Below the pieces are notes generated by a model. The model was not told the origin of the DNA. It was given only the letters and a program-made list of their open reading frames with translations, and made no database searches. Made by a program: the position numbers and the translations under genes. A DNA stretch of 64,000 nt from a virus: positions 30,962 to 94,961 of IMG/VR virus record IMGVR_UViG_3300049139_000178; one strand, given 5' to 3'. Positions 1 to 64,000 of this stretch are shown piece by piece; within the stretch, counting starts at the first letter, position 1, and the number at the start of each line of letters is the position of its first letter.

Positions 1-591
1 GACCAGGTGACCCCGGGACATCATCCACAGCGGGGAGCGGGTGTAGACCGCGTCCTCCCACACGCTGCCGAGCCCCTGCCCGTCCCCGCGCGCCATCGTG
101 GCGGTGAAGCCGACAGCCCGCGTGCCGGGCATCCCGCTGTAGCAGCCGAGTCCGGCGAGGATGTTGCGGTAGCTGACGGCCGCCGCGTGGTGGCACTCGT
201 CCACGATGACCAGACCGACCTTGCCGCACTTCTCCTGCGAGTCGACCAGGCGGTTGAACCGGGTCTCCCGGGCGAGGGTCTGCACCGAGCAGACCATGAC
301 GTCAGCAGCCACGTTGTCGGCCGCCGCCTTCACCTTGCCGACGAACAGGCTCGGTTCGGTCTGCTTCAGCTTGTTCAGCGTCTGGTCGGCCAGCTCGTCG
401 CGGTGCACAAGGATGACGACGCGGCTTCCTTCGGAAGCAAGGTGCTCGGCCGCCATGCGGGAGAACACGACCGTTTTCCCTGCGCCAGTTGGGAGCACAA
501 CGGCGGGCCGCTGCATGCCGTCAGCCCACGCGGCCTGGACGGCGTCGATGGCTTCGCGCTGGTACTCGCGAAGCGTCAGGGTCTGGCTCAC
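1..591 (-). CDS. SF2 DEAD/DEAH-box helicase (ResIII/UvsW-like), C-terminus beyond the window edge
   Basis: Manual translation from GTG at 591: MSQTLTLREYQREAI...VLPTGAGKT (motif I)...LVHRDEL...IVDECHH (motif II)...GFTAT (motif III). Open to position 1, so absent from the ORF track. Confidence 0.9.
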   Translation of the reverse strand, partial: MSQTLTLREYQREAIDAVQAAWADGMQRPAVVLPTGAGKTVVFSRMAAEHLASEGSRVVILVHRDELADQTLNKLKQTEPSLFVGKVKAAADNVAADVMVCSVQTLARETRFNRLVDSQEKCGKVGLVIVDECHHAAAVSYRNILAGLGCYSGMPGTRAVGFTATMARGDGQGLGSVWEDAVYTRSPLWMMSRGHLV

Positions 592-968
592 TGGTTCGTC
601 CGCCCCATCTCGCGCAGGATCCGCCGGGCCTCGCCGTCGGGGCACAGCGGAGGCGGGTAGTCGTGGATCAGGCATTCGCCCTGCTCGTTGACCGCGCACG
701 GCTTCGGGTCGGCCCACGCCATCAGCATCGGCGCGGTGGCCTCCAGTGCGACGTCCGCGCCCTGGCGCCAGAAGTGCGCCTCCGGCTGGTCCCAGTTGGG
801 GCGCAGCGCCTCGGGGACGGTCACGCCCCGGTACGTCTCCGGGCCGTCAGTCGGCGGTCCCGGCCAGACAGCCTTCCGGGAGTCCGCGAGGCTCTTCAGC
901 CGCTGCACGTGGTCGGGGCTGAGCGATTCGAGCAGGCTCAGCAGCTTGCGGTCGTCGTCGTTGCTCAT
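588..968 (-). CDS. hypothetical phage protein
   Basis: MSNDDDRKLL...; stop overlaps the helicase start (GTGA coupling). Confidence 0.65.
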   Translation of the reverse strand: MSNDDDRKLLSLLESLSPDHVQRLKSLADSRKAVWPGPPTDGPETYRGVTVPEALRPNWDQPEAHFWRQGADVALEATAPMLMAWADPKPCAVNEQGECLIHDYPPPLCPDGEARRILREMGRTNQ

Positions 969-1294
969 GCGGCCGTCGCCCTCTCGTGCCGGTCCCCAGC
1001 GCGGGTCCACGCCAACTGTGCGGGCGAGAAAGCCACCCGAACGTCGAACCCGTGGCGGATGATCAGGTGCTCCCACAGGTCGGCGAAGTGCTCGCCGTCC
1101 GTCGCGCCGTTGTACGGCACGGTCCAGTAGCAGTACGCGCAGTCGGCGTGCGGGCCTGTGGAGTGGGCGGCCAGCCGCCGCTCCCGGCCCAGCGCGTCGA
1201 CCAGTTCCCAGTCCCGGCCCTCCGGGCTCGGGTCCAGCACGTCGGAACCGATGAGGTTCAGCGTGTCCGCGTAGGCGGTCTCTTCCTTGGTCAT
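965..1294 (-). CDS. hypothetical protein with CxxC motif
   Basis: MTKEETAY...HADCAYC; GGAGG upstream; ATGA overlap with next gene. Confidence 0.65.
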   Translation of the reverse strand: MTKEETAYADTLNLIGSDVLDPSPEGRDWELVDALGRERRLAAHSTGPHADCAYCYWTVPYNGATDGEHFADLWEHLIIRHGFDVRVAFSPAQLAWTRAGDRHERATAA

Positions 1295-1521
1295 GAGTCC
1301 GTGATCCTCCCAGCGGGGTGCACAATCACCGAACCCGCACCTCAGGAGGGAGCTGCGGGGCCTGCGACGTCGCCCCATCTGCGCCCGGCGTCCCGGGATT
1401 CCTTGGTCAATGGTCGGTGGGGCTCCGTCGGGCCCTCTGTCCGTTATGGTACCCAGTGTATAAGCGTGTGTAAACGCGGGTATCATCGCTTCGCATACTT
1501 ACACACCATCAAGGAGGAGCA

Positions 1522-1746
1522 GTGGAAGAGTTCCTGACGGTCGACCAGGTCGCGTTCCTCGCGGAAGTGCATCCGGGGTCCGTGTACCGGTGGCTGGACA
1601 ACCCGGACGTGCCACTGACCAAGCACAAGACGCCCAACGGCCGCGTACGCATCCTCCGGACCGAGGCGGAGGAGTGGATCCGGATGCGCAACACACCCAT
1701 CGTCGTCTCCGCCGGCTCTCCGGCCGCCACGGGCGTCGGTGCGTGA
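1522..1746 (+). CDS. excisionase/MerR-like helix-turn-helix DNA-binding protein
   Basis: FLTVDQVAFLAEVHPGSVYRWL...GRVRI pattern; strong AGGAGGAG RBS; divergent from the helicase operon. Confidence 0.8.
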   Translation: MEEFLTVDQVAFLAEVHPGSVYRWLDNPDVPLTKHKTPNGRVRILRTEAEEWIRMRNTPIVVSAGSPAATGVGA

Positions 1747-2228
1747 TGAACAGCCTGTACCAGACGGTCAAGCCGATACCCACCGCCGTCGCCGGGGTCA
1801 CCACCCGCTCGCGGTTAGAGGCCCGCTGGATCCTGTTCTTCGAACACGCGCGTATCCCGTGGGAGTACGAACCGCACACGTACCGCGTCGGCTCGCGGGG
1901 GTACCTGCCGGACTTCCGAATTCGGCCCCATCGCGGCGCTGACCAGGCATGGATGGAGATAAAGCCCGTCGCGGATACCTTTGACGACCCACGCTGGAAG
2001 GGTCTCGTCACCAAGACCGGCTTGATGCTGTTCACGGTGCGCGGCCTGCACCGCCTGGGTGACGTCTGCGGGCGGGATCACACCGTCCGCGTCTGGCACC
2101 CGAGCGGCATGGTCGCCGACGTTCACCGTATGTGGACCGGCCCCGAGTTCCGGACGGCGTGGGAGGCGGCTCACGCCGCACGATTCGACGGCCGGCGCCC
2201 GGCGGTCCGGAAGGGGAGGAGAGAGTAA
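1746..2228 (+). CDS. PD-(D/E)xK-type nuclease-like protein
   Basis: RSRLEARW...WEYEP...YLPDF...WMEIKP; in-frame TTA codon at 1815-1817. Confidence 0.7.
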   Translation: MNSLYQTVKPIPTAVAGVTTRSRLEARWILFFEHARIPWEYEPHTYRVGSRGYLPDFRIRPHRGADQAWMEIKPVADTFDDPRWKGLVTKTGLMLFTVRGLHRLGDVCGRDHTVRVWHPSGMVADVHRMWTGPEFRTAWEAAHAARFDGRRPAVRKGRRE

Positions 2229-2281
2229 GTGCCCAAGCCCCCGCAGACCAAGGAAGCAATGACCAAGGAATCGAGGAACCG

Positions 2282-5200
2282 ATGACCACGTACGTGGAAG
2301 CGAACGCGGGGCAGTTGTCAGACCACCATCTGGCGGAGCTGGACGCGAGTGAGATCGCGCCGGAGGTGCGTGAAGAACGCGGATACGAGACCCTGTACGG
2401 CACCGACGAGGACAAAGCCCTGCTGCGGCAGGAGAAGATCCCGGTCTGGGCTTGGCGTGAAGAGAGTGCGTTTCCGGGACTCCTTCTGCCGATGTACCGG
2501 GTGACCGGCGAGCGCATCGGCGCCATGTTCAAGCCCGGCATCCCGCAGGTGCACAACGAGAAGAAGGTGAAATACGCGACGCCGGTGGGCAAGTCGCGTC
2601 TGGACATCCCACCGACTGTGGCGCACCTCGTCCGTCCGACAGACCCCAAGGTCATTCTTGAGGCACCGCTGTGGATCACGGAGGGCATCAAGAAGGCTGA
2701 CGCCCTCGCATCCAAGGGTCTCGCCACCGTCACCCTGTCCGGGGTGTTCAACTGGCGCGCAACCCTCGGCACGCTCGGGGACTGGGAAGACATCCCGCTC
2801 AAGGGGCGCCGGGTCATCATCTGCTTCGACGCGGACGCCCGGCACAAGCCCAGTGTCCTCTCCGCCATGATCCGCCTGGGCCGGTGGCTGGAGACCCGGC
2901 GGGTTGAGAGCGTCTACTACCTGATCGTCCCCGAGGAGGTGAACGGGGCCCAGGTCAAAGGTGTGGACGACTATCTCCACGCCGGCGGCACTCTCGAAGG
3001 GCTGCGGGACGCGGCCACGCGGGAAGTCCCGTCCGACAACACCCGGGATGCCGCCTTCAGTGACGCCGTTCTGGTCGAGACGCTGTGCATGGAGGCTCTG
3101 GAAGGGAACTACCGGTGGGCCTCGGGCCTGGGGTGGTTGAACTGGAACGGCAGTGTCTGGGCCGAGTGCTCGGAGGCTCAGGTGCTGGAAGAAATCCGGT
3201 TGTGGGCCCGTGCGGGGTGGGATCGGACCCTGGAGGAGATGCGAGGGGGCAAGGACCTGCGCGGCCAGTTGGACGGCTGGAAGGGCGTCCTCTCGGCCGG
3301 CAAGTTGGGCAGCCTGCTGAAACTGGCCCGGGGCGTCGCAGGGATTCTGGCCGACGCGAACGATTTCGACTACGACCCGGACGTCATCAACTGCCGAAAC
3401 GGCATCCTGGACCTGCGTACGGGTGTCCTGACCCCGCACGACCCGGACCGGTTGATGACGAAGATCACCGGTTGCGACTACGTGAAGGGCGCCACGCACC
3501 CCGACTGGACCACGGCTCTGGAGGCCGTCCCGGACGACTCCCGCGACTGGTTCCAGATCCGCAGCGGCCAGGCCATCACCGGCCACACCCCGCCGGACGA
3601 CATGATCCTCATCTGCCAGGGCGGCGGGTCCAACGGCAAGTCGTCCGTCATGGACTCCATCGCGATGGCCGCCGGGAAGAGGGGCGGCTACCACACGGTC
3701 GTCTCCGACAAGGCCCTGCTGGGGAACGCTTCCGACGGTCACTCCACGGAGATGATGCCGTTCATGGGCGCGCGTCTCGCCGTGCTGGAGGAGACCCCGG
3801 AGGCCAAGCGGCTGGACGTGAACCGGGTCAAGAAACTCGCGGGCACGGATCAGATCACCGCGCGCAAGATCCGCCAGGACAACATCACCTTCGCCACGAC
3901 GCACAGCCTGGTCATCAACACCAACTTCAAGCCCCTGGTGGACGAGACGGACCACGGCACATGGCGGCGTCTGGCCATGCTGGTGTTCCCGTTCACGTTC
4001 AGGAAGCCCGGGGAGGCGTGCACGGGGCCGAACGACAAGGCCGGTGACCCGAACCTGCGCCAGCGCCTGCGGGCTGACGAGCGGGTCGCCGAGGCCGTCC
4101 TGGCATGGCTCGTGGAGGGCGCCCGCAAGTGGTACGCGGCCGACATGATCCTGCCCCCGCCTCCGAGGCGGGTGGAGAAGGACACCCTGGAGTGGCGCCG
4201 TGAGTCGGACCTGATCCTGTCCTTCATCGGGGACGTCCTGGAGTTCGACTGGAACAGCCACATCGCCGCCCGGGAGCTGCACGAGGTCTTCAACAAGTAC
4301 CTCGTCGACAAGGGTCACCGGGAGTGGACCGACCGCACGTTCGTGAGCCGTTTCGGAAGCCACGACGAGTGCTCCCGGAACTCGGTCCAGCGGAAGAAGA
4401 TCAGGGCTCGGGACGGGCGGTCGACGCTGGGCGGACCCGCACCCACGGGCGTCAACTACTACGCGTGGCTAGGGATCAAGTTCCAGGACCCGAACGGAAA
4501 CGGCCAGGTCAGCGAGGAAGAGTCGGGAGGTGTACCGCCTGTACCCTCTCCTCCGGTTAACGGTGAAACTGTCTCTCGTATAGAGGTAACCGACGCAGGA
4601 GGTACAGGGGGTACACCTCCTCAACGCGACCCTGAAGCGGACCCGTTTGGGGATGATCCTTTCGCCGAAGCGGAAGCACCCCGCGTGGCCACCGTGCCTG
4701 CTCCGGCACCGTCCCCGGAGAGCGTCCCGCCCCGCGCCGGCGGCGTGATCGGATTCGACATCGAGTCACACTCGGCCAAGCGGCTGTTCACCCACACCGA
4801 CCTCGGCGGGGACCCGTACACCAAGCTGTCCGGCTACGTCACCGAGGACGGGACCGAGGTCGTCGTCAACTCCGTGCAGGAGCTGATCAAGCGTCTGGAA
4901 GACGCCGACGAGATCTACGGCCACAACCTGCTCGGGTTCGACCTCATGGCTCTCGCCCGTCACCACGGCGCCGACTACGACAAGCTGGCCGCCAAGACGG
5001 TGGATACCATGCGATGGGCGATGACTGTTGACCCGCCGGGCGCCAAGGGCGAAAAGCCGTGGTCCGCCAAGGGCTATTACAGTCTGGACGGCCTTGCCGC
5101 CCGGCTGGGCATGCCCGGCAAGACGGACGACCTCCGGGCCCTCGCCATCAAGCACGCCCCGGAGGAGATCGACGGGCGCAAGCTGACCGACGACGAGCGG

Positions 5201-6652
5201 GCCGAGATCGGATACGGCCGGATCCCCGAGGATGACCCCGAGTACCGCTCGTACTTCAGCGGCGACCTGAAGGCGACCCGGGGCGTGCGGCGCGCTCTGG
5301 GTGAGCCCTCGGACTACGTCCGGCGCGAGATGCGCGTGGCCCACCTCCAGCACCGCATGACGTACAACGGCTGGCGCGTGGACGTCCCCGAACTGACCAG
5401 GCTGGTGCAGGCTGAGGCCGACAAGCGGCAGGAGTCGCTGGAGTGGTTGCATGAGAACTGCGGCGTGCCGCTGACTAGGTCGGTCGGCAAGGGCCGGGGA
5501 AAGAACCGCGTCTTCACGGACGAGCCGGTGCTTGCCCCCTTGTCCACCAATGAGGGCCGGGACGCCCTCATCCGGGCGTTCGCCGATCGGGGCCTGCCGT
5601 ACTACCTCAAGACGGCGTCCGGGACACTCGCCACCAGCAAAGACGCGCTGGGTGAGGGTGCCTACCTGGTGGGCAAGGGCAAAGAGACCCGCGAAATGCC
5701 CGCCCTTCTCAACCCGAACCGCCGCCCGTTCCACCCGGACGCGGACTGGGCGGCGATCGAGGAGATGGCGGGCCACATCGTCACCGTGACGTCTTCGGTG
5801 CAGAAGTACGCGGAGATCCAGAAGCACCTCATCGGGGACCGGGTGCACCCGAAGGTCGGTGACCTCCAGGCGTCCGGTCGGTGGGCGTACATCAACCCGT
5901 CAGTGACCAACATGGGCAAGCGTGGCGGCAAGGTCCACCAGCGGCGCCCGATGATCGCCGATGACGGCATGCTGCTGGTTGCGTTCGACCTGGACCAGGT
6001 CGACATGCGCGCCGTGGCCGGACACAGCCAGGACGAGGCGTACATGGCGCTGTTCGGGCCGGGCATGGATGCGCACAGCATGGTCACCGATGCCGTGTTC
6101 GGCCGGGACAACTGCGGGTGCACGGGACCGAAGCACACCTGTGAGTGGCGGGACAAGGCCAAAGCATCCGGTCACGGCTGGAACTACGGCATGGGCGTGG
6201 ACAGTCTTGTCCTCCGCCAGGGTGTCGAGCGGGCGGTGGCTCAGCAGTTCGACGACCAGATGAACGCACAGTTCCCGGGGCTGTGCGCCTGGAGGACTGA
6301 AGTCCGCGAGCGGGGCAAGGCCGGCGAGCTGCTGGACAACGGCTTCGGCCGGCTTATGCGCTGCAACCCCGACCGTGCCTGGACGCAGGCTCCGGCGCTG
6401 ATGGGCCAGGGTGGCGCCCGGGACATCATGTGCGAGGCGCTGTTGCGGCTCGTCGACCGGGCCCCGGAGGCCACGGAGTGGCTGCGATGCGTCGTGCACG
6501 ACGAGGTCGTCCTGTGCGTCCCCGAACACCGCGTGGAGGAGACCACGGCCACCGTGCTGGAGGCTTTCACGTTCGAGTTCAAGGGCGTGCCGATCACGGC
6601 AGGCGCCTCCAAGGCGGCCGTGTCGTGGGACGCGTGCTACGCGAAGGACTGA
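2282..6652 (+). CDS. primase (DUF3854/TOPRIM-like) - D5-like SF3 helicase - 3'-5' exonuclease - family A DNA polymerase fusion
   Basis: WITEGIKKADAL, ICFDAD, KGVDDYL (TOPRIM); INCRNGILDL...HDP (D5_N); GGGSNGKS (Walker A); FDIES/GHNLLGFD/YFSGD (Exo I-III); DLDQVDMR, KASGHGWNYG, VHDEV (PolA motifs A, B, C). No stop between domains; GAGGA RBS before ATG 2282. Confidence 0.92.
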   Translation: MTTYVEANAGQLSDHHLAELDASEIAPEVREERGYETLYGTDEDKALLRQEKIPVWAWREESAFPGLLLPMYRVTGERIGAMFKPGIPQVHNEKKVKYATPVGKSRLDIPPTVAHLVRPTDPKVILEAPLWITEGIKKADALASKGLATVTLSGVFNWRATLGTLGDWEDIPLKGRRVIICFDADARHKPSVLSAMIRLGRWLETRRVESVYYLIVPEEVNGAQVKGVDDYLHAGGTLEGLRDAATREVPSDNTRDAAFSDAVLVETLCMEALEGNYRWASGLGWLNWNGSVWAECSEAQVLEEIRLWARAGWDRTLEEMRGGKDLRGQLDGWKGVLSAGKLGSLLKLARGVAGILADANDFDYDPDVINCRNGILDLRTGVLTPHDPDRLMTKITGCDYVKGATHPDWTTALEAVPDDSRDWFQIRSGQAITGHTPPDDMILICQGGGSNGKSSVMDSIAMAAGKRGGYHTVVSDKALLGNASDGHSTEMMPFMGARLAVLEETPEAKRLDVNRVKKLAGTDQITARKIRQDNITFATTHSLVINTNFKPLVDETDHGTWRRLAMLVFPFTFRKPGEACTGPNDKAGDPNLRQRLRADERVAEAVLAWLVEGARKWYAADMILPPPPRRVEKDTLEWRRESDLILSFIGDVLEFDWNSHIAARELHEVFNKYLVDKGHREWTDRTFVSRFGSHDECSRNSVQRKKIRARDGRSTLGGPAPTGVNYYAWLGIKFQDPNGNGQVSEEESGGVPPVPSPPVNGETVSRIEVTDAGGTGGTPPQRDPEADPFGDDPFAEAEAPRVATVPAPAPSPESVPPRAGGVIGFDIESHSAKRLFTHTDLGGDPYTKLSGYVTEDGTEVVVNSVQELIKRLEDADEIYGHNLLGFDLMALARHHGADYDKLAAKTVDTMRWAMTVDPPGAKGEKPWSAKGYYSLDGLAARLGMPGKTDDLRALAIKHAPEEIDGRKLTDDERAEIGYGRIPEDDPEYRSYFSGDLKATRGVRRALGEPSDYVRREMRVAHLQHRMTYNGWRVDVPELTRLVQAEADKRQESLEWLHENCGVPLTRSVGKGRGKNRVFTDEPVLAPLSTNEGRDALIRAFADRGLPYYLKTASGTLATSKDALGEGAYLVGKGKETREMPALLNPNRRPFHPDADWAAIEEMAGHIVTVTSSVQKYAEIQKHLIGDRVHPKVGDLQASGRWAYINPSVTNMGKRGGKVHQRRPMIADDGMLLVAFDLDQVDMRAVAGHSQDEAYMALFGPGMDAHSMVTDAVFGRDNCGCTGPKHTCEWRDKAKASGHGWNYGMGVDSLVLRQGVERAVAQQFDDQMNAQFPGLCAWRTEVRERGKAGELLDNGFGRLMRCNPDRAWTQAPALMGQGGARDIMCEALLRLVDRAPEATEWLRCVVHDEVVLCVPEHRVEETTATVLEAFTFEFKGVPITAGASKAAVSWDACYAKD
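4526..4620. repeat. palindromic origin-like element, copy 1 (inside the helicase-polymerase linker)
   Basis: GGAGGTGTACCGCCTGTACC ... GGTACAGGGGGTACACCTCC inverted arms with TGTACC units around an AT-richer core; related copy at 49943-50025. Confidence 0.7.
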
Positions 6653-6657
6653 CGGCC

Positions 6658-6867
6658 ATGGCTGACGTGATCGAGTGCCCCCTGTGCGGGGACCTGGTGG
6701 ACACGGGCGCGATGGACGACTCGCTCAAGGGCTCGCACGTCCCGGGGCACGGGCCCGGCGGGTGGCGGCTGTGCGAGGCCTCGGGGCTGCCCGTCGATGA
6801 GGCCCTCGCCATAGCCATCTTGCGTGCAGAGGGCGGCGAGCGTCTGCGTCTGGCGGCTCACCCGTAG
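6658..6867 (+). CDS. small Cys/His (Zn-binding) protein
   Basis: MADVIECPLCG...H...C directly after the polymerase stop. Confidence 0.65.
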   Translation: MADVIECPLCGDLVDTGAMDDSLKGSHVPGHGPGGWRLCEASGLPVDEALAIAILRAEGGERLRLAAHP

Positions 6868-6895
6868 ATGCGGTGCCGGGACAGCTCCGAGGGGG

Positions 6896-6930
6896 TTGTC
6901 CCGGCGTCTCGGCCATGGTTTAATTAAATC
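6896..6930 (+). promoter_or_regulatory. conserved promoter/operator TTGnnn-N12-nnTGRTTTAATTAAATC
   Basis: TTGTCC-12 nt-CATGGTTTAATTAAATC; one of nine copies with identical spacing. Confidence 0.75.
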
Positions 6931-6978
6931 GAATGGTTCGGGCCGGTCGGCCCGGCTACGACCAAGGAAGGCGGGACC

Positions 6979-7143
6979 GTGTCGTACAAGCCCGGAAGCT
7001 ACAGCCAGGATCTCCGTTCCGACCACCAGAACGGCGACCACGTTGAGCAGAGCGCGACCCACTGCCCCTCGTGTCTCTTCCCCTCCCTCTCCCGTCAGCC
7101 CTCGAATGAAGAACTGCTCCGCGTCGCGCAGGAAGAGGACTGA
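6979..7143 (+). CDS. small hypothetical protein (54 aa)
   Basis: GTG TCG TAC AAG...HCPSC...TGA; preceded by GACCAAGGAAGG. Confidence 0.5.
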   Translation: MSYKPGSYSQDLRSDHQNGDHVEQSATHCPSCLFPSLSRQPSNEELLRVAQEED

Positions 7144-7146
7144 CCC

Positions 7147-7671
7147 ATGAGTGCTGACACCTACGACCTCGGCCACATCGCGAGCGGTATCGACCGCATC
7201 GAGCGGGCACGGAAGACCATCGACCGCCGGAAGTACACCGACAAGGTGGGCAACGACTGGACCGCCGGTATCGAGGGCATGAAGCACCCGAAGGTCGTCG
7301 GCGTCTACGGCGAGGCGGTGCTGGACTACAGCGACGATGGTGCCCGGTTCCAGGTGAACGGCTACACCCATGGCGGGCATCACCTCTATCGCCGGGAGTT
7401 CGCATCGCTGGACGCGGCCCTGCGCAACGGCTCTCGTGTGGCTCACGACGGCCCGACGCCTGCCGAGCGCGTGGAGGCGTGGAACCTGACGTATCCCGAG
7501 GGCCGGGCCGTGCGCTACTGGACCGGGGCGCGCGAGGGCGCTGGCGCGACGGGGCGCACTCGCAGCGCGGCGTGGGTCGCCGAGGGCCACACCGCCGTCG
7601 TCCAGGTCACCGGTCACGGTGCCTGGATCGCCCTGACCCACGTCGACCCGATCCCGGAGACGGAGGGCTGA
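7147..7671 (+). CDS. hypothetical phage protein
   Basis: ORF with GAGGA RBS in a compact operon. Confidence 0.7.
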   Translation: MSADTYDLGHIASGIDRIERARKTIDRRKYTDKVGNDWTAGIEGMKHPKVVGVYGEAVLDYSDDGARFQVNGYTHGGHHLYRREFASLDAALRNGSRVAHDGPTPAERVEAWNLTYPEGRAVRYWTGAREGAGATGRTRSAAWVAEGHTAVVQVTGHGAWIALTHVDPIPETEG

Positions 7672-7674
7672 GCG

Positions 7675-7872
7675 GTGACCGCGTTCGTGCGCGCCTTCGT
7701 CTTCTGCGACGACTGCGGTCAACCCCTCGACACCGACACCGTGCCGGCCGCCAGCAGCATCAGCGAGGCCCTGCGCGACGCCAAGCGGCGGGGCTGGGTC
7801 CGAAAGCGCGGGCGTTGCGACCTCTGCGGGGGTTGCAAGGTCAAGACCAAGGAAGCGAGGAACGAGGAATGA
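7675..7872 (+). CDS. small Zn-finger protein
   Basis: CDDC...GW...DLCGGC. Confidence 0.65.
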   Translation: MTAFVRAFVFCDDCGQPLDTDTVPAASSISEALRDAKRRGWVRKRGRCDLCGGCKVKTKEARNEE

Positions 7873-8177
7873 GCGACGACAAGGGGCACGGCTACACGTG
7901 GGCGGACCTGCGCGAGCGGCCGGCCGACGAACTGGGTGTCGGGGATACGTGGGTTAACCCGGATGCGTTCACGGTGTACCGGGTCGACAAGGACGGCAAC
8001 GTGTACCCCGGTCTGTCTCCGCTGGACGGCTACGCGTGGACCATCACGGCTCGCGACGGGAACACCGTCACGGCCCGGCGCCATGACAGGCGACAGGCGG
8101 AGACCGCGACGATCCCCGAGGGGCAGCGCGTCCTCGCCGTCGTGCGCACGACCGACGAAACGGGGGCCGGGGTATGA
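7869..8177 (+). CDS. hypothetical protein
   Basis: MSDDKGHG...; ATGA coupling; GACCAAGGAA and GAGGA upstream. Confidence 0.65.
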   Translation: MSDDKGHGYTWADLRERPADELGVGDTWVNPDAFTVYRVDKDGNVYPGLSPLDGYAWTITARDGNTVTARRHDRRQAETATIPEGQRVLAVVRTTDETGAGV

Positions 8178-8608
8178 GCGTCCACTTGGAGTGCGACCGC
8201 TGCGGGTTCCAGGAGCAGACCGGCAGCGTGATGCTGTTCGCCGGACTCACTGGCCCCGGGATCCCGACGGCCCGCCCCGAGCTACCGGTCGGCTGGACAC
8301 GGCCCCGGCTCCCCACCGAGGACGACGAGCTGCGCGACCAGGAGCTGTGCCCCGGGTGCAAGGCGGACCTGTTCGCGTTCATGCGCGGCGTCGCCGTCCC
8401 GGGCCGGACGGTTCCGGTGGAGGTTTGTCAGGGCTGCGGGCACCACGCGGGCGAGGGGTGCGGCTGTCCGCCGAACCGGATCTGCCCCGGCTGCGGGCAC
8501 CTGCGTCACGCGGACCCGTGCCCCGACCACGTCTCCGAGGTCGGCCCGTGCGGCTGCAAGGAACTGACGACCCGCAAGCAGATGAAGGAGCTGGGGATCT
8601 ATGACTGA
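8174..8608 (+). CDS. Cys-rich multi Zn-finger protein
   Basis: CDRC, CPGC, CQGCGH, CPGCGH and CGC motifs. Confidence 0.7.
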   Translation: MSVHLECDRCGFQEQTGSVMLFAGLTGPGIPTARPELPVGWTRPRLPTEDDELRDQELCPGCKADLFAFMRGVAVPGRTVPVEVCQGCGHHAGEGCGCPPNRICPGCGHLRHADPCPDHVSEVGPCGCKELTTRKQMKELGIYD

Positions 8609-9017
8609 ACCGAGGCGCACGCGGCTGGTCGTGGACATCGAGTGGCGCGGCCACCCCAACGCCGAGCCCGGGGACGAGTACTACGCGGACGCCGAGCTGC
8701 CCGAGGTGGCGACGCGGTGGATCACAGATGCGTTCTACGACCGCGACGACTCTCCTCAGGTCACCGTGACCGACGTCGGCGAACCCGGACCCGACGCTGA
8801 TGGGCCCGGGACCGAGGACGTCATCTATGAAGTCGTCGGTGGATGGGGTGTGAGCAGCGCGGACAGTGCAGAGGACGCTCGCCGGAAGGTCGCGGAGGCG
8901 TTGCGGGACTACCCGCACAGCGGGGCACGGGCTCAACAGCGTGTGTATCGCGACTGGCCTGACGGCTCCGAGTACTACGGCCCGTGGACGGACTTGCCGG
9001 AGGAGACTGATGACTGA
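8601..9017 (+). CDS. acidic hypothetical protein
   Basis: Overlapping operon ORF followed by a terminator. Confidence 0.65.
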   Translation: MTEPRRTRLVVDIEWRGHPNAEPGDEYYADAELPEVATRWITDAFYDRDDSPQVTVTDVGEPGPDADGPGTEDVIYEVVGGWGVSSADSAEDARRKVAEALRDYPHSGARAQQRVYRDWPDGSEYYGPWTDLPEETDD

Positions 9018-9038
9018 CTGATCGTCCGACGAATCACC

Positions 9039-9074
9039 GAGCCCCGGAGCCCTACGGCCCGGGGCTTCGTCGTG
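9039..9074 (+). terminator. GAAGCCCCGG-family hairpin terminator
   Basis: GAGCCCCGG...CCGGGGCTTCGTCGTG. Confidence 0.65.
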
Positions 9075-9100
9075 CACCGCTCGCCCCGCTCACGGGGCCG

Positions 9101-9134
9101 CCGGAACGATCATGGGCTGCTCCGGTCTTAACAT
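9101..9134 (+). promoter_or_regulatory. putative promoter CCGGAACGATCATGGG-N10-CTTAACAT
   Basis: The 16-mer recurs exactly at 42241 with the same spacing to a TANNNT hexamer. Confidence 0.5.
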
Positions 9135-9168
9135 CGCCCGCGTCCGTCGACCAGGCGAAGGGGCCGCG

Positions 9169-10005
9169 ATGACCACGACCATCGGAACCGAACAGGTCTC
9201 GCTGGAAGACCTCACCCCGTTCCCCGGCAACGCGCGCCGGGGCAACGTGGAGACGATCCTGGACAGCCTCCGGGCGAACGGCCAGTACAAGCCGCTCACC
9301 GTTCGCCGGGCCGGCGAGACGCTGACGATCCTCGCCGGGAATCACACGTACGTAGCGCTGCTGCGGCACGAGGAGTCCGGCCGCGAAGCCTGCCAGGACT
9401 GGGAGCTGGCCAACGACCGGCCGTGCCAGCTCTGCATCAACGTCGACCGCGACGACCCGACTGCGCTCTCCCATCTCATCGAGTGCGACGACGACACCGC
9501 CAAGCGCATCAACCTGGTGGACAACAAATCGGCGGACGACGGCACCTACGACGACGAGGCCGTGGCCGCCATCCTCGGCTCGCTGGAGGGCGGTGTCGTC
9601 GGCACCGGCTTCACAGACGACGAGGCCGACTCTCTGCTGGCCCGGTTCGAGGAGGAGGAGGTCGTCGCGTACACCGCGCCGGCCGTCGCCGAGTACAACG
9701 ACTCCCCGGAGGAACGCCAGGCCCGCATCGACTCGCACGGCGGGGAGAACAGCCGTACCTACGAGTCCCGGGGCGTGCGGGACATCTTCCTCGCCATGCC
9801 CAACGCCGAGGCCGACGAGCTGGGCCGCTGCATCATGGCGCTGCGCGAGCACTTCGGCGCCATGAGCCAGAGCGAGATCGTGCTGCGGGCGGCCCGGGTG
9901 GCCGTGGCGGTGATGGACGGTGCCGGCTCGGGCCTGACCCTCGCGGAGTGCCTCAGCCGGGGCGAGGAGATCTACGCCCCGGAGGAGACCGAGGACGCGA
10001 CGTGA
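9169..10005 (+). CDS. ParB/Srx-like protein heading the DNA modification locus
   Basis: LTPFPGNARRGNV...SLRANGQYKPL...ILAGNHT...LVDNK. Confidence 0.85.
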   Translation: MTTTIGTEQVSLEDLTPFPGNARRGNVETILDSLRANGQYKPLTVRRAGETLTILAGNHTYVALLRHEESGREACQDWELANDRPCQLCINVDRDDPTALSHLIECDDDTAKRINLVDNKSADDGTYDDEAVAAILGSLEGGVVGTGFTDDEADSLLARFEEEEVVAYTAPAVAEYNDSPEERQARIDSHGGENSRTYESRGVRDIFLAMPNAEADELGRCIMALREHFGAMSQSEIVLRAARVAVAVMDGAGSGLTLAECLSRGEEIYAPEETEDAT

Positions 10006-11090
10006 CCACCCCTCCCGAGCTGACCGCCGGCGTGGACTTCCGGCAGTCCTCCCTCCGGCGCGAGGTGTTCCTGCGCTTTTACGAGTGGTCGGTGCGGCAC
10101 AAGTCGTTCCCCGGCGGGGTGCATTACGTGCTGCCGCACCTGGCCGACGTACTCGGATGGGACACGGAGCAGCGGTTCTGGGCCGCTTTCCTCAACGCCA
10201 ATACGCAGAACCCCGTCACCACGCTGCTGCTCATGCAGGCCGCCCCGCACCCCGCCGACACCTCCGGGGCGCTGGCGTTCTGGCAGCGTCACTACCGCGA
10301 GCTGGAGTGGGACACCGACCGCCGGTACCACAAGGCCCGGTTCGGCGACGCGGTGGACGGCTATCTGCACCTCGTCGGCTCCGGCCCGGCGGCGCAGACC
10401 CGCTACTTCCGCCGGCCGCACGAGTGGACGGCGTGGTGGGAGGCTGCGTCGGCCGTGCCGACCATGGGGCGCCTGTCCACCTGGAGCTATTTGGAGTACC
10501 TGCGGATCCTGGAGTGCGGGGCCCCGGACGCCGACACGCTCATGCTCACCGACATCCCCGGCTCCCGCAGTCACCGCAACGGCCTCGCCCTGGTGGCCGG
10601 ACACGACGAGTGGATCTCAGACAAGCAGCTCGGCCGGGCCCCGGTCAGCTACACCCCGGACATCCTGAGCGAGCTGGCCTCCGTCGGCTACGGCTTGCTG
10701 CGCGAGGCGGCCCGCCGCCTGCCCGGTGACCGCACGGTCGGCTACCTGTCGCTGGAGTCGGCTCTGTGCACGTACAAGAGCTGGCACAAGCCGAACCGCA
10801 GGTACCCCGGCGTCTACAACGACATGCTGCACGACCGGCTCGTGCGGGCTGAGAACCGCTTCGGCCGCCGCTTCGGCGCCATCTGGGACGCCCGGCGCGA
10901 GGCCCTGCCCGCCAGGTTGCGGCTGGAGGACAACCCCGGCGATCCGGGCTGCGTGCCGGTCAAACAGAACTGGTACCTGACCACCGGCCAGGTCATCGGC
11001 ATGGCGGAAGAGTGGCCGTGCTTCAGCAACGACTTCGACCGCATGGTGCGCGAGGGCGTGTTCGGCGTGAGGGAGCGGGCGTGGCTGTGA
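10002..11090 (+). CDS. amino acid:DNA transferase (aGPT-pyrophosphorylase family, HhH-glycosylase fold)
   Basis: WDTDRRYHK, MGRLSTWSYLEYL, SRSHRNGL, LESALCTYK, RYPGVY; GTGA coupling; neighbours are a kinase, a PLP enzyme and TET/JBP. Confidence 0.8.
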   Translation: MTTPPELTAGVDFRQSSLRREVFLRFYEWSVRHKSFPGGVHYVLPHLADVLGWDTEQRFWAAFLNANTQNPVTTLLLMQAAPHPADTSGALAFWQRHYRELEWDTDRRYHKARFGDAVDGYLHLVGSGPAAQTRYFRRPHEWTAWWEAASAVPTMGRLSTWSYLEYLRILECGAPDADTLMLTDIPGSRSHRNGLALVAGHDEWISDKQLGRAPVSYTPDILSELASVGYGLLREAARRLPGDRTVGYLSLESALCTYKSWHKPNRRYPGVYNDMLHDRLVRAENRFGRRFGAIWDARREALPARLRLEDNPGDPGCVPVKQNWYLTTGQVIGMAEEWPCFSNDFDRMVREGVFGVRERAWL

Positions 11091-11815
11091 ACAAAGCGAT
11101 CATCTGCGAGCGGTGGGAGGTGCCACTGGCCGAGCAGAACGACGGCAACAGGTGGTTCGCCGACTGGGTCCGCCGCGACCCCAAACAGGCCAGCGCCCAC
11201 GTCACCGCCGGGTACTGCGCCTACCGCGCGCTCAGCCTCGTCTACACCCCCGACGAACTGCGCACGGCGGAGGAGTTCTTCGGCGGGCTGGGCTGCCAGT
11301 CGCTCATCATCAGCGACCGGTGGCAGCCGGAGCAGCACACCATCCACGAGCAGCACCCGGCCGCCGTGGAGCACCTGCGCACGCTGATGCCGTGGGCTGA
11401 GGTGTGGCGCTCCGACTCCTACGCCGTGGAGCCGGCCGGGGCGGATCTGGTCGGGCTGGACTTCGGAGACCTGACGGCGTGGCGGCTGCGCGAGGGCCAG
11501 GCCCACCGGCGGCTACTCGATGCGGTGTTCACCCGCCGGCCGAAGGCTGTCGTACTCACGGACATCGCCGGGCCCCGGCTGCACCTGCACCGGCAGCGCT
11601 ACGGCGAAGTCCTCGGCGCGGCCAGCCTGCCCGGCTACCGCACGTACCTGGAGGCGCTGGTGCGCTGGTTCCAGACCACCTACGACTACGCGCTGGTGCG
11701 CGGCTACTGGCAGAGCTGGTCCACCGTGCTCGCGCTCGTACCGGCGGAGAACTTCATCGGGCTGGGGTCGCTGGAGCCCGTGCCCGACCGGCCCCGAGGA
11801 ATCGAGATCCTGTGA
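11087..11815 (+). CDS. class I SAM-dependent methyltransferase-like protein
   Basis: EEFFGGLGCQS (motif I-like), acidic residue at the end of the next strand (TIHE), DSY, ADLVGLDFG (degenerate motif IV). Confidence 0.55.
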   Translation: MNKAIICERWEVPLAEQNDGNRWFADWVRRDPKQASAHVTAGYCAYRALSLVYTPDELRTAEEFFGGLGCQSLIISDRWQPEQHTIHEQHPAAVEHLRTLMPWAEVWRSDSYAVEPAGADLVGLDFGDLTAWRLREGQAHRRLLDAVFTRRPKAVVLTDIAGPRLHLHRQRYGEVLGAASLPGYRTYLEALVRWFQTTYDYALVRGYWQSWSTVLALVPAENFIGLGSLEPVPDRPRGIEIL

Positions 11816-12684
11816 TGGACCTGGACACCTGGCTCAGCCCTGTAGAGAACCGGGACGGCCGCCTCTACAAGCGCGAAGACCTCGCCGCGCTGCCGGTCGG
11901 CGTCAACGGCTCCAAGTTGCGCGCCTGCGAGCACCTGATAGGCCGGGCGGCACGCGCCGGCGCCAAGCGCGTCATCTCCGCAGCCTCGGTGCTCTCCCCG
12001 CAGAGCGCCATGGCGGCCGTCCTGGCGCAGCGCCACGGGCTGGGTTGCACGGTCGTCGTCGGCGGCACGAAGCCCAGCACGGCCATCCGCCACCCGTCGG
12101 TGCGCATGGCCGTGGACCACGGCGCCTCGTTGGAGTTCGCGGCCGTCGGCTACAACCCGGCGCTTCAGTCCTACGCGCGCAAGCTGGCCGCGCTCGACCC
12201 CGACGCCTACTGGCTCCAGTACGGCATCACCACCCCGCCGTCCGCCGGCCGCGAGGAGCTGCGCGCCTTTCACAACGTCGCCGCCCGGCAGACGGCCAAC
12301 CTGCCGCGCGGGGTGGAGACGCTCGTCGTGCCGTTCGGCTCGGGCAACACGGCCGCCGGGGTGCTCATGGGCCTGGCGCAGCGAGCCCCGGCGGACCGTC
12401 CGGAGCGCATTGTACTCGTCGGCATCGGCCCCGACCGGCGGACCTGGCTCGCGGACCGCTTCGCCGCGATGGGCCTGCGCCTCCCGGCCTACGAGCACCT
12501 GGACCTGCACGGCTCCGGGTATGCCGCCTACGGCGACAAGATGCCCGGCACCGCCGACGGTATCCGACTGCACCCCACCTACGAGGGCAAGATCGTGCGC
12601 TACCTGAACGAGCACCGGCCCGACTGGTGGACCCGGCGCGACGGCACCACCTGCCTGTGGATCGTGGGAGGGCCGATCTCGTGA
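11815..12684 (+). CDS. fold-type II PLP-dependent enzyme (ACC deaminase/D-cysteine desulfhydrase-like)
   Basis: YKREDL...NGSKLR (PLP lysine), VPFGSGNTAAG, LHPTYEGK. Confidence 0.85.
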   Translation: MDLDTWLSPVENRDGRLYKREDLAALPVGVNGSKLRACEHLIGRAARAGAKRVISAASVLSPQSAMAAVLAQRHGLGCTVVVGGTKPSTAIRHPSVRMAVDHGASLEFAAVGYNPALQSYARKLAALDPDAYWLQYGITTPPSAGREELRAFHNVAARQTANLPRGVETLVVPFGSGNTAAGVLMGLAQRAPADRPERIVLVGIGPDRRTWLADRFAAMGLRLPAYEHLDLHGSGYAAYGDKMPGTADGIRLHPTYEGKIVRYLNEHRPDWWTRRDGTTCLWIVGGPIS

Positions 12685-13256
12685 TCAGTGAGCTGCTGTA
12701 CCTCGTCGGCCCGCCCGGCGCCGGGAAGTCCACCCTCGCGCGGGAACTGCGCACCGGCTGGGACACGGAGGTCGACCGGCACCACCCTGTCCCGCATACC
12801 CGGCTCACCCACCCGGCGACCGGCCGGACCGTCGGTCTGGAGCTGGGGGTGCCCCGTCCGGAGTTCCCCGGCACCGACGCCCTGGCCATGGACATAGGGC
12901 TCCGGGCCCTCCAGTTCCTCTCCTCCAGCTACCTGCACTTCGCGCTCGGCGAGGGCGCCCGGCTGGCGACGAAGCCGTTCCTCGCCGGTCTCGCGCAGCA
13001 GGGAATTGCCGTGACCGTGGTGGAGCTGATGGCACCGCAGGCCCTGCTCGACGAGCGGTGGCGCGAGCGCGGAGCGAAGCAGAACCCGTCCTGGCGCAAG
13101 GGCGCGGCCACCCGGGCCCGCCGCATAGCCGAGTGGGCCGCCGGGGCGCCCGGCGTCCGGCTGCGGTGCATCGATGTGGGGGAGTACGGCCTGTCGGAGA
13201 TGGCGGACGAGGTGCGCGACGCCTTCCCGCCGATAGCCCTGGGGGTGAACCGGTGA
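12681..13256 (+). CDS. P-loop nucleotide/DNA kinase
   Basis: LVGPPGAGKST, PGTDALAMD, GEGARL, RGAKQNPSWRKG. Confidence 0.8.
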   Translation: MISELLYLVGPPGAGKSTLARELRTGWDTEVDRHHPVPHTRLTHPATGRTVGLELGVPRPEFPGTDALAMDIGLRALQFLSSSYLHFALGEGARLATKPFLAGLAQQGIAVTVVELMAPQALLDERWRERGAKQNPSWRKGAATRARRIAEWAAGAPGVRLRCIDVGEYGLSEMADEVRDAFPPIALGVNR

Positions 13257-14143
13257 TCTCGATACGCCTGCGCTCGCGCATCGGCAAACAGGAGCTGGAC
13301 GAGAAGGTCGGCAAGGTCATCGGCGACGACGCGTACAACGTGCTGCTGACGGGTCCGAGCAGGGTGTTCATGCCCAACGGGCAGCCGCTGTGCGTCTACC
13401 TGCCCGGAGCGATGCGCGACGTCGTCACCGACGAGCAGTACGAGACCTTGCACTCGCTGCACAGCACCAAGACCGGTAACAGGGGCCTGGCCGGGGGAGC
13501 CCCGACGTGGACCACAGGCAAGCAGTGGCGAGCGTTCCCGGTGTCGTCCGCCGTACTGGGCTCCCTGGACCCCAAGCTGCCGAGAAATCCCGCCTGTCGC
13601 CTGACGGCCTGGACTGGCAAAAACCTCCCCCGGTGGGAGGTGCTGCACCCGGCGCTTCAGGCCGTCGCGGACAACATGCGGCAGCACGTCCCCGACAGGT
13701 ATGCGGCGCAGATGGAAGAGATCGACCAGACGCATCCGGATTGGGTGGTACCCGGCACCCCGTTCACGACGATCACGGTCAACAACACGTACCCGACCGG
13801 TGTGCACACCGATAAGGGTGACCTGGACAAGGGCTTCAGCACGATCTTCTGCGTGCGTCGGGGCGAGTACACCGGCGGCCGGTTCGTCTTCCCGGAGTTC
13901 CGCGTCGCCGTCGACCTCCAGGACGGCGACCTGATCCTGATGGACGCCCACCAGTGGCACGGCAATACGGCCCTGGTCTGCGCGTGCGGGGAGAAGCGGA
14001 CGGCCTACTGCGAGGAGTGCGGCGCCGAGCGGATCTCAGTCGTCTCGTACATGCGCACTGCGATGACCAAGTGCGGTAGCGAGGCTGAGGAGATCGACCG
14101 GGCGCGGGAGTACCGCGAGCGCACCAAGGGCGTCGTCCGTTAA
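13253..14143 (+). CDS. TET/JBP-family 2OG-Fe(II) dioxygenase
   Basis: FTTITVNN...HTDKGD (HxD), GGRFVFPEF, HQWHGNT (distal His), RISVVSY (2OG-binding Arg). Confidence 0.9.
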   Translation: MISIRLRSRIGKQELDEKVGKVIGDDAYNVLLTGPSRVFMPNGQPLCVYLPGAMRDVVTDEQYETLHSLHSTKTGNRGLAGGAPTWTTGKQWRAFPVSSAVLGSLDPKLPRNPACRLTAWTGKNLPRWEVLHPALQAVADNMRQHVPDRYAAQMEEIDQTHPDWVVPGTPFTTITVNNTYPTGVHTDKGDLDKGFSTIFCVRRGEYTGGRFVFPEFRVAVDLQDGDLILMDAHQWHGNTALVCACGEKRTAYCEECGAERISVVSYMRTAMTKCGSEAEEIDRAREYRERTKGVVR

Positions 14144-14165
14144 CTGTTAGGGAGGCTAAGGAGCT

Positions 14166-14798
14166 ATGGCGAAGGGTGATCCGCCCAACCAACAGCCCAG
14201 CCACCGGGCGATGGTGGCGCAGCGGCGCGCACGGGCCATCGAGCTGAAGAACCGGGGCTTGTCCTGGCAGCAAGTGGCCGAGCAGATGGTTCCGGCCTAT
14301 CTGGACGGCGACGGCAACCCGTCGGCTGCCGCCGCGTGCGTGGACGTCTCCCGCGCGCTGAAGCAGGCCAACAAGGAACTTTCGATGGGGCTGGAGGAGT
14401 ACCGCGAGGCGGCGCGCATGCGGCTGGACGGGCTGCGCCGGCAGGTGTTCGCAGTCCTCGCCCGGCCGCACTACGTACTGCACGCGGGGCAAATCGTCCG
14501 CGACGACGAAGGCAATCCTCTGCGGGACGACAGCGTGGTGCTCGCGTGCGTCGACCGGCTGCAACGCATCGAAGAGCGCCAGGCGAAGATCGACGGCACG
14601 GACGCGTCGGAGAAGTTGACCATCGCCTTGGACCGCAGGGTCGACGAGGAAACGACGGTGGTGGTAGAAGCGATCCTGGCCGGCGCCAACGCGGTCGAGT
14701 TGGAGCCCGCGCAGCGACAGCGGATGCTGGAGGCCGCTGGTGCGCACCTGCGTGTCCTGGAGGGCGAGGTCGTCGGCGAGGCGGAGGAGCCGGAGTGA
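14166..14798 (+). CDS. terS: terminase small subunit (HTH)
   Basis: RRARAIELKNRGLSWQQVAE HTH...RLDGL...IEERQAKIDGTD; position upstream of terL. Confidence 0.7.
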   Translation: MAKGDPPNQQPSHRAMVAQRRARAIELKNRGLSWQQVAEQMVPAYLDGDGNPSAAAACVDVSRALKQANKELSMGLEEYREAARMRLDGLRRQVFAVLARPHYVLHAGQIVRDDEGNPLRDDSVVLACVDRLQRIEERQAKIDGTDASEKLTIALDRRVDEETTVVVEAILAGANAVELEPAQRQRMLEAAGAHLRVLEGEVVGEAEEPE

Positions 14799-14977
14799 AC
14801 AGCGGAGAGCAAACGAGCCCCCATCCGTTCGCGCGGGCGCGCTGGCGGTGGTGGCTCTGCGTTCACTGCTACGCCCCGAGAAGTCTGCACCCCCGGCGCG
14901 GCTGGGTCCGGGCGCGTCCGCTCGGGGACCGCAGGTATCTGTCGGCCGACGCCCCGCACTTCCGCGAAGGCTGGTAG
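14795..14977 (+). CDS. small hypothetical protein
   Basis: GTGA-coupled; CVHC...H motif. Confidence 0.5.
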   Translation: MNSGEQTSPHPFARARWRWWLCVHCYAPRSLHPRRGWVRARPLGDRRYLSADAPHFREGW

Positions 14978-15033
14978 GCGCTCCGGGAGTTCGGTGGCAT
15001 CATCCGGACCCACCCACGACACAGGAGGCAGAC

Positions 15034-15288
15034 GTGCCCCTCCCCACTGACGGCTTCACCACCGCCAGCGTCACCTACTCCCTCGCCACCAGCGACAACC
15101 TGCCGGTGAACATCACCGTGCGGACGGACAACGCAGGGCGGCGCGAGGCGTTCGAGCTGTTCCAGCCGTACCTGGAGGCGGCCCTGAACCAGCTCCGCAA
15201 CGACTACGCCAACGGCACTGAGCAGGAGGTGCTCTACATCGAGCGTGCCTACGGCGCGGCCATGCAGGAACAACTGACGAGCGAGTAG
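15034..15288 (+). CDS. hypothetical protein
   Basis: AGGAGG RBS, GTG start, MPLPTDGF... Confidence 0.65.
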   Translation: MPLPTDGFTTASVTYSLATSDNLPVNITVRTDNAGRREAFELFQPYLEAALNQLRNDYANGTEQEVLYIERAYGAAMQEQLTSE

Positions 15289-15460
15289 CCGGCCGGCCAC
15301 CTGGGTACGACACCTGGGACGGCGGCCCGTACACACCGCCTCAGCTCTGGAACCGCCCGGCGCCGCACCGGGCGGTTCCTGCGTTTCCCAGGTTGTTCGG
15401 CGATTCTCCGGTCCCTGGCTACCATCCGGCCACGACCAGTGACCAAGGAGACGAGTGGCC

Positions 15461-16546
15461 ATGCGTGTTCTGCTCACCGGTGCGGCGGGGTTCGTCGGCA
15501 GCCACGTCCTGCGCCATCTGCTGACGCATACGGACTGGGACGTCGTCTGCCCGGTCAGCTTCCACCACAAGGGCCTGCCGGCGCGCATCGCCTCAGCCGT
15601 CTGCGACACCGACTGGTCCCACCGAGTGGACGTCGTGCACTGGGATATGCGGTCCCCGGCCGACCCGCTGACGCTGCACCAGCTCGACGGCTGCGACGTC
15701 ATCATGAACGTCGCCAGCGAGTCGCACGTCGACCGCTCTATCACTCACCCCGTCGACTTCGTGCAGAACAACGTCGCGTTGATGCTGAACGTCCTGGAGG
15801 TCGCGCGGGCCATCGAGCCCCGACTGCTCCTCCAGATGTCCACCGACGAAGTCTACGGCCCGGCCTACGGCGACCACCGGCACCGCGAGTGGGAACCGGC
15901 CGTGCCGTCGAATCCGTACTCGGCGAGCAAGGCGGCGCAGGAGTCCATCGCCATCAGCTACTGGCGGACCTACGGCGTGCCGCTCGTCATCACCAACACC
16001 ATGAACATCATCGGGGAGATGCAGGACGGCGAGAAGTTTCTGCCAAGAATCATCAAGAGTCTGCGCGCGGGTCGGCCCGTGCCAGTGCACACCGCACCCG
16101 ACGGCACCCCCGGCTCCCGCTTCTACCTGCACGCGCGCAACCTCGCCGACGCCTGGCTGTTCCTGACGCGGCGGTATACCGACGAGGGCGACATCGAGGT
16201 GACCACGCTGGGTGGTGAGGTCATCCGCATCCCCACGGGCCCCGCGCAGTACAGCCACGGCGGAACCCGGCGGCCCGACAGGTTCAACATCGTCGGCGAG
16301 CGCGAGGTGAACAACGCCGAGCTGGTCGGAATGGTTGGGCAGCTCATGGGGCTGGGGCCGTGCGAGGTGGACCAGTTGATCCAGCCGGTGTCCTTCCACG
16401 CCTCACGGCCGGGTCACGACCTGCGATACGCCCTGGACGGGTCCAAGATGGCTCGCCTCGGCTGGGAGCCCCCGGTGCCGCTGGAGAAGTCCATCGAAAC
16501 CACCGTGCGCTGGTCGCTCGACAACCCGGCCTGGCTGGAGCTGTAG
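15461..16546 (+). CDS. NAD-dependent NDP-sugar 4,6-dehydratase (RmlB-like extended SDR)
   Basis: TGAAGFVG, ASESHVDRSI, STDEVYG, YSASK, RPGHDLRYALD. Confidence 0.9.
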   Translation: MRVLLTGAAGFVGSHVLRHLLTHTDWDVVCPVSFHHKGLPARIASAVCDTDWSHRVDVVHWDMRSPADPLTLHQLDGCDVIMNVASESHVDRSITHPVDFVQNNVALMLNVLEVARAIEPRLLLQMSTDEVYGPAYGDHRHREWEPAVPSNPYSASKAAQESIAISYWRTYGVPLVITNTMNIIGEMQDGEKFLPRIIKSLRAGRPVPVHTAPDGTPGSRFYLHARNLADAWLFLTRRYTDEGDIEVTTLGGEVIRIPTGPAQYSHGGTRRPDRFNIVGEREVNNAELVGMVGQLMGLGPCEVDQLIQPVSFHASRPGHDLRYALDGSKMARLGWEPPVPLEKSIETTVRWSLDNPAWLEL

Positions 16547-16556
16547 GGCGCCGGAT

Positions 16557-16594
16557 GGTTTAACAAAACCATCATCCGGGGATTTAACTAAATG
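16557..16594. promoter_or_regulatory. two tandem variants of the GATTTAATTAAATC palindrome upstream of the HTH regulator
   Basis: GGTTTAACAAAACC (16557-16570) and GATTTAACTAAATG (16581-16594), without the upstream TTG box. Confidence 0.55.
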
Positions 16595-16707
16595 AAAGAG
16601 TCCTGGCAGACCCGGTGATCTGACCCGGATCGTCGCCAGTCGACAAGGGCCCCGGGTCAGTGGACGTGACCCGGGGCCCACCCCAATCTACGGAGGGAGC
16701 GACCCAC

Positions 16708-17529
16708 ATGGATACCGAGCCGCAGCCCGTCGTCCTGACCGAACGGCAGCGCCGAGTGCTGTGGCTGCTGTCCACGGGTCGCACCCGAGCGGAGATAGTC
16801 CCGCTCATCCCTGGCGAGACGGACGGAGGGGTCCGGGGAGCGTGTGCCCGCATCTACGCCCTGCTCGACGCTGCCACGGCCGCGCAGGCCGTCCGCAACG
16901 GGCTGCTGGGCGGGCACATCGGACCATACGAAGATTGCGGCACCCTGGCCGCGTACCGCCGGCACATCAAGCGTGAGGAGCCGATCTGCCAGGCCTGCAA
17001 GCGCGGCAACCGTGAGCGGGCGGAGACCGAGGCGGCCCTGCGCAACCGCCGCGTGAAGCTGAACGAGGCGCAGGTCCGGTTGCTGCGGGCGTTCGACGCC
17101 GGGCGCACCATGGCCCAGATATGCACCGCCTGGGGCGTCCATCACCGGGTCGTGAAGAACCTCGCTACATCCGCCTACGCGGCCCTCGGGGTCGCGCACC
17201 TTCCGCAGGTCGTCCGGCGTGAGGCAGCGCTGCGCGAGGCCTGTATGCGCGGCCTGCTCGGGGTGCGACTGCCGGACCAGCCGATGCCGACAGACCGTCA
17301 GGTCCGTCTGTCCGACACGCACGTGAAGATCCTGCTGGAGCTGGAGACGGGGGCCAGTTTCTCCGTCGCCGCCGAACGGCTGAGCATGCACCCCGGAACG
17401 TTCTCCTCCCGGGTGTCCGAGGCGTACAAGCGCCTCGGCGTGGACTGGGTGGACAAGCCACAGCGCAAGGACGCAGCCTTGCGCAAGGCACGCGCGTTGG
17501 GTCTGCTGCCCGAACCCGCGTCGACCTGA
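16708..17529 (+). CDS. transcriptional regulator with three LuxR-like HTH repeats and a Zn-finger
   Basis: LTERQRRVLWLLSTG, LNEAQVRLLRAFDAG, LSDTHVKILLELETG repeats; CGT..AY.RH....E..C..C. Confidence 0.75.
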   Translation: MDTEPQPVVLTERQRRVLWLLSTGRTRAEIVPLIPGETDGGVRGACARIYALLDAATAAQAVRNGLLGGHIGPYEDCGTLAAYRRHIKREEPICQACKRGNRERAETEAALRNRRVKLNEAQVRLLRAFDAGRTMAQICTAWGVHHRVVKNLATSAYAALGVAHLPQVVRREAALREACMRGLLGVRLPDQPMPTDRQVRLSDTHVKILLELETGASFSVAAERLSMHPGTFSSRVSEAYKRLGVDWVDKPQRKDAALRKARALGLLPEPAST

Positions 17530-18854
<1,325 letters not shown>

Positions 18855-18912
18855 CCCACCGCACCGGCCCGTGCCGGCCGGTAATCGGCACGGGCTCCGT
18901 CGTGTTCGGAGG

Positions 18913-18947
18913 TTGTTCGGCCACCGAATCTCTGGTTTAGTTAAATC
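18913..18947 (+). promoter_or_regulatory. conserved promoter/operator copy
   Basis: TTGTTC-12 nt-TCTGGTTTAGTTAAATC. Confidence 0.7.
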
Positions 18948-18976
18948 CATAGGATCACGGAATGAAGGAACAAGCC

Positions 18977-19231
18977 ATGGACAGCATGACGGGCTACATC
19001 GACACCTTGTGCGGCCACATCGTGGATCTTCACGATAGGTATGAGTTGTCGCCTGCGTTCCACTCACGTACTGGGACGGACCTTCAGATCCGGTTGCAGT
19101 TCCTCGGGGAACTTACCGGGCTGCGTCGTGCCCTTGCCATCGCGCTGGGGGAAGACCCGGAGCAGGAGTGCGACATCGAGGGCGCGGCGGACACGTACGT
19201 CCGCGAGTGGCGTGAGAAGCACAAGCGCTGA
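18977..19231 (+). CDS. hypothetical protein in a single-gene cassette
   Basis: Promoter, AAGGAA RBS, ORF, then hairpin at about 19251-19283. Confidence 0.65.
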   Translation: MDSMTGYIDTLCGHIVDLHDRYELSPAFHSRTGTDLQIRLQFLGELTGLRRALAIALGEDPEQECDIEGAADTYVREWREKHKR

Positions 19232-19331
19232 TACCGGACCCTCACCCACTAGAACCCCGGCGCCCTTCCGGTCCGGGGCTCCGCCGATGCTCCGGAAAGC
19301 AACGGCCGCAGCTCCACCGACAATGACCCCC

Positions 19332-20693
19332 ATGGTGGACCGGAAGCTGAGCCGCGCGGCGGCCGAACGGCTGCTGATGCACGCGCGCACGCTGACCGAG
19401 CCGCGCTGGACTCCGCTGCCCCACCAGGTCCCGCCCGAGGGCGACTGGTACGGCTGGTTGCTGCTCGCGGGCCGTGGCGCCGGCAAGACAGACGCCTGCG
19501 CGCGGTACGTCCACGAGCACGTCATGGGCCCGCCGTGCCTACCGGGTCCCACCCCGCACTGGATCGGCATCATCGCGCCCACCCTCGGCGACGCGGCCAC
19601 GTCCTGCTACGCCGGTCCGTCCGGACTCCGGGTGCACAGCCCCGAGGCTCGGATGATGACCGTCCAGGGCGGCACGGTCATCCGCTGGCCCAACGGCTCC
19701 GAGGCGAAGCTGTTCGGCGCCGACAGCCCCGGCAGCGTCGAGCGCCTGCGGTCCGGCGGTAACCGCTGCCTCTCGTGGTTGGAAGAGCTGGCGGCCTGGC
19801 GCTACCTGGACGACACCTGGGACCAAATGCGCTTCGGCCTGCGCACTGGTCCCCGGCCGCACTGGGTGGCGTCCACCACGCCGAAGCCCCGGGCGCTGAT
19901 CAAGAAACTCGCGTCCGGCGGAGTCGAGAACGTGGTGCGCACCCGGGCGTCCATGTACGACAACCCCCACCTGCCCGAGGACATCAAGGCCGCGCTGGAG
20001 GACGCATACGGCAGTACGCAGATCGGCCGCCAGGAGCTGCACGCCGAGATCATCGACCAGGACGAGAACGCGCTGTGGACTCGCGACACGATCGACGCCC
20101 ACCGACTGCGCCCGGCGGACCTCCCGGACCTCGCGCGGATCTCCGTCGGCGTAGACCCCTCCGGCGGCCGGGGCGAGCAGGGCATCGTCGTCGTGGGCAA
20201 GGCTATGCAGGAGCACGTCCGAACCGACGGCCGCCCGGCGCAGCTCGCCCACGGCTACGTCCTCGCCGACCGGACGTGCCACCTTTCCCCGGACGGCTGG
20301 GGCCGGCGTGCGGTTCAGGCGGCCGTCGACTACGACGCGGACGATATCTGCTGTGAAGTGAATTTTGGCGGGGACATGGCCGTCAACACGATCCGGGCGG
20401 CGGCCGACGCGATGGGCGTGCGCATCCCGATCCGCACCGTGCGCGCCACGCGGGGGAAGAAGGTGCGCGCGGAGCCGGTGTCGGCCCTGTCCGAGCAGGG
20501 CCGCTGGCACATGGTGGGGGAGTTCCCCGAGCTGGAGGACCAGATGTGCACCTGGTACGACGAGCTGGACTGGAGCCCCGACCGGCTGGACGCGATGGTG
20601 TGGCCGGCCTGGCACCAGCGGATCGTGAAACCGACAATGACCGGCACGACGTCGTCCAAGGGCCTGGCCACCGCTGCGCGGACCATCGGATGA
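19332..20693 (+). CDS. terL: terminase large subunit
   Basis: LAGRGAGKT (Walker A), WLEELA (Walker B), STTPK, GVDPS and SPDRLDAMVW (RNase H-like nuclease). Start may be 19323. Confidence 0.92.
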   Translation: MVDRKLSRAAAERLLMHARTLTEPRWTPLPHQVPPEGDWYGWLLLAGRGAGKTDACARYVHEHVMGPPCLPGPTPHWIGIIAPTLGDAATSCYAGPSGLRVHSPEARMMTVQGGTVIRWPNGSEAKLFGADSPGSVERLRSGGNRCLSWLEELAAWRYLDDTWDQMRFGLRTGPRPHWVASTTPKPRALIKKLASGGVENVVRTRASMYDNPHLPEDIKAALEDAYGSTQIGRQELHAEIIDQDENALWTRDTIDAHRLRPADLPDLARISVGVDPSGGRGEQGIVVVGKAMQEHVRTDGRPAQLAHGYVLADRTCHLSPDGWGRRAVQAAVDYDADDICCEVNFGGDMAVNTIRAAADAMGVRIPIRTVRATRGKKVRAEPVSALSEQGRWHMVGEFPELEDQMCTWYDELDWSPDRLDAMVWPAWHQRIVKPTMTGTTSSKGLATAARTIG

Positions 20694-20757
20694 CGTGCGG
20701 AGTTGGTGATTTGGGCAGACGGTTGAAGAATCGCCGCCCCGGACGGGTGACGTGGGG

Positions 20758-20792
20758 TTGTCCGGCGTACGGGAGCATGGTTTAGTAAATTC
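20758..20792 (+). promoter_or_regulatory. conserved promoter/operator copy
   Basis: TTGTCC-12 nt-CATGGTTTAGTAAATTC. Confidence 0.7.
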
Positions 20793-20822
20793 ATCGGTGA
20801 CCACGGAACAGAGGAGCAGACC

Positions 20823-21752
20823 ATGGAACTTGACCCCAACCTCCGCGAGATGGCGGACGACCTCAAAAACAGGCTTGCCTGGACCCCGGGCCTCGGATGG
20901 CTGTACTGGGACGGCAAAACCTGGGTGACGCAGTTCGGCGCGGACGAGGCGGCCGACCGGGTGAACCAGTGGCGGGAAGAGCACGGGCACCGCCGACTCT
21001 CTGACAGGCACGTCCGTACGATCCTCCGTCAGCTCCAGGTTGTTCTGGAGATCGACGCGCAGACCCTGGACTCACACCCCGGCCTGCTCAACGTGCAGAA
21101 CGGCGTGGTGGACCTCTTCACCGGAACGCTGCACCCGCACGACCCCGCCTTGCTGCTGACCAAGGTAGCGGCTGTCGATTACGACCCCGACGCTCAGAGC
21201 CCGGCCTGGGACCAGGTACTCGCGGCCCTGCCGCCCGGAGTGCCTTTCCGGCTCGGATCGTTCGTCGCGGGAGCCGTAACCGGAGAACCTGCCGATTCGG
21301 CCGCCGTCCTGCACGGCCCGGGGTCGTCCGGGAAGTCGACGTTCCTTCGGCCGCTATGCGATGCCCTCGGGAACCACGCGCTGTACTCGGTCAATTGGCC
21401 CCTGGCCGGGGACCTGCGCGGTGTCCGTCTCGTCGTGGCTGAGGAGATCGGGCGCATCAACACCGGTCAGTTGAAGCTCCTGCTCACAGAGAGCATGATC
21501 GTCACGCGGCACCCCCACCGGGACCCTTACACGTTCAAGCCGTCACACAGCCTGGCCCTGGTGACAGGACCGCACGACGATCGGGGGCTGGACGAAGGTA
21601 CCCGGCGGCGCCTGAACCCCATCGAGTTCGAGGAGCTGACCGACCCGGACCCGAGCCTGCGACCCCGCCTGAAGGAGACCGAAGCCCTGCGCGCTGCTCT
21701 CGCGTGGGCTGTGGGTCAAGTTACACCGTTGCCGGGAGCAGTGGGCCGCTGA
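20823..21752 (+). CDS. stand-alone D5_N + SF3 P-loop helicase-like protein (no primase domain)
   Basis: GLGWLYWDGKTW, LNVQNGVVDL...HDP..LLTK, GPGSSGKST, VAEE; paralogous to the central part of 2282-6652. Confidence 0.8.
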   Translation: MELDPNLREMADDLKNRLAWTPGLGWLYWDGKTWVTQFGADEAADRVNQWREEHGHRRLSDRHVRTILRQLQVVLEIDAQTLDSHPGLLNVQNGVVDLFTGTLHPHDPALLLTKVAAVDYDPDAQSPAWDQVLAALPPGVPFRLGSFVAGAVTGEPADSAAVLHGPGSSGKSTFLRPLCDALGNHALYSVNWPLAGDLRGVRLVVAEEIGRINTGQLKLLLTESMIVTRHPHRDPYTFKPSHSLALVTGPHDDRGLDEGTRRRLNPIEFEELTDPDPSLRPRLKETEALRAALAWAVGQVTPLPGAVGR

Positions 21753-21860
21753 ACGCAGCCGTTGACCACCCACCCTGAAGCGCGAAAGGAGGATCCACTA
21801 TGTGCCCCACGTGCCACGGACGAGATGGCCAGCACCACGTCCAGTGCCCCCAGTTCTGAC

Positions 21861-21904
21861 CACGACGAAGCCCCGGCGCCCTCGCGGCCCGGGGCTTCGT
21901 CGTG
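21861..21904. terminator. GAAGCCCCGG-family hairpin terminator
   Basis: CACGACGAAGCCCCGG...CCGGGGCTTCGTCGTG perfect 16-bp arms. Confidence 0.75.
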
Positions 21905-21967
21905 CCCCGAGATGGTGAATCGGCGGATCTGCCCTACCCTGCCCGGGTCTCTTCCTCGGGAGGAATC

Positions 21968-22333
21968 ATGGGCAAGGTGTACGGGCGGGAACCGGCCGTG
22001 TGGCTGGCGGCCGTCGGAGCGGTGTGGCAGATCCTCAGCGCGTTCGGCCTCGGGTTCGACCCGCAGCTCCAGTCCATCATCACCGCCATCGTCGCGGCCG
22101 TGCTCGGCATCATCGTCGCCGTGCAGGTAGGTGACGGCATCATCGCGGCCCTGAACGGCCTCGTGGTCGCGGGCGTCTCCCTCACCGCGTACTTCGGGTT
22201 CGACTGGGACGCCGAGACGCAGGCCAAGGTCGTCGGCGCCGTCATGCTGATCGTCGCGTGGCTGTTCACCCGGCCGAACGTCACCGCGCCGCAGCCCGCC
22301 ACCGTTTCCCCTCCAGGCAAGCTCGTCGCTTGA
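21968..22333 (+). CDS. multi-TM membrane protein, holin-like
   Basis: YGREPAVW...RPNVT with four hydrophobic segments; GGAGG RBS. Confidence 0.65.
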   Translation: MGKVYGREPAVWLAAVGAVWQILSAFGLGFDPQLQSIITAIVAAVLGIIVAVQVGDGIIAALNGLVVAGVSLTAYFGFDWDAETQAKVVGAVMLIVAWLFTRPNVTAPQPATVSPPGKLVA

Positions 22334-22443
22334 CGCAACTAGGTCACCAGGCGCAACGTCTCTCCTACGGCGGGGCGCTCGGCCTGGTGACCACCTCCAA
22401 CACGTCGCCCGACAGGGCGTCCCGTCCACATGACCATGGAGCC

Positions 22444-22881
22444 GTGACCGTGCCCGTCTGGCTGCTCATCGCCTGCATGATCCTCGCGAACTACCGTGCC
22501 GCGCGCCTCGCCGTGCGGGATACGTTCCCGCCTGTGCTGTGGCTGCGTGACCGTCTCGCCGGCGGGTGGCGCCCATTGACGGAACCAGAGCAGGAACGGC
22601 ACGCGGCCCCTCAGCCGTCTAATGAAGAGCCGTTCGTGCGTCATCCGGCCCTCGGCACGCTGACGCTCATCGACGGCCGGGTGAACCGCTACGTGCGCCG
22701 CAAGAGCTGGTCGCCGTACTGGCTGGCGGAGCTGCTCACTTGCCCGTGGTGCGTGTCCGGGTGGCTGTCCGCCGCGCTCACCGCAGCCGTCGCCTTCACT
22801 GTCGGCGTCCCGGCGCCGGTGCTCGTGTGGGGCGCGGTATGGGGTGCCTCCGCCTTGCTCGCCTCGCGCGAGTGGGCCTGA
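22444..22881 (+). CDS. DUF1360-like membrane protein
   Basis: YRAARLAVRD...ELLTCPWCVSGW. Confidence 0.7.
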   Translation: MTVPVWLLIACMILANYRAARLAVRDTFPPVLWLRDRLAGGWRPLTEPEQERHAAPQPSNEEPFVRHPALGTLTLIDGRVNRYVRRKSWSPYWLAELLTCPWCVSGWLSAALTAAVAFTVGVPAPVLVWGAVWGASALLASREWA

Positions 22882-22926
22882 CCTGAATCACCCCGAACCG
22901 TCGACCGCAGCCGATAGCCTGCGGTC

Positions 22927-23193
22927 GTGAACGTTACGAGGAATTCTGACGGCAGCCATGAGCCCCCGTACGACGAGAGCTGGCCGCCCCGCATGCAGCT
23001 CGAATGGTCCGCCGGCGTAGTCGCATCCAAGACGGGACTACGCATCCACATCAGCGAGCTGGGCGAGGACCAGTACGCGGTCCGGGTCGGCAGCAGCGGA
23101 CTGAGCCCCATGAACCTTGCCAACGCGTACGCCTTCCTGGACGGAGTCTCGGTCGGAGCGCGGGAGACCTCGGTTGTCAGTGCCTCGCGGTAA
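22927..23193 (+). CDS. hypothetical protein
   Basis: ORF filling the gap on the coding strand. Confidence 0.5.
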   Translation: MNVTRNSDGSHEPPYDESWPPRMQLEWSAGVVASKTGLRIHISELGEDQYAVRVGSSGLSPMNLANAYAFLDGVSVGARETSVVSASR

Positions 23194-23202
23194 CTTCCCG
23201 AC

Positions 23203-24471
23203 ATGACCGACACCACCACATCGCTCCCGGTCTACGAGCGCCGGGACATCCCCGAGCAGCACCGGCACCTGCGCACAATGACGGAGCTGAAGAAGGACCG
23301 GCTGAAGCCCGCCGAGGGGCAGGAGCCCGTGGCCATGCTGCGGGTCTACCGGCGCGGGCACGGCTGGGGCAAGTTCCCGCTGTACGACCCGGCTGGCGCG
23401 GCGAAGATGCGCCCGCTGTCCGCGAAGCAGCAACGGGCCATGGAAGTCCGGCGCACCTGCCCCGAGTGCGAGGCCGTGCGCGGGTACGTCGTCTACACCC
23501 GGTGCACCGACTGCCGTACGAAGGCGCAGCAGGAAGCGCAGGACCGCCGGGCCCGGACCTGCGAGCGGTGCCGACGGGTGTCCGGGGCCGCGCTGCCGAA
23601 GGACGTACACGGCTGGCCGGCGTGCGACCCGTGCCGGATCCGTTACGCGCTCTGCAAGCAGCTCGCCGACGAGCGCGCGGCCGTGTGGCGCCGTACCTGC
23701 CCCGGATACCCGGGCCACGACTGCACGGTGCAGACAGCAACCGATGAGGAAATCACTGAGGCGTGGAACGCCGGAGACTACACCGGCCCCTGGCGATGCC
23801 CGCCGTGCGCGGAGGCCTACGACAGGTGGCAGGAGACCCAGCACCGCGAAGCGGAGGAGAACGGGCGCCGCGCTGAGGAAGCGCGGGAGCGGCAGGTCGC
23901 CGACCTGTCCGCGTGGGCGCGGGACGCCCTCGCCGACCCGGCCGTGGTCGTCCTGGACACGGAGACGACCGGGCTGCACGACGAGGCGCGCATCGTCGAC
24001 CTGGCTGTGCTGACCGCCGGCGGCGACGTCCTCGTGGACACGTTGCTCGACCCGGGCGAGCCGATCCCGGCCGAGGCGTGGGGAGTTCACGGCATCTCCG
24101 ACGCGGACGTGCAGAGGGCGCCCCGGTTCGGCGACATCCTGGTGCAGCTGACCGGCGCACTGGTCAACCGCCGGTGCCTGATCTACAACGACACGTTCGA
24201 CGTCGCCCGGCTGCGTCACGAGCTGACGCTGCACTACCGCGAGGCCGGCCACGACGACCCGGCCGCCTCCGCCGCCGCGTGGCTGGGCACGATGCGGTTC
24301 GAGGACGTGATGGTGCCGTACTCGGACTGGTTCGGGGAGGAGTCACCCTTCGGCGACTACCGCTGGCAGCCGTTGTACGGCGGGGACCACCGGGCCGCCT
24401 CCGACTGCCGCGCGGTGCTGGACCGGCTGCGCGACATGGCCTCCGGGGTTGTCGACCCGGTCGAGTCATGA
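23203..24471 (+). CDS. DEDDh 3'-5' exonuclease (DnaQ-like) with N-terminal Zn fingers
   Basis: VLDTETTGL, VHGI, YNDTFD, HRAASD; several CxxC pairs. Confidence 0.88.
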   Translation: MTDTTTSLPVYERRDIPEQHRHLRTMTELKKDRLKPAEGQEPVAMLRVYRRGHGWGKFPLYDPAGAAKMRPLSAKQQRAMEVRRTCPECEAVRGYVVYTRCTDCRTKAQQEAQDRRARTCERCRRVSGAALPKDVHGWPACDPCRIRYALCKQLADERAAVWRRTCPGYPGHDCTVQTATDEEITEAWNAGDYTGPWRCPPCAEAYDRWQETQHREAEENGRRAEEARERQVADLSAWARDALADPAVVVLDTETTGLHDEARIVDLAVLTAGGDVLVDTLLDPGEPIPAEAWGVHGISDADVQRAPRFGDILVQLTGALVNRRCLIYNDTFDVARLRHELTLHYREAGHDDPAASAAAWLGTMRFEDVMVPYSDWFGEESPFGDYRWQPLYGGDHRAASDCRAVLDRLRDMASGVVDPVES

Positions 24472-24483
24472 TTTAATCAAATC
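24449..24483 (+). promoter_or_regulatory. conserved promoter/operator copy
   Basis: TTGTCG-12 nt-CATGATTTAATCAAATC. Confidence 0.7.
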
Positions 24484-24512
24484 AGTAACACCGACCAAGG
24501 AAGGCAGGACCC

Positions 24513-24914
24513 ATGACCCTCATCGCCAAAGGTCCAGTGTGGACCGGCCGCATCTACGGCGTCCGCGCACGGGCAGCCACGTGGGAGATGACCCCGGTGG
24601 AGCTGGCCCGCGTGTTCGCCCACGCGCATGGCTACCGGACGGCCGTCGGCGGGTGGATCTACGACCCGGAAGGGCACCCCGTTGCCCACGGCTGGCAGTC
24701 TTTTGCCGACGCTCTCGCCGCGCGGGGGTGGATCGTAGAAGGCAAGGGCGTCGCCTGGACGAAAGCCACGTGGGAAGGCAACCGGCTCCCGCTGTCCAAG
24801 TCCTACCGCACGGAACTCGCCCACGACGCCAAGATGCAGGCGCAGGGACGCGAGCTGCGGCGCGTCATGCGCGGCGGCCGGATGGTCACCGCATGGGTGC
24901 CGAAGGGCTGCTGA
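24513..24914 (+). CDS. hypothetical protein in a single-gene cassette
   Basis: Promoter + CCGACCAAGGAA + ORF + terminator. Confidence 0.7.
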   Translation: MTLIAKGPVWTGRIYGVRARAATWEMTPVELARVFAHAHGYRTAVGGWIYDPEGHPVAHGWQSFADALAARGWIVEGKGVAWTKATWEGNRLPLSKSYRTELAHDAKMQAQGRELRRVMRGGRMVTAWVPKGC

Positions 24915-24961
24915 CACGACGAAGCCCCGGAGTCACGGGACTCCGGGGCTTCGTCGTGTCA
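24912..24961. terminator. bidirectional terminator with 23-bp perfect arms
   Basis: TGACACGACGAAGCCCCGGAGTC-ACGG-GACTCCGGGGCTTCGTCGTGTCA; the arms include both convergent stop codons. Confidence 0.85.
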
Positions 24962-26044
24962 CAGGAACCGGTCGACCAGGCCCTCATACACCGCCACGGC
25001 CGCCGCCGCGTGCGTGCGCTTGAGCGCCTCGTCGTCCCGGCGCCGGATGTACCGCATGGTCGTCGCCACCTGGCTGTGGTCGGCGAACCGTCGGATGTCG
25101 TCGGGCTTCACACCCTGGTCGTACATGTGGGTGAGCTTGCTCGCCCGCAGGACGTGTGGGGTGAGGTCCCGGCCGGGCAGTACGCCGGCCGCGCGGCCCA
25201 GGCGGTTCAGCAGCCGGTCCACCGCGTGCCGGTCCATCGGCCGATCGTCGTCATCGAGCAGCAGCGGCCCGGAGGTCCGGCCCTGCCAGCACACGGCCCC
25301 GAGTTCGCACAGCTTCGGAGGCAGGGTGAACTTCCGGCCCTTGCCGCCCTTGCGGGTCAGGTCCAGTTTGCACTCCCCGCCGGACGGCTTCATGTGCTGC
25401 ATCCCGGCCGCGCAGCACTCCGAGACGCGGCCGGCCAGCGTGTAGATGAGCACCGGCACGAGGGCCTGCCGGGGCGTGGCCGCCTGCTCCACCACGGCCT
25501 GGAACTCAGGCACTTCGAGAATCGGCGTCATGGCCGTCTCGTCGTGCGGGTCGATCACCGGCCGGTCGTACCGGGTGATGGGGTTGATGATCTCCAGCCG
25601 GGTGCGGAACTTGGTGTACTCGATCAGCGAAGTCAGCGACGACGCCAGGCGGTTGACCCGGCGGGGCCCGAGGCCGATGTCCGTTGTCCAGGCCCGCCAG
25701 GCCGGGATGACGTCGGAGGTGATCGCCCCGAGGTAGAAGGGCTCGGTGCCGACCAGCTCCCGAGCGGCCCTCGCCCAGTGGCGGACGTCGTCGGCGTACT
25801 CGCGCCGGGTGCCGTCGCTGGTGAGCCGCTCGGAGTTCAGCCACCCCACCACGTGCTCGAACGTCTCCGGCGCGCACAGCTCGTGCAGGAGGTCCAGCCG
25901 GTGGACGCGCGGTCCGAGCCGGCGGTTCTTTGGGTCGCGCGGGGCGACCGTGCCCAGTTTCTCGCGCAGGCCCAGCATGGTGCGCAGCGCCACGTTGCCG
26001 TCGGCCGAGATCGTGTCGGCCCCTGCCGCCGTCATGATCGTCAT
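24959..26044 (-). CDS. tyrosine recombinase (integrase/XerC-like)
   Basis: RVSE, RKGGK, HVLR, HSQVATTMRY catalytic R-K-H-R-H-Y set. Confidence 0.92.
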   Translation of the reverse strand: MTIMTAAGADTISADGNVALRTMLGLREKLGTVAPRDPKNRRLGPRVHRLDLLHELCAPETFEHVVGWLNSERLTSDGTRREYADDVRHWARAARELVGTEPFYLGAITSDVIPAWRAWTTDIGLGPRRVNRLASSLTSLIEYTKFRTRLEIINPITRYDRPVIDPHDETAMTPILEVPEFQAVVEQAATPRQALVPVLIYTLAGRVSECCAAGMQHMKPSGGECKLDLTRKGGKGRKFTLPPKLCELGAVCWQGRTSGPLLLDDDDRPMDRHAVDRLLNRLGRAAGVLPGRDLTPHVLRASKLTHMYDQGVKPDDIRRFADHSQVATTMRYIRRRDDEALKRTHAAAAVAVYEGLVDRFL

Positions 26045-26333
26045 GGCAGATGAGCCTATCCCTGCGGCCCCTGGCCCGTCTGCACCCAGGGGTGGCGGGC
26101 TGTCCTCCTTTGGCCGTGACGCCTCAGGTGAGCAGGGGCCGCGCCTCGGTGATATGTCCGATCCGTGGGAGCCATGGCAGTCACGTGCCGTCGGACTCGC
26201 TCACACGAGGAAAACGGGCCTGGGTCCAGTCTGGCACACAGGATGTATCGGGGCGGCGACGTGCTCAAAACACACGTTTTGCGCTTCGCCCAGAGCGATT
26301 CTGCGGCAGACGGGTTCCGTGGCATCCTCCGGG

Positions 26334-26368
26334 TTGTCCTCTGCGGGACCCTATGGTTTAATTAATTC
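26334..26368 (+). promoter_or_regulatory. conserved promoter/operator copy
   Basis: TTGTCC-12 nt-TATGGTTTAATTAATTC. Confidence 0.75.
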
Positions 26369-26408
26369 ATCGGGCAACGAGCCGGAAGACCAAGGAAAGA
26401 AGGAACGC

Positions 26409-26600
26409 ATGGCCGTCAACCTCCCCACTCCTCTCCCGCAGTGCCCCAAGCACGGCAGGATGCAGCTCCGTCCGGGCCACACCCTGGAACAGCGGTGGTG
26501 CGGGACCTGGTACGACTGCACCGAGCCTCGGTGCAGCACTTCAACGCTTCTGGCTTCCCCCGCGTTGACGGCTTCGCTGGAAGTGCAGCGAACCGCCTGA
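26409..26600 (+). CDS. small Zn-ribbon protein
   Basis: CPKH...WCGTWYDC...C; GACCAAGGAAAGAAGGAA leader. Confidence 0.65.
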   Translation: MAVNLPTPLPQCPKHGRMQLRPGHTLEQRWCGTWYDCTEPRCSTSTLLASPALTASLEVQRTA

Positions 26601-26631
26601 CCCGCCGTACAGACCAAGGAGACCTCGTCGC

Positions 26632-26928
26632 ATGAGCGACCCCACCCCGATCCGCCGCCCTGCCCGGACAGGTCACCGATGCATCTGCGGTGCTACGTGG
26701 CGGCCGGGGTTCTCCTCGGATCCCGCGTGGCTCTTCACGGCGGATCCCCGGCTGAGCACCTTCGTCGGACTGCTGCACTGCCAGGCGTGCGGCCGGCGGA
26801 AGACCGACGTGCTCCGGGAGCAGGCCGAGCAGAAGCGCGCGGCCACCCCACCGGCCATCCCGCCTCGCGAGCGCCCGCCGGCCAAGGTTCTTCCGTTCAG
26901 GAAGCCCTCGGCCGACGAGGCCAACTGA
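26632..26928 (+). CDS. small Zn-finger protein
   Basis: CICG...CQACG; GACCAAGGAG leader. Confidence 0.65.
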   Translation: MSDPTPIRRPARTGHRCICGATWRPGFSSDPAWLFTADPRLSTFVGLLHCQACGRRKTDVLREQAEQKRAATPPAIPPRERPPAKVLPFRKPSADEAN

Positions 26929-26947
26929 CCAAGGAAAGAGGGACCCG

Positions 26948-27175
26948 ATGAGTGGGCTGACCAGGCACGGAAAGGTGATCACGTACACCGACGAGTCCGG
27001 AGACAGCATCGAGATCACCGCTGCGCGGGATAGCGGCGGACGTCCGGTGGTTGCCCTGGTCCCGGTGCTGGACGCGGGTGGCGAACTCGTGCACGTGGCC
27101 GACGAGGACGTGGAGGAGTTCATCGCGGCCGTCCGCGAGAAGCAGGTAGAGGCTCGGGAGAAGTACGACACCTGA
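26948..27175 (+). CDS. hypothetical protein
   Basis: GACCAAGGAAAGAGG leader. Confidence 0.7.
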   Translation: MSGLTRHGKVITYTDESGDSIEITAARDSGGRPVVALVPVLDAGGELVHVADEDVEEFIAAVREKQVEAREKYDT

Positions 27176-27203
27176 CGCCCGGCAGACCAAGGAAAGAAGG
27201 ACC

Positions 27204-27620
27204 ATGACGCGCACCGCTAACGACAGGATGCGGAGCAACGCCCGCCTGCGGATGTTCAGCCTCGCCCGGGGCCACGGCGGCTTGAAGACCGTGGCCGACG
27301 TGGAGCAGCGCACGAACATGAACGACGCGCGTATAGCACTGTGCTTCGCGATGGGTGTGGACCCGGAGGACATCGACCCGAGCAGCGGCCACCACATCGG
27401 CCGGTCGGCGTACGAGAACAGCCGGACCTCATGGGTCGACCACATAGCGCAGTTCGGGTGGAGCGACTACTACGACGGCCCCGCGCTCGCCGAGGTCATG
27501 GAGCGCTGGGCCGCACGGCGCCCACAGTTCACCGCCGGGGACGACTGGAAGGCGGCCGGGATAGCCGCACACCTTCTGCGCTCGTGCAGCCGATCGCCCT
27601 GCGACGTGCACGCAGACTGA
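27204..27620 (+). CDS. hypothetical protein
   Basis: GACCAAGGAAAGAAGGA leader. Confidence 0.7.
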   Translation: MTRTANDRMRSNARLRMFSLARGHGGLKTVADVEQRTNMNDARIALCFAMGVDPEDIDPSSGHHIGRSAYENSRTSWVDHIAQFGWSDYYDGPALAEVMERWAARRPQFTAGDDWKAAGIAAHLLRSCSRSPCDVHAD

Positions 27621-27624
27621 CGGG

Positions 27625-27659
27625 TTGTGCCCCTGCCCGAGCTATGATTTAATTAAGTC
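27625..27659 (+). promoter_or_regulatory. conserved promoter/operator copy
   Basis: TTGTGC-12 nt-TATGATTTAATTAAGTC. Confidence 0.75.
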
Positions 27660-27700
27660 ATCGGGCAGGGGCCCGCCGGACCAAGGAAAAGGAACCGACC

Positions 27701-27769
27701 ATGACCGCTGTAGCCGTCGAACTGATCCCCGCTGTCGCCTGCGCCGAGGCCGGCCACAGCACCCACTGA
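27701..27769 (+). CDS. 22-aa micro-ORF or gene remnant
   Basis: Full promoter and GACCAAGGAAAAGGAACCGACC leader before ATG; MTAVAVELIPAVACAEAGHSTH. Confidence 0.4.
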   Translation: MTAVAVELIPAVACAEAGHSTH

Positions 27770-27836
27770 CGCCAGACACGACGAAGCCCCGGGACAACTA
27801 CGCTTTGGGGCCCACCCGAACCGAGGAGAACACAGG

Positions 27837-28067
27837 ATGAGCGACACTCAGACCACCACGTGCACCCGGAAGACTGTCGACCGCTGGTGCCAGCCCGACC
27901 CGTCGGGTCTCTTCGGTGAGCCGAACCCCACTCCGGAGGACCCCGGGCCGTGGAAGGACGGGGAGACCGTCGTCTGCCGCTGTGGCGCCGAGGTTGAGGT
28001 GACCCACCGGATTACCAACCAGCGTGAGACCGGCACGCAGTATGTCGGTGACCTCGCCGCGCACTGA
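27837..28067 (+). CDS. small Cys-containing protein
   Basis: GAGGAG RBS; followed by a terminator. Confidence 0.6.
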   Translation: MSDTQTTTCTRKTVDRWCQPDPSGLFGEPNPTPEDPGPWKDGETVVCRCGAEVEVTHRITNQRETGTQYVGDLAAH

Positions 28068-28072
28068 CCCCA

Positions 28073-28120
28073 GACGCGACGAAGCCCCGGGACTCCACCA
28101 CAGGTCCCGGGGCTTCGCTG
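28073..28120. terminator. GAAGCCCCGG-family bidirectional terminator
   Basis: CGAAGCCCCGGGAC...GTCCCGGGGCTTCG between convergent genes. Confidence 0.75.
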
Positions 28121-28130
28121 TTGCGGTCCG

Positions 28131-28511
28131 TCACACGGACCAGTGCCGGCCACCCGCCGCACCGAAGGCACCGACGTACACCCGGTGCGTGTAGTCGCCG
28201 GACTGCCACCGTGTCCCCGCCGCGCCCGCGATGAAGCGATGGCACGTACGTTCGATAATACGGTGCAGCTCGGGGAACTGGAGGCCCAGGAGCAGGCCCG
28301 ACATCTCCACCCCTTCCGGGGCCGGCAGGGCCGCCGCGTCTTCGTCGCCGGTCGCCTCGTGCACGGCGGCCCGGATAGCCAGGACGCGGACCGCGTCGGC
28401 CATGCTCCCGGCGACGGCAGGCATCTCCGGGTCGGCCATCCACTGTCCGTGGATCTCCATCGCCCGCCGGGCGGTCGTCTCGACGTCGGACAGAGTGCTG
28501 GTGGCGGCCAT
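28131..28511 (-). CDS. hypothetical protein
   Basis: GGAGGA RBS; divergent from the GntR gene. Confidence 0.65.
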   Translation of the reverse strand: MAATSTLSDVETTARRAMEIHGQWMADPEMPAVAGSMADAVRVLAIRAAVHEATGDEDAAALPAPEGVEMSGLLLGLQFPELHRIIERTCHRFIAGAAGTRWQSGDYTHRVYVGAFGAAGGRHWSV

Positions 28512-28561
28512 GCGGTCCTCCGTGTGTGATTTATCGAATTCACGGGAATGCCCCTGTGAGA

Positions 28562-28593
28562 CTTCCTACAGGAACTGCCCCTCCTGTAGGAAG
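28562..28593. promoter_or_regulatory. 12-bp perfect inverted repeat in the divergent GntR promoter region
   Basis: CTTCCTACAGGA-8 nt-TCCTGTAGGAAG. Confidence 0.55.
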
Positions 28594-28652
28594 CTAAGGC
28601 ACGGCTGGGGTACCGTCAACCACATCCGATAGGAAGACCCGAGGAGATACCC

Positions 28653-29330
28653 ATGGCAGGGACCGTCGCACGCATGGTTTCGTACCTGAGGGCCCGTATT
28701 GACCTGGGAACACTGAAGCCGGGCGACCGACTGCCGCCGACGGCGGCCCTGATGAAGCAATTCATGATCAGCGACAACGCGGTGTACCGGGGGATCGCGC
28801 TCTTGAAGGCTGAGGGCTACGTCACCTCCCAGCAGGGCAAGGGAGTGTTCGTTGCCGACCGGCGTCGGCTCATCGTCGGTGAGAAGCGTATCCAGGGCAT
28901 TACGCAGGCCGGTGAGACGATCAACCACAAGCGGAGCGTCCGCGTGCAGGCGCCTGACTGGGTCGCCGAGTTCCTCGGGGAGGGCGAGTGCGTGAACCGC
29001 GTCCGTACGGTGATCCGTGGGGGCGCGGTCGTGCAGGCGTCGCAGTCGTGGGTGCACCTCGCGGTTGCCGACGTCGTCCCCGAGATCGACGAGCCCCGGG
29101 CCTGTGACCCCACGTGGCAGGCCGTCTATCAGGACCGTTCGGGCAACCCGGTGAAGGTAGCGTCCAAAACGGGCATCGTCCGCACCACGACGGACGAGGA
29201 GCGCGAGGAGTTCGGCCTGGACGCCGACCGGGAGGTGCTGGTCGTCCGCAGCGTCTACGTCACCGGCAACACGGTGATCGGCGTCGGCGAGGCCGCGTAT
29301 GCGCCGGATAACCCTCTGATCATGTCCTGA
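28653..29330 (+). CDS. GntR-family regulator with UTRA-like C-terminal domain
   Basis: LKPGDRLPPTAALMKQFMIS...L..EGYV.SQQGKGVFV winged HTH. Confidence 0.88.
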   Translation: MAGTVARMVSYLRARIDLGTLKPGDRLPPTAALMKQFMISDNAVYRGIALLKAEGYVTSQQGKGVFVADRRRLIVGEKRIQGITQAGETINHKRSVRVQAPDWVAEFLGEGECVNRVRTVIRGGAVVQASQSWVHLAVADVVPEIDEPRACDPTWQAVYQDRSGNPVKVASKTGIVRTTTDEEREEFGLDADREVLVVRSVYVTGNTVIGVGEAAYAPDNPLIMS

Positions 29331-29379
29331 TCAAGCGAGCAGCGCACCGAAAACCCGACCAAGGAATGAGGAAACGATC

Positions 29380-29616
29380 ATGGCCGTGAACAAGCTGACT
29401 CCGGGAATGATCGACGTGGACGTCCCCGGCTGGGAACTGGAAGGCGAAGTCCGCGACTGCCACGAGACGTTCAGCGAGACGCCCGCGCGGGACGTGGAGA
29501 AGGCCAAGCGCTGGGCCAACCAGCGCATCGGCCGCCGCCTCGTCTGGCGCAAGGTAGTGGAGCGGGGGTTCGAGCACTACGAGGCCAACGCCGTCGACGA
29601 CCCCTACGACCGTTGA
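29380..29616 (+). CDS. hypothetical protein
   Basis: GACCAAGGAATGAGGAA leader; hairpin at about 29631-29667. Confidence 0.65.
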   Translation: MAVNKLTPGMIDVDVPGWELEGEVRDCHETFSETPARDVEKAKRWANQRIGRRLVWRKVVERGFEHYEANAVDDPYDR

Positions 29617-29677
29617 CCCTTCCTCAGCCGTGAACCCCGGAGCCCCTCACGCTCCGGGGTTTCTTCGTACCTGAGGG

Positions 29678-29712
29678 TTGCGTGCATCCCACAACTATGG
29701 TTTAATTAATCC
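29678..29712 (+). promoter_or_regulatory. conserved promoter/operator copy driving the RiPP operon
   Basis: TTGCGT-12 nt-TATGGTTTAATTAATCC. Confidence 0.7.
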
Positions 29713-29824
29713 ATGATCGACGACCCTTGGGAGCTGGTCTCCCCGGGCGCGGATCAGGAGTACGGAACCAGGAACATAGGAACGGGCCGTCAGAGCGCGG
29801 CCCCCACATCCGAAGGATGGCATC

Positions 29825-30097
29825 GTGACCGCCACGAGCACCCCCTTTGCACTCCTCGCTGAGGTCCCGGCCCCGCCCGCCGACCGAACCCCGGAGTTCA
29901 CGTTCGACCCCTTCCGCCAGCTCAACGTGACGACGGCTGGGGACGCCGTGATCGACGTCGCCGACGTCCAGTCCATGACGATGACCCACAACAGCAAGGG
30001 ATTCAAGAAGGACGACGACTTCGCCCACGCCCCGCACGCCCTGCTCGGGCCGACCATGACCCACAACTCCTCCGGGCACAAGAAGGACGACGACTGA
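29825..30097 (+). CDS. graspetide (ATP-grasp RiPP) precursor with two core repeats
   Basis: Leader PFAL...FDPFRQLNV...G; cores TMTHNSKGFKKDDD and TMTHNSSGHKKDDD; stop overlaps the ATP-grasp start. Confidence 0.85.
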   Translation: MTATSTPFALLAEVPAPPADRTPEFTFDPFRQLNVTTAGDAVIDVADVQSMTMTHNSKGFKKDDDFAHAPHALLGPTMTHNSSGHKKDDD

Positions 30098-31104
30098 TGC
30101 CGCTCCCACCCACCGTGCTTGTCGTCACCGCGCCTGACGACCTCAGCGCCGATCTCGTGATACGGCAGATCCAGGAACGCGGCGTCACCATCCACCGCCT
30201 GAACCCTGCTGACCTCGCGCGTCCGGGGGCCCTGAGGATGACCGGCGTCTCAGACGGAGAGCCGTTACGGTTCACCATCGAAGACAACCACCGCTCCACG
30301 CTCTCGCAGTCGGTTGTCTCCGTTTTCTGGTGGCACCCGGGCCTGCCCGGTGGGTGGGAGCAGCAGGAGTCCCGGGCCATCCTGGAGGACTTCCTGTACG
30401 GCCTTGACGGGACGCTGTGGGTGAACCACCCGCTCCGGGCACAGGCTGCCCGGCCCGGCCCACGGCAACTGCACGTCGCTTCGTCTCTCGGCCTCCGGAC
30501 TCCACCCGCACTGTTCACCAACGACCCCGACCAGGCCGCTGCGTTCGCCGCCGAACAAGGCGGCAAGGTGGTGTGCAAGACCCTCACCGCACACCCGGAC
30601 CGGTTCGTCCAGGCCCGGCTGGTGTCCTCCGGGGAGATCCTGGCCAACGCAGATCACGTGCGGCAGAGCGTGTGTTACTTCCAGCGGCCTGTGGACAAGA
30701 CGCACGACATCCGACTGACGGTGATCGGCGACCGGATGTTCCCGTGCAAGGTCACCGCCGGCGGTGCGTTCGACTGGAGGGCGGCACCGGAGGACGACCT
30801 GGGTTTTGAGGCTGTGGGCGCCAGCCTGCCGCTGACGCAGAAAGTCCGGAAACTCATGCAGACGCTGGGGCTGGAGTACGCCGCCCTGGACTTCGCCGTC
30901 GACCAGGGCGGCACGTGGTGGTTCCTGGAAGCGAACCCGGCGGGCCAGTTCGGTTTCGTGGAGACGTCTACAGGGATGGTCATTTCGCGGGCCATCGCCG
31001 ACCACCTCGTTCAAACGGCCCTGGCCACCCACGTCTACACTCCCGGAGGCGGCCACCGAGCATATTCGGGGACGCCTTGGCAACGGGGGTCCGCCGGCGT
31101 GTAG
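30097..31104 (+). CDS. ATP-grasp peptide maturase (RimK/MvdD-like graspetide synthetase)
   Basis: DLSADLVI, WVNHP, GLRTP...TNDP, VCKTL, FQRPVDK..DIRLTVIG, DWR, AALDF, FLEANPAGQFGF; TTA codon at 30265. Confidence 0.9.
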   Translation: MPLPPTVLVVTAPDDLSADLVIRQIQERGVTIHRLNPADLARPGALRMTGVSDGEPLRFTIEDNHRSTLSQSVVSVFWWHPGLPGGWEQQESRAILEDFLYGLDGTLWVNHPLRAQAARPGPRQLHVASSLGLRTPPALFTNDPDQAAAFAAEQGGKVVCKTLTAHPDRFVQARLVSSGEILANADHVRQSVCYFQRPVDKTHDIRLTVIGDRMFPCKVTAGGAFDWRAAPEDDLGFEAVGASLPLTQKVRKLMQTLGLEYAALDFAVDQGGTWWFLEANPAGQFGFVETSTGMVISRAIADHLVQTALATHVYTPGGGHRAYSGTPWQRGSAGV

Positions 31105-31128
31105 AGCATCGGACCGGAACACCCCACA

Positions 31129-31162
31129 GGCCCCGGAGCATCCCCGCTCCGGGGCCTTCGTG
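31129..31162 (+). terminator. hairpin terminator closing the RiPP operon
   Basis: GGCCCCGGAGC...GCTCCGGGGCCTTCG. Confidence 0.65.
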
Positions 31163-31366
31163 CGTGAGTAGGCGAAAACGACCTTCCGACGTACAGTGCC
31201 CACGTTTCCCCGACTTCCTCGGGTCAGGGTGCACAGGGGTGCGTGAGCCCCGCCGGTGTGGTGGTCGGCGGGGCTCACGCGCGGGCAGGACCCCGTTTGC
31301 CGTGAAAACGGCTATTCGGATGATCGCGGCTACCATGCCCTCCGATCCGAACCGGGGAGGTATGCC

Positions 31367-33220
31367 GTGCCGTGGTACGACGCATTCCGGGGGCGCGTGG
31401 CTCGGGAGCCCGCTCCGCTGCCTCAGCTGCCTGAAGGGCTGACGGCCGCCGCTGCTCCGCCGCCCGGACCGGAGACCAAGTTCTTGCGCCGCACCGAGGC
31501 CTGGCAGGAAGAGGTCTGGCGCTTCCACGACACGCTCGGCGAGTTCAATTACGGCGTCGGGTGGTTGGCCAACATGCTTTCCCGGGTGCGCCTGCGGGCG
31601 GGCCGCCTGAAGCCGGGCTCCGATGAACCGGACATCGTCACCTCCGGCACAGCCGCCGACCTCATGATGCTGTTCGGCGGGGGAGTCGCCGGCCAGTCGC
31701 AGCTCATGCGACGCCTCACGGTTCAGCTCGCGCTGCCCGGCGAGGGCTATCTGGTCGGCGAGCAGGACGGCAAAGTCGAGCGCTGGCAGGTCCGGTCCGT
31801 GGACGAAATCCGCGTGCAGTCCGGCAAGTACCAGGTGATGGACGAGGAGTCGGCCACCACCGGCCAGGACTGGCGTGACCTCGCCGAGGACCACCACGTC
31901 GTCCGCGTCTGGCGACCGCATGACCGCTACTTCCACATGGCAGACTCCCCGGCGCGCAGTGCTCGCGAGATCATGCGTGAGCTGGAGCTGGTCAACCGGA
32001 AGATCGCAGCCGAGTACTTGTCCCGGCTGGCCTCTGCCGGCCTCCTTCTGCTCCCTGACGAGCTTTCGTTCCCGGTTCGCGAGGAGTTCGCCAACGACCC
32101 GGACAACGCCAACCCGCTGATGTCCGAGTGGATCGAGATCGCCGCGACGGCGATTCAGAACCCCGGCACCGCCTCGGCCGTGGTGCCCATCCCGCTGGTC
32201 GGCCCGGCCGAGGCCATCGAGAAAGTGAAACACGTCGACTTCACGTTGAAGATTGACGAGAAGATCATCGAGAAGCGGGACAGCGCGATCAAGCGACTGG
32301 CAACCAAGTTGGACATGCCGGCCGACGTGCTGCTGGGCATGGGCGACGTCAACCACTGGGGGCAGTGGCAGATCGAGGAATCCGGGCTCAAGACGCACAT
32401 CGCCCCCGTCGCGGAACTGATCTGCGACGCCCTCACGCGCGGCTACCTCCAGCCCCGGCTGGAAGCGTCCGGAGAGGACCCGGCCGCGTGGGTCGTCTGG
32501 TACGACATGAGCGAGCTGGCTCTGAGCCCGGACCGCAGCGGGAACGCCACCCTGGCCTACGACCGGCTGGAGCTGTCCGGCGAGGCGTACCGCCGGGAGC
32601 TGGGGTTCGACGAGGACGACGCACCGGACGACGAAGAGCTGCGGGTACAGTCCCTCAAGTCCATCATCCGCACCCTGCCGTCCGGCGCCGCGTCGGCCCT
32701 GGCGCAGCTGCTCGGCGAGGACGTCCCGCAGATCGTCCCGGTCTCCCCGCAGGATCCCGGCACAGCCGAAGCCGTGCAGCAGGGCGACACGCCTCCGCCG
32801 GCGAACCAGCAGCCGACCGAGGAGGGCGCGGGCCGCGCGGCGCCGCCGAGCGATGAACCCTCGCCTACACAGGGCCGGACCGGGCCACCCTCGCGAGACC
32901 AGCAGGCTACGGCTGAGCGAGCGCAACGGCTCGTACAGCAGGCCCGGACGCAGCACATGCTCCGCGTCGGCGCGACGAACCGGTGGGACCTGCTGCACCC
33001 CGGCATCTGCGGAGAGCACGAGTACTCGTGCCCGTTCACACACGCAGTCGTCGCGGCAGCTCCCTCCGTACGGCCCGGCAGCAGCGGGACGTACCTCTGC
33101 CACCTGGACGCTTTCGGCCGCCTGGTCCTGGACGGTCGTAGCCCGTACGCGGACACCACGGCCATGATCTCCACCTCGCTCGTTCCAAGGGCGGTGAACG
33201 GCCATGCCCCCGCGCACTGA
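31367..33220 (+). CDS. portal protein
   Basis: WQEEVW.F....GEF.Y, LALPGEGYL, RVWRPH...ADSP, SRLASAGLL, NHWGQW; first gene of the head module; GGAGG RBS. Confidence 0.82.
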   Translation: MPWYDAFRGRVAREPAPLPQLPEGLTAAAAPPPGPETKFLRRTEAWQEEVWRFHDTLGEFNYGVGWLANMLSRVRLRAGRLKPGSDEPDIVTSGTAADLMMLFGGGVAGQSQLMRRLTVQLALPGEGYLVGEQDGKVERWQVRSVDEIRVQSGKYQVMDEESATTGQDWRDLAEDHHVVRVWRPHDRYFHMADSPARSAREIMRELELVNRKIAAEYLSRLASAGLLLLPDELSFPVREEFANDPDNANPLMSEWIEIAATAIQNPGTASAVVPIPLVGPAEAIEKVKHVDFTLKIDEKIIEKRDSAIKRLATKLDMPADVLLGMGDVNHWGQWQIEESGLKTHIAPVAELICDALTRGYLQPRLEASGEDPAAWVVWYDMSELALSPDRSGNATLAYDRLELSGEAYRRELGFDEDDAPDDEELRVQSLKSIIRTLPSGAASALAQLLGEDVPQIVPVSPQDPGTAEAVQQGDTPPPANQQPTEEGAGRAAPPSDEPSPTQGRTGPPSRDQQATAERAQRLVQQARTQHMLRVGATNRWDLLHPGICGEHEYSCPFTHAVVAAAPSVRPGSSGTYLCHLDAFGRLVLDGRSPYADTTAMISTSLVPRAVNGHAPAH

Positions 33221-36218
33221 CCACCAGCACCCGCCGGTCGTGACGGCCGCCGCCGACGGCTCGCACACGCAGGGCTGCATGATCGCCCTCATGCCGACGG
33301 CCGAGGACGCCGAACGCCTCGCGATACCCGGCGGCGAGCCGGCCGAGGAGCTGCACTGCACGCTGTACTACCTGGGCAAGACGGACGCGCACCCGGCCGA
33401 TGCGCGCACGGCCCTGGTCGACGAACTGACCGCGCTCGCACAGGACATGCCGCTGGTCACGGCCAAAGTATTCGGGGCCGCGCACTGGAACGGGGACAGC
33501 GACGAGCCGTCTTGGGTGTGGTCCGTGGGTGACGGTCCGGACGAGGCCGCCGTGACCGAGTATGGGACGGGCCTGGAGGCGTACCGCAGCCTGGCGGCTC
33601 ACGCACTGCTGCGGTCCGGGACGTCCACGCTGATTCCCAAGCCGCACAGCCCCTGGGTCGCCCATATATGCGCCGCGTACAGCGACGACCCCGCGTTCCT
33701 CCCCGAGCTGGAGCAGCGGCTGGGCGAGGTGATGTTCGACCGGATCCGGGTCAGCTTCGGGGACGAGGACCACGACATCCCGCTCACCGGCGACGCGGTG
33801 ACGGCCGCCGCCGGGCCGCTGCGCCGGGAGCCGACCGAGCTGGAGCTGGCCTCGCGCGTCGACTTCGCCTCCGTGCATCAGGAGTGGGAAGCCGCGACGA
33901 ACCGGGCGATGCAGTCGCTGAGGTCGGTCACGGCCGCCTGGCGCCTGGACCTGCGGCAGCAGATCACCCGCGACCTTGCCGACGACAGGCTGGACTCCAT
34001 CCCCGAGCTGACCCTGGACAGCCGGGCCGCCACGGCCACACTGCTCACCCTCATGGAGGAGTACGCGGTCAAAGCGGGCCGGGCGTGCCAGCGCGAGGCA
34101 GAGCAGCAGGGCGTCGCCGTGCCGGACTGGTCCCTGCCCGAGGGCGACGAGGACGCGGTCACCGCTGCGCTCACCGGCCGGCGCCTGCTGGCCTCTGTTG
34201 CAGAGCTGGCCAGTGACCTGATGTCCGGTGCGCTGCTCACGGCCGCGAAGCGCAAGCTTTCCGGGCTGCTGCGCTCCAGCCGACCGACGGACCAGATCGC
34301 GGCCGAAGTAGACCGGGAACTGGCCACGGTCGACGACACCTCGGTACGGGCCTCCATCGGCCAGGCAATGACGGCTGCTCAGAATGCCGGGCGGAACGCT
34401 GTGATGGAAGCGGCTCCACCCGCGTCCAGCTACGTGGCCAGCGAGATTCTCGACCGCCGCACCTGCGAGCCGTGCAAGGCCATCGACGGCCGCACCTTCA
34501 CCACTCTGGACGCCGCCGTGGCGGAGTACCCGGTCATGGGCTACCGCGATTGCACCGGCGCCCGGTACGGCAACGCCTGCCGGGGCTTCCTCATCGCCGT
34601 CTGGCAGGACGTACGCAGCCCGGCGACCACGGCAAGTGCCGACACCCACCCGGCCGCTCAGGACGCGGCGGAAGGAGATCAGTTCATGACGACCGAAGCA
34701 GCGACCGAAGCGACTGAAGAACTGGGTAAGGGGGAACCGAACCCCGGCACTCCGAAGGACAAGCGTCTGAAAAAGAACCAGACGGCGGCCGAAGAGAAGC
34801 GGTGCCCGCCCGGCATGGAGCTGGACGAGGAGTCCGGCGAGTGCGTGCCGGAGTCCGACGAGGAAGAGGCAGCCGGGGGCACGCGGACGCTGCGCGGTGA
34901 GCACGGCCCGGAGACCCTGGCCCACGGTGCGGCGGCCGACGCCGAGAAGGTGGCAGGCCCGCCGGTCAGCGAGATGGGCGGCGGGGAGACCGCGCCGTGG
35001 CGCGGGCCGCTCACGGTGGAGGGCATCGAGACCGGTGACGGCCGGGAGTTCAAGCCCGAGGCGTTGACGTGGGCGGACTTGCCGCTGCCGTTGCGCTGGA
35101 ACAAGGAGGACTCGCACGGCGGAGAGCCGCACACCGTCGCGGTCAACGTCGGCCGCATCGACAAGGTGTGGCGGGAGGACGGAGGCCTGGTCATGGGCGA
35201 GGGCGTGCTGGACCTGTCCACCGAGGACGGCCGCACCGTCCACGGCAAGATCAAAGGCCAGTTCCTGCGCGGCGTGTCGGTGGACGTCGACTCGATCAAG
35301 GACGCCGACATGGAACTGGTGTGGCCGTCCGACCCGGAAGAGGACGGCGAGGGCTCCCCGTTCGACATGCTGTTCGCGTCGCCGGAGAAGGTGGTGTTTC
35401 ACCGGGGCCGTATCCGGGCCGCGACGCTCGTGGACATTCCGGCGTTCGCCGAGGCGTACATCGCCCTGCTGGACGAGGACGGCGCGGTCGTCGCTGGCGG
35501 GGAGCCGATCGGCGCGGTGCGCGAGACGCGGGTCCGTACGGCCTACGCGCGTACGGTGGAGGCGCCGGTGCGCCCGCCGGCCGGCTGGTTCGCCGACCCG
35601 AAGCTGTCTGTGCCGACGGGGATCACGGTCACGCCGGAGGGCCGCGTGTACGGGCACGCCGCGCTGTGGGGCACGTGCCACATCGGTCAGGAGGGTGTGT
35701 GCGTCACCCCGCCGCACGAGGAGTCCCACCCGTACTACATGACCGGCAACGTCTGGACCGAGGACGGCGCGTCCGTCTCCGTCGGTCAGATCACCGTCGG
35801 CACCGGGCACGCGCCACTGTCCTACGGCTACCGCGCGGCGGCCGACCACTACGACAACACCGGCGCGGCCGTGGCAGACGTCGCAGTGGGCAACGACGCG
35901 CACGGCATCTGGGTCGCCGGGTCCATCCGTCCCGGCACCTCTGAGTCGCGCATCCACGAACTGCGCGCGGCCGGCCAGGTCTCCGGCGACTGGCGCCGCA
36001 TCGGCGGGAGCCTGCGCCTGGTCGGCCTGCTCGCGGTGAACGTCCCCGGCTTCCCCGTCCCCAAGCTGAAGACGCACCTCACGTCCGGCCAGCAGCTCGC
36101 CCTCGTCGCGGCGGGTATCCCGCAGCTCTCCGAGGGCCTCACCGAGGACGAGCTGGACCAGTGGGCCTACCGGCGCGTCCTCACAGCCCTGTCCCGCAAA
36201 GTCCACGGAGAGGAGTGA
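33204..36218 (+). CDS. 2H phosphoesterase - MuF minor head - capsid maturation protease fusion
   Basis: LHCTL.YLG and WVAHIC (2H motifs); SEILDRRTCEPC..IDG...CRG (MuF); EGIETGDGR...VGRID...SVD (protease-like); position between portal and capsid. Confidence 0.75.
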   Translation: MPPRTDHQHPPVVTAAADGSHTQGCMIALMPTAEDAERLAIPGGEPAEELHCTLYYLGKTDAHPADARTALVDELTALAQDMPLVTAKVFGAAHWNGDSDEPSWVWSVGDGPDEAAVTEYGTGLEAYRSLAAHALLRSGTSTLIPKPHSPWVAHICAAYSDDPAFLPELEQRLGEVMFDRIRVSFGDEDHDIPLTGDAVTAAAGPLRREPTELELASRVDFASVHQEWEAATNRAMQSLRSVTAAWRLDLRQQITRDLADDRLDSIPELTLDSRAATATLLTLMEEYAVKAGRACQREAEQQGVAVPDWSLPEGDEDAVTAALTGRRLLASVAELASDLMSGALLTAAKRKLSGLLRSSRPTDQIAAEVDRELATVDDTSVRASIGQAMTAAQNAGRNAVMEAAPPASSYVASEILDRRTCEPCKAIDGRTFTTLDAAVAEYPVMGYRDCTGARYGNACRGFLIAVWQDVRSPATTASADTHPAAQDAAEGDQFMTTEAATEATEELGKGEPNPGTPKDKRLKKNQTAAEEKRCPPGMELDEESGECVPESDEEEAAGGTRTLRGEHGPETLAHGAAADAEKVAGPPVSEMGGGETAPWRGPLTVEGIETGDGREFKPEALTWADLPLPLRWNKEDSHGGEPHTVAVNVGRIDKVWREDGGLVMGEGVLDLSTEDGRTVHGKIKGQFLRGVSVDVDSIKDADMELVWPSDPEEDGEGSPFDMLFASPEKVVFHRGRIRAATLVDIPAFAEAYIALLDEDGAVVAGGEPIGAVRETRVRTAYARTVEAPVRPPAGWFADPKLSVPTGITVTPEGRVYGHAALWGTCHIGQEGVCVTPPHEESHPYYMTGNVWTEDGASVSVGQITVGTGHAPLSYGYRAAADHYDNTGAAVADVAVGNDAHGIWVAGSIRPGTSESRIHELRAAGQVSGDWRRIGGSLRLVGLLAVNVPGFPVPKLKTHLTSGQQLALVAAGIPQLSEGLTEDELDQWAYRRVLTALSRKVHGEE

Positions 36219-36223
36219 TCGAC

Positions 36224-36277
36224 ATGTGTGGCTGCAACCGTCCGGCTCCGCCCCCGCCGCCCCCGATCGGCGGCTGA
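36224..36277 (+). CDS. 17-aa MCGC micro-protein
   Basis: GAGGAG RBS; MCGCNRPAPPPPPPIGG. Confidence 0.45.
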   Translation: MCGCNRPAPPPPPPIGG

Positions 36278-36386
36278 GCAGCGACAACGGCCGAATCGTC
36301 AGGGTCCTTGTGACTTTTGGCGATTCGGCCGTTCGTGTGTACCTTGCGCGCCGACTTGATCTCGGCCGCTTCCCACGGAGGTTTCA

Positions 36387-38177
36387 GTGCCGGAACCGGA
36401 GCTTTTCACCGCACCTGACGACCTCACCCTTGTGGGCGAGGCCGAGCTGCGCGAGCTGGAGTCCAACGCGGTCGCGGAGTTCGACCGCGTCTCAGGACTT
36501 CAGCACATCACCCCCGAACACATCAGCTACAGCGAGTGCCTGACACGCGACCTGGACCGTATTCGCGCTGAGCTGCGCGTGCGTGCCGTCCGCGCGGAAG
36601 AGACGGCTGCCACCGCGCAACAGGAAGCCACCCGGCGTATGGCGCTGCTGCGGCAGTCCGTACACGTCGGTGAGGGCGGCGAAGGCGGTGACGGGGGCGA
36701 GGGCGCCGCGCCCGTCACCGCCGGCAGCCGTGTCGACCTCGCTGCGCTGACCGAGGCCACCGCCCGGGGTGTGGCCAGCATCCTCTTCGGCGACCAGGCC
36801 CCGGACGATGTCCGCAAGCGCGTGGCCTCCCTGTCCCAGGTCCGTGAGCGGGCCCCGCGCGCCAAGGCTCCGGACGCGCAGACCATGGCCGTCACCGCGT
36901 CGGTGGACATCCCCGGTGTGGCGGCCGGGCAGTCCATGCCGACGCTGGAGGCTCTGAGCGAGGCCTTCCGCGCTAAGGCCAAGGCCGTGCCGACCACGCA
37001 GTACGGCGACCGGGGCGCTCCGCGCCACCTTGTGGCCTCGGTGCGCAACCAGTTCGACCACACCGTGGACGACCGCACTTCGGCCTCCACGGTGGAAGAG
37101 CTGTGGCACTCGATGACACAGCAGCGCGGCCAGGCCGACGCCCTGCTGGCTGGCGGTGGCTGGTGCGCCCCGTCCGAGGTGAGCTACGACTTCTTCAACA
37201 TCGCCGACACCCCGGTGGGTCTCATCGACCTGCCGACCGTCGGTGTCTCCCGGGGCGGCATCCGCTACCCGGTCAGCCCCAGCATCGGTGACGTGTTCTT
37301 CCAGAACGCGGGCAGCAACCCGGCGAGCGGCTTCGGCGGCTTCGCCTTCCCGTTCAGCAACGCCTCGGACCCGTGGCTGTGGACCGAGGCCGACGACATC
37401 GCCACGGTCACCGGCTCGGTGAACAAGCCCACCCTGCGGGTTCCGTGCCCGACGTTCGACGAGACGCGGCTGGAGGCGTACGGCATCAGCCTCACCGCCG
37501 GCAACCTCACCGACGACGCCTACCCCGAAGCCACGCAGAACTTCATCCGGCTGCTGCGCGCGGCCTACAGCCACGTGATCAACGCCCGGCTGATCTCCCT
37601 CATGGTGGCCCGGTCCACCTCGGCGATCGCCCTTGGCGCGGCGAACAAGCCGGCCGCGCAGACGCTGCTCAACGGCGTGGAGCTGGCGGCGATCGACTAC
37701 CGCGCGAAGTTCGCCATGCGCGAGGACGCGGTGCTGGAGGTCGTCCTGCCGCGTTGGACGCTGGCGGTCATCCGGGCCGACCTGGCCTGGCGGACCAAGG
37801 TCGAGCGCGAATCGGTGTCGGACGCCCAGATCATCGCCTGGTTCACCGACCGCGCGGTGCGCCCGCAGTTCGTCTCCGACTGGCAGGTGCGCGGCTCCGG
37901 CCAGTTCGGCCGCGTGGACACGCACATGACGGCTTGGCCGACAGCGGTGGACTTCATGATGTACGCCGCCGGCACCTTCCTGCACGGCAACGGTCTCCAG
38001 CTTGACCTCGGCGTCATCCGGGACAGCTTGCTGAACGCGGAGAACGACCACAGCGCCCTGTGGGCGGAGGAGGCGCACCTGGTCGCCAGGGTCGGCCACG
38101 AGTCCCGCCTGTACCGGGCGACGCTCGCGGTCAACGGCTCTGGCAGCGCTGACCAGACCCTCGGTCACCAGCTCTGA
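36387..38177 (+). CDS. major capsid (hexamer) protein with N-terminal scaffold-like region
   Basis: GGWCAPSE..YDF, DLPTVGVSRGGI, LDLGVIRDS.LNAEND. Confidence 0.85.
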   Translation: MPEPELFTAPDDLTLVGEAELRELESNAVAEFDRVSGLQHITPEHISYSECLTRDLDRIRAELRVRAVRAEETAATAQQEATRRMALLRQSVHVGEGGEGGDGGEGAAPVTAGSRVDLAALTEATARGVASILFGDQAPDDVRKRVASLSQVRERAPRAKAPDAQTMAVTASVDIPGVAAGQSMPTLEALSEAFRAKAKAVPTTQYGDRGAPRHLVASVRNQFDHTVDDRTSASTVEELWHSMTQQRGQADALLAGGGWCAPSEVSYDFFNIADTPVGLIDLPTVGVSRGGIRYPVSPSIGDVFFQNAGSNPASGFGGFAFPFSNASDPWLWTEADDIATVTGSVNKPTLRVPCPTFDETRLEAYGISLTAGNLTDDAYPEATQNFIRLLRAAYSHVINARLISLMVARSTSAIALGAANKPAAQTLLNGVELAAIDYRAKFAMREDAVLEVVLPRWTLAVIRADLAWRTKVERESVSDAQIIAWFTDRAVRPQFVSDWQVRGSGQFGRVDTHMTAWPTAVDFMMYAAGTFLHGNGLQLDLGVIRDSLLNAENDHSALWAEEAHLVARVGHESRLYRATLAVNGSGSADQTLGHQL

Positions 38178-38211
38178 GTCCTGACCGCAACAGCGATGGA
38201 GGGAGCGTGAC

Positions 38212-39099
38212 GTGGCCGGTATCCGGGGCATAGTCGACGGGCCCGACTTCGTCGCGCTCCCGAACGCACTGTGGGACGCGGCTCAGCACCCGGCGCCGAC
38301 CGGGCCGCACTGGCAGCAGGGTGTCACCTGGACGGACTGGTGCGGCGGCGCGCAGACCACCTACGCGGACAAGTGCATCGCCGTCACCGGCACCGACGGA
38401 TCCGTACCGCCTGCACCGCCGCTGGAGCCGACGGCGAGCGGCGTGGACCGGGGCGCCACAGCGTTCACGGTGTACGCGGCGTTCGACTGCTCGCTGATCG
38501 GCCTGCCGGACGTGGACCAGGCGGTGCAGGCGCTGGACCGCAGCGAGGCCTTCCAGGTGGGCCGGGCGTTCTGGACCGGGCAGGCCGGCAACCAAGCCAC
38601 CGTCTGGCCGCACCTGGCCGCCGATACCGTTCTGGACGACCCGCAGGGCATCCGGCTCCAGACGGCCGCCGACACGGTGGTGGCGACAGCCGGCGACGCA
38701 GCCACGGTCGTCGGCCGCCTGGACGGAGCGCTCGCCGACCAGTACGGCGGGGAGGGCGTGGTCCACGTTCCCGTGGCCGCCCTGGCCACCCTGACATCCC
38801 GGGACCTTGTCCGCCAGGACGCGGGCGGGGTCCTGCGGACGCCCGGCGGGCACCGGGTCGTCGCGGCGGCCGGGTACACCGGGTCCGGCCCCGACGGCGC
38901 GGCGGCTCCTGCGGGATCTGCCTGGATCTACGCCACCGGCGCCCTGTTCGGCTACCGCAGCGATGTGGCCGTACGGGACTTCCCAGGCACGTTCGACCGG
39001 TCCAACAACACCGTCCGCAAACAGGCGTCTCGCACGTACCTGTTCGGCTGGGAGTGCGCGCACCTGGCCGCCCTCATGACTCTCGGCGTACCCACGTAA
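38212..39099 (+). CDS. second capsid protein (pentamer-type)
   Basis: FTVYA..DCS.IG, GVVHVP, LRTPGG..VV..AGY, WIYATG; directly after the major capsid gene. Confidence 0.65.
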   Translation: MAGIRGIVDGPDFVALPNALWDAAQHPAPTGPHWQQGVTWTDWCGGAQTTYADKCIAVTGTDGSVPPAPPLEPTASGVDRGATAFTVYAAFDCSLIGLPDVDQAVQALDRSEAFQVGRAFWTGQAGNQATVWPHLAADTVLDDPQGIRLQTAADTVVATAGDAATVVGRLDGALADQYGGEGVVHVPVAALATLTSRDLVRQDAGGVLRTPGGHRVVAAAGYTGSGPDGAAAPAGSAWIYATGALFGYRSDVAVRDFPGTFDRSNNTVRKQASRTYLFGWECAHLAALMTLGVPT

Positions 39100-39111
39100 G
39101 GGGTGACAGCA

Positions 39112-39807
39112 GTGGTAGCTACCGTGGCTTCGGCCGCAACCGCGATCAAGGGCACGCACGCCCGGATCGTCCGCGTGGACGCCTGCGGCAACCCGGTCAC
39201 AGGAACCGGATCCCTGGTCGTGGTGACCAAGGGCTTCGTTCAGGTGCAGATGGAACCGCAGTACGAGGACGGTGAGGAGTTCTTCGAGCGCACGGCCGAC
39301 GGCACGCCCTGCGTGAACCAGAAGGACGACCCGGTCCTCAAGCGCATGCAGTTGACCATCGACTTCTGCGAGATCAACACCACCGGCGTCGCGTACCTCG
39401 CGAGTGCGCGGGAGCTGACCGTCAACGGTGCCGGGGTAACCGGCACGGGTTTCGCCTTCGCGGAGGGCTCGCCGTCCAACCGGTACTCGCTGGAGGTCTG
39501 GCAGCGAGTGGCCGGGTCCGGGTCGTGTGACCCGTCCGGCGCGCAACGCTACATCTACAACGCGTGGCCCAACGTCGGTGCGTCCCGTATCGGCACGTAC
39601 ACCGTGGAGAACGGACGCTCCACCCTCCAGGTCCAGTCCGAAACACAGGCCGTGTCTACGACACCGGTCATCGGGTGGGGCAACGGGCCCGGGGCCACGT
39701 CGTGGCTGCCGGCCGGCGAGACAGCCCACGCAGGCGAGCACTGGCTGTGGAACATCACCACCACGGCTCCGCCCGACCCGCAGGTCAACCCGCTGACTCT
39801 GTCGTGA
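39112..39807 (+). CDS. major tail protein
   Basis: RVDACGNP, GEEF.ERTADG.PCV, SLEVW; synteny. Confidence 0.7.
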   Translation: MVATVASAATAIKGTHARIVRVDACGNPVTGTGSLVVVTKGFVQVQMEPQYEDGEEFFERTADGTPCVNQKDDPVLKRMQLTIDFCEINTTGVAYLASARELTVNGAGVTGTGFAFAEGSPSNRYSLEVWQRVAGSGSCDPSGAQRYIYNAWPNVGASRIGTYTVENGRSTLQVQSETQAVSTTPVIGWGNGPGATSWLPAGETAHAGEHWLWNITTTAPPDPQVNPLTLS

Positions 39808-40097
39808 TCCTTACGGCGGAGCAGCACTGGGTCTGCCCCAACTGCGACCACACGGAAGTCACGGCTGGGGCAGACAACCGTTTCCACACCTGTGCTGGCC
39901 TCCGGGGCCTGCTCGCTCCGATGGTCCTGGAGGGCGTGCGGGCCCGGGTGCGGGCCGTGCTCCGGGAGGACTACGTGGGAGGCGAGGACGTCCAGTACGA
40001 CGGCGAGGGCCGGCCGGTGATGTCCGTGGTGACGGAGCGGGACGACGGCCAGGACTGCACAGTCTTCGCTCCGACCGTTCGGGTTACGAGGGGATAA
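39804..40097 (+). CDS. small virion-module protein with CxxC
   Basis: WVCPNC...HTC; GTGA coupling. Confidence 0.6.
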   Translation: MILTAEQHWVCPNCDHTEVTAGADNRFHTCAGLRGLLAPMVLEGVRARVRAVLREDYVGGEDVQYDGEGRPVMSVVTERDDGQDCTVFAPTVRVTRG

Positions 40098-40101
40098 GCC
40101 G

Positions 40102-40584
40102 ATGGCGTGGACGGACAGCCGGGCCTTCCGGGAGTGGATCCGGGGCCCGATGATGCAGGCCTCCGGGACCGGCTACACCGGCTTGGACTCCGACACGCTC
40201 AAGGCAGCCCTGTTCGACAACACCGTCACCCCCGACCGTGACGCGGCCGTCGCCGACACCGGATACGGAGCCGGCACCTGGACGACTGCGCGGGAAATCA
40301 CCGGCGGGGCCAACTGGGCTGCGGGCGGCCGGATTTTGGCGTCCAAGACTTTCACCAACCCGGAACCCGGCGTGGTCATGTTCGACGCTGCCGACCTCTC
40401 CGCCGGCGGGACTCTCACGCTGTCCGACGCGTACGGCTGCCTGATCTATGACGACTCCATCACAGGCGGCACCGTCGCCGACCAGGGGGTGGCCTACCTG
40501 TACTTCGGCGGCCCGCAGTCCGTCGTCTCGGGCAGCTTCACCATCGTGTGGTCCAGCAACGGAATCATGCGGTTCGCCGCGTAG
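40102..40584 (+). CDS. virion structural protein
   Basis: LKAALF...AGG..L...FDAAD...FGG...FTI.W beta-rich pattern. Confidence 0.65.
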   Translation: MAWTDSRAFREWIRGPMMQASGTGYTGLDSDTLKAALFDNTVTPDRDAAVADTGYGAGTWTTAREITGGANWAAGGRILASKTFTNPEPGVVMFDAADLSAGGTLTLSDAYGCLIYDDSITGGTVADQGVAYLYFGGPQSVVSGSFTIVWSSNGIMRFAA

Positions 40585-40593
40585 GAGGGCATC

Positions 40594-41370
40594 GTGGCCG
40601 AGTTCGGGCCGTGCGAGGACTGGCCGGTCTACTGGACGTGCGACGTGTCCACCTACTCGCCCGAGCTGACCGGGTACGCGGTGTCCGCCGCCACGCGTGT
40701 TCTGTGGGCTCTGTCCGGGCGCCGCTTCGGGCAGTGTGAGGTGACGCTGCGACCGTGCGCCGAGGACTGCGGCGACTGGGCTGCCGTCCCGCTGTGGGAC
40801 TGGGGCTGGCGCGTCGGCTACTCGATGCCACCGTGGGATTTCTACCGCCTTCCGTACTGCGCCGGGCAGTGCTCGGTCGGCTGCTCCTGCGTGAACATCT
40901 CCACCGTCCGCATGCCCGACAACACGAGCCGCATCGTGGAGGTGAAGCTGGACGGCACGCCGATGGCCACCGGCGCCTACCGGCTGGACGGCCGCACACT
41001 GATGCGGACCGACGGTCACGCGTGGCCGCGCTGCAACAACCTCGCTCGCGACGACGACCAGCCGGGCACCTGGTCCGTGCGGGCAGTCGTCGGTGAGCCG
41101 GTGCCGGACTCCGGGCGCCTGGCAATGGGTGAGCTGGCCTGCGAGATCGCCAAGGCCGGGACCGGTGTGGACTGCCGTCTGCCGCCGGGCGTGACGCAGC
41201 TCGTGCGCCAGGGCGTCACCATCCAGTACCCCGACATGGGGCAACTGCTCAAGGACGGCCGCACCGGCCTGTACCTCGTGGATATGTTCCTCGCCGCCGA
41301 AAACCCTGACGGTCTGAAGCAGCGCGGCCGGGTGTACGACGTCGACAGGATCCTGCGGAGGCGGCTGTGA
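40594..41370 (+). CDS. head-to-tail adaptor
   Basis: LWALSGRRFG.C..TLRPC, ELACE, CRLP..VT...RQGVT. Confidence 0.75.
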   Translation: MAEFGPCEDWPVYWTCDVSTYSPELTGYAVSAATRVLWALSGRRFGQCEVTLRPCAEDCGDWAAVPLWDWGWRVGYSMPPWDFYRLPYCAGQCSVGCSCVNISTVRMPDNTSRIVEVKLDGTPMATGAYRLDGRTLMRTDGHAWPRCNNLARDDDQPGTWSVRAVVGEPVPDSGRLAMGELACEIAKAGTGVDCRLPPGVTQLVRQGVTIQYPDMGQLLKDGRTGLYLVDMFLAAENPDGLKQRGRVYDVDRILRRRL

Positions 41371-41867
41371 TCGAAGGAAAGGCGCGTTGGTACATCGTCG
41401 GGCAGAACCTCGTGGCGGCCGTGAAGGCCGGGCTCACGTCCAAGCCGAAGCGCGCCGGCCAGGTCCCTGGGGAAATCGCCTGGGACTCGTGCGACTGCGG
41501 CGGAATGCTCGCCGTCAGCATGTCGCGGGTGTACCTGTCGGAGAACTTCCCCGAGGAGTCTGAGACGGTGAGCGGCGCCTGCCAGCCGCCGTACGAAGTG
41601 GGACAGTTCACCGTGGCCGTGGTGCGCTGCGCCCCGAACCCCAACGGCGTGGAGGCAGCCCCTCCGGCAGATGAGCTGGACGCGGCGGCGGGCCTGCTGC
41701 TCCAGGACGCCACCGAGATGCTGGACGCCGTATCAGCCCTGATGTGCCGCCTGAAGAACGACGACCAGGTGCTGGACTATCTGATCACTCCGGTGGAGCC
41801 GGTCGGGCCCGAGGGCGGCTGTGTAGGCGTGAACCTGACCGCCCGCGTCTGCCTGGTGCGGAGCTGA
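41367..41867 (+). CDS. tail terminator-like protein
   Basis: PGEIAWDSC, VVRC.P, GPEGGCVG; synteny. Confidence 0.6.
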   Translation: MIEGKARWYIVGQNLVAAVKAGLTSKPKRAGQVPGEIAWDSCDCGGMLAVSMSRVYLSENFPEESETVSGACQPPYEVGQFTVAVVRCAPNPNGVEAAPPADELDAAAGLLLQDATEMLDAVSALMCRLKNDDQVLDYLITPVEPVGPEGGCVGVNLTARVCLVRS

Positions 41868-41868
41868 C

Positions 41869-42234
41869 GTGCCCGCCGCGCGCATCGAGATCCGGGCCGG
41901 CGGGGTCAACGAACTCCTCCTCGCGCCCGACTCGCCGGTGATGAAGGAACTGATCCGCAAGGCCCGCCGGGTGCAGCGCAACGCCCGGCGCATGGCCCCG
42001 GGGAAGATGGGCCGTCAGGTTCGCGCCGTGGTGGTCGGGCGGCACGTCCGCGTGGAGTCCACCCACGAGGCGACTATGTACGTGATCAAGGGGACGAGGC
42101 CTCACCAGATCAGACCCCGCACACGGCAGGTACTGCGGTTCACCACGAAGCGCGGGGTCGTGTTCGCCCGGGTGGTCAATCACCCGGGGACGAAGAAGAA
42201 CGACTTCCTGACCAAGGCCCTGCGCATGGGCTGA
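41869..42234 (+). CDS. neck protein (HK97 gp10-like)
   Basis: GTRPHQIRP...VNHPGT.KN.FL.KAL. Confidence 0.7.
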   Translation: MPAARIEIRAGGVNELLLAPDSPVMKELIRKARRVQRNARRMAPGKMGRQVRAVVVGRHVRVESTHEATMYVIKGTRPHQIRPRTRQVLRFTTKRGVVFARVVNHPGTKKNDFLTKALRMG

Positions 42235-42240
42235 CACGCT

Positions 42241-42274
42241 CCGGAACGATCATGGGGTGCTGTGGGCTTACCGT
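42241..42274 (+). promoter_or_regulatory. putative promoter CCGGAACGATCATGGG-N10-CTTACCGT
   Basis: Exact 16-mer repeat of 9101; ends 7 nt before ATG 42282, consistent with a leaderless transcript. Confidence 0.5.
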
Positions 42275-42281
42275 GCGCGCC

Positions 42282-42722
42282 ATGACGGAGAACTCGGGGA
42301 TCAAGGACTTCACCAAGAAGCGGAAGGACATCTCCTTCCGCGAGGGTGACGACATCTTCCACGCCGCGCGGGGCGTGCCTGCCGAGGTGCTGCTGGACTT
42401 CGCCACGGAGTTCTCCAGCATGGACACCTCGGCGACCATCGACCAGCAGCTCAAGGCCTTCCGCTCGATGCTGGAGGTCGTGCTGTTGCCCGACTCGCTG
42501 AAGCGGTTCAACGAGCGCATGCGCGACCGGGACAACCCCATCGAGATCGACCAGGTGGAGGACATCGTCACCTGGCTGATGGAGCAGTACGGGCTCCGCC
42601 CTACCGAACCGTCCTTGGTCTCGCCCTCTGGGCCCTCCGGCCCGGGACCTGGCATTACCTCGACGGTCAGTACACCGGCCGAGGTGTCGATATCCGCCAG
42701 CTCCCCGTCGATCGCTTCCTGA
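42282..42722 (+). CDS. tail assembly chaperone
   Basis: Two ORFs upstream of the tape measure; ...WLMEQYGLRPT. Confidence 0.75.
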   Translation: MTENSGIKDFTKKRKDISFREGDDIFHAARGVPAEVLLDFATEFSSMDTSATIDQQLKAFRSMLEVVLLPDSLKRFNERMRDRDNPIEIDQVEDIVTWLMEQYGLRPTEPSLVSPSGPSGPGPGITSTVSTPAEVSISASSPSIAS

Positions 42723-42946
42723 ACCTCGTCTACTACGAGATGAGCCAGCGGACGGAATCGCGTGAGGGCGAGCCGGAGGACGCCGCGCAGCAGCGGCTGG
42801 ACTCCGAGCTGGAGGTACGCCTGTGGCGTGTCCCGGGCCAGGCCGAGCCCGAGCCGGTGGAGATCGAGGATGGCGCCCCGTGGTGGTGGCACGGCGATGA
42901 GGACGCAAGCCAGCAGTTCCTCGCTGCACAAGGGGTGGTGTTGTAG
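42602..42946 (+). CDS. tail assembly chaperone, predicted -1 frameshift extension
   Basis: The -1 frame is open from at least 42602: YRTVLGLALW...WHYLDG...GVDI..LP.DRFLNLVY, continuing into the 42740-42946 ORF. Confidence 0.6.
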   Translation, partial: YRTVLGLALWALRPGTWHYLDGQYTGRGVDIRQLPVDRFLNLVYYEMSQRTESREGEPEDAAQQRLDSELEVRLWRVPGQAEPEPVEIEDGAPWWWHGDEDASQQFLAAQGVVL

Positions 42947-45900
42947 ATGCCCGTCGGCACGCTGATCGGAGCCGGGTTCGTCCGAATCGACGCCGACACG
43001 TCCCCCGCCATGAAGGCGGTAGAGGGGCTGGGACGGATCGGCTCGCACGCCCTCGCGAGTGCGTTCCTCCCAGTCCAGGCGGCAGTGACCGCCGGGGCCG
43101 GTGCCATGACGGCCACCCTCGCCTCCGCCGGCGCGGCGGGCGGAGCCTTCGCGGCGGCCGTGGTCCCGCAGTTCGAGAAAATCACCGAGGCCAGTCAGAA
43201 GCTGGACATCGCTGAGGAAGCCAATGAAAAGGCGGCACTCGCCAAGCGGCATGCCCAGAGTCTGGCCAAGGAGATGGGCGTCAAGTACGGCCAGCAGATC
43301 AAGATCACTGCTGGGATGTCCGCCGAGGCCAAGGAGAAGGCGCAGGCGTACAACAAGGCGCTGGGCGAGGTCACGACCGCCACCAACACCGCGCGCAAGT
43401 CGCAGGCCATCTACGACGAGAAGTTGAAGGCCATGACGCCGGCCACCCGCAAGACGGCGCTGGCGTTCGAGGATCTGAAAGACGACATCGACAAGTGGTC
43501 GGACTCCCTGTCAGGCACCACGATGCCGATCTTCACGGCCGGTATCAACAAAATCCGGGAGATCCTCCCCAAGCTGACCCCCTTCGTGAAGATCGCCGCT
43601 CGGGAGATCAAGGAATTCACGTCGTCGTTCGGCGAGGGCCAGGCGGGCCGGGTCTTCTCCGAGTTCGGCAAGAACCTCCAGGGCAACGCCGGGTCGGCCC
43701 TCGGCAACTTCCTTACCACCATCAAGAACATCACCGTCGGCGTCGTCGGCATGATCAACGCGTTCATGCCCGTGCAGAGCGACATGTCCGGCGGCATGGT
43801 CGAGCTGACGCAGCGCTTCGCCGACTTCGGCGCGAACCTCGGCAAGAGCGAGGGCTTCGCGACGTTCATGGAGCGGGCGCAGGGGGCCGTCCCGGCCATC
43901 AAGGAGTTCGCCTCGGCCCTCGGGGACATCGCTTCTGCGGCCGGGCCCCTGGGCGGGGTCGGGCTACTGATGCTCCAGCTCTTCGCCCAGATCGTGTCGG
44001 CTATCCCCACGCCGGTGCTGCGGCTGCTCGTCCCGGCCATCCTCGCCGTGAACCTGGCGCTGAAGCTGTACGCGATCTACCAGGCCGCCGCCACTGCGGC
44101 CACCTGGCTGTTCGGCACGTCCGTAGTCGCGAGCAACGGCGCCGTCGCCTCCAGCCGGGCAGCCCTGATCCTGTTCCGGATCCAGCAGGTCGCCTACGCC
44201 GTGAGCACTGCTGCGTCCACGGCGGCCACGTGGGCCTTCACTGCCGCGTCTCGGGCGGCTGCCCTGGGCATGCGGCTGTTCACGGGCGTACTGCGTGTCG
44301 CCCGTGCGGCTGTGGTGCTTACGGCGGGCGCCATGCGAGTGCTCGCCGTGGCGATGCTGACCAACCCGATCGGCCTCGTCATCACGGCCCTGGTGGCCCT
44401 CGGCGCGGCTTTCTACATCGCGTGGAAGAAGAGCGAGACCTTCCGCAACGGGGTGATGACGGCCCTGAACTGGGTGAAGGACATCGGCGTCTCGGTCGGC
44501 GGCTGGTTCGCCGGGCCCTTCGTCCGGTTCTTCACCGAGAAGATCCCCGGCGCCTTCCAGTCGCTGCTCGACTGGGTCCAATCCAAATGGGCGGCCCTGG
44601 TCAGCCTGCTGTCCCTGCCGGTGCAGACGGGTGTCAAGTACGTCCTGGAGCGGTGGGCGATCCTGCGGACCGGGCTGTCCGCCGTCTGGGACCAGATACG
44701 TTCGAACGTCTTCGCGCCGATCGGGGACTTTTTCACCAAGACCATCCCCGGCTGGGCCGGGTACGTGAGGGACTTCGCCACACGGGCTTGGAACGCGATC
44801 CTGTCCCGGCTGGTGAGCGTCTACAACGGACTGCGCGACAAGGTGTTCGCGCCGATCGGCCGGTTCTTCACCAAGACCGTCCCCGGTTGGGCAGGTACGG
44901 TGCGCGATCGCGTGGTGGGCGCCTGGAACGCGCTGCGCGACCGGCTCACCGGCGTCTACAACGCCGTGCGTTCCCGGGTGTTCTCGCCCATCGGCAACTT
45001 CTTCACCAAGACCATCCCCGGCTGGGCGGGCACGGCGCGCAACCGGGTGTCGGGCGCCTGGAACGGGCTGCGTGACCGGCTCGTCGGCGTCTACGGATCC
45101 ATCAAGTCCCGGGTGTTCTCGCCCATCGGCAACTTCTTCACCAAGACCATCCCCAACTGGGCGAAAACCCTGCGCGACCGCGTGCACAGCTACTTCCGTG
45201 CCATGCGGGACGGCATCGGCACCATCTGGAACGGCATCAAGAGCAAGACCAAGAGCCCCATCAACTGGGTGCTGGACCGGGTGTGGAACCGGGGCCTGGT
45301 CAGCATCTGGGGCAAGATCGCCGGGTGGGTCGGGTTGAAGAACAGCCTGAAGAAGATCAAGCTCCTGGCGTCCGGCGGCACGGTCGGCCGCGCCACTCCC
45401 GGCGTCTTCAACCGGCCCACGGCCATCGTCGGCGAGGGCAACCCCAGGTACCCGGAGTACGTGATCCCAACCGACCCCAAGTACGCCACGCGGGCACGGG
45501 GTCTGTGGGAGGCGGCCGGGGCGCACTTCTACGCCGAGGGCGGCATCCTCGGTTCCATCAAGGGCGCCATCGGGTCCGTGTTCGACACCGGCAAGTCCCT
45601 GAGCAAAGCAGCACTGGGCTTCCTGTCCGATCCGGTCGACAAGGCCAAGGACATGCTGCTGGGCCCGCTGAAGAACATCACGAAGTCCATCGGTTCCAGC
45701 TCGTGGGCCAAGATGGCCGCCCGGCTGCCTCGCATGGCCGTGGACGGCCTGATCAAGGCCGTGAAGTCCGTGGGGTCGGATCTGCTCGGTTTCGGCGGCG
45801 GAGGGGGCAACGTCGACATCGGCGGGTCCGGCGTCAAGCGCTGGACCGGCGTTGTGCGACAGGCTCTCGGGCTCGTCGGCCAGCCGCTGTCCCTGACGAA

Positions 45901-46441
45901 CACCACGCTCCGCAGGATGAACCAGGAGTCCGGCGGCAACCCACGCGCCGTCAACAAGTGGGACATCAACTGGCAGCGCGGCTACCCGTCGGTCGGCCTC
46001 ATGCAGGTGATCCGGCCGACCTTCCAGGCTCACGCCGGCCGGTTCCGCAAGACCGGGCCATTCATGTACGGTACATCGATCAATCCCCTTGCCAACGTGT
46101 ACGCCTCGATGCGCTATGCCTTGTCGGCGTACGGCAGCCTCTCGCGCGCCTACAACCGGCCCGGCGGATACGCGCTCGGCACGGACGGGGCAACAGGCGG
46201 CTGGCACTGGACCGGCGAGCTGGGCCCGGAGCTGATGAAGCTGCCCTCCGGGACCAAGATCCGCAGCCACCGCGCTTCCGTCCGCCAGGCCGCGAACACC
46301 GCCACGGCTGTGATCCACCTGACGGTGGAGAACCACGGAGTGATCGGCTCCCGGCAGGAAACGCTGGACTGGCTGGTGCGCTCCCTGGAGCAGCTTGACC
46401 GTCGCAACCGGCTGCCCCGGTCGATGGGAGGGGTCGCGTAA
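42947..46441 (+). CDS. tape measure protein with C-terminal lytic transglycosylase
   Basis: Ala/Gly-rich helical, TM region with NPIGLVI, Trp/Phe repeats, QESGGNP...GLMQVI (SLT). Confidence 0.92.
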   Translation: MPVGTLIGAGFVRIDADTSPAMKAVEGLGRIGSHALASAFLPVQAAVTAGAGAMTATLASAGAAGGAFAAAVVPQFEKITEASQKLDIAEEANEKAALAKRHAQSLAKEMGVKYGQQIKITAGMSAEAKEKAQAYNKALGEVTTATNTARKSQAIYDEKLKAMTPATRKTALAFEDLKDDIDKWSDSLSGTTMPIFTAGINKIREILPKLTPFVKIAAREIKEFTSSFGEGQAGRVFSEFGKNLQGNAGSALGNFLTTIKNITVGVVGMINAFMPVQSDMSGGMVELTQRFADFGANLGKSEGFATFMERAQGAVPAIKEFASALGDIASAAGPLGGVGLLMLQLFAQIVSAIPTPVLRLLVPAILAVNLALKLYAIYQAAATAATWLFGTSVVASNGAVASSRAALILFRIQQVAYAVSTAASTAATWAFTAASRAAALGMRLFTGVLRVARAAVVLTAGAMRVLAVAMLTNPIGLVITALVALGAAFYIAWKKSETFRNGVMTALNWVKDIGVSVGGWFAGPFVRFFTEKIPGAFQSLLDWVQSKWAALVSLLSLPVQTGVKYVLERWAILRTGLSAVWDQIRSNVFAPIGDFFTKTIPGWAGYVRDFATRAWNAILSRLVSVYNGLRDKVFAPIGRFFTKTVPGWAGTVRDRVVGAWNALRDRLTGVYNAVRSRVFSPIGNFFTKTIPGWAGTARNRVSGAWNGLRDRLVGVYGSIKSRVFSPIGNFFTKTIPNWAKTLRDRVHSYFRAMRDGIGTIWNGIKSKTKSPINWVLDRVWNRGLVSIWGKIAGWVGLKNSLKKIKLLASGGTVGRATPGVFNRPTAIVGEGNPRYPEYVIPTDPKYATRARGLWEAAGAHFYAEGGILGSIKGAIGSVFDTGKSLSKAALGFLSDPVDKAKDMLLGPLKNITKSIGSSSWAKMAARLPRMAVDGLIKAVKSVGSDLLGFGGGGGNVDIGGSGVKRWTGVVRQALGLVGQPLSLTNTTLRRMNQESGGNPRAVNKWDINWQRGYPSVGLMQVIRPTFQAHAGRFRKTGPFMYGTSINPLANVYASMRYALSAYGSLSRAYNRPGGYALGTDGATGGWHWTGELGPELMKLPSGTKIRSHRASVRQAANTATAVIHLTVENHGVIGSRQETLDWLVRSLEQLDRRNRLPRSMGGVA
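44711..45180 (+). repeat. four 135-bp (45-aa) tandem repeats in the tape measure gene
   Basis: F(A/S)PIG.FFTKT(I/V)P.WA units start at 44711, 44846, 44981 and 45116. Confidence 0.85.
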
Positions 46442-49400
46442 TGCCTGTCGCCTTCCGCTCCGTCGGTCCCCGGCTCAAGGTCGACATGACCTCCGCGCCG
46501 AACCCGCAGACGGTCGCCATGCCGCCCGGCCACGCCGCCGGAGACCTGCTGCTGCTGATCCTCGTCTACGACAACAACGTGCCCCCGACGACGGATCCCG
46601 GAGGGTGGACCCTGCTCGGAGCGGCCAGCGCAGGCCAGTCTCCGCCCGGCGCCACCGCCTCCCAGGTCCAGACGCGGGTGTACTACCGCATGGCCACGGG
46701 GGCGACCCCCGGCGCCTCGTTCTCCTTCTCAAAGGCGGCCTGGCCCACGGGCTCCCCGTTCGTCCTGGCGTTCACGGCGGCCTACAGCGGGGTAGACCCG
46801 GCAGGCCCCATTGAGAAATGGGTCGGCACCGGGACCGCGAACACGGCCGCGACGCAGACGCACCCGCAGCTCACCACCATGGTGAACGGTGACTGGCTGC
46901 TCACCCTGCGCACGGGCTCCGCCTGGCAGGCTCGGACCGTCACTGCCTCCGGCGGCACGAACGTCGAGAGGGTGGACGACAACGACGGATTCGGCGAGCT
47001 GTTCGCCGCGCTGTACGACTCCGGGGCCGACCTCGCCCCCGGTACGCAGGCGCAGCGTTCCACGACCTCCGCCGGCGGGGACGCCGTTTGCCAGGGCGGC
47101 TCCACGATGTGGTCGCTGGCGCTCAAGCCGGTCACCCCGGCCACAATCACCTACGCCCTGCCGGGCACCGCGTCCGTGACGGCCACGGCCTACAACCCCG
47201 CCGTGCAGACGGCTCCGGGCGGGTGGGAGTTGTGCGGTGAACAGGGCCTGCCTGGCTACCGGTTCCTCATCGACTGGGACGCGGAGGGCACCTTGGGGGA
47301 CATGTCGACCACGGGCCCGGTCTACTCCTCGGACACCTTCGGCCGTAGCGTCGCCGACGGCTGGGGCAATGCCGACACCGGCCAGACGTGGACGGTGGGG
47401 TCGAACACGTCCAACTTTTCCGTGAGCGGCGGCGCGGGCAGGCACGCGGTCAGTGCGCGCGGTGTCTCCCGGTTCTCGCTGCTGCCCGCGCCCTCACCGG
47501 ACACGGACATGCGCGTGAACTGGTCCGCCGACCAGGCCGGCGTAGCGGACAGCCTGTACGTGCACCTCACGGCGCGGTACCTCGACGCCGACAACATGTA
47601 TTACGCACGTGTGCAGATGGCGTCCACGGGCTCAGTCGTTCTCACGCTGCGCAAGAGGGTGGGCGGTACGGAGACGGTCCTGGCTACCGGATCCACCACC
47701 CTGGCGTTCTCGGCGGGGACGGTCTACACCGCGCGCATGCGCGTCATGCGTGACCTCCTTGCCGCCAAGGTCTGGCCGGCCGGGACCGAGGAGCCGGGGG
47801 CCTGGCAGGTGTCGGCCACAGACTCGGATCTGTCCGCCGCCGGATCGGTCGGCCTGCGCACGGTAGTCGGGTCGGCGACCACCAACACCCTCCCGGTGAC
47901 GTTCTCATTCGACGACTTCTCGGTCTCGTCCACGGTCGACCTGGAAGACGTCACTGAGGAGATCATCAGCGACATCTCCGTCAGCTACGGCCGGGACCAG
48001 GAACGCCAGCTCAGCCCGGCGGCCGTCGGCTCCGCCTCGTTCACGCTGAACAACTCCGGCCGGCGGTACAGCCCGGAGAACGCACTGAGCCCCCTGCACG
48101 GGGACCTGGACCCGGCGAGGCCGATGCGCGCGACGGTCACCTTCAACGGCCAGACCCACGCCCTGTTCAACGGCCGCATCGACGACTACGACGTGCACGC
48201 CGACTACGCCGACCGCACGGCGGAGTTCACCTTCCTCGATGCACTCAGCGACCTGGCGGGCATCAAGCTGTCCACTGGCGTCTACGGGAGCATGCGCACC
48301 GGAGAGCTGATCAACACGGTGCTGGACCTGGCCGGATGGACGGCCGGGCGGGACATCGACCCGGGCGCCACGGTGGTGCGGTACTGGTGGGCCGAGGGAA
48401 CGGACGCCTTGAGCTCCATCACCGACCTGGTGAAGAGCGAGGGGCCACCGTCGGTGGCGTACGTGGCCCCGGACGGCACGTTCGTCTTCCGCGACCGGCA
48501 TCACCGGCTGTTGCGGACGCAGTCCCGGGAGTCCCGGGCGACGTTCGTGGGTGGCCGGCTGGAGGACTGCGAGGCCGGCTCGCCGCCTGCATCCGGCTAC
48601 GACTTCACCAAGCCCTTCACCTACTCCCACGGCTGGCGCGACATCGTCAACTCCGTCACGTTCGACGTGGAACAGCGGACGCCGTCGGCGACGCTGGAGG
48701 CCGTGTGGACGGACGAGTCCACCTACACGCTGACCTCCGGGCAGTCGGTGGAGCTGGAGGTCACCACCTCGGACCCGTTCGTCGATGCTGTCACCCCCAG
48801 AAGCGGTACGGACCTCACATTCACCGCCGCCGGCGGGGCTTCCGTGTGGGCGTTCCTGAGCCGGACCTCGGGCGCGTCTGCCAAGCTCACGCTGCGCGCG
48901 GTGGGCGGCCCGGCAACGGTCACCTTTGTCCAGCTCCGCGCGAGGCCGCTGACGGTGCAGCGCACAGTGAAGGTCTCGCTGACGGACCCCGGGTCGATCA
49001 CGCGGCACGGTGAGCGGTCCTACCCGGACGGCGCGCCCTGGGCGGGCCCGGCAGATGCCGAGGCCATCGCGAACATGATCCTTCTGCACTACGCGCGCAG
49101 GCGGCCGACGGTGCAGCTCCGCATCGCCAGCAAGGACCCCACGCACTTCATGCAGGTGCTCCAGCGCACCGTGAGCGACCGCATCCGCATCGTCAACGAG
49201 GAGATGGGCCTGGACGGCGATTTCTTCGTGGAGCGGGTGACGCACACGATCCAGCGCACCGGGCGGCCGGGCCGCGCTCCTGTGCATTCGGTGGTCCTCG
49301 GCTGTGAGCGGGACCTGGTGGCGCCGGACAACACGTTCGCGTTCGACCAGCGGGGCCGGGGGTTCGACCAAGGCGTATTCGATCTGACGGTAGCCGACAG

Positions 49401-49470
49401 CGCCGACGAGGTGTTCGTGTTCGACGACCCGGTGCAGGGCCAGTTCGACCGTGGCCGGCTCGGTACGTGA
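46441..49470 (+). CDS. large minor tail/baseplate protein with beta-rich accessory domains
   Basis: Follows the tape measure; DTFGRSVADGWG, ISVSYGR, F.LNN..RRYSP, FVFRDR. Confidence 0.75.
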   Translation: MPVAFRSVGPRLKVDMTSAPNPQTVAMPPGHAAGDLLLLILVYDNNVPPTTDPGGWTLLGAASAGQSPPGATASQVQTRVYYRMATGATPGASFSFSKAAWPTGSPFVLAFTAAYSGVDPAGPIEKWVGTGTANTAATQTHPQLTTMVNGDWLLTLRTGSAWQARTVTASGGTNVERVDDNDGFGELFAALYDSGADLAPGTQAQRSTTSAGGDAVCQGGSTMWSLALKPVTPATITYALPGTASVTATAYNPAVQTAPGGWELCGEQGLPGYRFLIDWDAEGTLGDMSTTGPVYSSDTFGRSVADGWGNADTGQTWTVGSNTSNFSVSGGAGRHAVSARGVSRFSLLPAPSPDTDMRVNWSADQAGVADSLYVHLTARYLDADNMYYARVQMASTGSVVLTLRKRVGGTETVLATGSTTLAFSAGTVYTARMRVMRDLLAAKVWPAGTEEPGAWQVSATDSDLSAAGSVGLRTVVGSATTNTLPVTFSFDDFSVSSTVDLEDVTEEIISDISVSYGRDQERQLSPAAVGSASFTLNNSGRRYSPENALSPLHGDLDPARPMRATVTFNGQTHALFNGRIDDYDVHADYADRTAEFTFLDALSDLAGIKLSTGVYGSMRTGELINTVLDLAGWTAGRDIDPGATVVRYWWAEGTDALSSITDLVKSEGPPSVAYVAPDGTFVFRDRHHRLLRTQSRESRATFVGGRLEDCEAGSPPASGYDFTKPFTYSHGWRDIVNSVTFDVEQRTPSATLEAVWTDESTYTLTSGQSVELEVTTSDPFVDAVTPRSGTDLTFTAAGGASVWAFLSRTSGASAKLTLRAVGGPATVTFVQLRARPLTVQRTVKVSLTDPGSITRHGERSYPDGAPWAGPADAEAIANMILLHYARRRPTVQLRIASKDPTHFMQVLQRTVSDRIRIVNEEMGLDGDFFVERVTHTIQRTGRPGRAPVHSVVLGCERDLVAPDNTFAFDQRGRGFDQGVFDLTVADSADEVFVFDDPVQGQFDRGRLGT

Positions 49471-49480
49471 GGAGAGACGG

Positions 49481-49867
49481 ATGGGGATGGAAGTTCCGCG
49501 CGAGCGGACGCCGGTGGCGCGAGCGTACGTCTACGGCGGGGACTGGGTGGCCGACTGCCCGAGGCCCGGGACGGAGCCCGGCCGCCCCGGCTGCGGCAAC
49601 GTGGAGTTCCTGCACCGGCCGTCGCGCATGGGCGGCCCGAGGGACATCCCACTGGAGTTCTTCATGTGCTCGCACTGCGGCATGCAGGCTCCCATCGTCT
49701 GGCCGGACAACCAGCACGCGATCCTGGCCGTGCTCGCCCGGCGGCCGGTGCCGAAAACACGCAACTGGTACCCAGCCGACCACCCCGTGGCGGTCCGGTT
49801 CCGCCTCCCGCACGGACAGAGCGTGCGGGATCTTGAGGCCGAGAACGAGGCCCACGGTGTGCACTGA
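49481..49867 (+). CDS. Zn-binding hypothetical protein
   Basis: WVADCP...CGN...CSHCG; GAGGAG RBS. Confidence 0.65.
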   Translation: MGMEVPRERTPVARAYVYGGDWVADCPRPGTEPGRPGCGNVEFLHRPSRMGGPRDIPLEFFMCSHCGMQAPIVWPDNQHAILAVLARRPVPKTRNWYPADHPVAVRFRLPHGQSVRDLEAENEAHGVH

Positions 49868-49942
49868 CGCGACCCCGAGAACGTTAGGCGCAATAACGGT
49901 TAAGGCTGAAAATCCGCAGGTGAAGACCTACTGCAAGATCAC

Positions 49943-50025
49943 GTACCCCCTGTACCCTCTCCGTCGGTTAACACAGAAATTGACCCCTCATAGGCGTTAT
50001 ACGGAGCAGAGGGTACAGCGGGTAC
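49943..50025. repeat. palindromic origin-like element, copy 2 (intergenic)
   Basis: GTACCCCCTGTACCCTCT ... AGAGGGTACAGCGGGTAC arms (17/18 match); same 83-bp span as copy 1. Confidence 0.7.
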
Positions 50026-50071
50026 AGAAACTAGTTCGTTTCGTTAACAGGGCTCTGGAGGTGGCCTGACG

Positions 50072-50614
50072 ATGGCCTGGAGCGCACCTATGACCGCCGT
50101 CGCCGGGGCGACCTTCACTGCGGCGGCCTTCAATCAGTTCGTCCGCGACAACCTGCTGGAGACCGCGCCCGCCAAGGCGACGGCCGCTTCCCAGCTCTTC
50201 GTCTCCACGGGGCCCAACGCGATCGCTACCCGCGTCCCCACGCAGGCGTCGGTCACCACCAACCAGTCGACGTCCTCGTCCACGTTCACCGACCTGGCCA
50301 CCGTCGGCCCCCGGGTGACCCTGGAAACAGGCACCATCGCGTTCTGCTGGTTCGGAGCCAGCCAGGCCCACAGTGCCAACGACAACGAAACCGCCTGCTC
50401 CGTCGCCGTCTCCGGCGCGTCCACCGTTGCCGCGTCCAACGCCTGGCAGCACTCCACTGACGGTGTCACTGCCGGCAACTACGTGCGCGGCACCTCGTTC
50501 CATATCTTCACCGGCCTGACCCCCGGGGTGAACGTCTTCACCATGAAGTACCGGCTCGGGGTGTCCGGCGTCGCCAGCTTCCGTGACCGCGAACTCGGCG
50601 TACTGCCGCTGTAG
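50072..50614 (+). CDS. minor tail/fibre protein, paralog 1
   Basis: MAWSAPMTAVAG..FTAA.FN.F.RDNL.ETAPAKA; Thr/Ser-rich. Confidence 0.7.
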   Translation: MAWSAPMTAVAGATFTAAAFNQFVRDNLLETAPAKATAASQLFVSTGPNAIATRVPTQASVTTNQSTSSSTFTDLATVGPRVTLETGTIAFCWFGASQAHSANDNETACSVAVSGASTVAASNAWQHSTDGVTAGNYVRGTSFHIFTGLTPGVNVFTMKYRLGVSGVASFRDRELGVLPL

Positions 50615-50629
50615 GGGAGGAGACGGACC

Positions 50630-51166
50630 ATGGCCTGGACAGCCCCCATGACCGCAGTCGCGGGCAGTGTTTTCACGGCGGCGCAGTTCAACACCTTCAT
50701 CAGGGACAACCTCGCCGAGACCGCGCCGGCCAAGGCGGCCACGCCCGGCGGGTACTTCGTCACCACGGCGACGAACCAGATAGCCGAGCGAAACGGCCAG
50801 GTGGCAACCCAGCTGGCCAACGACAACACGACGTCCACGTCCTACACCGATCTGGACACCACTACGGGCCCGTCCCTGACCGTGACCACCGGCAACTGCG
50901 CCGTCGTCATCATCTCCGCCTCGCTGAGCAACTCGGCGAACGTGTCCGCGCGCATGGCGTACGAGGTGTCCGGCGCATCGTCCATCGCCCCTGCGGACAA
51001 CCGGGGTATCGGAACCTTCGGAGTGGCCGGCGTGGGCATCGTCGCCTCGAACACGCTCTTCCACAACGACCTGACGGCAGGCTCCAACACGTTCGCCGCC
51101 AAGTACCGCGTCGCCGGCGGAACCGGGTCCTTCACGTCCCGCCGTATCACCGTCCTGCCGCTCTAG
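50630..51166 (+). CDS. minor tail/fibre protein, paralog 2
   Basis: MAWTAPMTAVAG...; ends VLPL like paralog 1. Confidence 0.7.
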   Translation: MAWTAPMTAVAGSVFTAAQFNTFIRDNLAETAPAKAATPGGYFVTTATNQIAERNGQVATQLANDNTTSTSYTDLDTTTGPSLTVTTGNCAVVIISASLSNSANVSARMAYEVSGASSIAPADNRGIGTFGVAGVGIVASNTLFHNDLTAGSNTFAAKYRVAGGTGSFTSRRITVLPL

Positions 51167-51174
51167 GAGAAGCC

Positions 51175-51654
51175 GTGCCCGCTGGATACGTCACCGTCAG
51201 GGTGTACTACGAGCACGACGCCGGCACCTGGTACGCCTCGGGCGACCAGCCCGGGACGCGTACCCGCCCGCTGACCGCCACCAACCGCGCGGCGGCGGAG
51301 GCCGAGGCGGCGACGATGGTCACGGCGATGGGGTTGAACCTTGTCGGGGCCTGGACGTACCTCGGCGACGACGAGAGCGGCAGCCGCGCCGTATTCGCCC
51401 GCGCCGGATCCAGCGACGCCGTGAAGTCCCTGCTCGGGCTGTTCTGGACCACGCACAAGGAACTGTTGGCCAAGCTGGGTGTCAACGTCCCCGCCCTGCC
51501 CGCAGCTCAGCGCGCCCTGCTGTTCAGCCAGGACGTGATGCTGGTCGGGCTGGTGCGGACCCTTGTCGACAAGGGCGCTCTCACGGACGACGACATCGCC
51601 GCCGCGTGCAGTTCGGTCCAGGCCGCCGACTTCTCCTGGCTGACGGGGCTGTGA
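51175..51654 (+). CDS. hypothetical protein
   Basis: AGGAG RBS; operon continuity. Confidence 0.65.
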   Translation: MPAGYVTVRVYYEHDAGTWYASGDQPGTRTRPLTATNRAAAEAEAATMVTAMGLNLVGAWTYLGDDESGSRAVFARAGSSDAVKSLLGLFWTTHKELLAKLGVNVPALPAAQRALLFSQDVMLVGLVRTLVDKGALTDDDIAAACSSVQAADFSWLTGL

Positions 51655-51974
51655 TGGACGGCTTCAGTGCGTTCCTCACCCCCAGTCTCGGTGCGGGTGG
51701 GGTCATCCTGCTCGTCGTGCTCATGGTGCTGCGCGGGACGCTCGTACCCCGGTCCACCGTGGACATGATGCGCGAGGACAGCAATCGCCAGGTCGAGCTG
51801 TGGAAGGCCCTGGCCGAGGGTCGTCAGGAACTCATCGAGATCCAGCAGGCGCAGCTCGACATGATGATGGGCACTGCGCAGACCACCGAGCGGGTGCTCG
51901 ATGCCGTTTCCGAGGCCGCCCGTCACAACCGGGGAGGTGGCGGCCATGCCCTGGCTCCGGCGCCGGAGGGCTGA
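51654..51974 (+). CDS. single-TM + coiled-coil membrane protein (lysis cassette)
   Basis: GGVILLVVLMVLRG.LVPR. Confidence 0.65.
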   Translation: MDGFSAFLTPSLGAGGVILLVVLMVLRGTLVPRSTVDMMREDSNRQVELWKALAEGRQELIEIQQAQLDMMMGTAQTTERVLDAVSEAARHNRGGGGHALAPAPEG

Positions 51975-52167
51975 GCCGGACCGCAGCCAGGCGGCCGACG
52001 ACGTCCGAGCCGTCCAGGAAGCGCTCCAGTCCCTCGAACACGACATCGCCCAGGCGCACGCGCGTACGGCGGTGATTTCGGAGATTTCGCGTACTCTGCG
52101 GCGGTTGGGCGAGCGGAACCACTTCGCCCCGTTGATCAAGGACGCACTTGGGGGCAAGTTCAGATGA
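51946..52167 (+). CDS. small lysis-cassette protein
   Basis: MPWLRRR...RNHFAPLI; GGAGG RBS. Confidence 0.6.
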   Translation: MPWLRRRRAEPDRSQAADDVRAVQEALQSLEHDIAQAHARTAVISEISRTLRRLGERNHFAPLIKDALGGKFR

Positions 52168-52484
52168 CGCCGGGGGAGACGGTGAACCTGTGGGGCAGTG
52201 TGATCGCTCTTGTCGGCTGCCTGTCCTTCGTCGCCGTCTACACCGTGCTCGCTCGTTGGTGGCGGACCCGCGTCGGCCGGCTGCTCGTCATCAAGGCCCT
52301 GGCCATTGCCGCGTTCATGGCCATCTCCATCTGCGTCACCCTGCTCCGCACTGACATCGAGATCCTGCGCGTGGTGCGCGGCGTGCTCGCGGCTCTGTTC
52401 GGGGTGCTGATGCTGTACCAGGCGTGGCTCGTGGGCCACACGCAGATCAAGGGAGCGCGCCGTGGCGTCACCGATGACACCTGA
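52164..52484 (+). CDS. putative holin (3 TM)
   Basis: Three hydrophobic helices, WWRT.VGR, directly upstream of the endolysin. Confidence 0.65.
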   Translation: MTPGETVNLWGSVIALVGCLSFVAVYTVLARWWRTRVGRLLVIKALAIAAFMAISICVTLLRTDIEILRVVRGVLAALFGVLMLYQAWLVGHTQIKGARRGVTDDT

Positions 52485-53433
52485 CACGTTCATACGCGTC
52501 CTCCGCGAGGAGGGCGTGCGCATCTCCGAATACCCGGGCTGGCGTACCCGCTCCCGGGACGCCGCCACCGGCCTGACCTTTGGCCCGGTGCGGCTGATCC
52601 TCAACCACCACACCGCCGGGGTGAACTCCCGCGACATCGTGGCGAAGAACGGCGTCCCGGGCCTGCCGGCGCCGCTCGCCCACATCCACCTCGCCAAGAC
52701 CGGCGTGGCCACGATGTGCAGCGCCGGCCGCGCGAACCACGCCGGGCCGATGGCCATCAACGCCTACCAGAGTTTCCGCGACGAGCAGGCCGTGCACCCG
52801 GCGCCGTCCAAGGCATCCGGCACGGTCGACGGCAATGACGTCAGCTACGGCATCGAGACCGAGAACCTCGGCAACAGCACCGACGTCTACCCGCGCGCTC
52901 AGTACGACGCCTGGGTGCGCATCAACGCCGCCGTTTGCCGCTTCTACGGCTGGTCGGCTGAGTCGGTCGCCTGTCACAAGGAGACGTCGGTGGAGGGGAA
53001 GATCGACCCGCGCGGCCCGGTGGAGGGCTACGGCAGCCGGGGCCGGTTCGAGTTCACCCCCAAGCAGTTCCGCGCGGACGTGGCCGAGCGGCTGCGTCAC
53101 GACCGCACCTGGAGCCCAGGAGAGGAAGACGACATGCCCACATCCGCTGAAGTCGCCAAAGCCGTACTCACTCTGGACGGTGTGATCACCGTCCCCGGGG
53201 CGCCTGCGAGCAACCCGACCTGGACTCTTTCCTCTGTTCAGACGGAGATCCTCAAGCGCATCGACCGTGTCGCGGCCGTTGAGGCCGCACAGAGTTCGGC
53301 CATCGCGGAGCTGACCCGGACCGTGGCCACCCTCGCTGCGAACAGCGCCGAGATCGACGTGGACGACCTGGTGGCCCGGATCCAGCAGGCTATCGAGTCG
53401 ATTGACGTCCGGCTCGAAGCCACGACCGGCTGA
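52462..53433 (+). CDS. endolysin, N-acetylmuramoyl-L-alanine amidase
   Basis: NHHTAG, GRANHAG, YGIETEN, HKE...KIDP zinc-amidase motifs. Confidence 0.9.
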   Translation: MASPMTPDTFIRVLREEGVRISEYPGWRTRSRDAATGLTFGPVRLILNHHTAGVNSRDIVAKNGVPGLPAPLAHIHLAKTGVATMCSAGRANHAGPMAINAYQSFRDEQAVHPAPSKASGTVDGNDVSYGIETENLGNSTDVYPRAQYDAWVRINAAVCRFYGWSAESVACHKETSVEGKIDPRGPVEGYGSRGRFEFTPKQFRADVAERLRHDRTWSPGEEDDMPTSAEVAKAVLTLDGVITVPGAPASNPTWTLSSVQTEILKRIDRVAAVEAAQSSAIAELTRTVATLAANSAEIDVDDLVARIQQAIESIDVRLEATTG

Positions 53434-53450
53434 GCGGGGAGGACGACGGC

Positions 53451-53678
53451 ATGTCGCAGGACGCAAGGATGCGCGTGGTCATCGACGAGGCCGTTGCTGC
53501 GGCCGTGACTCCGCTGGAGAAGCGCGTGGAGGAGCTGAGCGCCCGTCTCACGGCCGTGGAGGAGTCCGACGGCCCGGGCGTCGCACCGGAGCAGAAGCGG
53601 CCGTCCACGGCCCGTACAGCCCGGGCCAAGGGGTCCCCGGAGGGCAAGGCGGGCGAGGCCGCCAAGGCTGGGCAGTAG
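53451..53678 (+). CDS. small coiled-coil protein
   Basis: GGAGGA RBS. Confidence 0.6.
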   Translation: MSQDARMRVVIDEAVAAAVTPLEKRVEELSARLTAVEESDGPGVAPEQKRPSTARTARAKGSPEGKAGEAAKAGQ

Positions 53679-53708
53679 ATCTGTAGACCAGGGAGCGGAG
53701 ACCGAGGA

Positions 53709-54767
53709 ATGCGCGTCGTCACCTACCCGGCCGACACCGGCGGCTGCGGGTACTTCCGGATCATCTGGGCTGCGGAACTGCTCGCGGCGGCCGGCCATGA
53801 CGTAGAGATCCGCCCGCCCGCCAACCGGGGTCTGAAGTTGAGCGTTGGCGCGGACGGCCACGTGGAGGACGTCCTGGACACCGACGGGGTGGATGTCTTC
53901 GTCTTCCAGCGCCTCACGCACCGGCTCATGGCCGAGGCCGTGCCGCTGCTGCGGCGCAAGGGCATAGCCGTGGTGGTGGACGTGGACGACGACCTGTCCA
54001 CCGTGCACCCACGTAACCCGGCCTACGACTCGATGCACCCGCGCTCCGGGGGTCACCACTCGTGGCAGCACCTCGCCGCCGCGTGTCGGGACGCGACGTT
54101 GGTGACCGTGTCCACCCCGGCGCTGCTGGAGCGCTACGCCCGGCACGGGCGCGGCCACGTCATCTACAACCACCTGCCTGACTCCTACTACGAGGTGCCG
54201 CGCGTGGACCGGGACACCATCGGCTGGCCGGCCGCGCTCGCCTCCCACCCGGACGACCCGGCGGTGCTCGGCGGGGCCGTGGCGCGCCTGGTGTCGGAGG
54301 GCGCGGACTTCCGCGTCGTCGGCGACCCGACGGGCACCGGGGCCGCGTTCGGCCTGACCCGGGATCCCCAGGGGCGCACGGGTGTCGACGTGGCGGGCTG
54401 GCCGGCGGCCGTGGCGGGGGATCTTGGCGTAGGGATCGCGCCACTGGCGGACACCCGGTTCAACGCGGCGAAGTCCTGGCTGAAACCGCTGGAGATGTCG
54501 GCCCTGGGGATTCCGTGGGTTGCCTCGCCCCGGGCGGAGTACGTCCGGCTGCACAAGCGGGGCGCCGGTGTCCTCGCCGACAGTCCTCGTCGCTGGTACC
54601 GGGAACTGAAACGCCTGGTCGACTCGCCGGCCCTGCGCGAGGAGCGGGCTGAAGCGGGCCGCGCTGTGGCCGAGGAGCTGAGGCTGTCCGGCAACGAGTG
54701 GCGCTGGTGGGAGGCGTGGGAGAGGGCGCACGGAGTGCAAACCGCTTCCGGGGCGTACGCGGCGTGA
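53709..54767 (+). CDS. GT-B fold glycosyltransferase
   Basis: GCGYFRI.W, FQR, DVDDDL, VTVSTPAL, IGW, GIAPL.DT.FN.AKS.LK.LEMSALGIP.VASP. Confidence 0.85.
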   Translation: MRVVTYPADTGGCGYFRIIWAAELLAAAGHDVEIRPPANRGLKLSVGADGHVEDVLDTDGVDVFVFQRLTHRLMAEAVPLLRRKGIAVVVDVDDDLSTVHPRNPAYDSMHPRSGGHHSWQHLAAACRDATLVTVSTPALLERYARHGRGHVIYNHLPDSYYEVPRVDRDTIGWPAALASHPDDPAVLGGAVARLVSEGADFRVVGDPTGTGAAFGLTRDPQGRTGVDVAGWPAAVAGDLGVGIAPLADTRFNAAKSWLKPLEMSALGIPWVASPRAEYVRLHKRGAGVLADSPRRWYRELKRLVDSPALREERAEAGRAVAEELRLSGNEWRWWEAWERAHGVQTASGAYAA

Positions 54768-54807
54768 TACAGCCTGTCATGAAGTGCAATATCTGAACCA
54801 AATAGGG

Positions 54808-54895
54808 CCGGGCAGCCACTCACTGAGTGGACTGCCCGGCCATTACGTTGTCCTCTACTGACGGCCCTCCCCGATGACAGCGGGGAGGGCCGTCA
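54808..54895. terminator. two hairpins between the convergent glycosyltransferase and whiB genes
   Basis: GCCGGGCAG...CTGCCCGGC and TGACGGCCCTCCCCG...CGGGGAGGGCCGTCA. Confidence 0.7.
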
Positions 54896-55297
54896 GGCTA
54901 CGGTACGCACGCGGGTGTTGGTACGGGGCTGCGCAGCCGACTCCCTCAGCCATGACAGACCGCACGCCAGGCACAGTGCGTCGTGGCTGTCCACCATGTC
55001 GACGACCCGGCTGGACCCGCACGACGGGCACTTGACCCGGTCCTTCTTTGCCTTGAGGCGCCGACGCTCTGCCGTGTCGGTGCCACCCCAATACCCACGC
55101 AGGTTGTAGGTAAGCGCGTACCGCAGGCATGTCCCCCGAACGGGGCACGGGTTGCAGTACTCGCGCGAGGCCTCCAGACCGGCTTCGTCCTCCTTGTCGG
55201 GGACGAACGCTTCCATCGGGAGGCCACTGCACAGTGCGTCATCCTGCCAACGCACCTCTGAAGCGGCGTACCCGCCGCCCAGTCGCTGTTGTATCAC
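54893..55297 (-). CDS. whiB: WhiB-family Fe-S transcription factor with extra C-terminal Zn ribbon
   Basis: ALC...C..CPVR..CL.YAL...GYWGGT...ERR, then CPSC...CLACG. Start uncertain. Confidence 0.88.
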   Translation of the reverse strand: MIQQRLGGGYAASEVRWQDDALCSGLPMEAFVPDKEDEAGLEASREYCNPCPVRGTCLRYALTYNLRGYWGGTDTAERRRLKAKKDRVKCPSCGSSRVVDMVDSHDALCLACGLSWLRESAAQPRTNTRVRTVA

Positions 55298-55621
55298 CTA
55301 TCGACTCCTCGGACGCAGTGACACCTGTAGATCGAATCATTGTCGTGTGAACCAGTGTTTGGAACGGAGCACACGTGAATAAATACGACCTTCGCTCTAA
55401 GTAAGAGACGTGTTTCCGATTGTGAGTTGCCGCAGCTCAGAGACGGTCGACTTCACCATTCGTCCACGACTGACGGGTGTGCCGGCCAACTCGGCATATA
55501 GCCAACGGAGTTACCGGCGGCAACATCCGGGGGCATCCCAAACGAGCTGACGGGAAGGCTGCCCTTGCTGAACGGGTCGGTCAACCGGTTCGCGGCATCA
55601 CGCCAGCACAGAGAACTGGTT

Positions 55622-56065
55622 TCAGGTCTGGTCCTTCTCGCTCATCTCCTCCAGAGTCATCCGCCCCGTAACGTCGGTGTACGGTGCCGTCCAGGTCCAG
55701 TCCGGGTGACCGTCGCTCAGGCGCACGACGTCCCGGCCGGTGCTACGACGGATGTGCGGGATGGTCAGGCTCTTGGGGTTGACTCGCAGCACCTCGTACC
55801 AGGTGCCCCGGTACTGGACGAAGTCTCCCTTGCTGAAGTCCGCCTGGGTCCAGATCTTGAAGCCTTCAGCTTCGGCCCGGATGACGATCGCACCCCAGTG
55901 CTCTATCTGTTCTTCCAGCTCCACAAGCTGCCGGTCCAGCTCCCGGGCGTAATCGGATCCCGGGGTGCACCGGTTCCGGGCGCGCTGTACGCGGCGCCGT
56001 TCGGCCTCCAGCTTCTCGATGCGCCGCAGGGCCTCGGCCGCGTAGGTGGTGACGGATCTGCCCAT
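55622..56065 (-). CDS. hypothetical protein (coiled coil + SH3-like end)
   Basis: GACCAAGGAA and GGAGG leader; DFSKGDFV.YRGTWYEVLRVNPKS. Confidence 0.7.
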   Translation of the reverse strand: MGRSVTTYAAEALRRIEKLEAERRRVQRARNRCTPGSDYARELDRQLVELEEQIEHWGAIVIRAEAEGFKIWTQADFSKGDFVQYRGTWYEVLRVNPKSLTIPHIRRSTGRDVVRLSDGHPDWTWTAPYTDVTGRMTLEEMSEKDQT

Positions 56066-56219
56066 GGTGGAGGGCCTCCCCTTGTTCCTTGGTCCGGAGT
56101 TGCGAGTGCCCCGCCCAGGGGGAGTGGGCGGGGCACCGGTGCCATGACCCGGCAGGGGGTGAGCCACGGCGTACGGCACGGAGTGTGCCAGCGAGTACGG
56201 CAATCGCCGAACGGCCTGT

Positions 56220-56654
56220 TCAGGCCGCAGAGGTCCACCCCTCGGCGTCGATCCGGCGCAGCCACGCGGCCACGTCCACCCGGCCCTCAGCGGAGAGCAT
56301 CACGGTGGAGCCGTAGGCCTTGCCGCGCGGGCCGACCTGCACCCGGGCGGTGCCGAACGGCAGGACGCAGTCCAGCCGGGCCCACGTGTGCGTAGACCAG
56401 ACGATGGCGTACTCGTCGCTCCGGATATCCAGCGTGCACCCGTACAGCGCGCCGGGCCGGTCCCCGAGGGAGACCGGCTGCGCCTCACCGGCGAACCACG
56501 CGGCGAGCGGGCGGAGCCATTCCGGGCGCAGGACGACGCCGTTGTGCCCGCCGGGGGTGATGAACTGAGCGATCATCACCAACGTGTCGTCGTGAGCCGG
56601 CTCGAACCGCAGGGCCGTTCCCCGCACGGTGCCCGGGATCTCGAATGCGTCCAT
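56220..56654 (-). CDS. hypothetical protein with internal duplication
   Basis: GACCAAGGAAGG leader; V.L.......AAW occurs twice. Confidence 0.65.
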   Translation of the reverse strand: MDAFEIPGTVRGTALRFEPAHDDTLVMIAQFITPGGHNGVVLRPEWLRPLAAWFAGEAQPVSLGDRPGALYGCTLDIRSDEYAIVWSTHTWARLDCVLPFGTARVQVGPRGKAYGSTVMLSAEGRVDVAAWLRRIDAEGWTSAA

Positions 56655-56696
56655 GTGGTGCCTTCCTTGGTCAGTCGGTGCGGCGCAGGGGGTGGG

Positions 56697-56767
56697 TGCT
56701 CCCGGCCGGTCACGATCCGGCACCTCCGGGTTGAGAGCCCGGCGGACATCCGTTATCCCACGGGAGC
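56697..56767 (-). tRNA. tRNA-like cloverleaf, anticodon CTC (Glu), atypical T-loop
   Basis: GCTCCCG/CGGGAGC acceptor; TG; GGAT/GTCC D-stem with AACGGAT loop; CCGGG/CCCGG with CTCTCAA loop; AGGT; GCCGG/CCGGC with ATCGTGA loop; discriminator A; CCA not encoded. Confidence 0.7.
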
Positions 56768-56801
56768 GGGTTGGGGCCGAACGGCCCCGAGGCGGCGCTG
56801 G

Positions 56802-57074
56802 TCAGTTGCTCGCGGCGATTCGGTGCTGTTCCTCCACGCCGACGCGGGAGACGGTCAGCAGGGCCTCGCCCTCGGGGCAGTCCGGGCGGTCGTCGCGGCG
56901 GCAGTCGGCGCACTCCTTCACGTGCGTCTGGTAGTCGGAGAACGCGCCGTAGTACGGCAGGGCCGGCACCAGCTTCACTTCGCCGGTGACGAGGCTGTCC
57001 AGACCGACCTGCCCCTCGGCCTCGGCCGCGTCCTGCATGTCCGCGAGGTCCCACCTCGTCCAGATCGTCCGCAT
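56802..57074 (-). CDS. small His/Cys protein
   Basis: H...CADC...DC; GACCAAGGAATCGAGGAA leader. Confidence 0.7.
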   Translation of the reverse strand: MRTIWTRWDLADMQDAAEAEGQVGLDSLVTGEVKLVPALPYYGAFSDYQTHVKECADCRRDDRPDCPEGEALLTVSRVGVEEQHRIAASN

Positions 57075-57109
57075 GGCTTCCTCGATTCCTTGGTCAGTGG
57101 TGCAGCGAG

Positions 57110-57179
57110 TGCTCCCGGCCGGTCGTGACCCGGCGCCTCCGGGCCGGTGGCCTGGCGGACTTCGTTATCCCACGGAAGC
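57110..57179 (-). ncRNA. degenerate tRNA-like paralog (anticodon-position ACC)
   Basis: Same four stems as 56697-56767 with changed loops (CCACCGG, GTCACGA); one G-U pair in the acceptor and one mismatch in the anticodon stem. Confidence 0.55.
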
Positions 57180-57210
57180 GGGTTGGGACCGAACGGCCCC
57201 GGTGATGCGG

Positions 57211-57492
57211 TCAGTCGGCGATCTGGACGCCGGGCCAGTAGACGGTGAACACCCCGTCACGGGTCGACATGGTTGCCTTATTTGCCAGATCCAGGGCGTC
57301 TTCCGCACGGCCGTCGTCGGCGAGGACCAGTTCGAGGTAGTCCATGAACGGGATCAGGTGGGCATGGTCCATGCAGACTCCGGATCCAGAGGCGAGGTCC
57401 CAGCCCCGGTAGTCGTCGCGGACGGTGTAGTCGTTCTCGTCCAGGCCGGCCTCTTCGGCGGCTCTGACGATGTCCTGGCGGGAAAGCTGCAT
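57211..57492 (-). CDS. hypothetical protein
   Basis: MQLSRQDI...VYWPGV; first gene after the minus-strand promoter. Confidence 0.7.
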   Translation of the reverse strand: MQLSRQDIVRAAEEAGLDENDYTVRDDYRGWDLASGSGVCMDHAHLIPFMDYLELVLADDGRAEDALDLANKATMSTRDGVFTVYWPGVQIAD

Positions 57493-57539
57493 GGTCGGTC
57501 CCTCGTTTCTCGGTTTGCCAGCCAAGTTATCCGGCTGAT

Positions 57540-57574
57540 GACTTAATTAAATCATAGGTGCTCGATCGAGGCAA
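57540..57574 (-). promoter_or_regulatory. conserved promoter/operator copy
   Basis: Minus strand TTGCCT-12 nt-TATGATTTAATTAAGTC. Confidence 0.75.
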
Positions 57575-57654
57575 TACCGGCGACCCTTCGGATCCGGACC
57601 GGCCGGCGCTCGCTACGCTCTGCCCCAGACCACCGACCGAGGAACGAGGCACAC

Positions 57655-58335
57655 ATGACTCCACCACCACGGCTGCCCGTCGAGGGCAAGCGCATCGGCA
57701 TCATCGGCAAGGGTGGGAGCGGCAAGTCCACCGCATGGGCCCACGTGCTCGCCTACTACGGGTCCACCGGAGTACCGGCCATCGGCCAGGACGCCGATGA
57801 GCCCGGCGAGAAGGAGAAGGGGAGCCTCCTCACCTGGAGTGAGAAGGTCGACCTGGGGGTCCCGGTCTACCGCGCCCCGGCCGCACCGAGGATCGGGGAG
57901 GAGGCACGCCGGCTCACCCCTCCGCACGGGCTCTGCCTCATCGATACCGGTGCCTGGGACCGGCGCAGCGGGAACACCCATTTCGCCGTTCTGGCGAACG
58001 TCGACCTGTGCGTGTTCGCCCTGCCGCCCACTCCGATGGAGATGGAACGCGCCGGCTCCGTGCTGCGGGCGTACAAACAGATGCAGGACTTCGGCCTCAC
58101 TCCGCCGCGCACGGTGTTCCTGCTGACCCTGGTCAACCCGAACCCCAACACAGCGTCCATCGGGGAGACCCGGGACGACCTGACGAATGCCGGATTCCAG
58201 GTGCTGAAGACCACGATCCCCCGCAAGGACGGCCGGGGAAGCTACGCACAGTCCTTCGGCACCCGGCCAGACGTCAAGCCCGGCAGCCCCATGGCCCGGC
58301 TCGGAGACGAGCTGCTGCGGGAGGTGTCTCTGTGA
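57655..58335 (+). CDS. parA: ParA-family partition ATPase
   Basis: KGGSGKST deviant Walker A, DAD, IDTG, PTPMEMER, LLTLV. Confidence 0.85.
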   Translation: MTPPPRLPVEGKRIGIIGKGGSGKSTAWAHVLAYYGSTGVPAIGQDADEPGEKEKGSLLTWSEKVDLGVPVYRAPAAPRIGEEARRLTPPHGLCLIDTGAWDRRSGNTHFAVLANVDLCVFALPPTPMEMERAGSVLRAYKQMQDFGLTPPRTVFLLTLVNPNPNTASIGETRDDLTNAGFQVLKTTIPRKDGRGSYAQSFGTRPDVKPGSPMARLGDELLREVSL

Positions 58336-59147
58336 GCCCCACTCAGCAGCGCACCGACCGTACCGCCTTGTTGCTGGGGGAGCGGGCGCTGGGCGGCGAC
58401 GATGACACGGTCAACCCTCTGCTGCCCGCCGAGAAGCCCGACCCGTTCGCCCCGAAGGTGCTCGACCCTGCGTCCGTCACCGGCACCGCCGAGGAACGCC
58501 TGGCCGCGTTCGAAGCGGCTATTGACGAGGCGAAGGAGACCGCCGGCAACTCGCTCAAGGCGGCCCGCGCCCGGTTCGTCGTGGAAGCTGGGACGGCCCT
58601 GCGCGCGATCCGCGATGAGGACGGCGGACTCTACAAAGGCTCGTACGCGACGTTCGAGGAGTACATTGCCAAGCGCTGGGACATGGACCGCTCCCGCGCG
58701 TACCAGCTCATCGACGCCGCCCCGGCCATGGTCCTGATGTCTAAAATTTTCGACACAGCGCCCGTGGAGTCACAGGCCCGCGTGCTCGCTCCGGTCCTGG
58801 AGGCCCACGGCGAGGAGGCCGTGCGCGAGGTCGTCGTAGCGGTCAAGCAGACCGGGGCGAAGGTGACGGCCGCCGCCATCAGGGAAGCGGCCCATCGGCT
58901 TCACTACATTCCGGACCCGGCGCCGGCTCCGGAGGATGCCCCCGCTGACCTCCCGACTGAGCACACCCCGCAGGAGGCCCTGGCCATCGTCCGGCTGGAG
59001 CAGGGCCTGGCCGCACTGCGCGTCGCGCACAAGGCGCTGCGCGGCACGGTCGTCCCCGACGCCCTGGCCGCCGACCACGAGCGCGGCCTGGAGCTGGCAA
59101 AGCAGGTGGCATCCCTCGCCGCGAAGATCGGCCGTCTCACGCCGTGA
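58332..59147 (+). CDS. ParA-associated DNA-binding protein (putative centromere-binding partner)
   Basis: GTGA-coupled to parA; G.AL.AIRD..LY...TFEEY..RW....RAYQLI helical HTH-like region. Confidence 0.65.
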   Translation: MSPTQQRTDRTALLLGERALGGDDDTVNPLLPAEKPDPFAPKVLDPASVTGTAEERLAAFEAAIDEAKETAGNSLKAARARFVVEAGTALRAIRDEDGGLYKGSYATFEEYIAKRWDMDRSRAYQLIDAAPAMVLMSKIFDTAPVESQARVLAPVLEAHGEEAVREVVVAVKQTGAKVTAAAIREAAHRLHYIPDPAPAPEDAPADLPTEHTPQEALAIVRLEQGLAALRVAHKALRGTVVPDALAADHERGLELAKQVASLAAKIGRLTP

Positions 59148-59218
59148 GCGGATCCCTTCCGACCACCACCTGCCAGGCGTACGGTGATTTAAGGAAATCA
59201 GACCAAGGAGGACGGCCG

Positions 59219-59449
59219 ATGGACCGGTTCAGGGTGACGCTCGAATTCCCCGATGACCGCTGTGCCCGGGGGATCGCCGTGAACGCGGCGGATGTCCAGC
59301 AGGCGGAGGTCGCTGCCGTTGCGAACTGGGACGAACGCAAGTACGCCGAGAGCCCCGGGCCGACGGCCTTCTACAGGGTGTCCAAGGTGGAGAGGAAGGT
59401 GCCCCGGCCCTTCAGGCGCGCCCGGTGGGTGACCGAGGTCGCGTATTGA
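59219..59449 (+). CDS. hypothetical protein in a single-gene cassette
   Basis: GATTTAAGGAAATC (59186) + GACCAAGGAGGA leader; terminator follows. Confidence 0.6.
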   Translation: MDRFRVTLEFPDDRCARGIAVNAADVQQAEVAAVANWDERKYAESPGPTAFYRVSKVERKVPRPFRRARWVTEVAY

Positions 59450-59460
59450 CCGACCGTGAC

Positions 59461-59508
59461 GACACGACGAAGCCCCGGGACCAGGACGGCTCCGGGGCTT
59501 CGGTGTGT
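59461..59508. terminator. GAAGCCCCGG-family bidirectional terminator
   Basis: CACGACGAAGCCCCGG...CCGGGGCTTCGGTGTG. Confidence 0.7.
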
Positions 59509-59514
59509 TCGGGA

Positions 59515-59763
59515 TCAGCGCTCGACGTGCTGGAGTTCCTGCACCTTCCACGGGTCGGTGTGCGACAGCTTCATGAGGTCGCCGAACGTCCACCTCTGCT
59601 CCCGGGCCTTCTCCCAGATGCGCTGCGGGTTGTAGAAGGCCACCCCGAGGAGCTGCGGCAGACGTTCGCACCACCCAGCCATGGCCGCCGCGTCGTCGCA
59701 CTGTCCGATGCCCTGCCGCTTGGACCTCTTCAGCGCCACCTCGTACGTGTCGTCCACGGTCAC
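59515..59763 (-). CDS. hypothetical protein
   Basis: GGAGGAG RBS, coupled start. Confidence 0.65.
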   Translation of the reverse strand: MTVDDTYEVALKRSKRQGIGQCDDAAAMAGWCERLPQLLGVAFYNPQRIWEKAREQRWTFGDLMKLSHTDPWKVQELQHVER

Positions 59764-60191
59764 TCCTCCCCAGCGAGCTGCTTGAGCGACTCGACGGCCG
59801 CGTAGTCCACAGCCGCGAACTCGTCGCCCTTGGACGCCATCTCGTCCTCGGCCAGATCCAGGGCGTAGCGCAGCATCGCGCGCTCAGCGGAGTTCAGGCC
59901 CGGCCGAACCCCGGTCGACGTCACGTGGACCAGCGGCTTGGTGTGGCCGGGCGTGCCGAGCTGCTCGCGGCCGACGCACCACGAACACCCCTCCACGATC
60001 AGCCCGACGTGCTCTGTCTCGTGCAGCGCCTTGATGTGCGTGCACGGCGTGAGGGCGGGCACGCGGCTCAGCACCGTGTCGCGGTGCCGGTCAATTAGGG
60101 CCTGCGCTTCGTGCCGGTCCTCGCCGGCCTTCCGCAGCAGTACGTACAGTTCGACATCGGCGGCGATCTGTTCACCGGGTCCGTTGCTCAT
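59760..60191 (-). CDS. hypothetical protein
   Basis: Coupled operon ORF. Confidence 0.6.
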   Translation of the reverse strand: MSNGPGEQIAADVELYVLLRKAGEDRHEAQALIDRHRDTVLSRVPALTPCTHIKALHETEHVGLIVEGCSWCVGREQLGTPGHTKPLVHVTSTGVRPGLNSAERAMLRYALDLAEDEMASKGDEFAAVDYAAVESLKQLAGEE

Positions 60192-60772
60192 CGCCCCTCG
60201 TTCCCGTGGTCATCGGTCAGCCCCGCCTGTACGGCGAGGCACTCTTCACAGACGGCGATGCCGTCCGGTGTCGGACCCAGAATCTTGCAGAGCGTGACCC
60301 CGCACAGGGCCACCCCCTCGGCGGCGTACGGCGCGTCCCACTTCTCGTCCACGATGTGCGCGCGGATCCGGTGACCGGTGTCTCCGTAGCGCATCGGCTT
60401 CGGCAGCTCCAGCAGCGCCGGGTCCCAGCCGTCCGGCAGGTTCTCGGCGAGCAGCTCTGTGAGCCAGTCGGGCCGGGCCACGTAGCCGCGCGGGCCGTCG
60501 TTGCGCTCCTTCTCCCACCCGATGATCGTGATGGGCTTACCGACCGCCCCGGACTTCAGCCGCCGAGGTCCGACCACGGCGACGTAGGCCGATGCGCGGT
60601 TGCCGCGCGGGGTGCCTTCGTCCAGCCGCAGGGTGATCTCGACACGAGCCGGGAGGATCACGCGACCGTTCGACGGGTCGGTGAGTGCGTCCGTACGGGG
60701 CCGGGCGACCGGGACCACCACGGTCGTCTCAGTCGCCCGGCTGTATTCGTCGGGCAAGAAGTCGATGGTCAT
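60188..60772 (-). CDS. hypothetical protein with C-terminal Zn finger
   Basis: GACCACGGAAACGAGGAG leader; H...ALCG...C..C. Confidence 0.65.
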   Translation of the reverse strand: MTIDFLPDEYSRATETTVVVPVARPRTDALTDPSNGRVILPARVEITLRLDEGTPRGNRASAYVAVVGPRRLKSGAVGKPITIIGWEKERNDGPRGYVARPDWLTELLAENLPDGWDPALLELPKPMRYGDTGHRIRAHIVDEKWDAPYAAEGVALCGVTLCKILGPTPDGIAVCEECLAVQAGLTDDHGNEGR

Positions 60773-60808
60773 GCTCTCCTCGTTTCCGTGGTCGTCGGCG
60801 GTCTGTCG

Positions 60809-60906
60809 TGGTGGGCCCGCCCGGAGTCGAACCGGGGGCCCCGCAGAGCGCGTGGGAACCGACCAAGGTTCGCGCTCGGATGCGGGGCTGCCGCGCTGCG
60901 GGGCCC
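60809..60906 (-). ncRNA. 98-nt tRNA-like RNA shaped like a tmRNA tRNA-like domain, ending in ACCA
   Basis: GGGCCC/GGGCCC acceptor + ACCA; canonical T-arm CCCGG-TTCGACT-CCGGG; no D-stem; 8+7+4-bp long helix capped by TTGGTC; fully intergenic. Confidence 0.75.
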
Positions 60907-60945
60907 TCGTTGGCCGGGATCACGGCTCCCGGCCGGCCGTCGTGC

Positions 60946-61077
60946 TCATGCGTCTTCGTCGGGCCGGTACTCGTGGCGCCCCGGTGAGGCGAACAGGTAC
61001 CCACACAAGTCACAGGTCCCGTCGTGGTGTTCACTCTTAGGGTGCCCGCACTCGGCACACGGTTTGGCTTTCGTCAT
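60946..61077 (-). CDS. 43-aa Zn-finger micro-protein
   Basis: MTKAKPCAECGHPKSEH...CDLC...H; GACCACGGAAGTGAGGAG leader. Confidence 0.6.
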   Translation of the reverse strand: MTKAKPCAECGHPKSEHHDGTCDLCGYLFASPGRHEYRPDEDA

Positions 61078-61099
61078 CACTCGCTCCTCACTTCCGTGG

Positions 61100-61282
61100 T
61101 CACAGGTTCAGGATGTTCTCGGCGCGGCACTGCGCGCAGTCCTTCAGGTTGTCCGGGTGGACGGAGCCCCATGCGTCCATGTGGTCGCGAGTATCGTCCG
61201 GCTGGAAGGCCGTGCCCTCCAGGAAGCCGCGCTCCGAAGTTCCATCGGGGCCGTAGTGCCAGCCGTCGTCCATGGCGGTCAC
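61100..61282 (-). CDS. small hypothetical protein
   Basis: H...H...CAQC; coupled to the DUF262 gene stop. Confidence 0.55.
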   Translation of the reverse strand: MTAMDDGWHYGPDGTSERGFLEGTAFQPDDTRDHMDAWGSVHPDNLKDCAQCRAENILNL

Positions 61283-61863
61283 AGCCCGGCCACCCGCGCC
61301 GCGTTGGCCATGTCGTCGCTCGTCTGCTGCGTGCCGCCGCCGTTGACCAACAGGTAGAACCGGGCCTCATCGGCCTCGGTCGCGCAGTCGCTGATCTCGG
61401 CGACCATGAACCCGCACCGGCGCTTCACGAAGATGCTGCCCTTCCGGGTTAGGCCTGTGAAACGGACGTACGGGCCGTCGTCGGTGTCCTCGGTCTCAGC
61501 CACGTAGTTGTCGGGCATCCACGAGGCTGGTACGGCGAACTCGCCGGCGAACCACGCCATGGCCGTAGTCAAGCGCTGTTTGCCGTCGACCACGGCCCAG
61601 ATGCCCAGGCCCGTCTCGTACGGGTCCCCGTTGCTCCAGAGGTCGGTGCCCCGGTTGGAGAGGATGACGACACCGGCGGGCAGGCCGCGCAGCCACGACT
61701 CCACGAGCGCGATGCGCTGGTCCAGCGTCCACACGCTGCCACGCTGGTACGGCGGGTCCAGCAGCAGGGACCCGTCCTTGAGGTTCTGTACCTGGCCCCA
61801 CGCCTCGCGGTACGTCGGGTTCAGGTTGGTGTGCTCCAACGGGGCGGCGGTCTGCCTGGTCAT
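61279..61863 (-). CDS. stand-alone DUF262 (GmrSD N-terminal/ParB-like) protein
   Basis: PPYQRGSVW, LVESWLRGLP, VVDGKQRLTT, FY..NGGG. Confidence 0.85.
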   Translation of the reverse strand: MTRQTAAPLEHTNLNPTYREAWGQVQNLKDGSLLLDPPYQRGSVWTLDQRIALVESWLRGLPAGVVILSNRGTDLWSNGDPYETGLGIWAVVDGKQRLTTAMAWFAGEFAVPASWMPDNYVAETEDTDDGPYVRFTGLTRKGSIFVKRRCGFMVAEISDCATEADEARFYLLVNGGGTQQTSDDMANAARVAGL

Positions 61864-61907
61864 GGTCGGTTCCTCGTTTCTGTGATCGGCGTGCAGTGTC
61901 TGAAGTC

Positions 61908-62540
61908 CTACGGGGTCCGGCGCTGGGCGACGAACTCGGCCGCGTTGAGCGCGACGAACTGCCCGCGCGGGCCGGCGGGGCCGACGGCCGACCACACACC
62001 GCACGACTCGCCCGTGACCGCGTGCGGGACGGGCGCCAGCGTCCAGTCGATACCGTTCGCTTCCACGGTCACGGTGCCGTCCGGCTGCGCGGTGGGCTCC
62101 AGCCCCTTCGCCCGGAGGGCCTTGACGAGCGGCTCCGATTCCCCGGACGGGGCAGGGGTCTGCTCGGTCTGGCCGGCCCGCACCGCGAGCTGATGGAAGG
62201 CAGCGCGGTCGGCGGCGTCGAGCGGCTGACCGTCTGTCACGTCGTCCTCGCAGTCGCGACACACAGTCGGCTGCTCGGAGTCGCGGACCTCCGTAGCCCA
62301 CTTCGTCCCGCACACGACGCAGCGCTGCGGTTCGACGACCGTCGCGCCCGTCGCCCGGTCGATGACCTTGATCTCGATCTCGGCGCCGCGCGCGTTGGCC
62401 GCTTGCAGCGTCTCGATCATGGCGGCCTCGGCGGCGCCGAGCGTCCACTTCGGCGTGCGGGCCGGCTTGCCGCCGTCCCAGGCGTACACGACGGCGTACG
62501 GCATCGTCTGGCCCTTGTTGTGGCCTCCGCCTTTGCCCAT
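61908..62540 (-). CDS. hypothetical protein with CxxC pairs
   Basis: GAGGAACCGACCATG leader; first gene after the promoter. Confidence 0.65.
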   Translation of the reverse strand: MGKGGGHNKGQTMPYAVVYAWDGGKPARTPKWTLGAAEAAMIETLQAANARGAEIEIKVIDRATGATVVEPQRCVVCGTKWATEVRDSEQPTVCRDCEDDVTDGQPLDAADRAAFHQLAVRAGQTEQTPAPSGESEPLVKALRAKGLEPTAQPDGTVTVEANGIDWTLAPVPHAVTGESCGVWSAVGPAGPRGQFVALNAAEFVAQRRTP

Positions 62541-62579
62541 GGTCGGTTCCTCGTTTCCGGCCGGTCTGTCCGGCTCATT

Positions 62580-62614
62580 GATTTAATTAAATCAGAAAGT
62601 CCCGGGGCGCACAA
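62580..62614 (-). promoter_or_regulatory. conserved promoter/operator copy (perfect palindrome)
   Basis: Minus strand TTGTGC-12 nt-TCTGATTTAATTAAATC. Confidence 0.75.
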
Positions 62615-62646
62615 CCCCGGGACCCGATTCGATTCCTGGCCGGTCG

Positions 62647-63339
62647 TCAGCCGCGCGGCCGGCGCCGCACCCGGGCCAGCCAGTCCACCGTGACGAACGT
62701 CGTCAACGGGCCGGTGTTTCCGTCGTCGCTCAACCACACCGCGTCCGCGAGCGGGAAACGCAGGCCGTCCACGAACTCACCGTAGTTATTGCCGTGCCGG
62801 TCCATGATGCGGCCCTCGCCGGTCACAGTGCCGCGCACGGTGACGGTCAGCGCCTTGCCCCGCTCCACGGAGAGCCCACGGAACCCCCGCCAGCCGCAGA
62901 TGTTCCGAGAGCCGAGCACGACGTACCGGAAACTAATCTCGTCGCCGATCTCGATCTCGCTCGGCTTCACCGATTCGGTGTACCCGCCCGCATCTTCCCG
63001 GGCGACGTACGCGGCCTGTTCGGCCTTCACGGTCTCCTGCTGCTCCACGTAGTGGGCGCAGAACCCGTGCGGGTCGGCCGCCGGGACGGCTGCCAGGGCC
63101 CGCGTCACGGCGTCGCCCAGCGAGACCCCACGGGCCTTGAGGAAGGCGCCGAGGGCGGGCTTCAGCCCGTCCTTATCTACGCCCCAGGGGAAGTCAGGCA
63201 CCCCGGCGGCGATGGCGTCCCGGGCGGCGACGGCCGCCTTGCGGCTGGGTAGGGAGTAGGTGGTGACGTGGATGCCGGCGGGCACGGTGACGACGTGCCA
63301 CTCACCGCGCTTCTCCGAGCGGATGTCCAGGTTGCTCAT
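62647..63339 (-). CDS. hypothetical protein
   Basis: GACCAAGGAACGAGGAACCGACCATG leader. Confidence 0.7.
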   Translation of the reverse strand: MSNLDIRSEKRGEWHVVTVPAGIHVTTYSLPSRKAAVAARDAIAAGVPDFPWGVDKDGLKPALGAFLKARGVSLGDAVTRALAAVPAADPHGFCAHYVEQQETVKAEQAAYVAREDAGGYTESVKPSEIEIGDEISFRYVVLGSRNICGWRGFRGLSVERGKALTVTVRGTVTGEGRIMDRHGNNYGEFVDGLRFPLADAVWLSDDGNTGPLTTFVTVDWLARVRRRPRG

Positions 63340-63371
63340 GGTCGGTTCCTCGTTCCTTGGTCAATGGTGGG

Positions 63372-63572
63372 TCAGGACGTGACGGCCGGGGCGGTCAGCT
63401 TCCGCAGCCCGAGGTACAGGCCCCGGTCGAGCCCGTTGGAGTAGGTCCGCTGCACGATGACGAGGGCCCGGTCATACGGCACGCCGAGGCCGGTCAGCTC
63501 GGCTATCGCCGCCTCCTTCTGGTCCTGCGCGGCGGTGAACCCGGGATCTGTGATGCGGTCCTGCTTCGTCAC
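63372..63572 (-). CDS. hypothetical protein
   Basis: GAGAGGA RBS. Confidence 0.6.
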   Translation of the reverse strand: MTKQDRITDPGFTAAQDQKEAAIAELTGLGVPYDRALVIVQRTYSNGLDRGLYLGLRKLTAPAVTS

Positions 63573-63698
63573 GGTCGGTCGTCCTCTCTGAGGCCCCGTC
63601 GGCCGGCACGGATCATACGGCCGGAGCGGGGAATCGCTTCCTTGATTCCTTGGTCAGGTGGTGCAGGACCCCGGCGCGGCGGCCGGGGCCCGGGTGGG

Positions 63699-63881
63699 TC
63701 AGTCCGCCAGCGTGACGCTGCGGATAGAGCCGTTGTGAGAGGCGCTGGAGGACCGGACGGCTTCGCGCACGTAGGCCCGAGCGGCCTCCCGGACCCCGCC
63801 TTCACGTTCGACCGCGAGCGGGTATCTGTCCTTCATCTGCTCCGGGTCGACTTCCAGCGTGAGCACGACGCGCACCTTCAT
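63699..63881 (-). CDS. hypothetical protein
   Basis: MKVRVVLTLEVDP; GAGGA RBS. Confidence 0.6.
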   Translation of the reverse strand: MKVRVVLTLEVDPEQMKDRYPLAVEREGGVREAARAYVREAVRSSSASHNGSIRSVTLAD

Positions 63882-63945
63882 GATCAGTCCTCGTCTTCCT
63901 GGGGTTCGTTGGTGTCCTCGCAGTCGGCTGCGCAGCCCTCGCACT

Positions 63946-63988
<43 letters not shown>

Positions 63989-64000
63989 TGAGGAACGACC

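Follow-up and report, generated by a model that had tools for sequence, protein, structure and literature searches.

A conserved primase-SF3 helicase-PolA fusion of a Streptomyces phage-plasmid with a palindromic putative origin in its linker-coding DNA

In a stretch of viral DNA of 64,000 nucleotides (the window; positions 30,962 to 94,961 of IMG/VR record IMGVR_UViG_3300049139_000178), one reading frame appears to encode a primase, an SF3 helicase and a proofreading family A DNA polymerase (PolA) as a single polypeptide. Is such a chain genuine, how might it work, and what accounts for the odd sequence of the linker in its middle? The ORF occupies positions 2282 to 6652 on the plus strand and comprises 1456 codons plus the stop in a single uninterrupted frame. 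This frame contains no stop codon between 2132 and the terminal one at 6650-6652, and the start at ATG 2282, which gives the 1456 codons, agrees with the N-termini of homologues. The order of parts in the preliminary description, with a TOPRIM primase, a D5_N/SF3 helicase, a linker, motifs Exo I-III and PolA motifs A, B, and C, was recovered by Pfam and motif comparisons, and the PHROG families of DNA primases and DNA polymerases match the product (E 1e-70 to 1e-75). A protein of 72% identity, WP_181360814.1, is encoded on the linear plasmid pS1D4-14.2, which is syntenic with the window, and its phage-type genes include those for terminase, portal, capsid, tape measure, and integrase. The chain consists of four modules with predicted activities, a DnaG-type primase, a D5/P4-alpha-type SF3 helicase, a tether, and a Klenow-like PolA, and likely serves a temperate, siphovirus-like Streptomyces phage-plasmid of ~95 kb as its self-contained replicase; we infer all enzymatic activities and the oligomeric state of this fused replicase.

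The N-terminal module (residues 1-250; 2282-3031, plus strand) was identified as a DnaG-type primase RNA-polymerase domain by Pfam, AlphaFold2, and Foldseek. The DUF3854/TOPRIM family (PF12965) matches residues 127-236, numbered from ATG 2282 (E 2e-15). The model of residues 1-260 has a pLDDT of 91, and its best Foldseek matches were the DnaG catalytic cores 2au3 and 1dde, T4 gp61, Twinkle, and T7 gp4, in alignments of ~250-260 columns with probability 1.0. The TOPRIM residues E134, D183, D185, D229, and D230 do not vary across 54 diverse relatives. Neither these relatives nor the structural matches revealed a zinc-binding domain, which serves template recognition in DnaG and T7 gp4, so priming may differ here or need a partner.

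The helicase module begins with a D5_N domain (PF08706, E 2e-18; residues 275-414; 3104-3523, plus strand), followed by the SF3 core (residues ~421-620; 3542-4141, plus strand), in which DUF5906 (PF19263, SF3 P-loop) matches residues 446-563 (E 4e-7). Walker A (G447-S454), Walker B (E503/E504), motif C (N546/N548), and the arginine finger (R562/R563) are present, and a profile comparison with the hexameric helicase C962R of ASFV gave E 4.5e-27 over query positions 356-666. The D5/P4-alpha-type C-terminal region, extending to residue 735 (4199-4486, plus strand), was delimited by extending a marginal Pox_D5 match (PF03288, residues 640-695, E 2e-4, 22.0 bits vs a cut-off of 21.4); a PDB sequence search with this region gave zero matches. 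It is presumed to be a winged-helix origin-binding domain, a role drawn from P4 alpha and D5 (PMC4889955). From homology to hexameric D5-type helicases such as C962R, we reasonably infer a hexamer carrying several polymerases: the module would hexamerise like D5 and C962R, and every ring would bear six primase and six tethered polymerase units. The coupling of primase, helicase, and polymerase would be hard-wired in one chain, a coupling that T7 achieves non-covalently.

The Pro/acidic linker of the preliminary description was confirmed as a disordered, hypervariable segment of ~85 residues (~736-820; 4487-4741, plus strand) by alignment and AlphaFold2, with pLDDT below 50 at residues 733-816. 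Its length varies from 76 to 163 aa across homologues, and its sole feature present in at least 90% of them is a short acidic DPF motif (P793, F794). Its coding DNA contains a palindromic element, a putative origin, at 4526-4620 (copy 1), in which GTACC-N4-GTACC and GGTAC-N4-GGTAC flank 55 nt; the 83-nt core spans 4532-4614 and the arms are 34 nt long. The G+C content at third codon positions (GC3) falls to 0.30-0.57 at this element, vs 0.8-1.0 elsewhere, and a similar dip was found in 12 of 12 homologous loci (linker minimum 0.23-0.47, flanks 0.89-0.99). Copy 1 is conserved in these 12 loci, synonymous sites included; in the GTACC units the synonymous sites are invariant, and the rare codons GTA, ACA, and GGT are used. 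Compensatory changes are seen at each of the five stem pairs that vary, and the stem covariation score was 0.208, compared with 0.058 in shuffles, none of 500 shuffles scoring as high. A DNA element largely dictates the odd sequence of the linker.

A second copy lies at 49937-50031, between the ORFs at 49451-49867 and 50072-50614, with the same GTACC pairs at the same 69-nt spacing. The two copies are 45 kb apart and opposite each other on the circle. Related IMG/VR contigs carry both palindromes at the same two syntenic positions, and in a complete circular relative of 92,089 bp they are found at 61 and 45,397, nearly opposite. Palindromes also accompany unfused primase-helicase genes: of 12 such loci, 8 have their strongest inverted repeat, out of ~8 kb, between -253 and +101 nt from the gene's stop, and in a ninth the top repeat is also there, with a different design. 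The eight have the design of the element here, each arm carrying a pair of direct repeats 9-10 nt apart, with a lineage-specific repeat unit. Arms measure 17-37 nt and centres 18-55 nt. In Streptomyces, Micromonospora, Sphaerimonospora, and Labedaea alike the element accompanies the primase-helicase gene, and its tracking of this gene with lineage-specific units is the pattern that would be expected of a cognate initiator site.

On balance we favour, with some reserve, the reading that the linker DNA is a translated replication origin and the 83-nt GTACC palindrome the cognate origin of the replicase. Replication of plasmid pRN1 needs a stem-loop of ~100 nt immediately downstream of the SF3 primase-helicase gene, and the symmetry of its stem is essential (PMC4234260); cyanobacterial DUF3854-helicase proteins are plasmid Rep proteins, with experimental support (PMC10079941). 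By analogy with pRN1, the palindrome would form a stem-loop directly after the part encoding the helicase and winged helix, the ORF would now read through it into polA, and copy 2, 45 kb away, may be a second origin or a partner site like crr of P4. Several observations count against this reading or limit it. In the complete circular relative, the cumulative GC skew has a clean extreme at neither palindrome. The copies are 0.67 identical within a genome and 0.61 between genomes, without clear co-variation, which counts against one protein reading both beyond the GTACC units, since co-variation would be expected in that case. No comparable palindrome was found in the linker of Pas55, the fused protein of another phage, so an embedded origin is unnecessary for the fusion as such.

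A less probable though credible alternative to an origin is that the palindrome acts at the RNA level, as a pause site, an unusual terminator, or an RNase III site, or is bound by a different protein, for instance one of partition, transfer, or regulation, and that the linker merely tolerates it. Besides the GC skew, this is favoured by the orientation of both copies with transcription and by the arm complementarity that each element retains for itself, even where copies 1 and 2 of the same genome differ, as would suit a single strand that folds. The position just past a stop codon, which copy 2 shares with the elements of unfused homologues, is terminator territory, and a palindrome so placed could be an unusual terminator. 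Against it, long arms with paired direct repeats and wide centres are unlike terminators, no Rfam family matches the palindrome, and a terminator or RNase III site within an essential ORF would be harmful. The association with the primase-helicase gene across four genera and the tested precedent of pRN1 likewise argue for the origin.

Beyond the linker, the 3'-5' exonuclease domain and the N-terminal part of the polymerase (4742-5758, plus strand; motifs and AlphaFold2) are followed by palm and fingers with motifs A, B, and C (5759-6649, plus strand; Pfam and alignment to Taq). Exo I (D826/E828), Exo II (N882/D887), and Exo III (Y991/D995) are present, and the exonuclease looks active. DNA_pol_A (PF00476) matches residues 1185-1442 (E 5e-26), with D1236 in motif A, R1290/K1294/Y1302 in motif B, and H1406-D1407-E1408 in motif C. 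The PolA model, with pLDDT mostly >90, superposes on the Klenow, KlenTaq, and Bst large fragments (TMt 0.70-0.78). Position B3 of motif B, by alignment to Taq, is His1298, and His is found there in 113 of the 118 clade representatives in which the motif was found. We consider it unlikely that this module is confined to primer extension, gap filling, or the copying of hypermodified DNA, leaving bulk synthesis to host Pol III. It is true that no PolA lies within 3 kb in unfused primase-helicase relatives, which presumably rely on the host polymerase, and that no clamp or processivity factor was found in the ORFs scanned. A tether, however, would give a very high local concentration and can replace a clamp, replicative PolAs share the intact exonuclease site, and phages with PolA and a primase-helicase generally replicate their genomes with it (PMC4889955). 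The scanned parts of the phage-plasmid contain no second family A polymerase, the fused PolA being the sole one.

More than 110 homologue clusters (43-85% identity, ~1430-1475 aa) all carry PF12965, PF08706, PF19263, and PF00476, which bears out a genuine, conserved chain of primase, SF3 helicase, and proofreading PolA. Each catalytic residue checked is present in at least 99% of 110 homologues, and the 260 positions present in at least 99% of homologues include every catalytic motif checked. The preliminary description would have been undermined by close homologues that are all split or by a stop or frameshift in the linker. None of the clusters is split at the linker, and the matching contig, from the sole sequencing run that contains this stretch and probably the window's own source, has neither lesion. 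Shorter homologue matches start at positions 192, 324, 429, 501, and 622, within the primase and helicase domains and not at the linker, which marks them as truncated gene calls.

It is improbable that the product is a polyprotein whose linker is cut post-translationally, by a protease (of the phage or of the host) or by the chain itself, freeing a P4-alpha-like primase-helicase and a PolA that then act as in split systems. The linker is long and, in the model, disordered and exposed; PolA and primase-helicase are adjacent separate genes in related phages (phiSASD1, TG1, BayC, and Microbacterium phages); and Czernecki et al. term the apicoplast fusion PREX a polyprotein (PMC10201439). Yet the homologue alignment shows no conserved cleavage motif in this variable segment, DPF alone being kept, and a fusion maintained down to 43% identity would be pointless if the parts worked apart; gp55 of phage 1706 functions as an intact multi-activity chain (PMC12205980). 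The joining of two genes by a sequencing or assembly error is ruled out by independent homologues, as the frame is kept in isolates and metagenomes alike, in a complete plasmid record, and in a circular isolate contig; in the circular assembly of the 92-kb relative the ORF runs unbroken over the junction.

The architecture, contrary to what the preliminary description implied, is not new. Kazlauskas et al. (2016) listed Pas55 of the Actinoplanes phage phiAsp2 as SF3 helicase, DnaG primase, and PolA (PMC4889955), and the fused replicase belongs to this type. RefSeq homologues bear the name 'phage/plasmid primase, P4 family'. Of 150 PolA-clade representatives, 146 were newly listed, and in 89 of these PolA is C-terminal in chains of 1220-1806 aa; a TOPRIM profile matches 72 of the 89, with a few matches short or misplaced. 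Comparable N-terminal fusions occur in some 60% of the representatives of the nearest PolA clusters. Pas55 (YP_024841) is one chain of ~1415 aa with the same order of DUF3854/DnaG-type TOPRIM, P-loop helicase, and PolA with exonuclease. It is collinear with the family profile (hhalign, 1230 columns, probability 100), its PolA part is 35% identical (E 4e-94) and its TOPRIM part 26%, and both proteins have His at B3. Its helicase, in contrast, was undetected by Pfam D5_N and DUF5906 and unaligned by BLASTP, the GC3 dip in its palindrome-free linker is slight, and its phage is a 58.6-kb virus.

P4 has two separate cis sites, ori and crr, with iterons in common, and alpha binds both, a pair that parallels the two palindrome copies here. 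P4 alpha, with TOPRIM primase, D5-type SF3 helicase, and C-terminal winged helix, has the order of the N-terminal 740 residues; it differs in having no polymerase and depending on that of the host, Pol III, the iterons of P4 are octamers that do not form a single palindrome, and the proximal site here lies within coding sequence. ORF904 of pRN1 likewise joins primase, SF3 helicase, and winged helix ahead of its stem-loop, the structure of which is conserved but the sequence not; Berkner et al. (2014, PMC4234260) also noted stem-loops of this kind in bacteriophages, on the 3' side of replicase genes. It has an archaeo-eukaryotic (AEP) prim-pol instead of TOPRIM and no PolA, and its stem-loop is intergenic, whereas the palindrome here is translated as linker. 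In Lactococcus phage 1706, gp55 unites helicase, primase, polymerase, and 3'-5' exonuclease in one chain and synthesises DNA de novo in vitro (PMC12205980); with its AEP primase and family B polymerase it is analogous and not homologous, save for the SF3 helicase class. The PolA of PREX falls in an Aquificae-like cluster (PMC10201439). PREX fuses TOPRIM primase, hexameric helicase, and PolA, and T7 gp4/gp5 join them non-covalently, gp4, like Twinkle, being a structural match of the primase domain here; the helicases of PREX and T7 gp4 are of the SF4 (DnaB/RecA-like) class, whereas that of the fused replicase is SF3.

The reading frame that encodes the replicase is open on the forward strand from 2132 to the stop codon at 6650-6652, and initiation at the ATG at 2282, which agrees with the N-termini of annotated and metagenomic homologues, gives 1456 codons. 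Its gene-wide third-position G+C content (GC3) of 0.86 is that expected for a real Streptomyces-type gene. On the same strand, Pfam identified DUF3854 of the TOPRIM clan (residues 127-236), D5_N (residues 275-414), the SF3 P-loop domain DUF5906 (residues 446-563) and DNA_pol_A (residues 1185-1442), and the primase and polymerase families of PHROG were matched at E values of 1e-70 to 1e-75. These matches show that the preliminary description, which had placed primase, helicase and polymerase in one open frame at 2282-6652, was correct in its domains and coordinates. Just upstream of the start (2246-2285), GACCAAGGAA occurs twice, and an 8-codon mini-ORF running from an ATG at 2259 to a TGA at 2283-2285 overlaps the replicase ATG as ATGA; it may encode a leader peptide or act as a translational coupling device. 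An SF2 (ResIII/DEAD) helicase, divergent from the replicase operon, is represented by its N-terminal part at 1-717 on the reverse strand; its plasmid homologue has 889 aa, and a small HTH_17 protein is encoded between helicase and replicase at 1522-1746.

An AlphaFold2 model of residues 1-260, for which 54 diverse relatives served as input, reached a pLDDT of 91. Foldseek matched it to the RNA-polymerase domain of DnaG (2au3, 1dde, 4e2k), T4 gp61, Twinkle and T7 gp4, each with probability 1.0 over about 250-260 aligned columns, a length that indicates more than a TOPRIM fold alone. As modelled, the N-terminal module is therefore a full DnaG-type primase core; its acidic TOPRIM residues are invariant, and a zinc-binding domain is absent. 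The central module contains the D5_N and SF3 ATPase core of P4 alpha and D5-type primase-helicases. The family profile matches the hexameric D5-type helicase C962R of ASFV (E 4.5e-27, positions 356-666), and this match, the D5_N and DUF5906 domains, the Walker A and B motifs, motif C and an arginine finger together identify an SF3 helicase at the sequence level. Its C-terminal region, a presumed winged-helix origin-binding domain, has no sequence match in the PDB, and the Pfam score for Pox_D5 (residues 640-695, forward strand) is marginal (22.0 bits against a cut-off of 21.4).

In a second AlphaFold2 model, of residues 700-1456, the linker (733-816) had a pLDDT below 50, and the exonuclease and polymerase had values mostly above 90 and superposed on the Klenow, KlenTaq and Bst large fragments with TMt values of 0.70-0.78. 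From motifs A, B and C and the Exo I-III residues, this module is assigned as a proofreading family A DNA polymerase. By alignment to Taq, position B3 of motif B is His1298 (6173-6175), and histidine occupies B3 in 113 of the 118 representatives of the PolA clade in which the motif was found, including Pas55, the fused replicase of Actinoplanes phage phiAsp2. Pol I has Phe at this position, T7 has Tyr and some clades have Leu, and the histidine may affect nucleotide selection. A separate 422-aa protein, encoded at 23203-24471 on the forward strand, has a DnaQ/RNase_T-type 3'-5' exonuclease domain (PHROG 192, 'DNA polymerase exonuclease subunit') and represents a second exonuclease besides that of the replicase.

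More than 120 clusters of homologues were found by a word-indexed search. About 110 of them are 1380-1540 aa long, and even at 43% identity all of these retain the four Pfam domains of the replicase. When 110 of these homologues were aligned, 260 positions were at least 99% conserved. They include E134, D183, D185, D229 and D230 of TOPRIM; Walker A (G447-S454), Walker B (E503/E504), motif C (N546/N548) and R562/R563 of the helicase; Exo I (D826/E828), Exo II (N882/D887) and Exo III (Y991/D995); and motif A (D1236), motif B (R1290, K1294, Y1302) and motif C (H1406-D1407-E1408) of the polymerase. A few shorter homologues start, by alignment, at 192, 324, 429, 501 or 622, with P0102 and P0104 starting inside the helicase; these starts fall inside the primase or helicase domains and not in the linker, which marks the short proteins as truncated gene calls and not as natural splits. 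In four homologues of about 1805 aa (P0032, P0078, P0091 and P0118), Walker A is interrupted precisely between K453 and S454, equivalent to about 3638-3643 of the window, by an insert of about 350 aa. A LAGLIDADG match (PF14528) in three of the four inserts identifies an intein in the P-loop, a site which implies that the protein must be functional.

These alignments show the fusion to be genuine and maintained by selection. The single chain that had been proposed holds, with no close homologue split at the linker and no stop or frameshift there. No RNA run is listed with this stretch; the one sequencing run with all of it, a soil-metagenome contig set, showed no differences over 3900-5300, and it is probably the window's own source and so not independent. 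The homologue L003, from Streptomyces sp. NRRL S-455 (3001-7377), is a mosaic, its PolA part being 97% and its primase and helicase parts 73-78% identical to those of the window, which implies recombination at or near the linker palindrome described below.

The window also encodes a terminase, a portal protein, a portal/protease-like fusion protein, a major capsid protein, a tape measure protein and a tyrosine integrase. The head-region protein encoded at 33204-36218 on the forward strand is a single chain of 1004 aa that matches three PHROG types: RNA ligase-like, head maturation protease, and portal/virion structural protein. Synteny over about 23 kb was found with pS1D4-14.2, a 98.8-kb linear plasmid of Streptomyces sp. 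S1D4-14, whose full-length replicase homologue is 72% identical and has as its sole annotation 'phage/plasmid primase, P4 family'. A related contig of 92,184 bp from Streptomyces sp. NPDC017936 has a terminal overlap of 95 nt and therefore assembles as a circle, with its replicase ORF unbroken across the junction. The element of the window is thus a phage-plasmid of about 92-99 kb. A protein identical to the replicase is on record from a contig of 94,961 bp. No record of the phage collection searched covered at least 80% of the replicase protein, so that collection holds no close full-length homologue.

The PolA part was compared exhaustively with 1.8 billion representatives by HMMER, and the best 150 matches, 146 of them newly listed, were examined. 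Eighty-nine of these 146 are proteins of 1220-1806 aa with PolA at the C-terminus. With our own domain HMMs, a DUF3854-like TOPRIM domain was matched in 72 of the 89 long fusions (a few matches being short or misplaced) and the SF3 type of the window in about 30; in a Pfam search of a sample of fused representatives, the middle module of some forms went undetected. One metagenomic protein of 1513 aa (P0143) carries an AEP Prim-Pol in place of TOPRIM, followed by a DUF5906 SF3 helicase and a PolA of the same clade, indicating that the primase module has been swapped within the family. Unfused DUF3854-D5_N-SF3 proteins of about 700-815 aa are encoded in genomes of Streptomyces, Micromonospora, Sphaerimonospora, Knoellia and Acidobacteria, with no PolA gene within 3 kb.

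Of particular interest is an origin-like palindrome inside the linker of the replicase (residues ~736-820, nt 4487-4741). As a protein segment, the linker is hypervariable among the homologues (76-163 aa, median 94.5), and a short acidic DPF motif is the only linker feature kept in at least 90% of sequences. As a general feature this motif was rejected, being present in just 12 of 87 wider fused representatives, and its docking on PolA was not seen in the model of residues 700-1456. At the DNA level, GC3 is only 0.30-0.57 over codons 736-795, compared with 0.8-1.0 elsewhere, and the dip recurs in all 12 homologous loci (30-codon minimum in the linker 0.23-0.47, flanks 0.89-0.99). Here lies a palindrome with arms of 34 nt each (4526-4559 and 4587-4620), the core of which reads GTACC-N4-GTACC, 55 nt, GGTAC-N4-GGTAC. 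This core is invariant across homologues, synonymous positions included, and forces the rare codons GTA, ACA and GGT. In an alignment of 28 copies (24 distinct), five stem positions vary, each of them with compensatory substitutions, and 94% of cells are paired; the covariation score was 0.208 compared with 0.058 in shuffles, none of 500 shuffles reached 0.208, and slid controls gave 0.003-0.043.

A second copy with the same 69-nt spacing is intergenic, at 49937-50031, and when up to one mismatch is allowed the window contains 18 occurrences of GTACC-N4-GTACC, with 2.7 expected. In related IMG/VR contigs, too, both syntenic positions are occupied by the element, even in clades with a helicase identity of only 38-58%. 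A complete circle of 92,089 bp contains exactly two copies, at 61 and 45,397, separated by 49% and 51% of the circle.

Palindromes were also found beside unfused primase-helicase genes. In an inverted-repeat scan of 12 loci of such homologues, about 8 kb each, the best inverted repeat of the locus lay at -253 to +101 nt of the gene's stop codon in eight (L007, L008, L009, L012, L013, L016, L017 and L019); in a ninth, L035, the top repeat is also near the stop codon and has a different design. Six of the eight (L009, L012, L013, L016, L017 and L019) match the window's element in design, with two direct repeats per arm, 9-10 nt apart, and a centre of 18-55 nt, most with a CGTAGAG-like motif. Their repeat units differ by lineage (TGTGCAG, TGGGACG, TGGCAGGGGG, GGGGAGT or GGCCCGAGT), and in L012 and L013 the ORF already runs through the element. 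L008 has a single TGTGCAGG unit per arm, and the stop-proximal palindrome of L007 has no clear tandem pair. The latter, in Streptomyces sp. NPDC006624 (6693-6748), has 37-nt arms and lies 101 nt past the stop of the unfused primase-helicase gene; 1.4 kb further downstream is a perfect palindrome of the window's GTACC type, CGGTACCG-N-CGGTACCG.

A precedent is provided by pRN1, where replication depends on a stem-loop of about 100 nt that closely follows the primase/SF3-helicase/winged-helix gene on its 3' side; the stem-loop is movable, needs stem symmetry that a compensatory mutation restores together with function, and is conserved in structure and not in sequence (PMC4234260). Its authors saw similar stem-loops after bacteriophage replicase genes (PMC4234260), and DUF3854-helicase proteins are experimentally supported Rep proteins of cyanobacterial plasmids (PMC10079941). 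Likewise, the window's element (4526-4620) begins 40 nt past residue 735, after the part that encodes the helicase and the presumed winged helix, and keeps its stem symmetry as the sequence drifts, with lineage-specific repeat units. Because placement and design are conserved while the sequence co-varies with the neighbouring initiator gene, the palindrome looks like a cognate origin, and by analogy we somewhat favour its being a replication origin. The paired GTACC units of the two palindromes are candidate binding sites of a P4 alpha-like initiator.

Three observations count against an origin: GC skew as a marker is noisy in the window and uninformative in the 92,089-bp circle, copies 1 and 2 of one genome show no clear co-variation, and Pas55 has no such palindrome in its linker. 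Another role of the palindrome, at the RNA level or as the site of another protein, we consider possible but less likely given its conserved placement and design beside initiator genes; Rfam returned just a sub-threshold chance match to the palindrome, a miRNA precursor (21 bits against a gathering score of 90). A programmed frameshift and an internal PolA start were rejected on the alignment of homologous loci, in which no conserved slippery heptamer was seen by eye upstream of the palindrome and in-frame GTG codons at residues 803 and 806 are not conserved, and concerted evolution of the two copies was not seen.

Given the stop-proximal palindromes and the pRN1 precedent, the most economical history of a linker origin is that a primase-helicase gene was followed by an origin and polA, and that the frame was then extended through the origin. 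We regard as evenly balanced the broader proposition that the linker is a translated origin, both disordered tether and assembly site of the same protein, that it arose by frame extension from an ancestral order of primase-helicase gene, stem-loop origin and polA, and that the fusions form a large, unrecognised family that dominates its PolA clade and uses either a TOPRIM or an AEP primase together with one of two or more helicase modules.

If the palindrome is an origin, the C-terminal D5/P4-alpha-type region would bind the paired GTACC units on both arms, and the AT-richer centre would be encircled by two SF3 hexamers, in the way proposed for pRN1. The textbook SF3 initiators, SV40 large T antigen and papillomavirus E1, assemble likewise. 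Primers would then be made on the exposed strands by the DnaG-type domains, which have no zinc finger and may recognise the template differently, and PolA units on flexible tethers of about 85 residues would extend and proofread. Six polymerases per ring would allow a T7-like polymerase exchange that needs no separate recruitment tail. More speculatively, transcription and translation of the gene would cross its own origin, as they do in the lambda O gene, and might couple expression to firing. The basis of the inferred steps is homology or analogy.

A linker origin would offer a clear example of dual coding, in which the DNA for an intrinsically disordered protein segment is also a cis-acting replication site, and read-through of an origin between two genes would be one route to a fused replisome. 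Many actinobacterial mobile elements would also come under the stem-loop origin model that was proposed for the SF3 primase-helicases of pRN1 and some bacteriophages. All-in-one replicases are sought both as minimal replication machines and as a means of amplifying DNA without primers.

Among known systems, two helicase-primase-polymerase fusions were described by Kazlauskas et al. 2016: Pas55 and gp55 of Lactococcus phage 1706, which combines SF3, an AEP primase and PolB (PMC4889955). Pas55 (1415 aa) aligns with the window's replicase by BLASTP in the PolA part (35% identity, E 4e-94) and the TOPRIM part (26%); its helicase middle gives no BLASTP alignment, and Pfam finds neither D5_N nor DUF5906 there. 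In hhalign, the family profile and Pas55 are collinear over 1230 columns with probability 100, the helicase part aligning at the profile level only. By this full-length homology the replicase is assigned to the Pas55 type, with a DnaG-type primase, an SF3 helicase and PolA in one frame, and its intact chain is predicted to have primase, helicase, polymerase and exonuclease activities. Characterization of all-in-one replicases is limited to the PolB-type gp55, which shows four activities in vitro (PMC12205980), and no biochemistry of any Pas55-type member was found in the literature. The nearest PolAs and primases of cultured phages are encoded by separate genes, which are often adjacent. The apicoplast fusion PREX, in contrast, joins an SF4 (Twinkle/DnaB-like) helicase to an Aquificae-like PolA, and the SF3 helicase of the replicase sets it apart; the PREX polymerase (5dku) is matched by the profile at E 2.8e-17, more weakly than Klenow or Taq. 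The 2023 PolA reclassification covers PREX, Pol theta and AEP-PolA fusions and lists none for actinophage PolAs (PMC10201439), so that this large, soil-borne family of PolA-type fusions is absent from it. Thus, the fused ORF and its domains are confirmed as first described, and the interpretation then placed on them stands in part, the fusion being an already known kind: our replicase is of a described but uncharacterised type, in a family far larger than the literature suggests.

Follow-up and report, generated by a model that had tools for sequence, protein, structure and literature searches.

A probable operon for post-replicative thymidine hypermodification with a candidate SAM-dependent tailoring enzyme in a temperate Streptomyces phage or phage-plasmid

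Results

Six overlapping genes precede a terS-like gene

The window analysed here is a 64,000-nucleotide stretch of IMG/VR record IMGVR_UViG_3300049139_000178, and all features described below lie on its + strand. A third-codon-position GC frame plot revealed six consecutive coding frames with GC3 values of 0.90-0.94. They encode a ParB-like protein (gene A, 9169-10005), an amino acid:DNA transferase, AADT, formerly termed aGPT-Pplase (gene B, 10002-11090), a 242-residue candidate tailoring enzyme with a predicted class I SAM-methyltransferase fold (gene C, 11087-11815), a fold-type II PLP enzyme (gene D, 11812-12684), a P-loop kinase (gene E, 12681-13256), and a TET/JBP 2OG/Fe(II) dioxygenase (gene F, 13253-14143). 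The A/B, B/C, D/E, and E/F pairs share a GTGA stop/start overlap, and the C/D junction overlaps through GTGA or TGATG. Frame plot and overlapping codons thus agree with the six translationally coupled genes claimed in a preliminary description of this DNA.

A terS-like HTH gene (14166-14798) begins 22 nt 3' of the TET gene and is preceded by a GGAGG ribosome-binding site. Its identity as TerS is weakly supported by a weak HTH_23 match, by the position of a homologue that adjoins TerL in Streptomyces phage Xkcd426, and by its ten best Foldseek matches, which are TerS proteins (G20c, P74-26) at low significance (E 0.1-0.35, TM 0.2-0.3). TerL itself (19323-20693; Terminase_6N and Terminase_6C, phrog_2) is found 5.2 kb downstream of TET and 4.5 kb from the terS-like gene. 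The preliminary description had terS directly following the cassette and the cassette beside the terminase. A gene does adjoin it, but it is only terS-like, and because of the position of TerL the second phrase proved to be loose wording.

The likely limits of the transcription unit are two hairpins. Upstream, a GC-rich hairpin (AGCCCCGG / CCGGGGCT) occupies 9040-9066, 3' of the preceding gene; downstream, a hairpin with 15-nt arms (15349-15379) follows a small ORF (15034-15288). This ORF is backed by coding statistics, has no PHROG match, and is possibly the final gene of the unit.

The ParB-like protein and the TET/JBP dioxygenase resemble a ParB-dependent subclass

Gene A matched phrog_723 (E = 1.9e-38), and its start at 9169 is backed by an alignment with 29 relatives. 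The protein is laid out as an N-terminal ParB/CTPase-fold domain, a short helical segment, an acidic linker, and a helical region that the alignment suggests to be a C-terminal domain. A profile built from gene A and its relatives matched the Noc/Spo0J/ParB N-terminal domain alone, at positions 9-97 (E about 1e-10 (2e-10)), and gave no match to an HTH DNA-binding domain. Residues N21, R23, and S33 are conserved in the alignment. A Cys-containing insert of ~30 residues is confined to the closest relatives.

The dioxygenase scored 72.3 bits against Tet_JBP (PF12851; cut-off 34.9, E = 3.6e-20). In an alignment of 30 sequences, H185-x-D187, H236, the 2OG-binding arginine R260, and C274 are invariant. 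The protein also carries a CxC...CxxC insert (C243, C245, C253, C256) and a 22-residue C-terminal extension after C274, a residue that by analogy may be equivalent to C280 of 5mYOX176. The Tet_JBP domain, the co-operonic ParB protein without a DNA-binding domain, and the C-terminal extension are all traits of the published ParB-dependent subclass, and gene A is a candidate activator of the dioxygenase.

The preliminary description regarded TET-initiated loci of this kind as known from computation, which is outdated. Lee et al. (NAR, online 2021, PMC8989533) described TET_JBP genes adjoining thymidine hypermodification genes, and phage T-dioxygenases that need ParB and are linked to kinases and AADTs have been demonstrated experimentally (O'Toole et al., PNAS 2026, PMC13229309). 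The published enzymes are sequence-selective, modify 1-35% of T in E. coli, and also oxidise 5mC in vitro (PMC13229309).

The transferase, PLP enzyme, and kinase retain their family motifs

Gene B scored 53.7 bits against ADDT (PF18724; cut-off 26.2, E = 3e-14) and is 25% identical to ViI gp247 (E = 3e-18). Its E252-S253-x-x-C256 corresponds to E243/T244/C247 of PaMx11 gp46, the E-[ST]-x-x-C motif (PMC11472151). Gene D matched PALP (PF00291) with 50.5 bits (cut-off 35, E = 2.5e-13) and ViI gp226 by BLASTP with 30% identity over 275 query residues (E = 2e-45); its K35 aligns with the Schiff-base lysine K92 of gp226. From this homology, gene D is predicted to be a gp226-type PLP decarboxylase.

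Gene E scored 93.9 bits against Ploopntkinase3 (PF18751; cut-off 27, E = 1.2e-26), with the Walker A sequence GPPGAGKST. The sole characterised 5-hmdU DNA kinase scanned for family comparison was ViI gp243. That protein matched PF18747 (HMUD2), not the PF18751 family of gene E, and BLASTP detected no similarity between the two proteins. Genomic context suggests that gene E could be a 5hmU DNA kinase: across 80 related viral loci, the kinase gene immediately precedes TET in almost every locus that has the two. PF18751 kinases are also often solitary neighbours of the terminase in TET-less cluster B mycobacteriophages. The Tet_JBP, ADDT, PALP, and P-loop kinase matches all lie above the curated Pfam cut-offs, and each enzyme assignment first made from the sequence alone (ParB-like, transferase, PLP enzyme, kinase, TET/JBP) was confirmed or sharpened.

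Gene C is predicted to adopt a class I SAM-methyltransferase fold

Gene C has no Pfam or PHROG match. Its AlphaFold2 model (pLDDT 92.9) has a class I SAM-methyltransferase fold, with Foldseek E-values of about 1e-8. VIA-align returned many methyltransferases with Z from 15.0 to 12, headed by the N-methyltransferases Trm1 (Z 15.0, 214 residues aligned), PrmA (14.7), Trm5 (14.1), and TrmM (14.0). The other structural neighbours include TYW2 (Z 13.3), AzeJ (Z 12.8, also found by Foldseek), and the nocardicin 3-amino-3-carboxypropyl transferase (Z 12.1). In the model, the cofactor motifs stand at the canonical strand ends: motif I is E63-x-F-G-G-x-G69, E88 ends strand 2, and D110 follows strand 3. 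The motif IV position reads D125-F-G-D128, which is no known catalytic signature. Sequence similarity to Trm1 is undetectable. Model, Foldseek, and VIA-align all bear out the earlier SAM-methyltransferase-like call, and gene C is, on the strength of the model, a predicted class I SAM methyltransferase.

The gene C family is small and virus-only. It adjoins AADT, PLP, or kinase genes in 12 of 17 viral loci; in the remaining five contigs an AADT, a PALP enzyme, or both are encoded at another position, so that hypermodification genes were present on every gene C contig checked. A ThyA-family gene was found in all five TET-less gene C contigs tested. One natural protein is a fusion of gene C to AADT, in which motif IV reads N...N.

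The tailoring cassette is exchanged among close relatives

Of the 80 related viral loci, at least 9 repeat the gene order ParB-AADT-PLP-kinase-TET. Close relatives exchange the cassette that lies between ParB and kinase-TET. The clearest comparison is contig_59 of Streptomyces africanus NRRL B-24243, a 92.7-kb sister element (the same DNA as IMGVR_UViG_2791355405_000002). Gene order is the same, and the proteins are highly similar (ParB 88%, kinase 83%, TET 85%, terS-like 93%, epimerase 84%, and TerL 89% identity). The sister differs in that a divergent AADT and an FAD-dependent oxidoreductase replace AADT-gene C-PLP, giving a tailoring cassette that resembles that of Pseudomonas phage PaMx11. 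Gene C would accordingly be read as an optional add-on to the pathway, carried in a swapped cassette.

Discussion

A proposed route from thymine to a tailored base

Taken together, the locus probably represents one transcription unit, spanning about 9.1-15.35 kb, for fully post-replicative hypermodification of thymidine to a bulky base derived from an amino acid, in a ~95-kb temperate Streptomyces phage or phage-plasmid. We infer every enzymatic step. The TET/JBP enzyme and its cognate ParB-like protein would convert T in DNA to 5hmU, as suggested by family membership and the published gene pairing. From its context, the Ploopntkinase3 kinase would phosphorylate the hydroxymethyl group, and the AADT would swap the phosphate for an amino acid. 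The locus has a gp226-type PLP enzyme but no radical-SAM isomerase, so the amino acid is probably attached through its side chain with the alpha-amine free, as is serine in phage ViI. The PLP enzyme, homologous to one of demonstrated activity, would then decarboxylate the adduct to a primary amine. Finally, the Trm1-like gene C product may act further on the side chain, with N-methylation of the new amine as the likeliest reaction; this is the least secure of the steps. The route from T through 5hmU, phospho-5hmU, and aminoacyl-T to a PLP-trimmed product, as set out in the preliminary description, is still the best reading and agrees with the enzyme assignments, but it was already known in outline. 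The order of the steps, the methylation, and a timing confined to the period before packaging, as also set out there, are more tentative.

The novelty lies in gene C, since the pathway scheme was published in outline between 2021 and 2026. We suggest tentatively, at rather less than even confidence, that gene C founds a family of SAM methyltransferases acting on hypermodified-thymidine side chains, which together with AADT and PLP decarboxylase would yield an N-methylated (possibly di- or tri-methylated) aminoalkyl or aminoalkoxymethyl uracil, an undescribed DNA base made post-replicatively from T.

Alternative substrates and end products

Thymine is the likely substrate because complete relatives bearing the cassette lack a C5-methyltransferase: PF00145 genes are absent from mycobacteriophage Prince and from two complete elements with the ParB-AADT-PLP-kinase-TET cassette (G004, G005). 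In the window, the scanned ORFs included no C5-methyltransferase or thymidylate-synthase homologue, and the absence of a C5-methylase noted earlier therefore holds within the window but not for the element at large, to judge from the complete sister. This sister carries an apparently intact orphan C5-methyltransferase (motif I FAGIG, IV PPCPPF, VI EQV) and no thymidylate-synthase homologue. Such an enzyme could supply 5mC, which TET would oxidise to 5hmC for the kinase, transferase, and PLP enzyme to act on; phage TETs acting on 5mC exist (PMC8256090), and the in vitro 5mC oxidation by T-dioxygenases (PMC13229309) together with the orphan methyltransferase makes some 5hmC chemistry possible. 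As the substrate of the whole pathway, cytosine is nevertheless highly improbable. The methyltransferase gene lies ~57 kb away from the cassette, unlike in the published phage TET loci of the 5mC type, where the two genes are neighbours, and the ParB-associated TETs shown so far are T-dioxygenases (PMC13229309). Moreover, AADT and gp226-type PLP enzymes are known from 5hmU pathways only (PMC8989533), and TET-less phages pair the same AADT, gene C, and PLP genes with ThyA-family genes.

The pathway might also proceed as proposed with gene C using SAM differently, extending the side chain by 3-amino-3-carboxypropyl or aminopropyl transfer, or acting before the PLP enzyme, which we consider unlikely. 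TYW2, AzeJ, and the nocardicin transferase are among its structural neighbours, its motif IV (DFGD, or N...N in the fused member) is no known methyltransferase signature, and an aminocarboxypropyl group would itself suit a PLP decarboxylase. The best and longest structural matches, however, are amine methyltransferases (Trm1, PrmA, TrmM, RsmD-like, HemK2), within a shared fold that cannot separate the activities. Very unlikely, in our view, is a simpler end product or sparse, sequence-specific marking for packaging or regulation in place of bulk anti-restriction, with the kinase as a terminase accessory. The position of the cassette within the packaging region, the sequence selectivity and partial modification reported for the published enzymes, and the solitary kinases beside the terminase of hundreds of mycobacteriophages, sometimes annotated terS, would fit such a role. 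Against it, the kinase is immediately 5' of TET across divergent loci, and the conservation and translational coupling of the AADT, the PLP enzyme, and gene C, together with their intact catalytic residues, speak for use of the full chemistry.

Significance and comparison with known systems

For TET-initiated thymidine hypermodification, no final base was reported in the literature searched. With its gene set complete, compact, and apparently intact, the locus lends itself to reconstitution, and the sister element resides in a culturable strain. Gene C is a candidate new class beside the known tailoring enzymes (PLP decarboxylase, radical-SAM isomerase, flavin lyase, and acetyltransferase), and cassette exchange between near-identical elements gives a direct view of how phage DNA chemistry diversifies. 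Enzymes acting post-replicatively on ordinary T would also be attractive tools for site-selective DNA derivatisation.

Among the closest known systems are the ParB-dependent 5mYOX (T-dioxygenase) pathways of phages in clade C1 (O'Toole et al., PNAS 2026, PMC13229309). In these, TET/JBP is likewise paired with a ParB homologue that lacks a DNA-binding domain and has nucleotide-binding and C-terminal domains, as predicted for gene A; the TET extends past its last conserved Cys, and the neighbouring genes include an AADT and a P-loop kinase but no C5-methyltransferase. The window differs from them in the extra Cys-containing ParB insert and in having both a PLP enzyme and a gene C-type methyltransferase, neither of which appears for these neighbourhoods in the main text of that paper.

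The 5-NeOmdU pathway of ViI (Lee et al. 2018; PMC8989533) shares the AADT Pfam family (gp247) and the homologous PLP decarboxylase gp226 with the same lysine, and it likewise lacks a radical-SAM isomerase, a sign that the amino acid is linked through its side chain. ViI has no TET, ParB, or gene C; it makes 5hmdU at the nucleotide level, whereas the proposed route starts from T in DNA, and its kinase belongs to PF18747 rather than PF18751.

At the left end of cluster B mycobacteriophages such as Prince, a ParB-like gene, a 'thymidine hydroxylase', an AADT annotated 'DNA glycosylase', a kinase, and the terminase occur in the same order and families as in the window (identities: AADT 56%, kinase 42%, ParB 30%, TET 28%). 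That cassette likewise sits by the terminase. It is shorter, without PLP enzyme or gene C, and has the kinase directly against TerL, unlike the window; its carriers are lytic-type siphoviruses of Mycobacterium, unlike the element described here. For gene C itself, the nearest likeness is Trm1, tRNA (guanine26-N2)-dimethyltransferase, with the same class I Rossmann fold, GxG loop, and acidic positions; gene C differs in its DFGD at the motif IV position and in its substrate, presumably a DNA side chain instead of tRNA.

A six-gene operon in an actinobacterial phage-like element

Because the window has a G+C content of ~69%, third-codon-position GC (GC3) was used as the criterion for gene calling. 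Positions 9169-14143 are filled by six successive plus-strand frames (genes A to F) with GC3 values of 0.90-0.94, and start and stop codons overlap at all five junctions, as GTGA at four of them and as GTGA or TGATG between genes C and D. HMM searches gave matches above the curated Pfam cut-offs for ADDT (B, an amino acid:DNA transferase, AADT), PALP (D, a PLP enzyme), Ploopntkinase3 (E, a P-loop kinase), and Tet_JBP (F, a TET/JBP dioxygenase, here TET). Gene A is ParB-like by PHROGs (1.9e-38), and gene C had no match in Pfam or PHROGs. These data confirm the six-gene operon of the preliminary description. A sigma-70 scan found no promoter, and a terminator scan yielded no more candidates than expected by chance; hairpins at 9040-9066 and 15349-15379, on the 5' and 3' sides of the cassette, likely bracket the transcription unit.

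The window is phage-like over its full length, encoding TerL (19323-20693), a minus-strand tyrosine integrase (24959-26044), a fused primase-helicase-PolA, D5-type primase, holin, exonuclease, portal, MuF/protease, major capsid, endolysin, and glycosyltransferase. Its nearest relative is an entire 92.7-kb contig of Streptomyces africanus NRRL B-24243; remoter TET relatives lie within large chromosomal contigs of Microbispora, Haloechinothrix, Streptomyces, and Actinomadura.

The small terminase gene, terS, had been placed directly after the cassette. A gene for a 210-aa helix-turn-helix (HTH) protein does begin 22 nt downstream, but its identity as terS is weakly founded and TerL lies 5.2 kb beyond TET, behind a NAD-dependent epimerase, a multi-HTH regulator, and an Rpf/NlpC-P60/LysM protein, among others. 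The HTH protein has few homologues in cultured phages; they map to the left end of the genome, and that of Streptomyces phage Xkcd426, the one examined, is immediately adjacent to TerL. The ten best Foldseek matches of the window protein's predicted fold are small terminases, all weak (E 0.1-0.35), making terS a plausible but putative assignment.

Several neighboring features were also recorded. The NAD-dependent sugar epimerase/dehydratase (15455-16546), whose position between the terS-like gene and TerL is kept in several relatives, or a glycosyltransferase-like gene after the endolysin (53709-54767), could act in DNA or cell-envelope glycosylation. TerL and the portal gene are separated by ~11 kb (19323-31484) containing the D5-type primase, holin, exonuclease, opposite-strand integrase, a GntR-like regulator, and an ATP-grasp gene, an unusual mosaic within the packaging/head module. 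A minus-strand gene at 61279-61863 encodes a protein with a GmrSD_N (DUF262) domain, which in type IV restriction enzymes targeting modified DNA forms the ParB-like N-terminal part; here its carrier is an element that probably modifies its own DNA.

The dioxygenase and its likely substrate

From its genes, the cassette probably directs the post-replicative route proposed previously, from T through 5hmU, phospho-5hmU, and aminoacyl-T to a decarboxylated and further tailored base. The TET residues H185-x-D187, H236, and R260 are invariant among 30 relatives, as is C274, behind which lies a 22-residue tail; the TET profile matched no solved structure by sequence. A C-terminal extension past the last conserved cysteine (C280 of the phage T-dioxygenase 5mYOX176) is described as exclusive to ParB-dependent enzymes (O'Toole et al., PMC13229309), and the tail behind C274 in the window TET is its counterpart by analogy. 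Its ParB-like partner shows the same architecture as in the published ParB-dependent systems: of the domains of Noc, Spo0J, and ParB, a profile built with its relatives matches solely the N-terminal one, which has the CTPase fold (E ~1e-10); the rest of the protein consists of a linker rich in acidic residues and a helical C-terminal region, with no HTH domain in the alignment or profile.

Both proteins carry cysteine-containing inserts that could bind zinc. In TET, a CxC...CxxC insert (C243, C245, C253, and C256; residues 243-256, 13979-14020) lies between the distal histidine and the 2OG-binding arginine; it belongs to the alignment consensus of relatives and is missing from one locus, L016. 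In the ParB-like protein, an insert of ~30 aa (residues 65-97, 9361-9459) with C75, C85, and C88 occurs in the closest relatives only.

TET could alternatively oxidize 5mC, and the preliminary description had noted no C5-methylase in the window. This holds for the window ORFs scanned, but the complete sister element G001 (95.7 kb, with direct terminal repeats) encodes an orphan C5-cytosine methyltransferase with FAGIG, PPCPPF, and EQV motifs in a 454-aa frame (minus strand, G001:C1:75001-75927, L102), ~57 kb from its cassette, and the S. africanus element has PF00145 matches too. Such an enzyme could feed 5mC to TET as a side reaction. PF00145 was found neither in two complete relatives (84 and 88 kb) with ParB, AADT, PLP, kinase, and TET genes nor in the complete genome of mycobacteriophage Prince, and the sister element lacks any homologue of thymidylate synthase. 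On these gene contents, T is therefore the likely substrate.

Proposed phosphorylation, aminoacylation, and decarboxylation steps

The kinase, which has an intact Walker A motif, would carry out the phosphorylation step. This assignment rests on context, because its family (PF18751) differs from that of the characterized phage ViI kinase gp243 (PF18747), to which it has no BLASTP similarity, and also occurs without TET, being common beside the terminase in TET-less cluster B mycobacteriophages. In nearly all related loci having both genes, the kinase gene lies immediately upstream of TET.

The AADT resembles the ViI serine:DNA transferase gp247 (E 3e-18) and matched no solved structure by sequence. 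It retains E252-S253-x-x-C256, equivalent to E243, T244, and C247 of PaMx11 gp46, the metal ligands and proposed nucleophile of that enzyme (PMC11472151). The PLP enzyme shares 30% identity with ViI gp226 (E 2e-45), for which O-serinyl-T decarboxylation was demonstrated (PMC8989533), and its K35 aligns to K92, the proposed Schiff-base lysine. In Mycobacterium phage AlanGrant (L019:1-2275), a gp226-like PLP enzyme 47% identical to that of the window lies downstream of gp1 and is followed by the kinase and the terminase, without AADT or TET. AlanGrant gp1, considered as a relative of gene C or AADT, proved to be related to neither; it is a fusion of ParB with an N6/N4 DNA methyltransferase.

Gene C defines a probable tailoring enzyme family

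A search of 5.8 billion proteins returned 141 relatives of gene C, all unnamed, and only 410 clusters emerged when 1.84 billion representatives were searched exhaustively with a profile. There was no tblastn match in cultured phages, none in a pattern scan of 185,579 representative genomes, no significant PDB match by sequence, and no informative cluster in a protein-atlas search. The AlphaFold2 model (pLDDT 92.9, pTM 0.91) adopts a class I SAM-methyltransferase fold (Foldseek E ~1e-8). Invariant residues occupy the cofactor-motif positions: strand 1 is followed by G66-G67-x-G69 and strand 3 by D110, and strand 2 ends in E88 and strand 4 in D125-F-G-D128. Most of the nearest VIA-align chains are N-methyltransferases, namely Trm1 (Z 15.0 over 214 aligned residues), PrmA, Trm5, TrmM, an RsmD-like enzyme, and HemK2; TYW2 and another aminocarboxypropyl transferase are also among them. 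N-methylation of the decarboxylated side chain is a tentative, low-confidence prediction.

Of 17 viral loci, 12 have AADT, PLP, and/or kinase genes no more than a few kb from gene C; in most of these 12, gene C is immediately next to the AADT and PLP genes or separates them. The remaining five contigs encode AADT (three) and/or a PALP enzyme (four) elsewhere; the AADT family matched none of 14 control genomes. A ThyA-family gene was present in all five TET-less gene C contigs tested. In a natural 609-aa protein, an AADT domain (PF18724, 6.5e-12) is fused to a gene C domain that matches the window protein at E 2e-17; in another protein (P0165, 443 aa), a gene C domain is present and the C-terminal half matched no family. 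The linkage, the ThyA co-occurrence, and the fusion therefore make gene C a component of thymidine hypermodification, however 5hmU arises. The ThyA-family frames of the TET-less phages (L008, L010, L012, L013, and L015) are unusually long (493-574 aa), which suggests a hydroxymethylase fused to another domain. Two of these loci, L010 and L015, have gene C behind a VapE-type primase/helicase, within the replication module.

Tailoring genes are exchanged within a constant frame

Gene C is absent from all 80 loci that were retrieved together with the TET alignment. In L023, whose TET is 79% identical, the AADT gene adjoins the PLP gene. The S. africanus element retains TET (85% identical) and ParB (88%), and a divergent AADT and an FAD-dependent oxidoreductase, a PaMx11-like pair, replace AADT-gene C-PLP (L022/L112:4682-6432); members of a single lineage have here swapped cassettes. 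In other relatives, unassigned genes separate the PLP gene from the kinase gene. ParB at one end and kinase-TET-terS-like at the other make up the constant frame, and the tailoring genes between them are exchanged.

Comparison with known systems

Viral contigs in which TET_JBP replaces dUMP hydroxymethylase beside T-hypermodification genes were described by Lee et al. (NAR, online 2021, PMC8989533). O'Toole et al. (2026, PMC13229309) demonstrated ParB-dependent and ParB-independent phage T-dioxygenases and linked the former with P-loop kinases and AADTs. For Rhodococcus phage Tonitrus, a system of five genes was described in a genome report of 2025, and GenBank annotations of cluster B mycobacteriophages already read "thymidine hydroxylase." Neither a methyltransferase step nor a methylated hypermodified thymidine was found in the literature searched. 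The cassette is a real, intact member of this known kind of system, and what it adds to the published ones is the new tailoring enzyme family of gene C.

Follow-up and report, generated by a model that had tools for sequence, protein, structure and literature searches.

A likely graspetide cassette with a duplicated core, carried as accessory cargo on a Streptomyces phage-plasmid

Graspetides form a large class of RiPPs, with more than 20,000 predicted members, and their natural roles beyond protease inhibition are mostly unknown. Plesiocin (group 2) and the microviridins inhibit serine proteases, and plesiocin becomes more potent as more of its motifs are cyclised (PMC13097080). In the macrocyclase PsnB, Arg213 and the DFR motif at residues 233-235 recognise the ring-forming acid and ATP (bioRxiv 10.1101/2021.03.09.434688). 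Clusters of group 11, the prunipeptin type, consist of precursor and ligase only in a published co-occurrence table (PMC13097080). Group 13 comprises the graspimiditides, among them fuscimiditide, amycolimiditide and albusimiditide, in which the loop carries a conserved Asp-Xaa, usually Asp-Gly, as the aspartimidylation site (bioRxiv 10.1101/2023.06.21.545981). No bioactivity for these three peptides was found in the literature examined. As to phages, no phage structural gene appears among the co-occurring families that the supplement to the latest graspetide survey lists above a reporting threshold of 15% (PMC13097080), and a survey of phage-borne clusters makes no mention of ATP-grasp, microviridin or graspetide clusters (bioRxiv 10.1101/2020.10.01.322628).

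The locus described here belongs to a ~95-kb Streptomyces phage-plasmid, of which a window of 64,000 nucleotides was analysed (positions 30,962 to 94,961 of IMG/VR record IMGVR_UViG_3300049139_000178). Virion, packaging, lysis and lysogeny modules are found on one replicon (TerL, portal, MuF-protease, major capsid, adaptor, major tail, tape measure, endolysin, holin and integrase). Related phages are 92-96 kb long, are rated 100% complete by CheckV and have terminal repeats, and relatives of the element have been deposited as Streptomyces plasmids. Gene content identifies the element as a temperate, siphovirus-like phage-plasmid of Streptomyces. Just 5' of the portal gene lies a two-gene cassette in which a box-type promoter is followed by a 90-aa precursor, an ATP-grasp ligase and a GC-rich hairpin, and which ends 150 bp short of the portal gene (ORF start ~31256; PHROG 776, E = 1e-132). 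The initial annotation had described a self-contained unit of regulon-type promoter, precursor, coupled ligase and terminator at this site, and each part was found in place, as was the noted lack of an adjoining methyltransferase, protease or exporter: what surrounds the cassette is a gene for a GntR regulator, a 78-aa ORF and the portal gene. The cassette ORFs contain zero frameshifts and zero stops.

All features of the cassette lie on the plus strand. Ahead of it, a terminator-like hairpin (29632..29662; a 12-bp GC stem followed by UUUCUUCGU; MFE -33.7 kcal/mol, z = -5.3, 0/200 shuffles as good) is predicted to close the upstream 78-aa gene and to insulate the cassette. The box promoter (29675..29712) contains GGGTTG, a -35-like TTGCGT (29678-29683), a 17-nt spacer and a -10-like TTTAAT (29701-29706) within the palindrome TTTAATTAA, the hexamers being assigned by eye as TTG-N17-TTTAAT. 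With at most one mismatch, the palindrome occurs at nine sites in the window, where chance predicts 0.07, and GGGTTG stands at a fixed distance from it in eight of the nine. Promoters of this type are also found 5' of the terminase and other phage genes in the window, and the same box promoter precedes the cassettes of two related contigs (L001 and L002). A sigma-70 scan returned no promoter at the cassette because the scanner accepts only -10 hexamers with A as the second base. The 5' untranslated leader of ~112 nt (29713..29824), with three GGAAC repeats (29764-29783) and the RBS GAAGGA, is kept only in the window, L001 and L002. A riboswitch-like leader was considered and dropped, since this stretch has no significant fold (z = -0.48) and an Rfam scan of 28500-31500 gave a chance-level match only, with no family. 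The ligase gene is followed by a second terminator-like hairpin (31129..31156), with an 11-bp GC stem (GGCCCCGGAGC / GCUCCGGGGCC) and then UUCGUG (MFE -35.2 kcal/mol, z = -2.6).

The precursor gene (29825..30097) encodes 90 aa from a GTG start, with GAAGGA 8 nt upstream and a GC3 of 0.92. It is not a chance ORF, because the leader and both cores are kept in 23 homologues. The leader (residues 1-51; 29825..29977) bears the motifs PFALL and DRTP.F.YD..RQLNV, with A9, L10, L11, P15, R21, P23, D28, Q32, N34 and G39 invariant in 23 sequences. Profile matches to the precursor are weak and confined to the leader: PF14404 (E = 0.0036; residues 7-46, profile positions 3-43 of 63) ends before the core and does not reach its gathering score (17.8 bits against a cut-off of 25), and TIGR04186 matches at E = 0.027. 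Core 1 (residues 52-65, TMTHNSKGFKKDDD; 29978..30019) has T/S1, T3, H4, N5, G8, K10, K11 and D12-14 invariant or nearly so and an aromatic residue at position 9 in 20/22 sequences. A linker, FAHAPHALLGP (30020..30052), varies except for the invariant G75 and P76, and leads to core 2 at the C-terminus (residues 77-90, TMTHNSSGHKKDDD; 30053..30094). In core 2, T79, H80, N81, K86, D88 and D89 are invariant in all 23 sequences, and position 9 is H, L or R. The two cores had been called near-identical in the initial annotation; its coordinates were right, and the near-identity amounts to 80% over a 44-nt direct repeat whose copies are 75 nt apart. Their shared consensus is [T/S]xTHNxxGxKKDDD, in which the loop positions vary and position 1 is only T or S. 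The loops differ between the cores, reading NxKG[F/W/Y]KK in core 1 and N[S/A]x[G/E][H/L/R]KK in core 2, and the invariant loop Asn is followed by Ser, His, Asn, Asp, Tyr or Ala. The precursor is under constraint, with a dN/dS of 0.25-0.8, and the value for the ligase is 0.12.

The ligase (335 aa; 30097..31104) shares one base of its start with the precursor stop (TGATG), a junction replaced by 3-nt gaps in relatives. It matches TIGR04187 (E = 7e-74), MvdC (E = 4e-39) and MvdD (E = 9e-29), the scores to TIGR04187 and PF21068, like that of the precursor to PF14404, all lying under the curated cut-offs. Against the PDB, its profile retrieves graspetide macrocyclases only, with PruB (9bou) best (E = 4e-50), followed by MdnB, AMdnB, MdnC, CdnC and PsnB. 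The AF2 model (pLDDT 91.5) gives AMdnB, PruB and MdnC as best Foldseek matches (TM 0.75-0.88). No variation is seen across 58 homologues at K161, Q196, R206, D226, R228, D265, E278 and N280, or within the 18-member clade of the ligase at W227; K161, Q196, D265, E278 and N280 are the ATP-grasp residues. The spacing from R206 to D226-W227-R228 is 20 residues, the same as from Arg213 to DFR233-235 in PsnB. Profiles and fold model together identify the protein as a bona fide graspetide macrocyclase. Its catalytic and graspetide-specific residues are all invariant, and the proposal of a phage-borne graspetide cassette is strongly supported by the ligase profiles, the fold model and the conserved precursor.

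In the proposed pathway, the precursor would be expressed from the box-type promoter of the element, and the coupled ligase would dock on the conserved leader (PFALL ... F.YD..RQLNV). With ATP, the ligase would phosphorylate Asp side chains of the DDD triad in both cores, and the hydroxyls of [T/S]1 and T3 would then attack to form omega-ester macrolactones. Each core would most likely acquire two nested rings (T3-D12 and T1-D14), giving a ring-within-ring hairpin around the xG turn, with up to four water losses per precursor and a product that displays two different Lys-rich loops. We give about an even chance to this topology of nested Thr-Asp macrolactone hairpins, two per peptide; it was drawn from conservation and from an equal-spacing rule taken from fuscimiditide and amycolimiditide. 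The AF2 model of the free precursor was not used for this purpose: it is of low confidence (pLDDT ~50-56 in the cores) and places a weak core 1 hairpin in a register one residue off the proposed symmetric pairing. The loop Asn might cyclise spontaneously to a succinimide, which would parallel the graspimiditide aspartimide but need no methyltransferase. A simple Thr-Asp hairpin does not account for the invariant His-Asn and Lys-Lys pairs of the cores.

The cassette stands ahead of the portal gene in six related IMG/VR phage contigs, and a seventh (L037) also has the ligase. In L001-L005 it is located between the integrase/regulator region and the portal gene. On the syntenic linear plasmid pS1D4-14.2, the same slot is filled by an XRE regulator, a PH-domain protein and a hypothetical gene. 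Gene order marks the cassette as swappable accessory cargo of a slot just 5' of the portal gene, and its promoters are swapped between copies as well (box type or TAGGCT type). Further copies, at 60-64% identity, lie in chromosomal islands of low GC and have a different promoter, of host-like type. Within 8 kb on either side of these chromosomal copies no phage structural gene was found, and a Terminase_6N gene sought near them gave matches on other contigs only. Among INPHARED phage records, a DNA search with the cassette found no match and a protein search only two distant records. In all contexts read, a ligand-binding transcription factor is encoded 5' of the cassette. This factor is of the GntR+UTRA type in the window, L001, L002 and L004, of the XRE-HTH+TPR type in L003/L005 and, independently, in the chromosomal L011, and of the XRE-DUF5753 type in L010. 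A co-travelling three-gene module with the HTH+TPR regulator was rejected because the regulators of L003 and L011 show no detectable homology (E = 2.7).

What would such a peptide do for its carrier? Taken as a whole, we consider it likely that the locus is a functional two-gene graspetide cassette, that it travels as swappable phage-plasmid cargo and that its product may be protease-binding or protease-inhibiting. For the role itself, a peptide that binds or inhibits a protease to the benefit of the carrier cell or the element is the leading candidate, put forward tentatively from the comparison with plesiocin and the microviridins. No signal peptide, leader protease or exporter was found for the precursor, so an extracellular inhibitor would need host factors. 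The anti-defence and signalling roles suggested in the initial annotation are speculative. With the same chemistry, the product could act inside the cell, in counter-defence or host takeover, by inhibiting a host protease or a protease-dependent defence. Such a use would suit a cassette that is driven by a promoter type shared with the terminase and other phage genes, sits in a variable cargo slot adjoining the lysogeny/regulatory region and has neither exporter nor signal peptide. However, PADLOC, whose library covers defence rather than anti-defence proteins, gave no match for the cassette and four neighbours, and the chromosomal-island copies, with their host-like promoter and their distance from phage structural genes, better fit a cell-beneficial trait; counter-defence seems unlikely to us. 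Similarly low odds attach to the broader idea that the phage uses the cross-linked two-hairpin peptide inside the cell, either to inhibit a host protease or a defence that depends on one, or as a ligand of the upstream regulator. If true, it would be the first demonstration of a RiPP at work in phage-host conflict or in the decision-making of a phage.

Alternatively, the modified peptide could be a signal for the adjacent regulator in an arbitrium- or RRNPP-like circuit of lysis-lysogeny or cell density, as the constant presence of a ligand-binding regulator 5' of the cassette might suggest. Yet these regulators come from unrelated families, down to two HTH+TPR proteins that are not detectably homologous, and between the GntR gene and the cassette lie another gene and a strong hairpin. 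GntR homologues also reside on small Streptomyces plasmids with no match to the cassette, the precursor has no secretion signal or processing protease, and ordinary clusters of groups 11 and 13 also come with XRE-DUF5753 pairs (PMC13097080), all of which makes signalling highly improbable. We give as little credence to the view that the pair is no working RiPP system, the ligase modifying something else (a ribosomal or virion protein, by RimK-like tailing) or the pair being a decaying passenger. Among PHROGs, the ligase matches a single family, which carries the annotation 'ribosomal protein S6 glutaminyl transferase' (E = 5e-14), and the sub-threshold TIGR04187, PF21068 and PF14404 scores point the same way. 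Against this, RimK and LysX rank far below every graspetide macrocyclase by sequence and by fold, and neither the graspetide-specific DWR loop nor the Arg213 equivalent varies. The precursor, moreover, is conserved, coupled and constrained in 23 relatives, no second protein of the window carries its core motifs, and the reading frames are intact.

For the favoured reading of a graspetide cassette, the chemistry is of a known kind and the duplicated core is new. A literature search found no description of the core, of this ligase branch or of phage-borne graspetides, and the core motif was not found in the supplementary text examined of PMC13097080. Both cassette genes are hypothetical in standard annotation, and phage-borne RiPPs of this kind are therefore missed; two more unrecognised examples are present in deposited phage records. 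Here, a distinct ligase clade and a new duplicated core travel as a promoter-swapped module on complete Streptomyces phage-plasmids. With two genes and one 90-aa substrate, the cassette is a small, testable system for the benefit of a RiPP to phage or lysogen, and it offers a ring scaffold that is new and whose two loops are naturally diversified.

The cassette shares with plesiocin and the multi-core microviridins the use of repeated cores in one precursor by one ligase, and the topology of those peptides is a ring-within-ring hairpin. Its leader and core are, however, unrelated to those of plesiocin (core TTxxxxEE), its ligase is only ~21% identical to PsnB, and group 2 clusters often include exporters. 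As a peptide natural-product cluster that forms accessory cargo of a temperate phage, it resembles other phage-borne RiPP or bacteriocin clusters, of which we take sublancin on SPbeta to be an example; most of those are bacteriocins accompanied by genes for immunity and export.

The graspimiditides of group 13 (fuscimiditide ThfA/B/M, amycolimiditide, albusimiditide; TIGR04186/04187/04188) share several features with the cassette. TIGR04187 is the best NCBIfam model for the ligase, the leader weakly matches TIGR04186, and the stem-loop logic with equally spaced donors and acceptors is common to both; several ligases at 29-37% identity are of group 13 type. In contrast to group 13, the cassette ligase has no neighbouring PCMT-type O-methyltransferase, the loop HNxxGxKK lacks an Asp before the DDD triad and thus an Asp-Gly aspartimide site, and the leader reads PFAL instead of RPFG. 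A methyltransferase lies immediately downstream of the ligase at thirteen outgroup loci; PF01135, the PCMT-type family, was found in 0/4 complete related phage genomes, with the control detected in 14/14 genomes, and tblastn with an outgroup methyltransferase found none in L001-L012. The initial annotation had assigned a PFAL-type leader, which holds, and had associated it with aspartimide-forming methyltransferases, which is imprecise, since PFAL leaders and PF14404 belong to group 11 and the methyltransferase to group 13 with its RPFG leaders. The missing methyltransferase is expected and no anomaly, because group 11 clusters consist of precursor and ligase only.

The prunipeptin system of group 11, PruA/PruB of Streptomyces, is likewise a two-gene cluster of precursor and ligase without a methyltransferase, and PruB is the closest solved ligase (32-33% identity). 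The cassette leader is of the prunipeptin type, PFAL...YD..QQ(L/V)NV, matching PF14404 (Strep_pep) in the span given above, and THN and a C-terminal DDD are common to the cassette cores and prunipeptin-type precursors. Bona fide PF14404 precursors, as in L039 and L069, reach 64 bits across positions 3-63 and end in THNDDD, and the cassette relatives P0112 and P0097, like the precursor itself, fall under the cut-off. Unlike the prunipeptin type, the cassette ligases form a clade at ~40% identity or less, on a branch that is long and fully supported in a quick, unrooted tree with SH-aLRT support and unresolved deep branches. In the cassette cores, the Thr/Ser-rich stretch is cut to [T/S]xT and six residues (xxGxKK) separate THN from DDD. 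The cassette further differs from the prunipeptin system in its core, which is duplicated and presents two distinct loops, and in its carriage on phage-plasmids.

The cassette is a real and intact feature, a compact plus-strand unit at window positions 29632-31156, and the initial annotation's picture of a self-contained unit is borne out, as promoter, precursor, coupled ligase, terminator and adjoining portal gene can all be located. A hairpin closing the preceding 78-aa gene (29632-29662, plus strand; 12-bp GC stem followed by a U-rich run, z = -5.3) is succeeded on the same strand by a promoter box with the order GGGTTGCGT, 15-nt gap, TATGGTTTAATTAATCC, and then by a 112-nt mRNA leader with no significant structure and no Rfam match. 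The precursor ORF (90 codons, GC3 0.92) begins with GTG at 29825, with GAAGGA 8 nt upstream, and its stop codon is overlapped by the ATG of the 335-codon ligase ORF (TGATG, 30095-30099). A second hairpin lies 3' of the ligase (31129-31156, plus strand; 11-bp GC stem, z = -2.6), about 100 bp ahead of the portal gene (PHROG 776, E = 1e-132). The two hairpins have a common stem core (CCCCGGAGC / GCTCCGGGG) and may be copies of the element's recurrent terminator, or module boundaries. A perfect 15-bp inverted repeat (31241-31280, GCGTGAGCCCCGCCG / CGGCGGGGCTCACGC, 10-nt loop) spans the first possible portal start; the true start is probably further downstream than 31256, since the PHROG match begins only at residue 56.

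Nine sites in the window, whose G+C is 69%, carry the palindrome TTTAATTAA with at most one mismatch, against 0.07 expected, and at eight of the nine GGGTTG stands at a constant distance from it, in the orientation of the gene that follows. These box copies, of the form GGGTTG-N(about 15)-(T/C)ATG(G/A)TTTAATTAA, are found at 6919, 16583, 18936, 24472, 26357, 27648 and 29701, and on the minus strand at 57542 and 62582; after most of them comes a conserved 5' leader that ends in GACCAAGGAAAGAAGGAAC ahead of the ATG. In our reading the box is a promoter of the housekeeping type (TTGnnn, 17 nt, TTTAAT), in which the palindrome would supply a -10 element on either strand. Because boxes of the same type also precede the genes for the large terminase (18990-20690) and a triple-HTH regulator, as well as several small genes, "regulon promoter", as the cassette's promoter was initially called, is a fair description. 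The box precedes the cassette in the window and in the related phage contigs L001 and L002, while in L003, L004 and the chromosomal copies the sequence upstream is different and contains a TAGGCT -10-like element. The precursor's 5' leader also holds three GGAAC repeats (29764-29783, GGAACCAGGAACATAGGAAC), kept in the window, L001 and L002 and missing from copies with a differing promoter.

The two cores lie at 29978-30019 and 30053-30094, exactly where they were first placed, and their DNA forms a 44-nt direct repeat (80% identical, 75 nt apart). All 23 precursor homologues found (48-99% identical) share the leader motifs PFALL, P.PP.DRTP.F.YD and RQLNV..G.AVVDV, and all except P0112, which has one core, carry two [T/S]-x-T-H-N-x-x-G-x-K-K-D-D-D cores with a linker ending in G-P; in the chromosomal copy L011 the first core is decayed. 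Position 1 is only ever Thr or Ser, and T3, H4, N5, K10, K11 and D12-D14 show little or no variation. Variation falls at positions 2, 6, 7 and 9 in a pattern that differs between the cores (aromatic residues occupy position 9 of core 1, and core 2 has H, L or R there), so the two are maintained as separate entities. The dN/dS values (0.25-0.8 for the precursor, 0.12 for the ligase) are typical of a scaffold under constraint whose loop positions are free to vary. No further core motif occurs in a six-frame translation of the window.

The 335-aa ligase matches the ATP-grasp ribosomal peptide maturase models (TIGR04187, 7e-74; MvdC, 4e-39; MvdD, 9e-29) far better than RimK and LysX. The only solved structures matched by a profile of its clade are graspetide macrocyclases, with PruB (9bou, 4e-50) best, followed by MdnB, AMdnB, MdnC, CdnC and PsnB; the confident AlphaFold model (pLDDT 91.5) superposes on this set with TM 0.75-0.88. 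Ten columns are invariant among 58 homologues with identity down to 29%, and eight of them (K161, Q196, R206, D226, R228, D265, E278 and N280) are the ATP-grasp nucleotide/Mg constellation together with graspetide-specific residues; W227 is invariant across the 18-member clade. The 20-residue spacing from R206 to D226-W227-R228 matches that of Arg213 and the DFR233-235 loop in PsnB, residues that bind ATP and the ring-forming carboxylate (bioRxiv 10.1101/2021.03.09.434688). The enzyme looks fully active, unlike the catalytically dead ligase that would have refuted the initial annotation.

To which graspetide group does the cassette belong? Its leader matches PF14404 (Strep_pep; E = 0.0036, profile positions 3-43) and TIGR04186 (E = 0.027), both under the curated cut-off. 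PF14404 marks the prunipeptin-type group 11 in the 2026 RODEO survey (3,324 clusters, PF14404 co-occurrence 105%, without a methyltransferase), and TIGR04188 is almost always present in group 13, the graspimiditides (PMC13097080). By sequence tests the cassette falls in neither group. In a quick maximum-likelihood tree, with an arbitrary root and unresolved deep nodes, the clade of 18 is recovered as a fully supported group set apart by a long branch, containing a fully supported subclade of phage-plasmid ligases, and the nearest neighbours outside are ordinary Streptomyces MvdC/D-type ligases. A PCMT-type methyltransferase lies immediately 3' of the ligase in 13 outgroup loci, in no clade locus, and nowhere in the four complete related phage genomes. 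The absence noted at the locus is thus confirmed; the accompanying statement that clusters with this type of leader often include the enzyme is imprecise, since the leader is of group 11 type and group 11 normally lacks one, so that its absence is no surprise. Genuine PF14404 precursors on two viral contigs (L039, L069; 64 bits, whole model) end in ...THNDDD; the cassette core retains THN and DDD, inserts six residues between them and doubles the unit. Judged from these features, the cassette is a divergent relative of group 11.

The carrier encodes TerL, holin, integrase, portal, MuF-protease fusion, major capsid, head-tail adaptor, major tail, tape measure and endolysin genes on a source record of 94,961 bp. 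The ligase recurs at 79-93% identity on six IMG/VR contigs of 64-96 kb, and in all five whose flanks were compared the cassette has the integrase/regulator region on one side and the portal on the other. Of four related contigs checked, two have terminal repeats, and CheckV completeness is 100% for three and 93% for one; two of the six contigs come from Streptomyces isolates (NRRL S-455, S. africanus), and one more relative was deposited as a plasmid. The linear plasmid pS1D4-14.2 is syntenic with the window (matching integrase, portal, MuF-protease and capsid genes) and has an XRE regulator, a PH-domain protein and a hypothetical gene in the cassette slot. Neighbours also vary among relatives: GntR may be there or not, and a GP88-family or small box-driven gene may precede the portal. 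The ligase-portal interval holds a GP88-family gene (PF17338, E = 8e-58) in L002 (7138-7938) and L004 (7206-7934) and a 70-aa box-driven gene in L001, which confirms the pre-portal slot as a cargo site. The packaging module itself is split unusually, the large terminase gene lying about 10 kb 5' of the portal (31256), with a holin-like gene (21860-22330), an exonuclease-like gene, the integrase (24959-26200, minus strand) and the regulator/cargo region between. The MuF-protease gene (33204-36215) encodes a 1004-aa fusion whose N-terminal part (residues 12-195) matches PHROGs annotated as RNA ligase; its middle is MuF-like, and a head maturation protease region forms the C-terminal part.

Copies of 60-64% identity reside in low-GC islands of Streptomyces chromosomes, among neighbours that include XRE-DUF5753, NUDIX, TnpB, restriction-modification methylase and CHAP-domain genes. 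No phage structural gene was found within 8 kb of them, and their contigs carry no Terminase_6N gene. The genomes of the chromosomal copies L010-L012 (G005-G007, Streptomyces or actinobacterial) each also encode 2-4 ordinary MvdC/D-type ligases (35-38% identity); the clade ligase is therefore an additional paralogue and no replacement.

In the literature searched we found no account of phage-borne graspetide clusters, and portal, terminase and capsid families are absent from the co-occurrence tables of every group in the 2026 survey (PMC13097080). Two deposited phage records hold unrecognised graspetide-like pairs. In Leptospira phage LalZ_80412 (KF114876.1, 2365-3439) a 37-aa peptide with the motifs TKTDTIREVDDD and TKTEENKEQDE (TKT...DDD / TKT...EQDE) overlaps a gene annotated 'RimK-like ATP-grasp'; in a gut phage scaffold (MT835913.1, 1904-3433) a 184-aa precursor with five cores (T.T...QEG.DDD-type repeats) lies directly 5' of an MvdC/D-like ligase. 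Such ligases occur on about 33 more IMG/VR contigs (L039-L072; 20-37% identity), 14 of them with a downstream PCMT-type methyltransferase, as in graspimiditides; several lie close to the end of a contig and may be flanking host DNA. The cassette is of interest mainly because it makes a RiPP carried as phage cargo accessible to study.

What might the modified peptide do? It is possible, and we propose it tentatively, that the product is a protease-binding peptide with two differing Lys-rich loops, because protease binding is the sole established activity of hairpin and cage graspetides and because the potency of multi-motif plesiocin rises with motif number (PMC13097080). Action inside the cell against host defence seems unlikely. 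A role as a signal is very improbable: ligand-binding regulators are repeatedly found upstream of the cassette, which is suggestive, but they are mutually unrelated. An XRE-HTH plus TPR regulator directly precedes the cassette in phage contig L003 (4327-5640) and chromosomal copy L011 (5591-6799), and the two proteins are alike in architecture with undetectable sequence similarity (E = 2.7).

The modified peptide would most likely be made by the established graspetide synthetase mechanism, in which the leader binds, an Asp is phosphorylated and a nucleophile displaces the phosphate (PMC13097080; bioRxiv 10.1101/2021.03.09.434688). Here the precursor leader would dock onto the ligase, an Asp carboxylate gripped by a conserved Arg would be phosphorylated, and a Thr/Ser hydroxyl (or Lys amine) would displace the phosphate. 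Judged by conservation, the donors would be [T/S]1 and T3, and the acceptors would lie in the DDD triad. If the conserved Gly8 forms the turn, a symmetric hairpin would set T3 facing D12 and T1 facing D14. The AF2 model of the free precursor peptide is too weak to settle the ring topology, and the Thr-Asp hairpin does not explain the invariant His-Asn and Lys-Lys pairs. From the conservation pattern we infer a ring-within-ring topology, T3-D12 inside T1-D14, like the equal-spacing arrangement reported for fuscimiditide, amycolimiditide and plesiocin.
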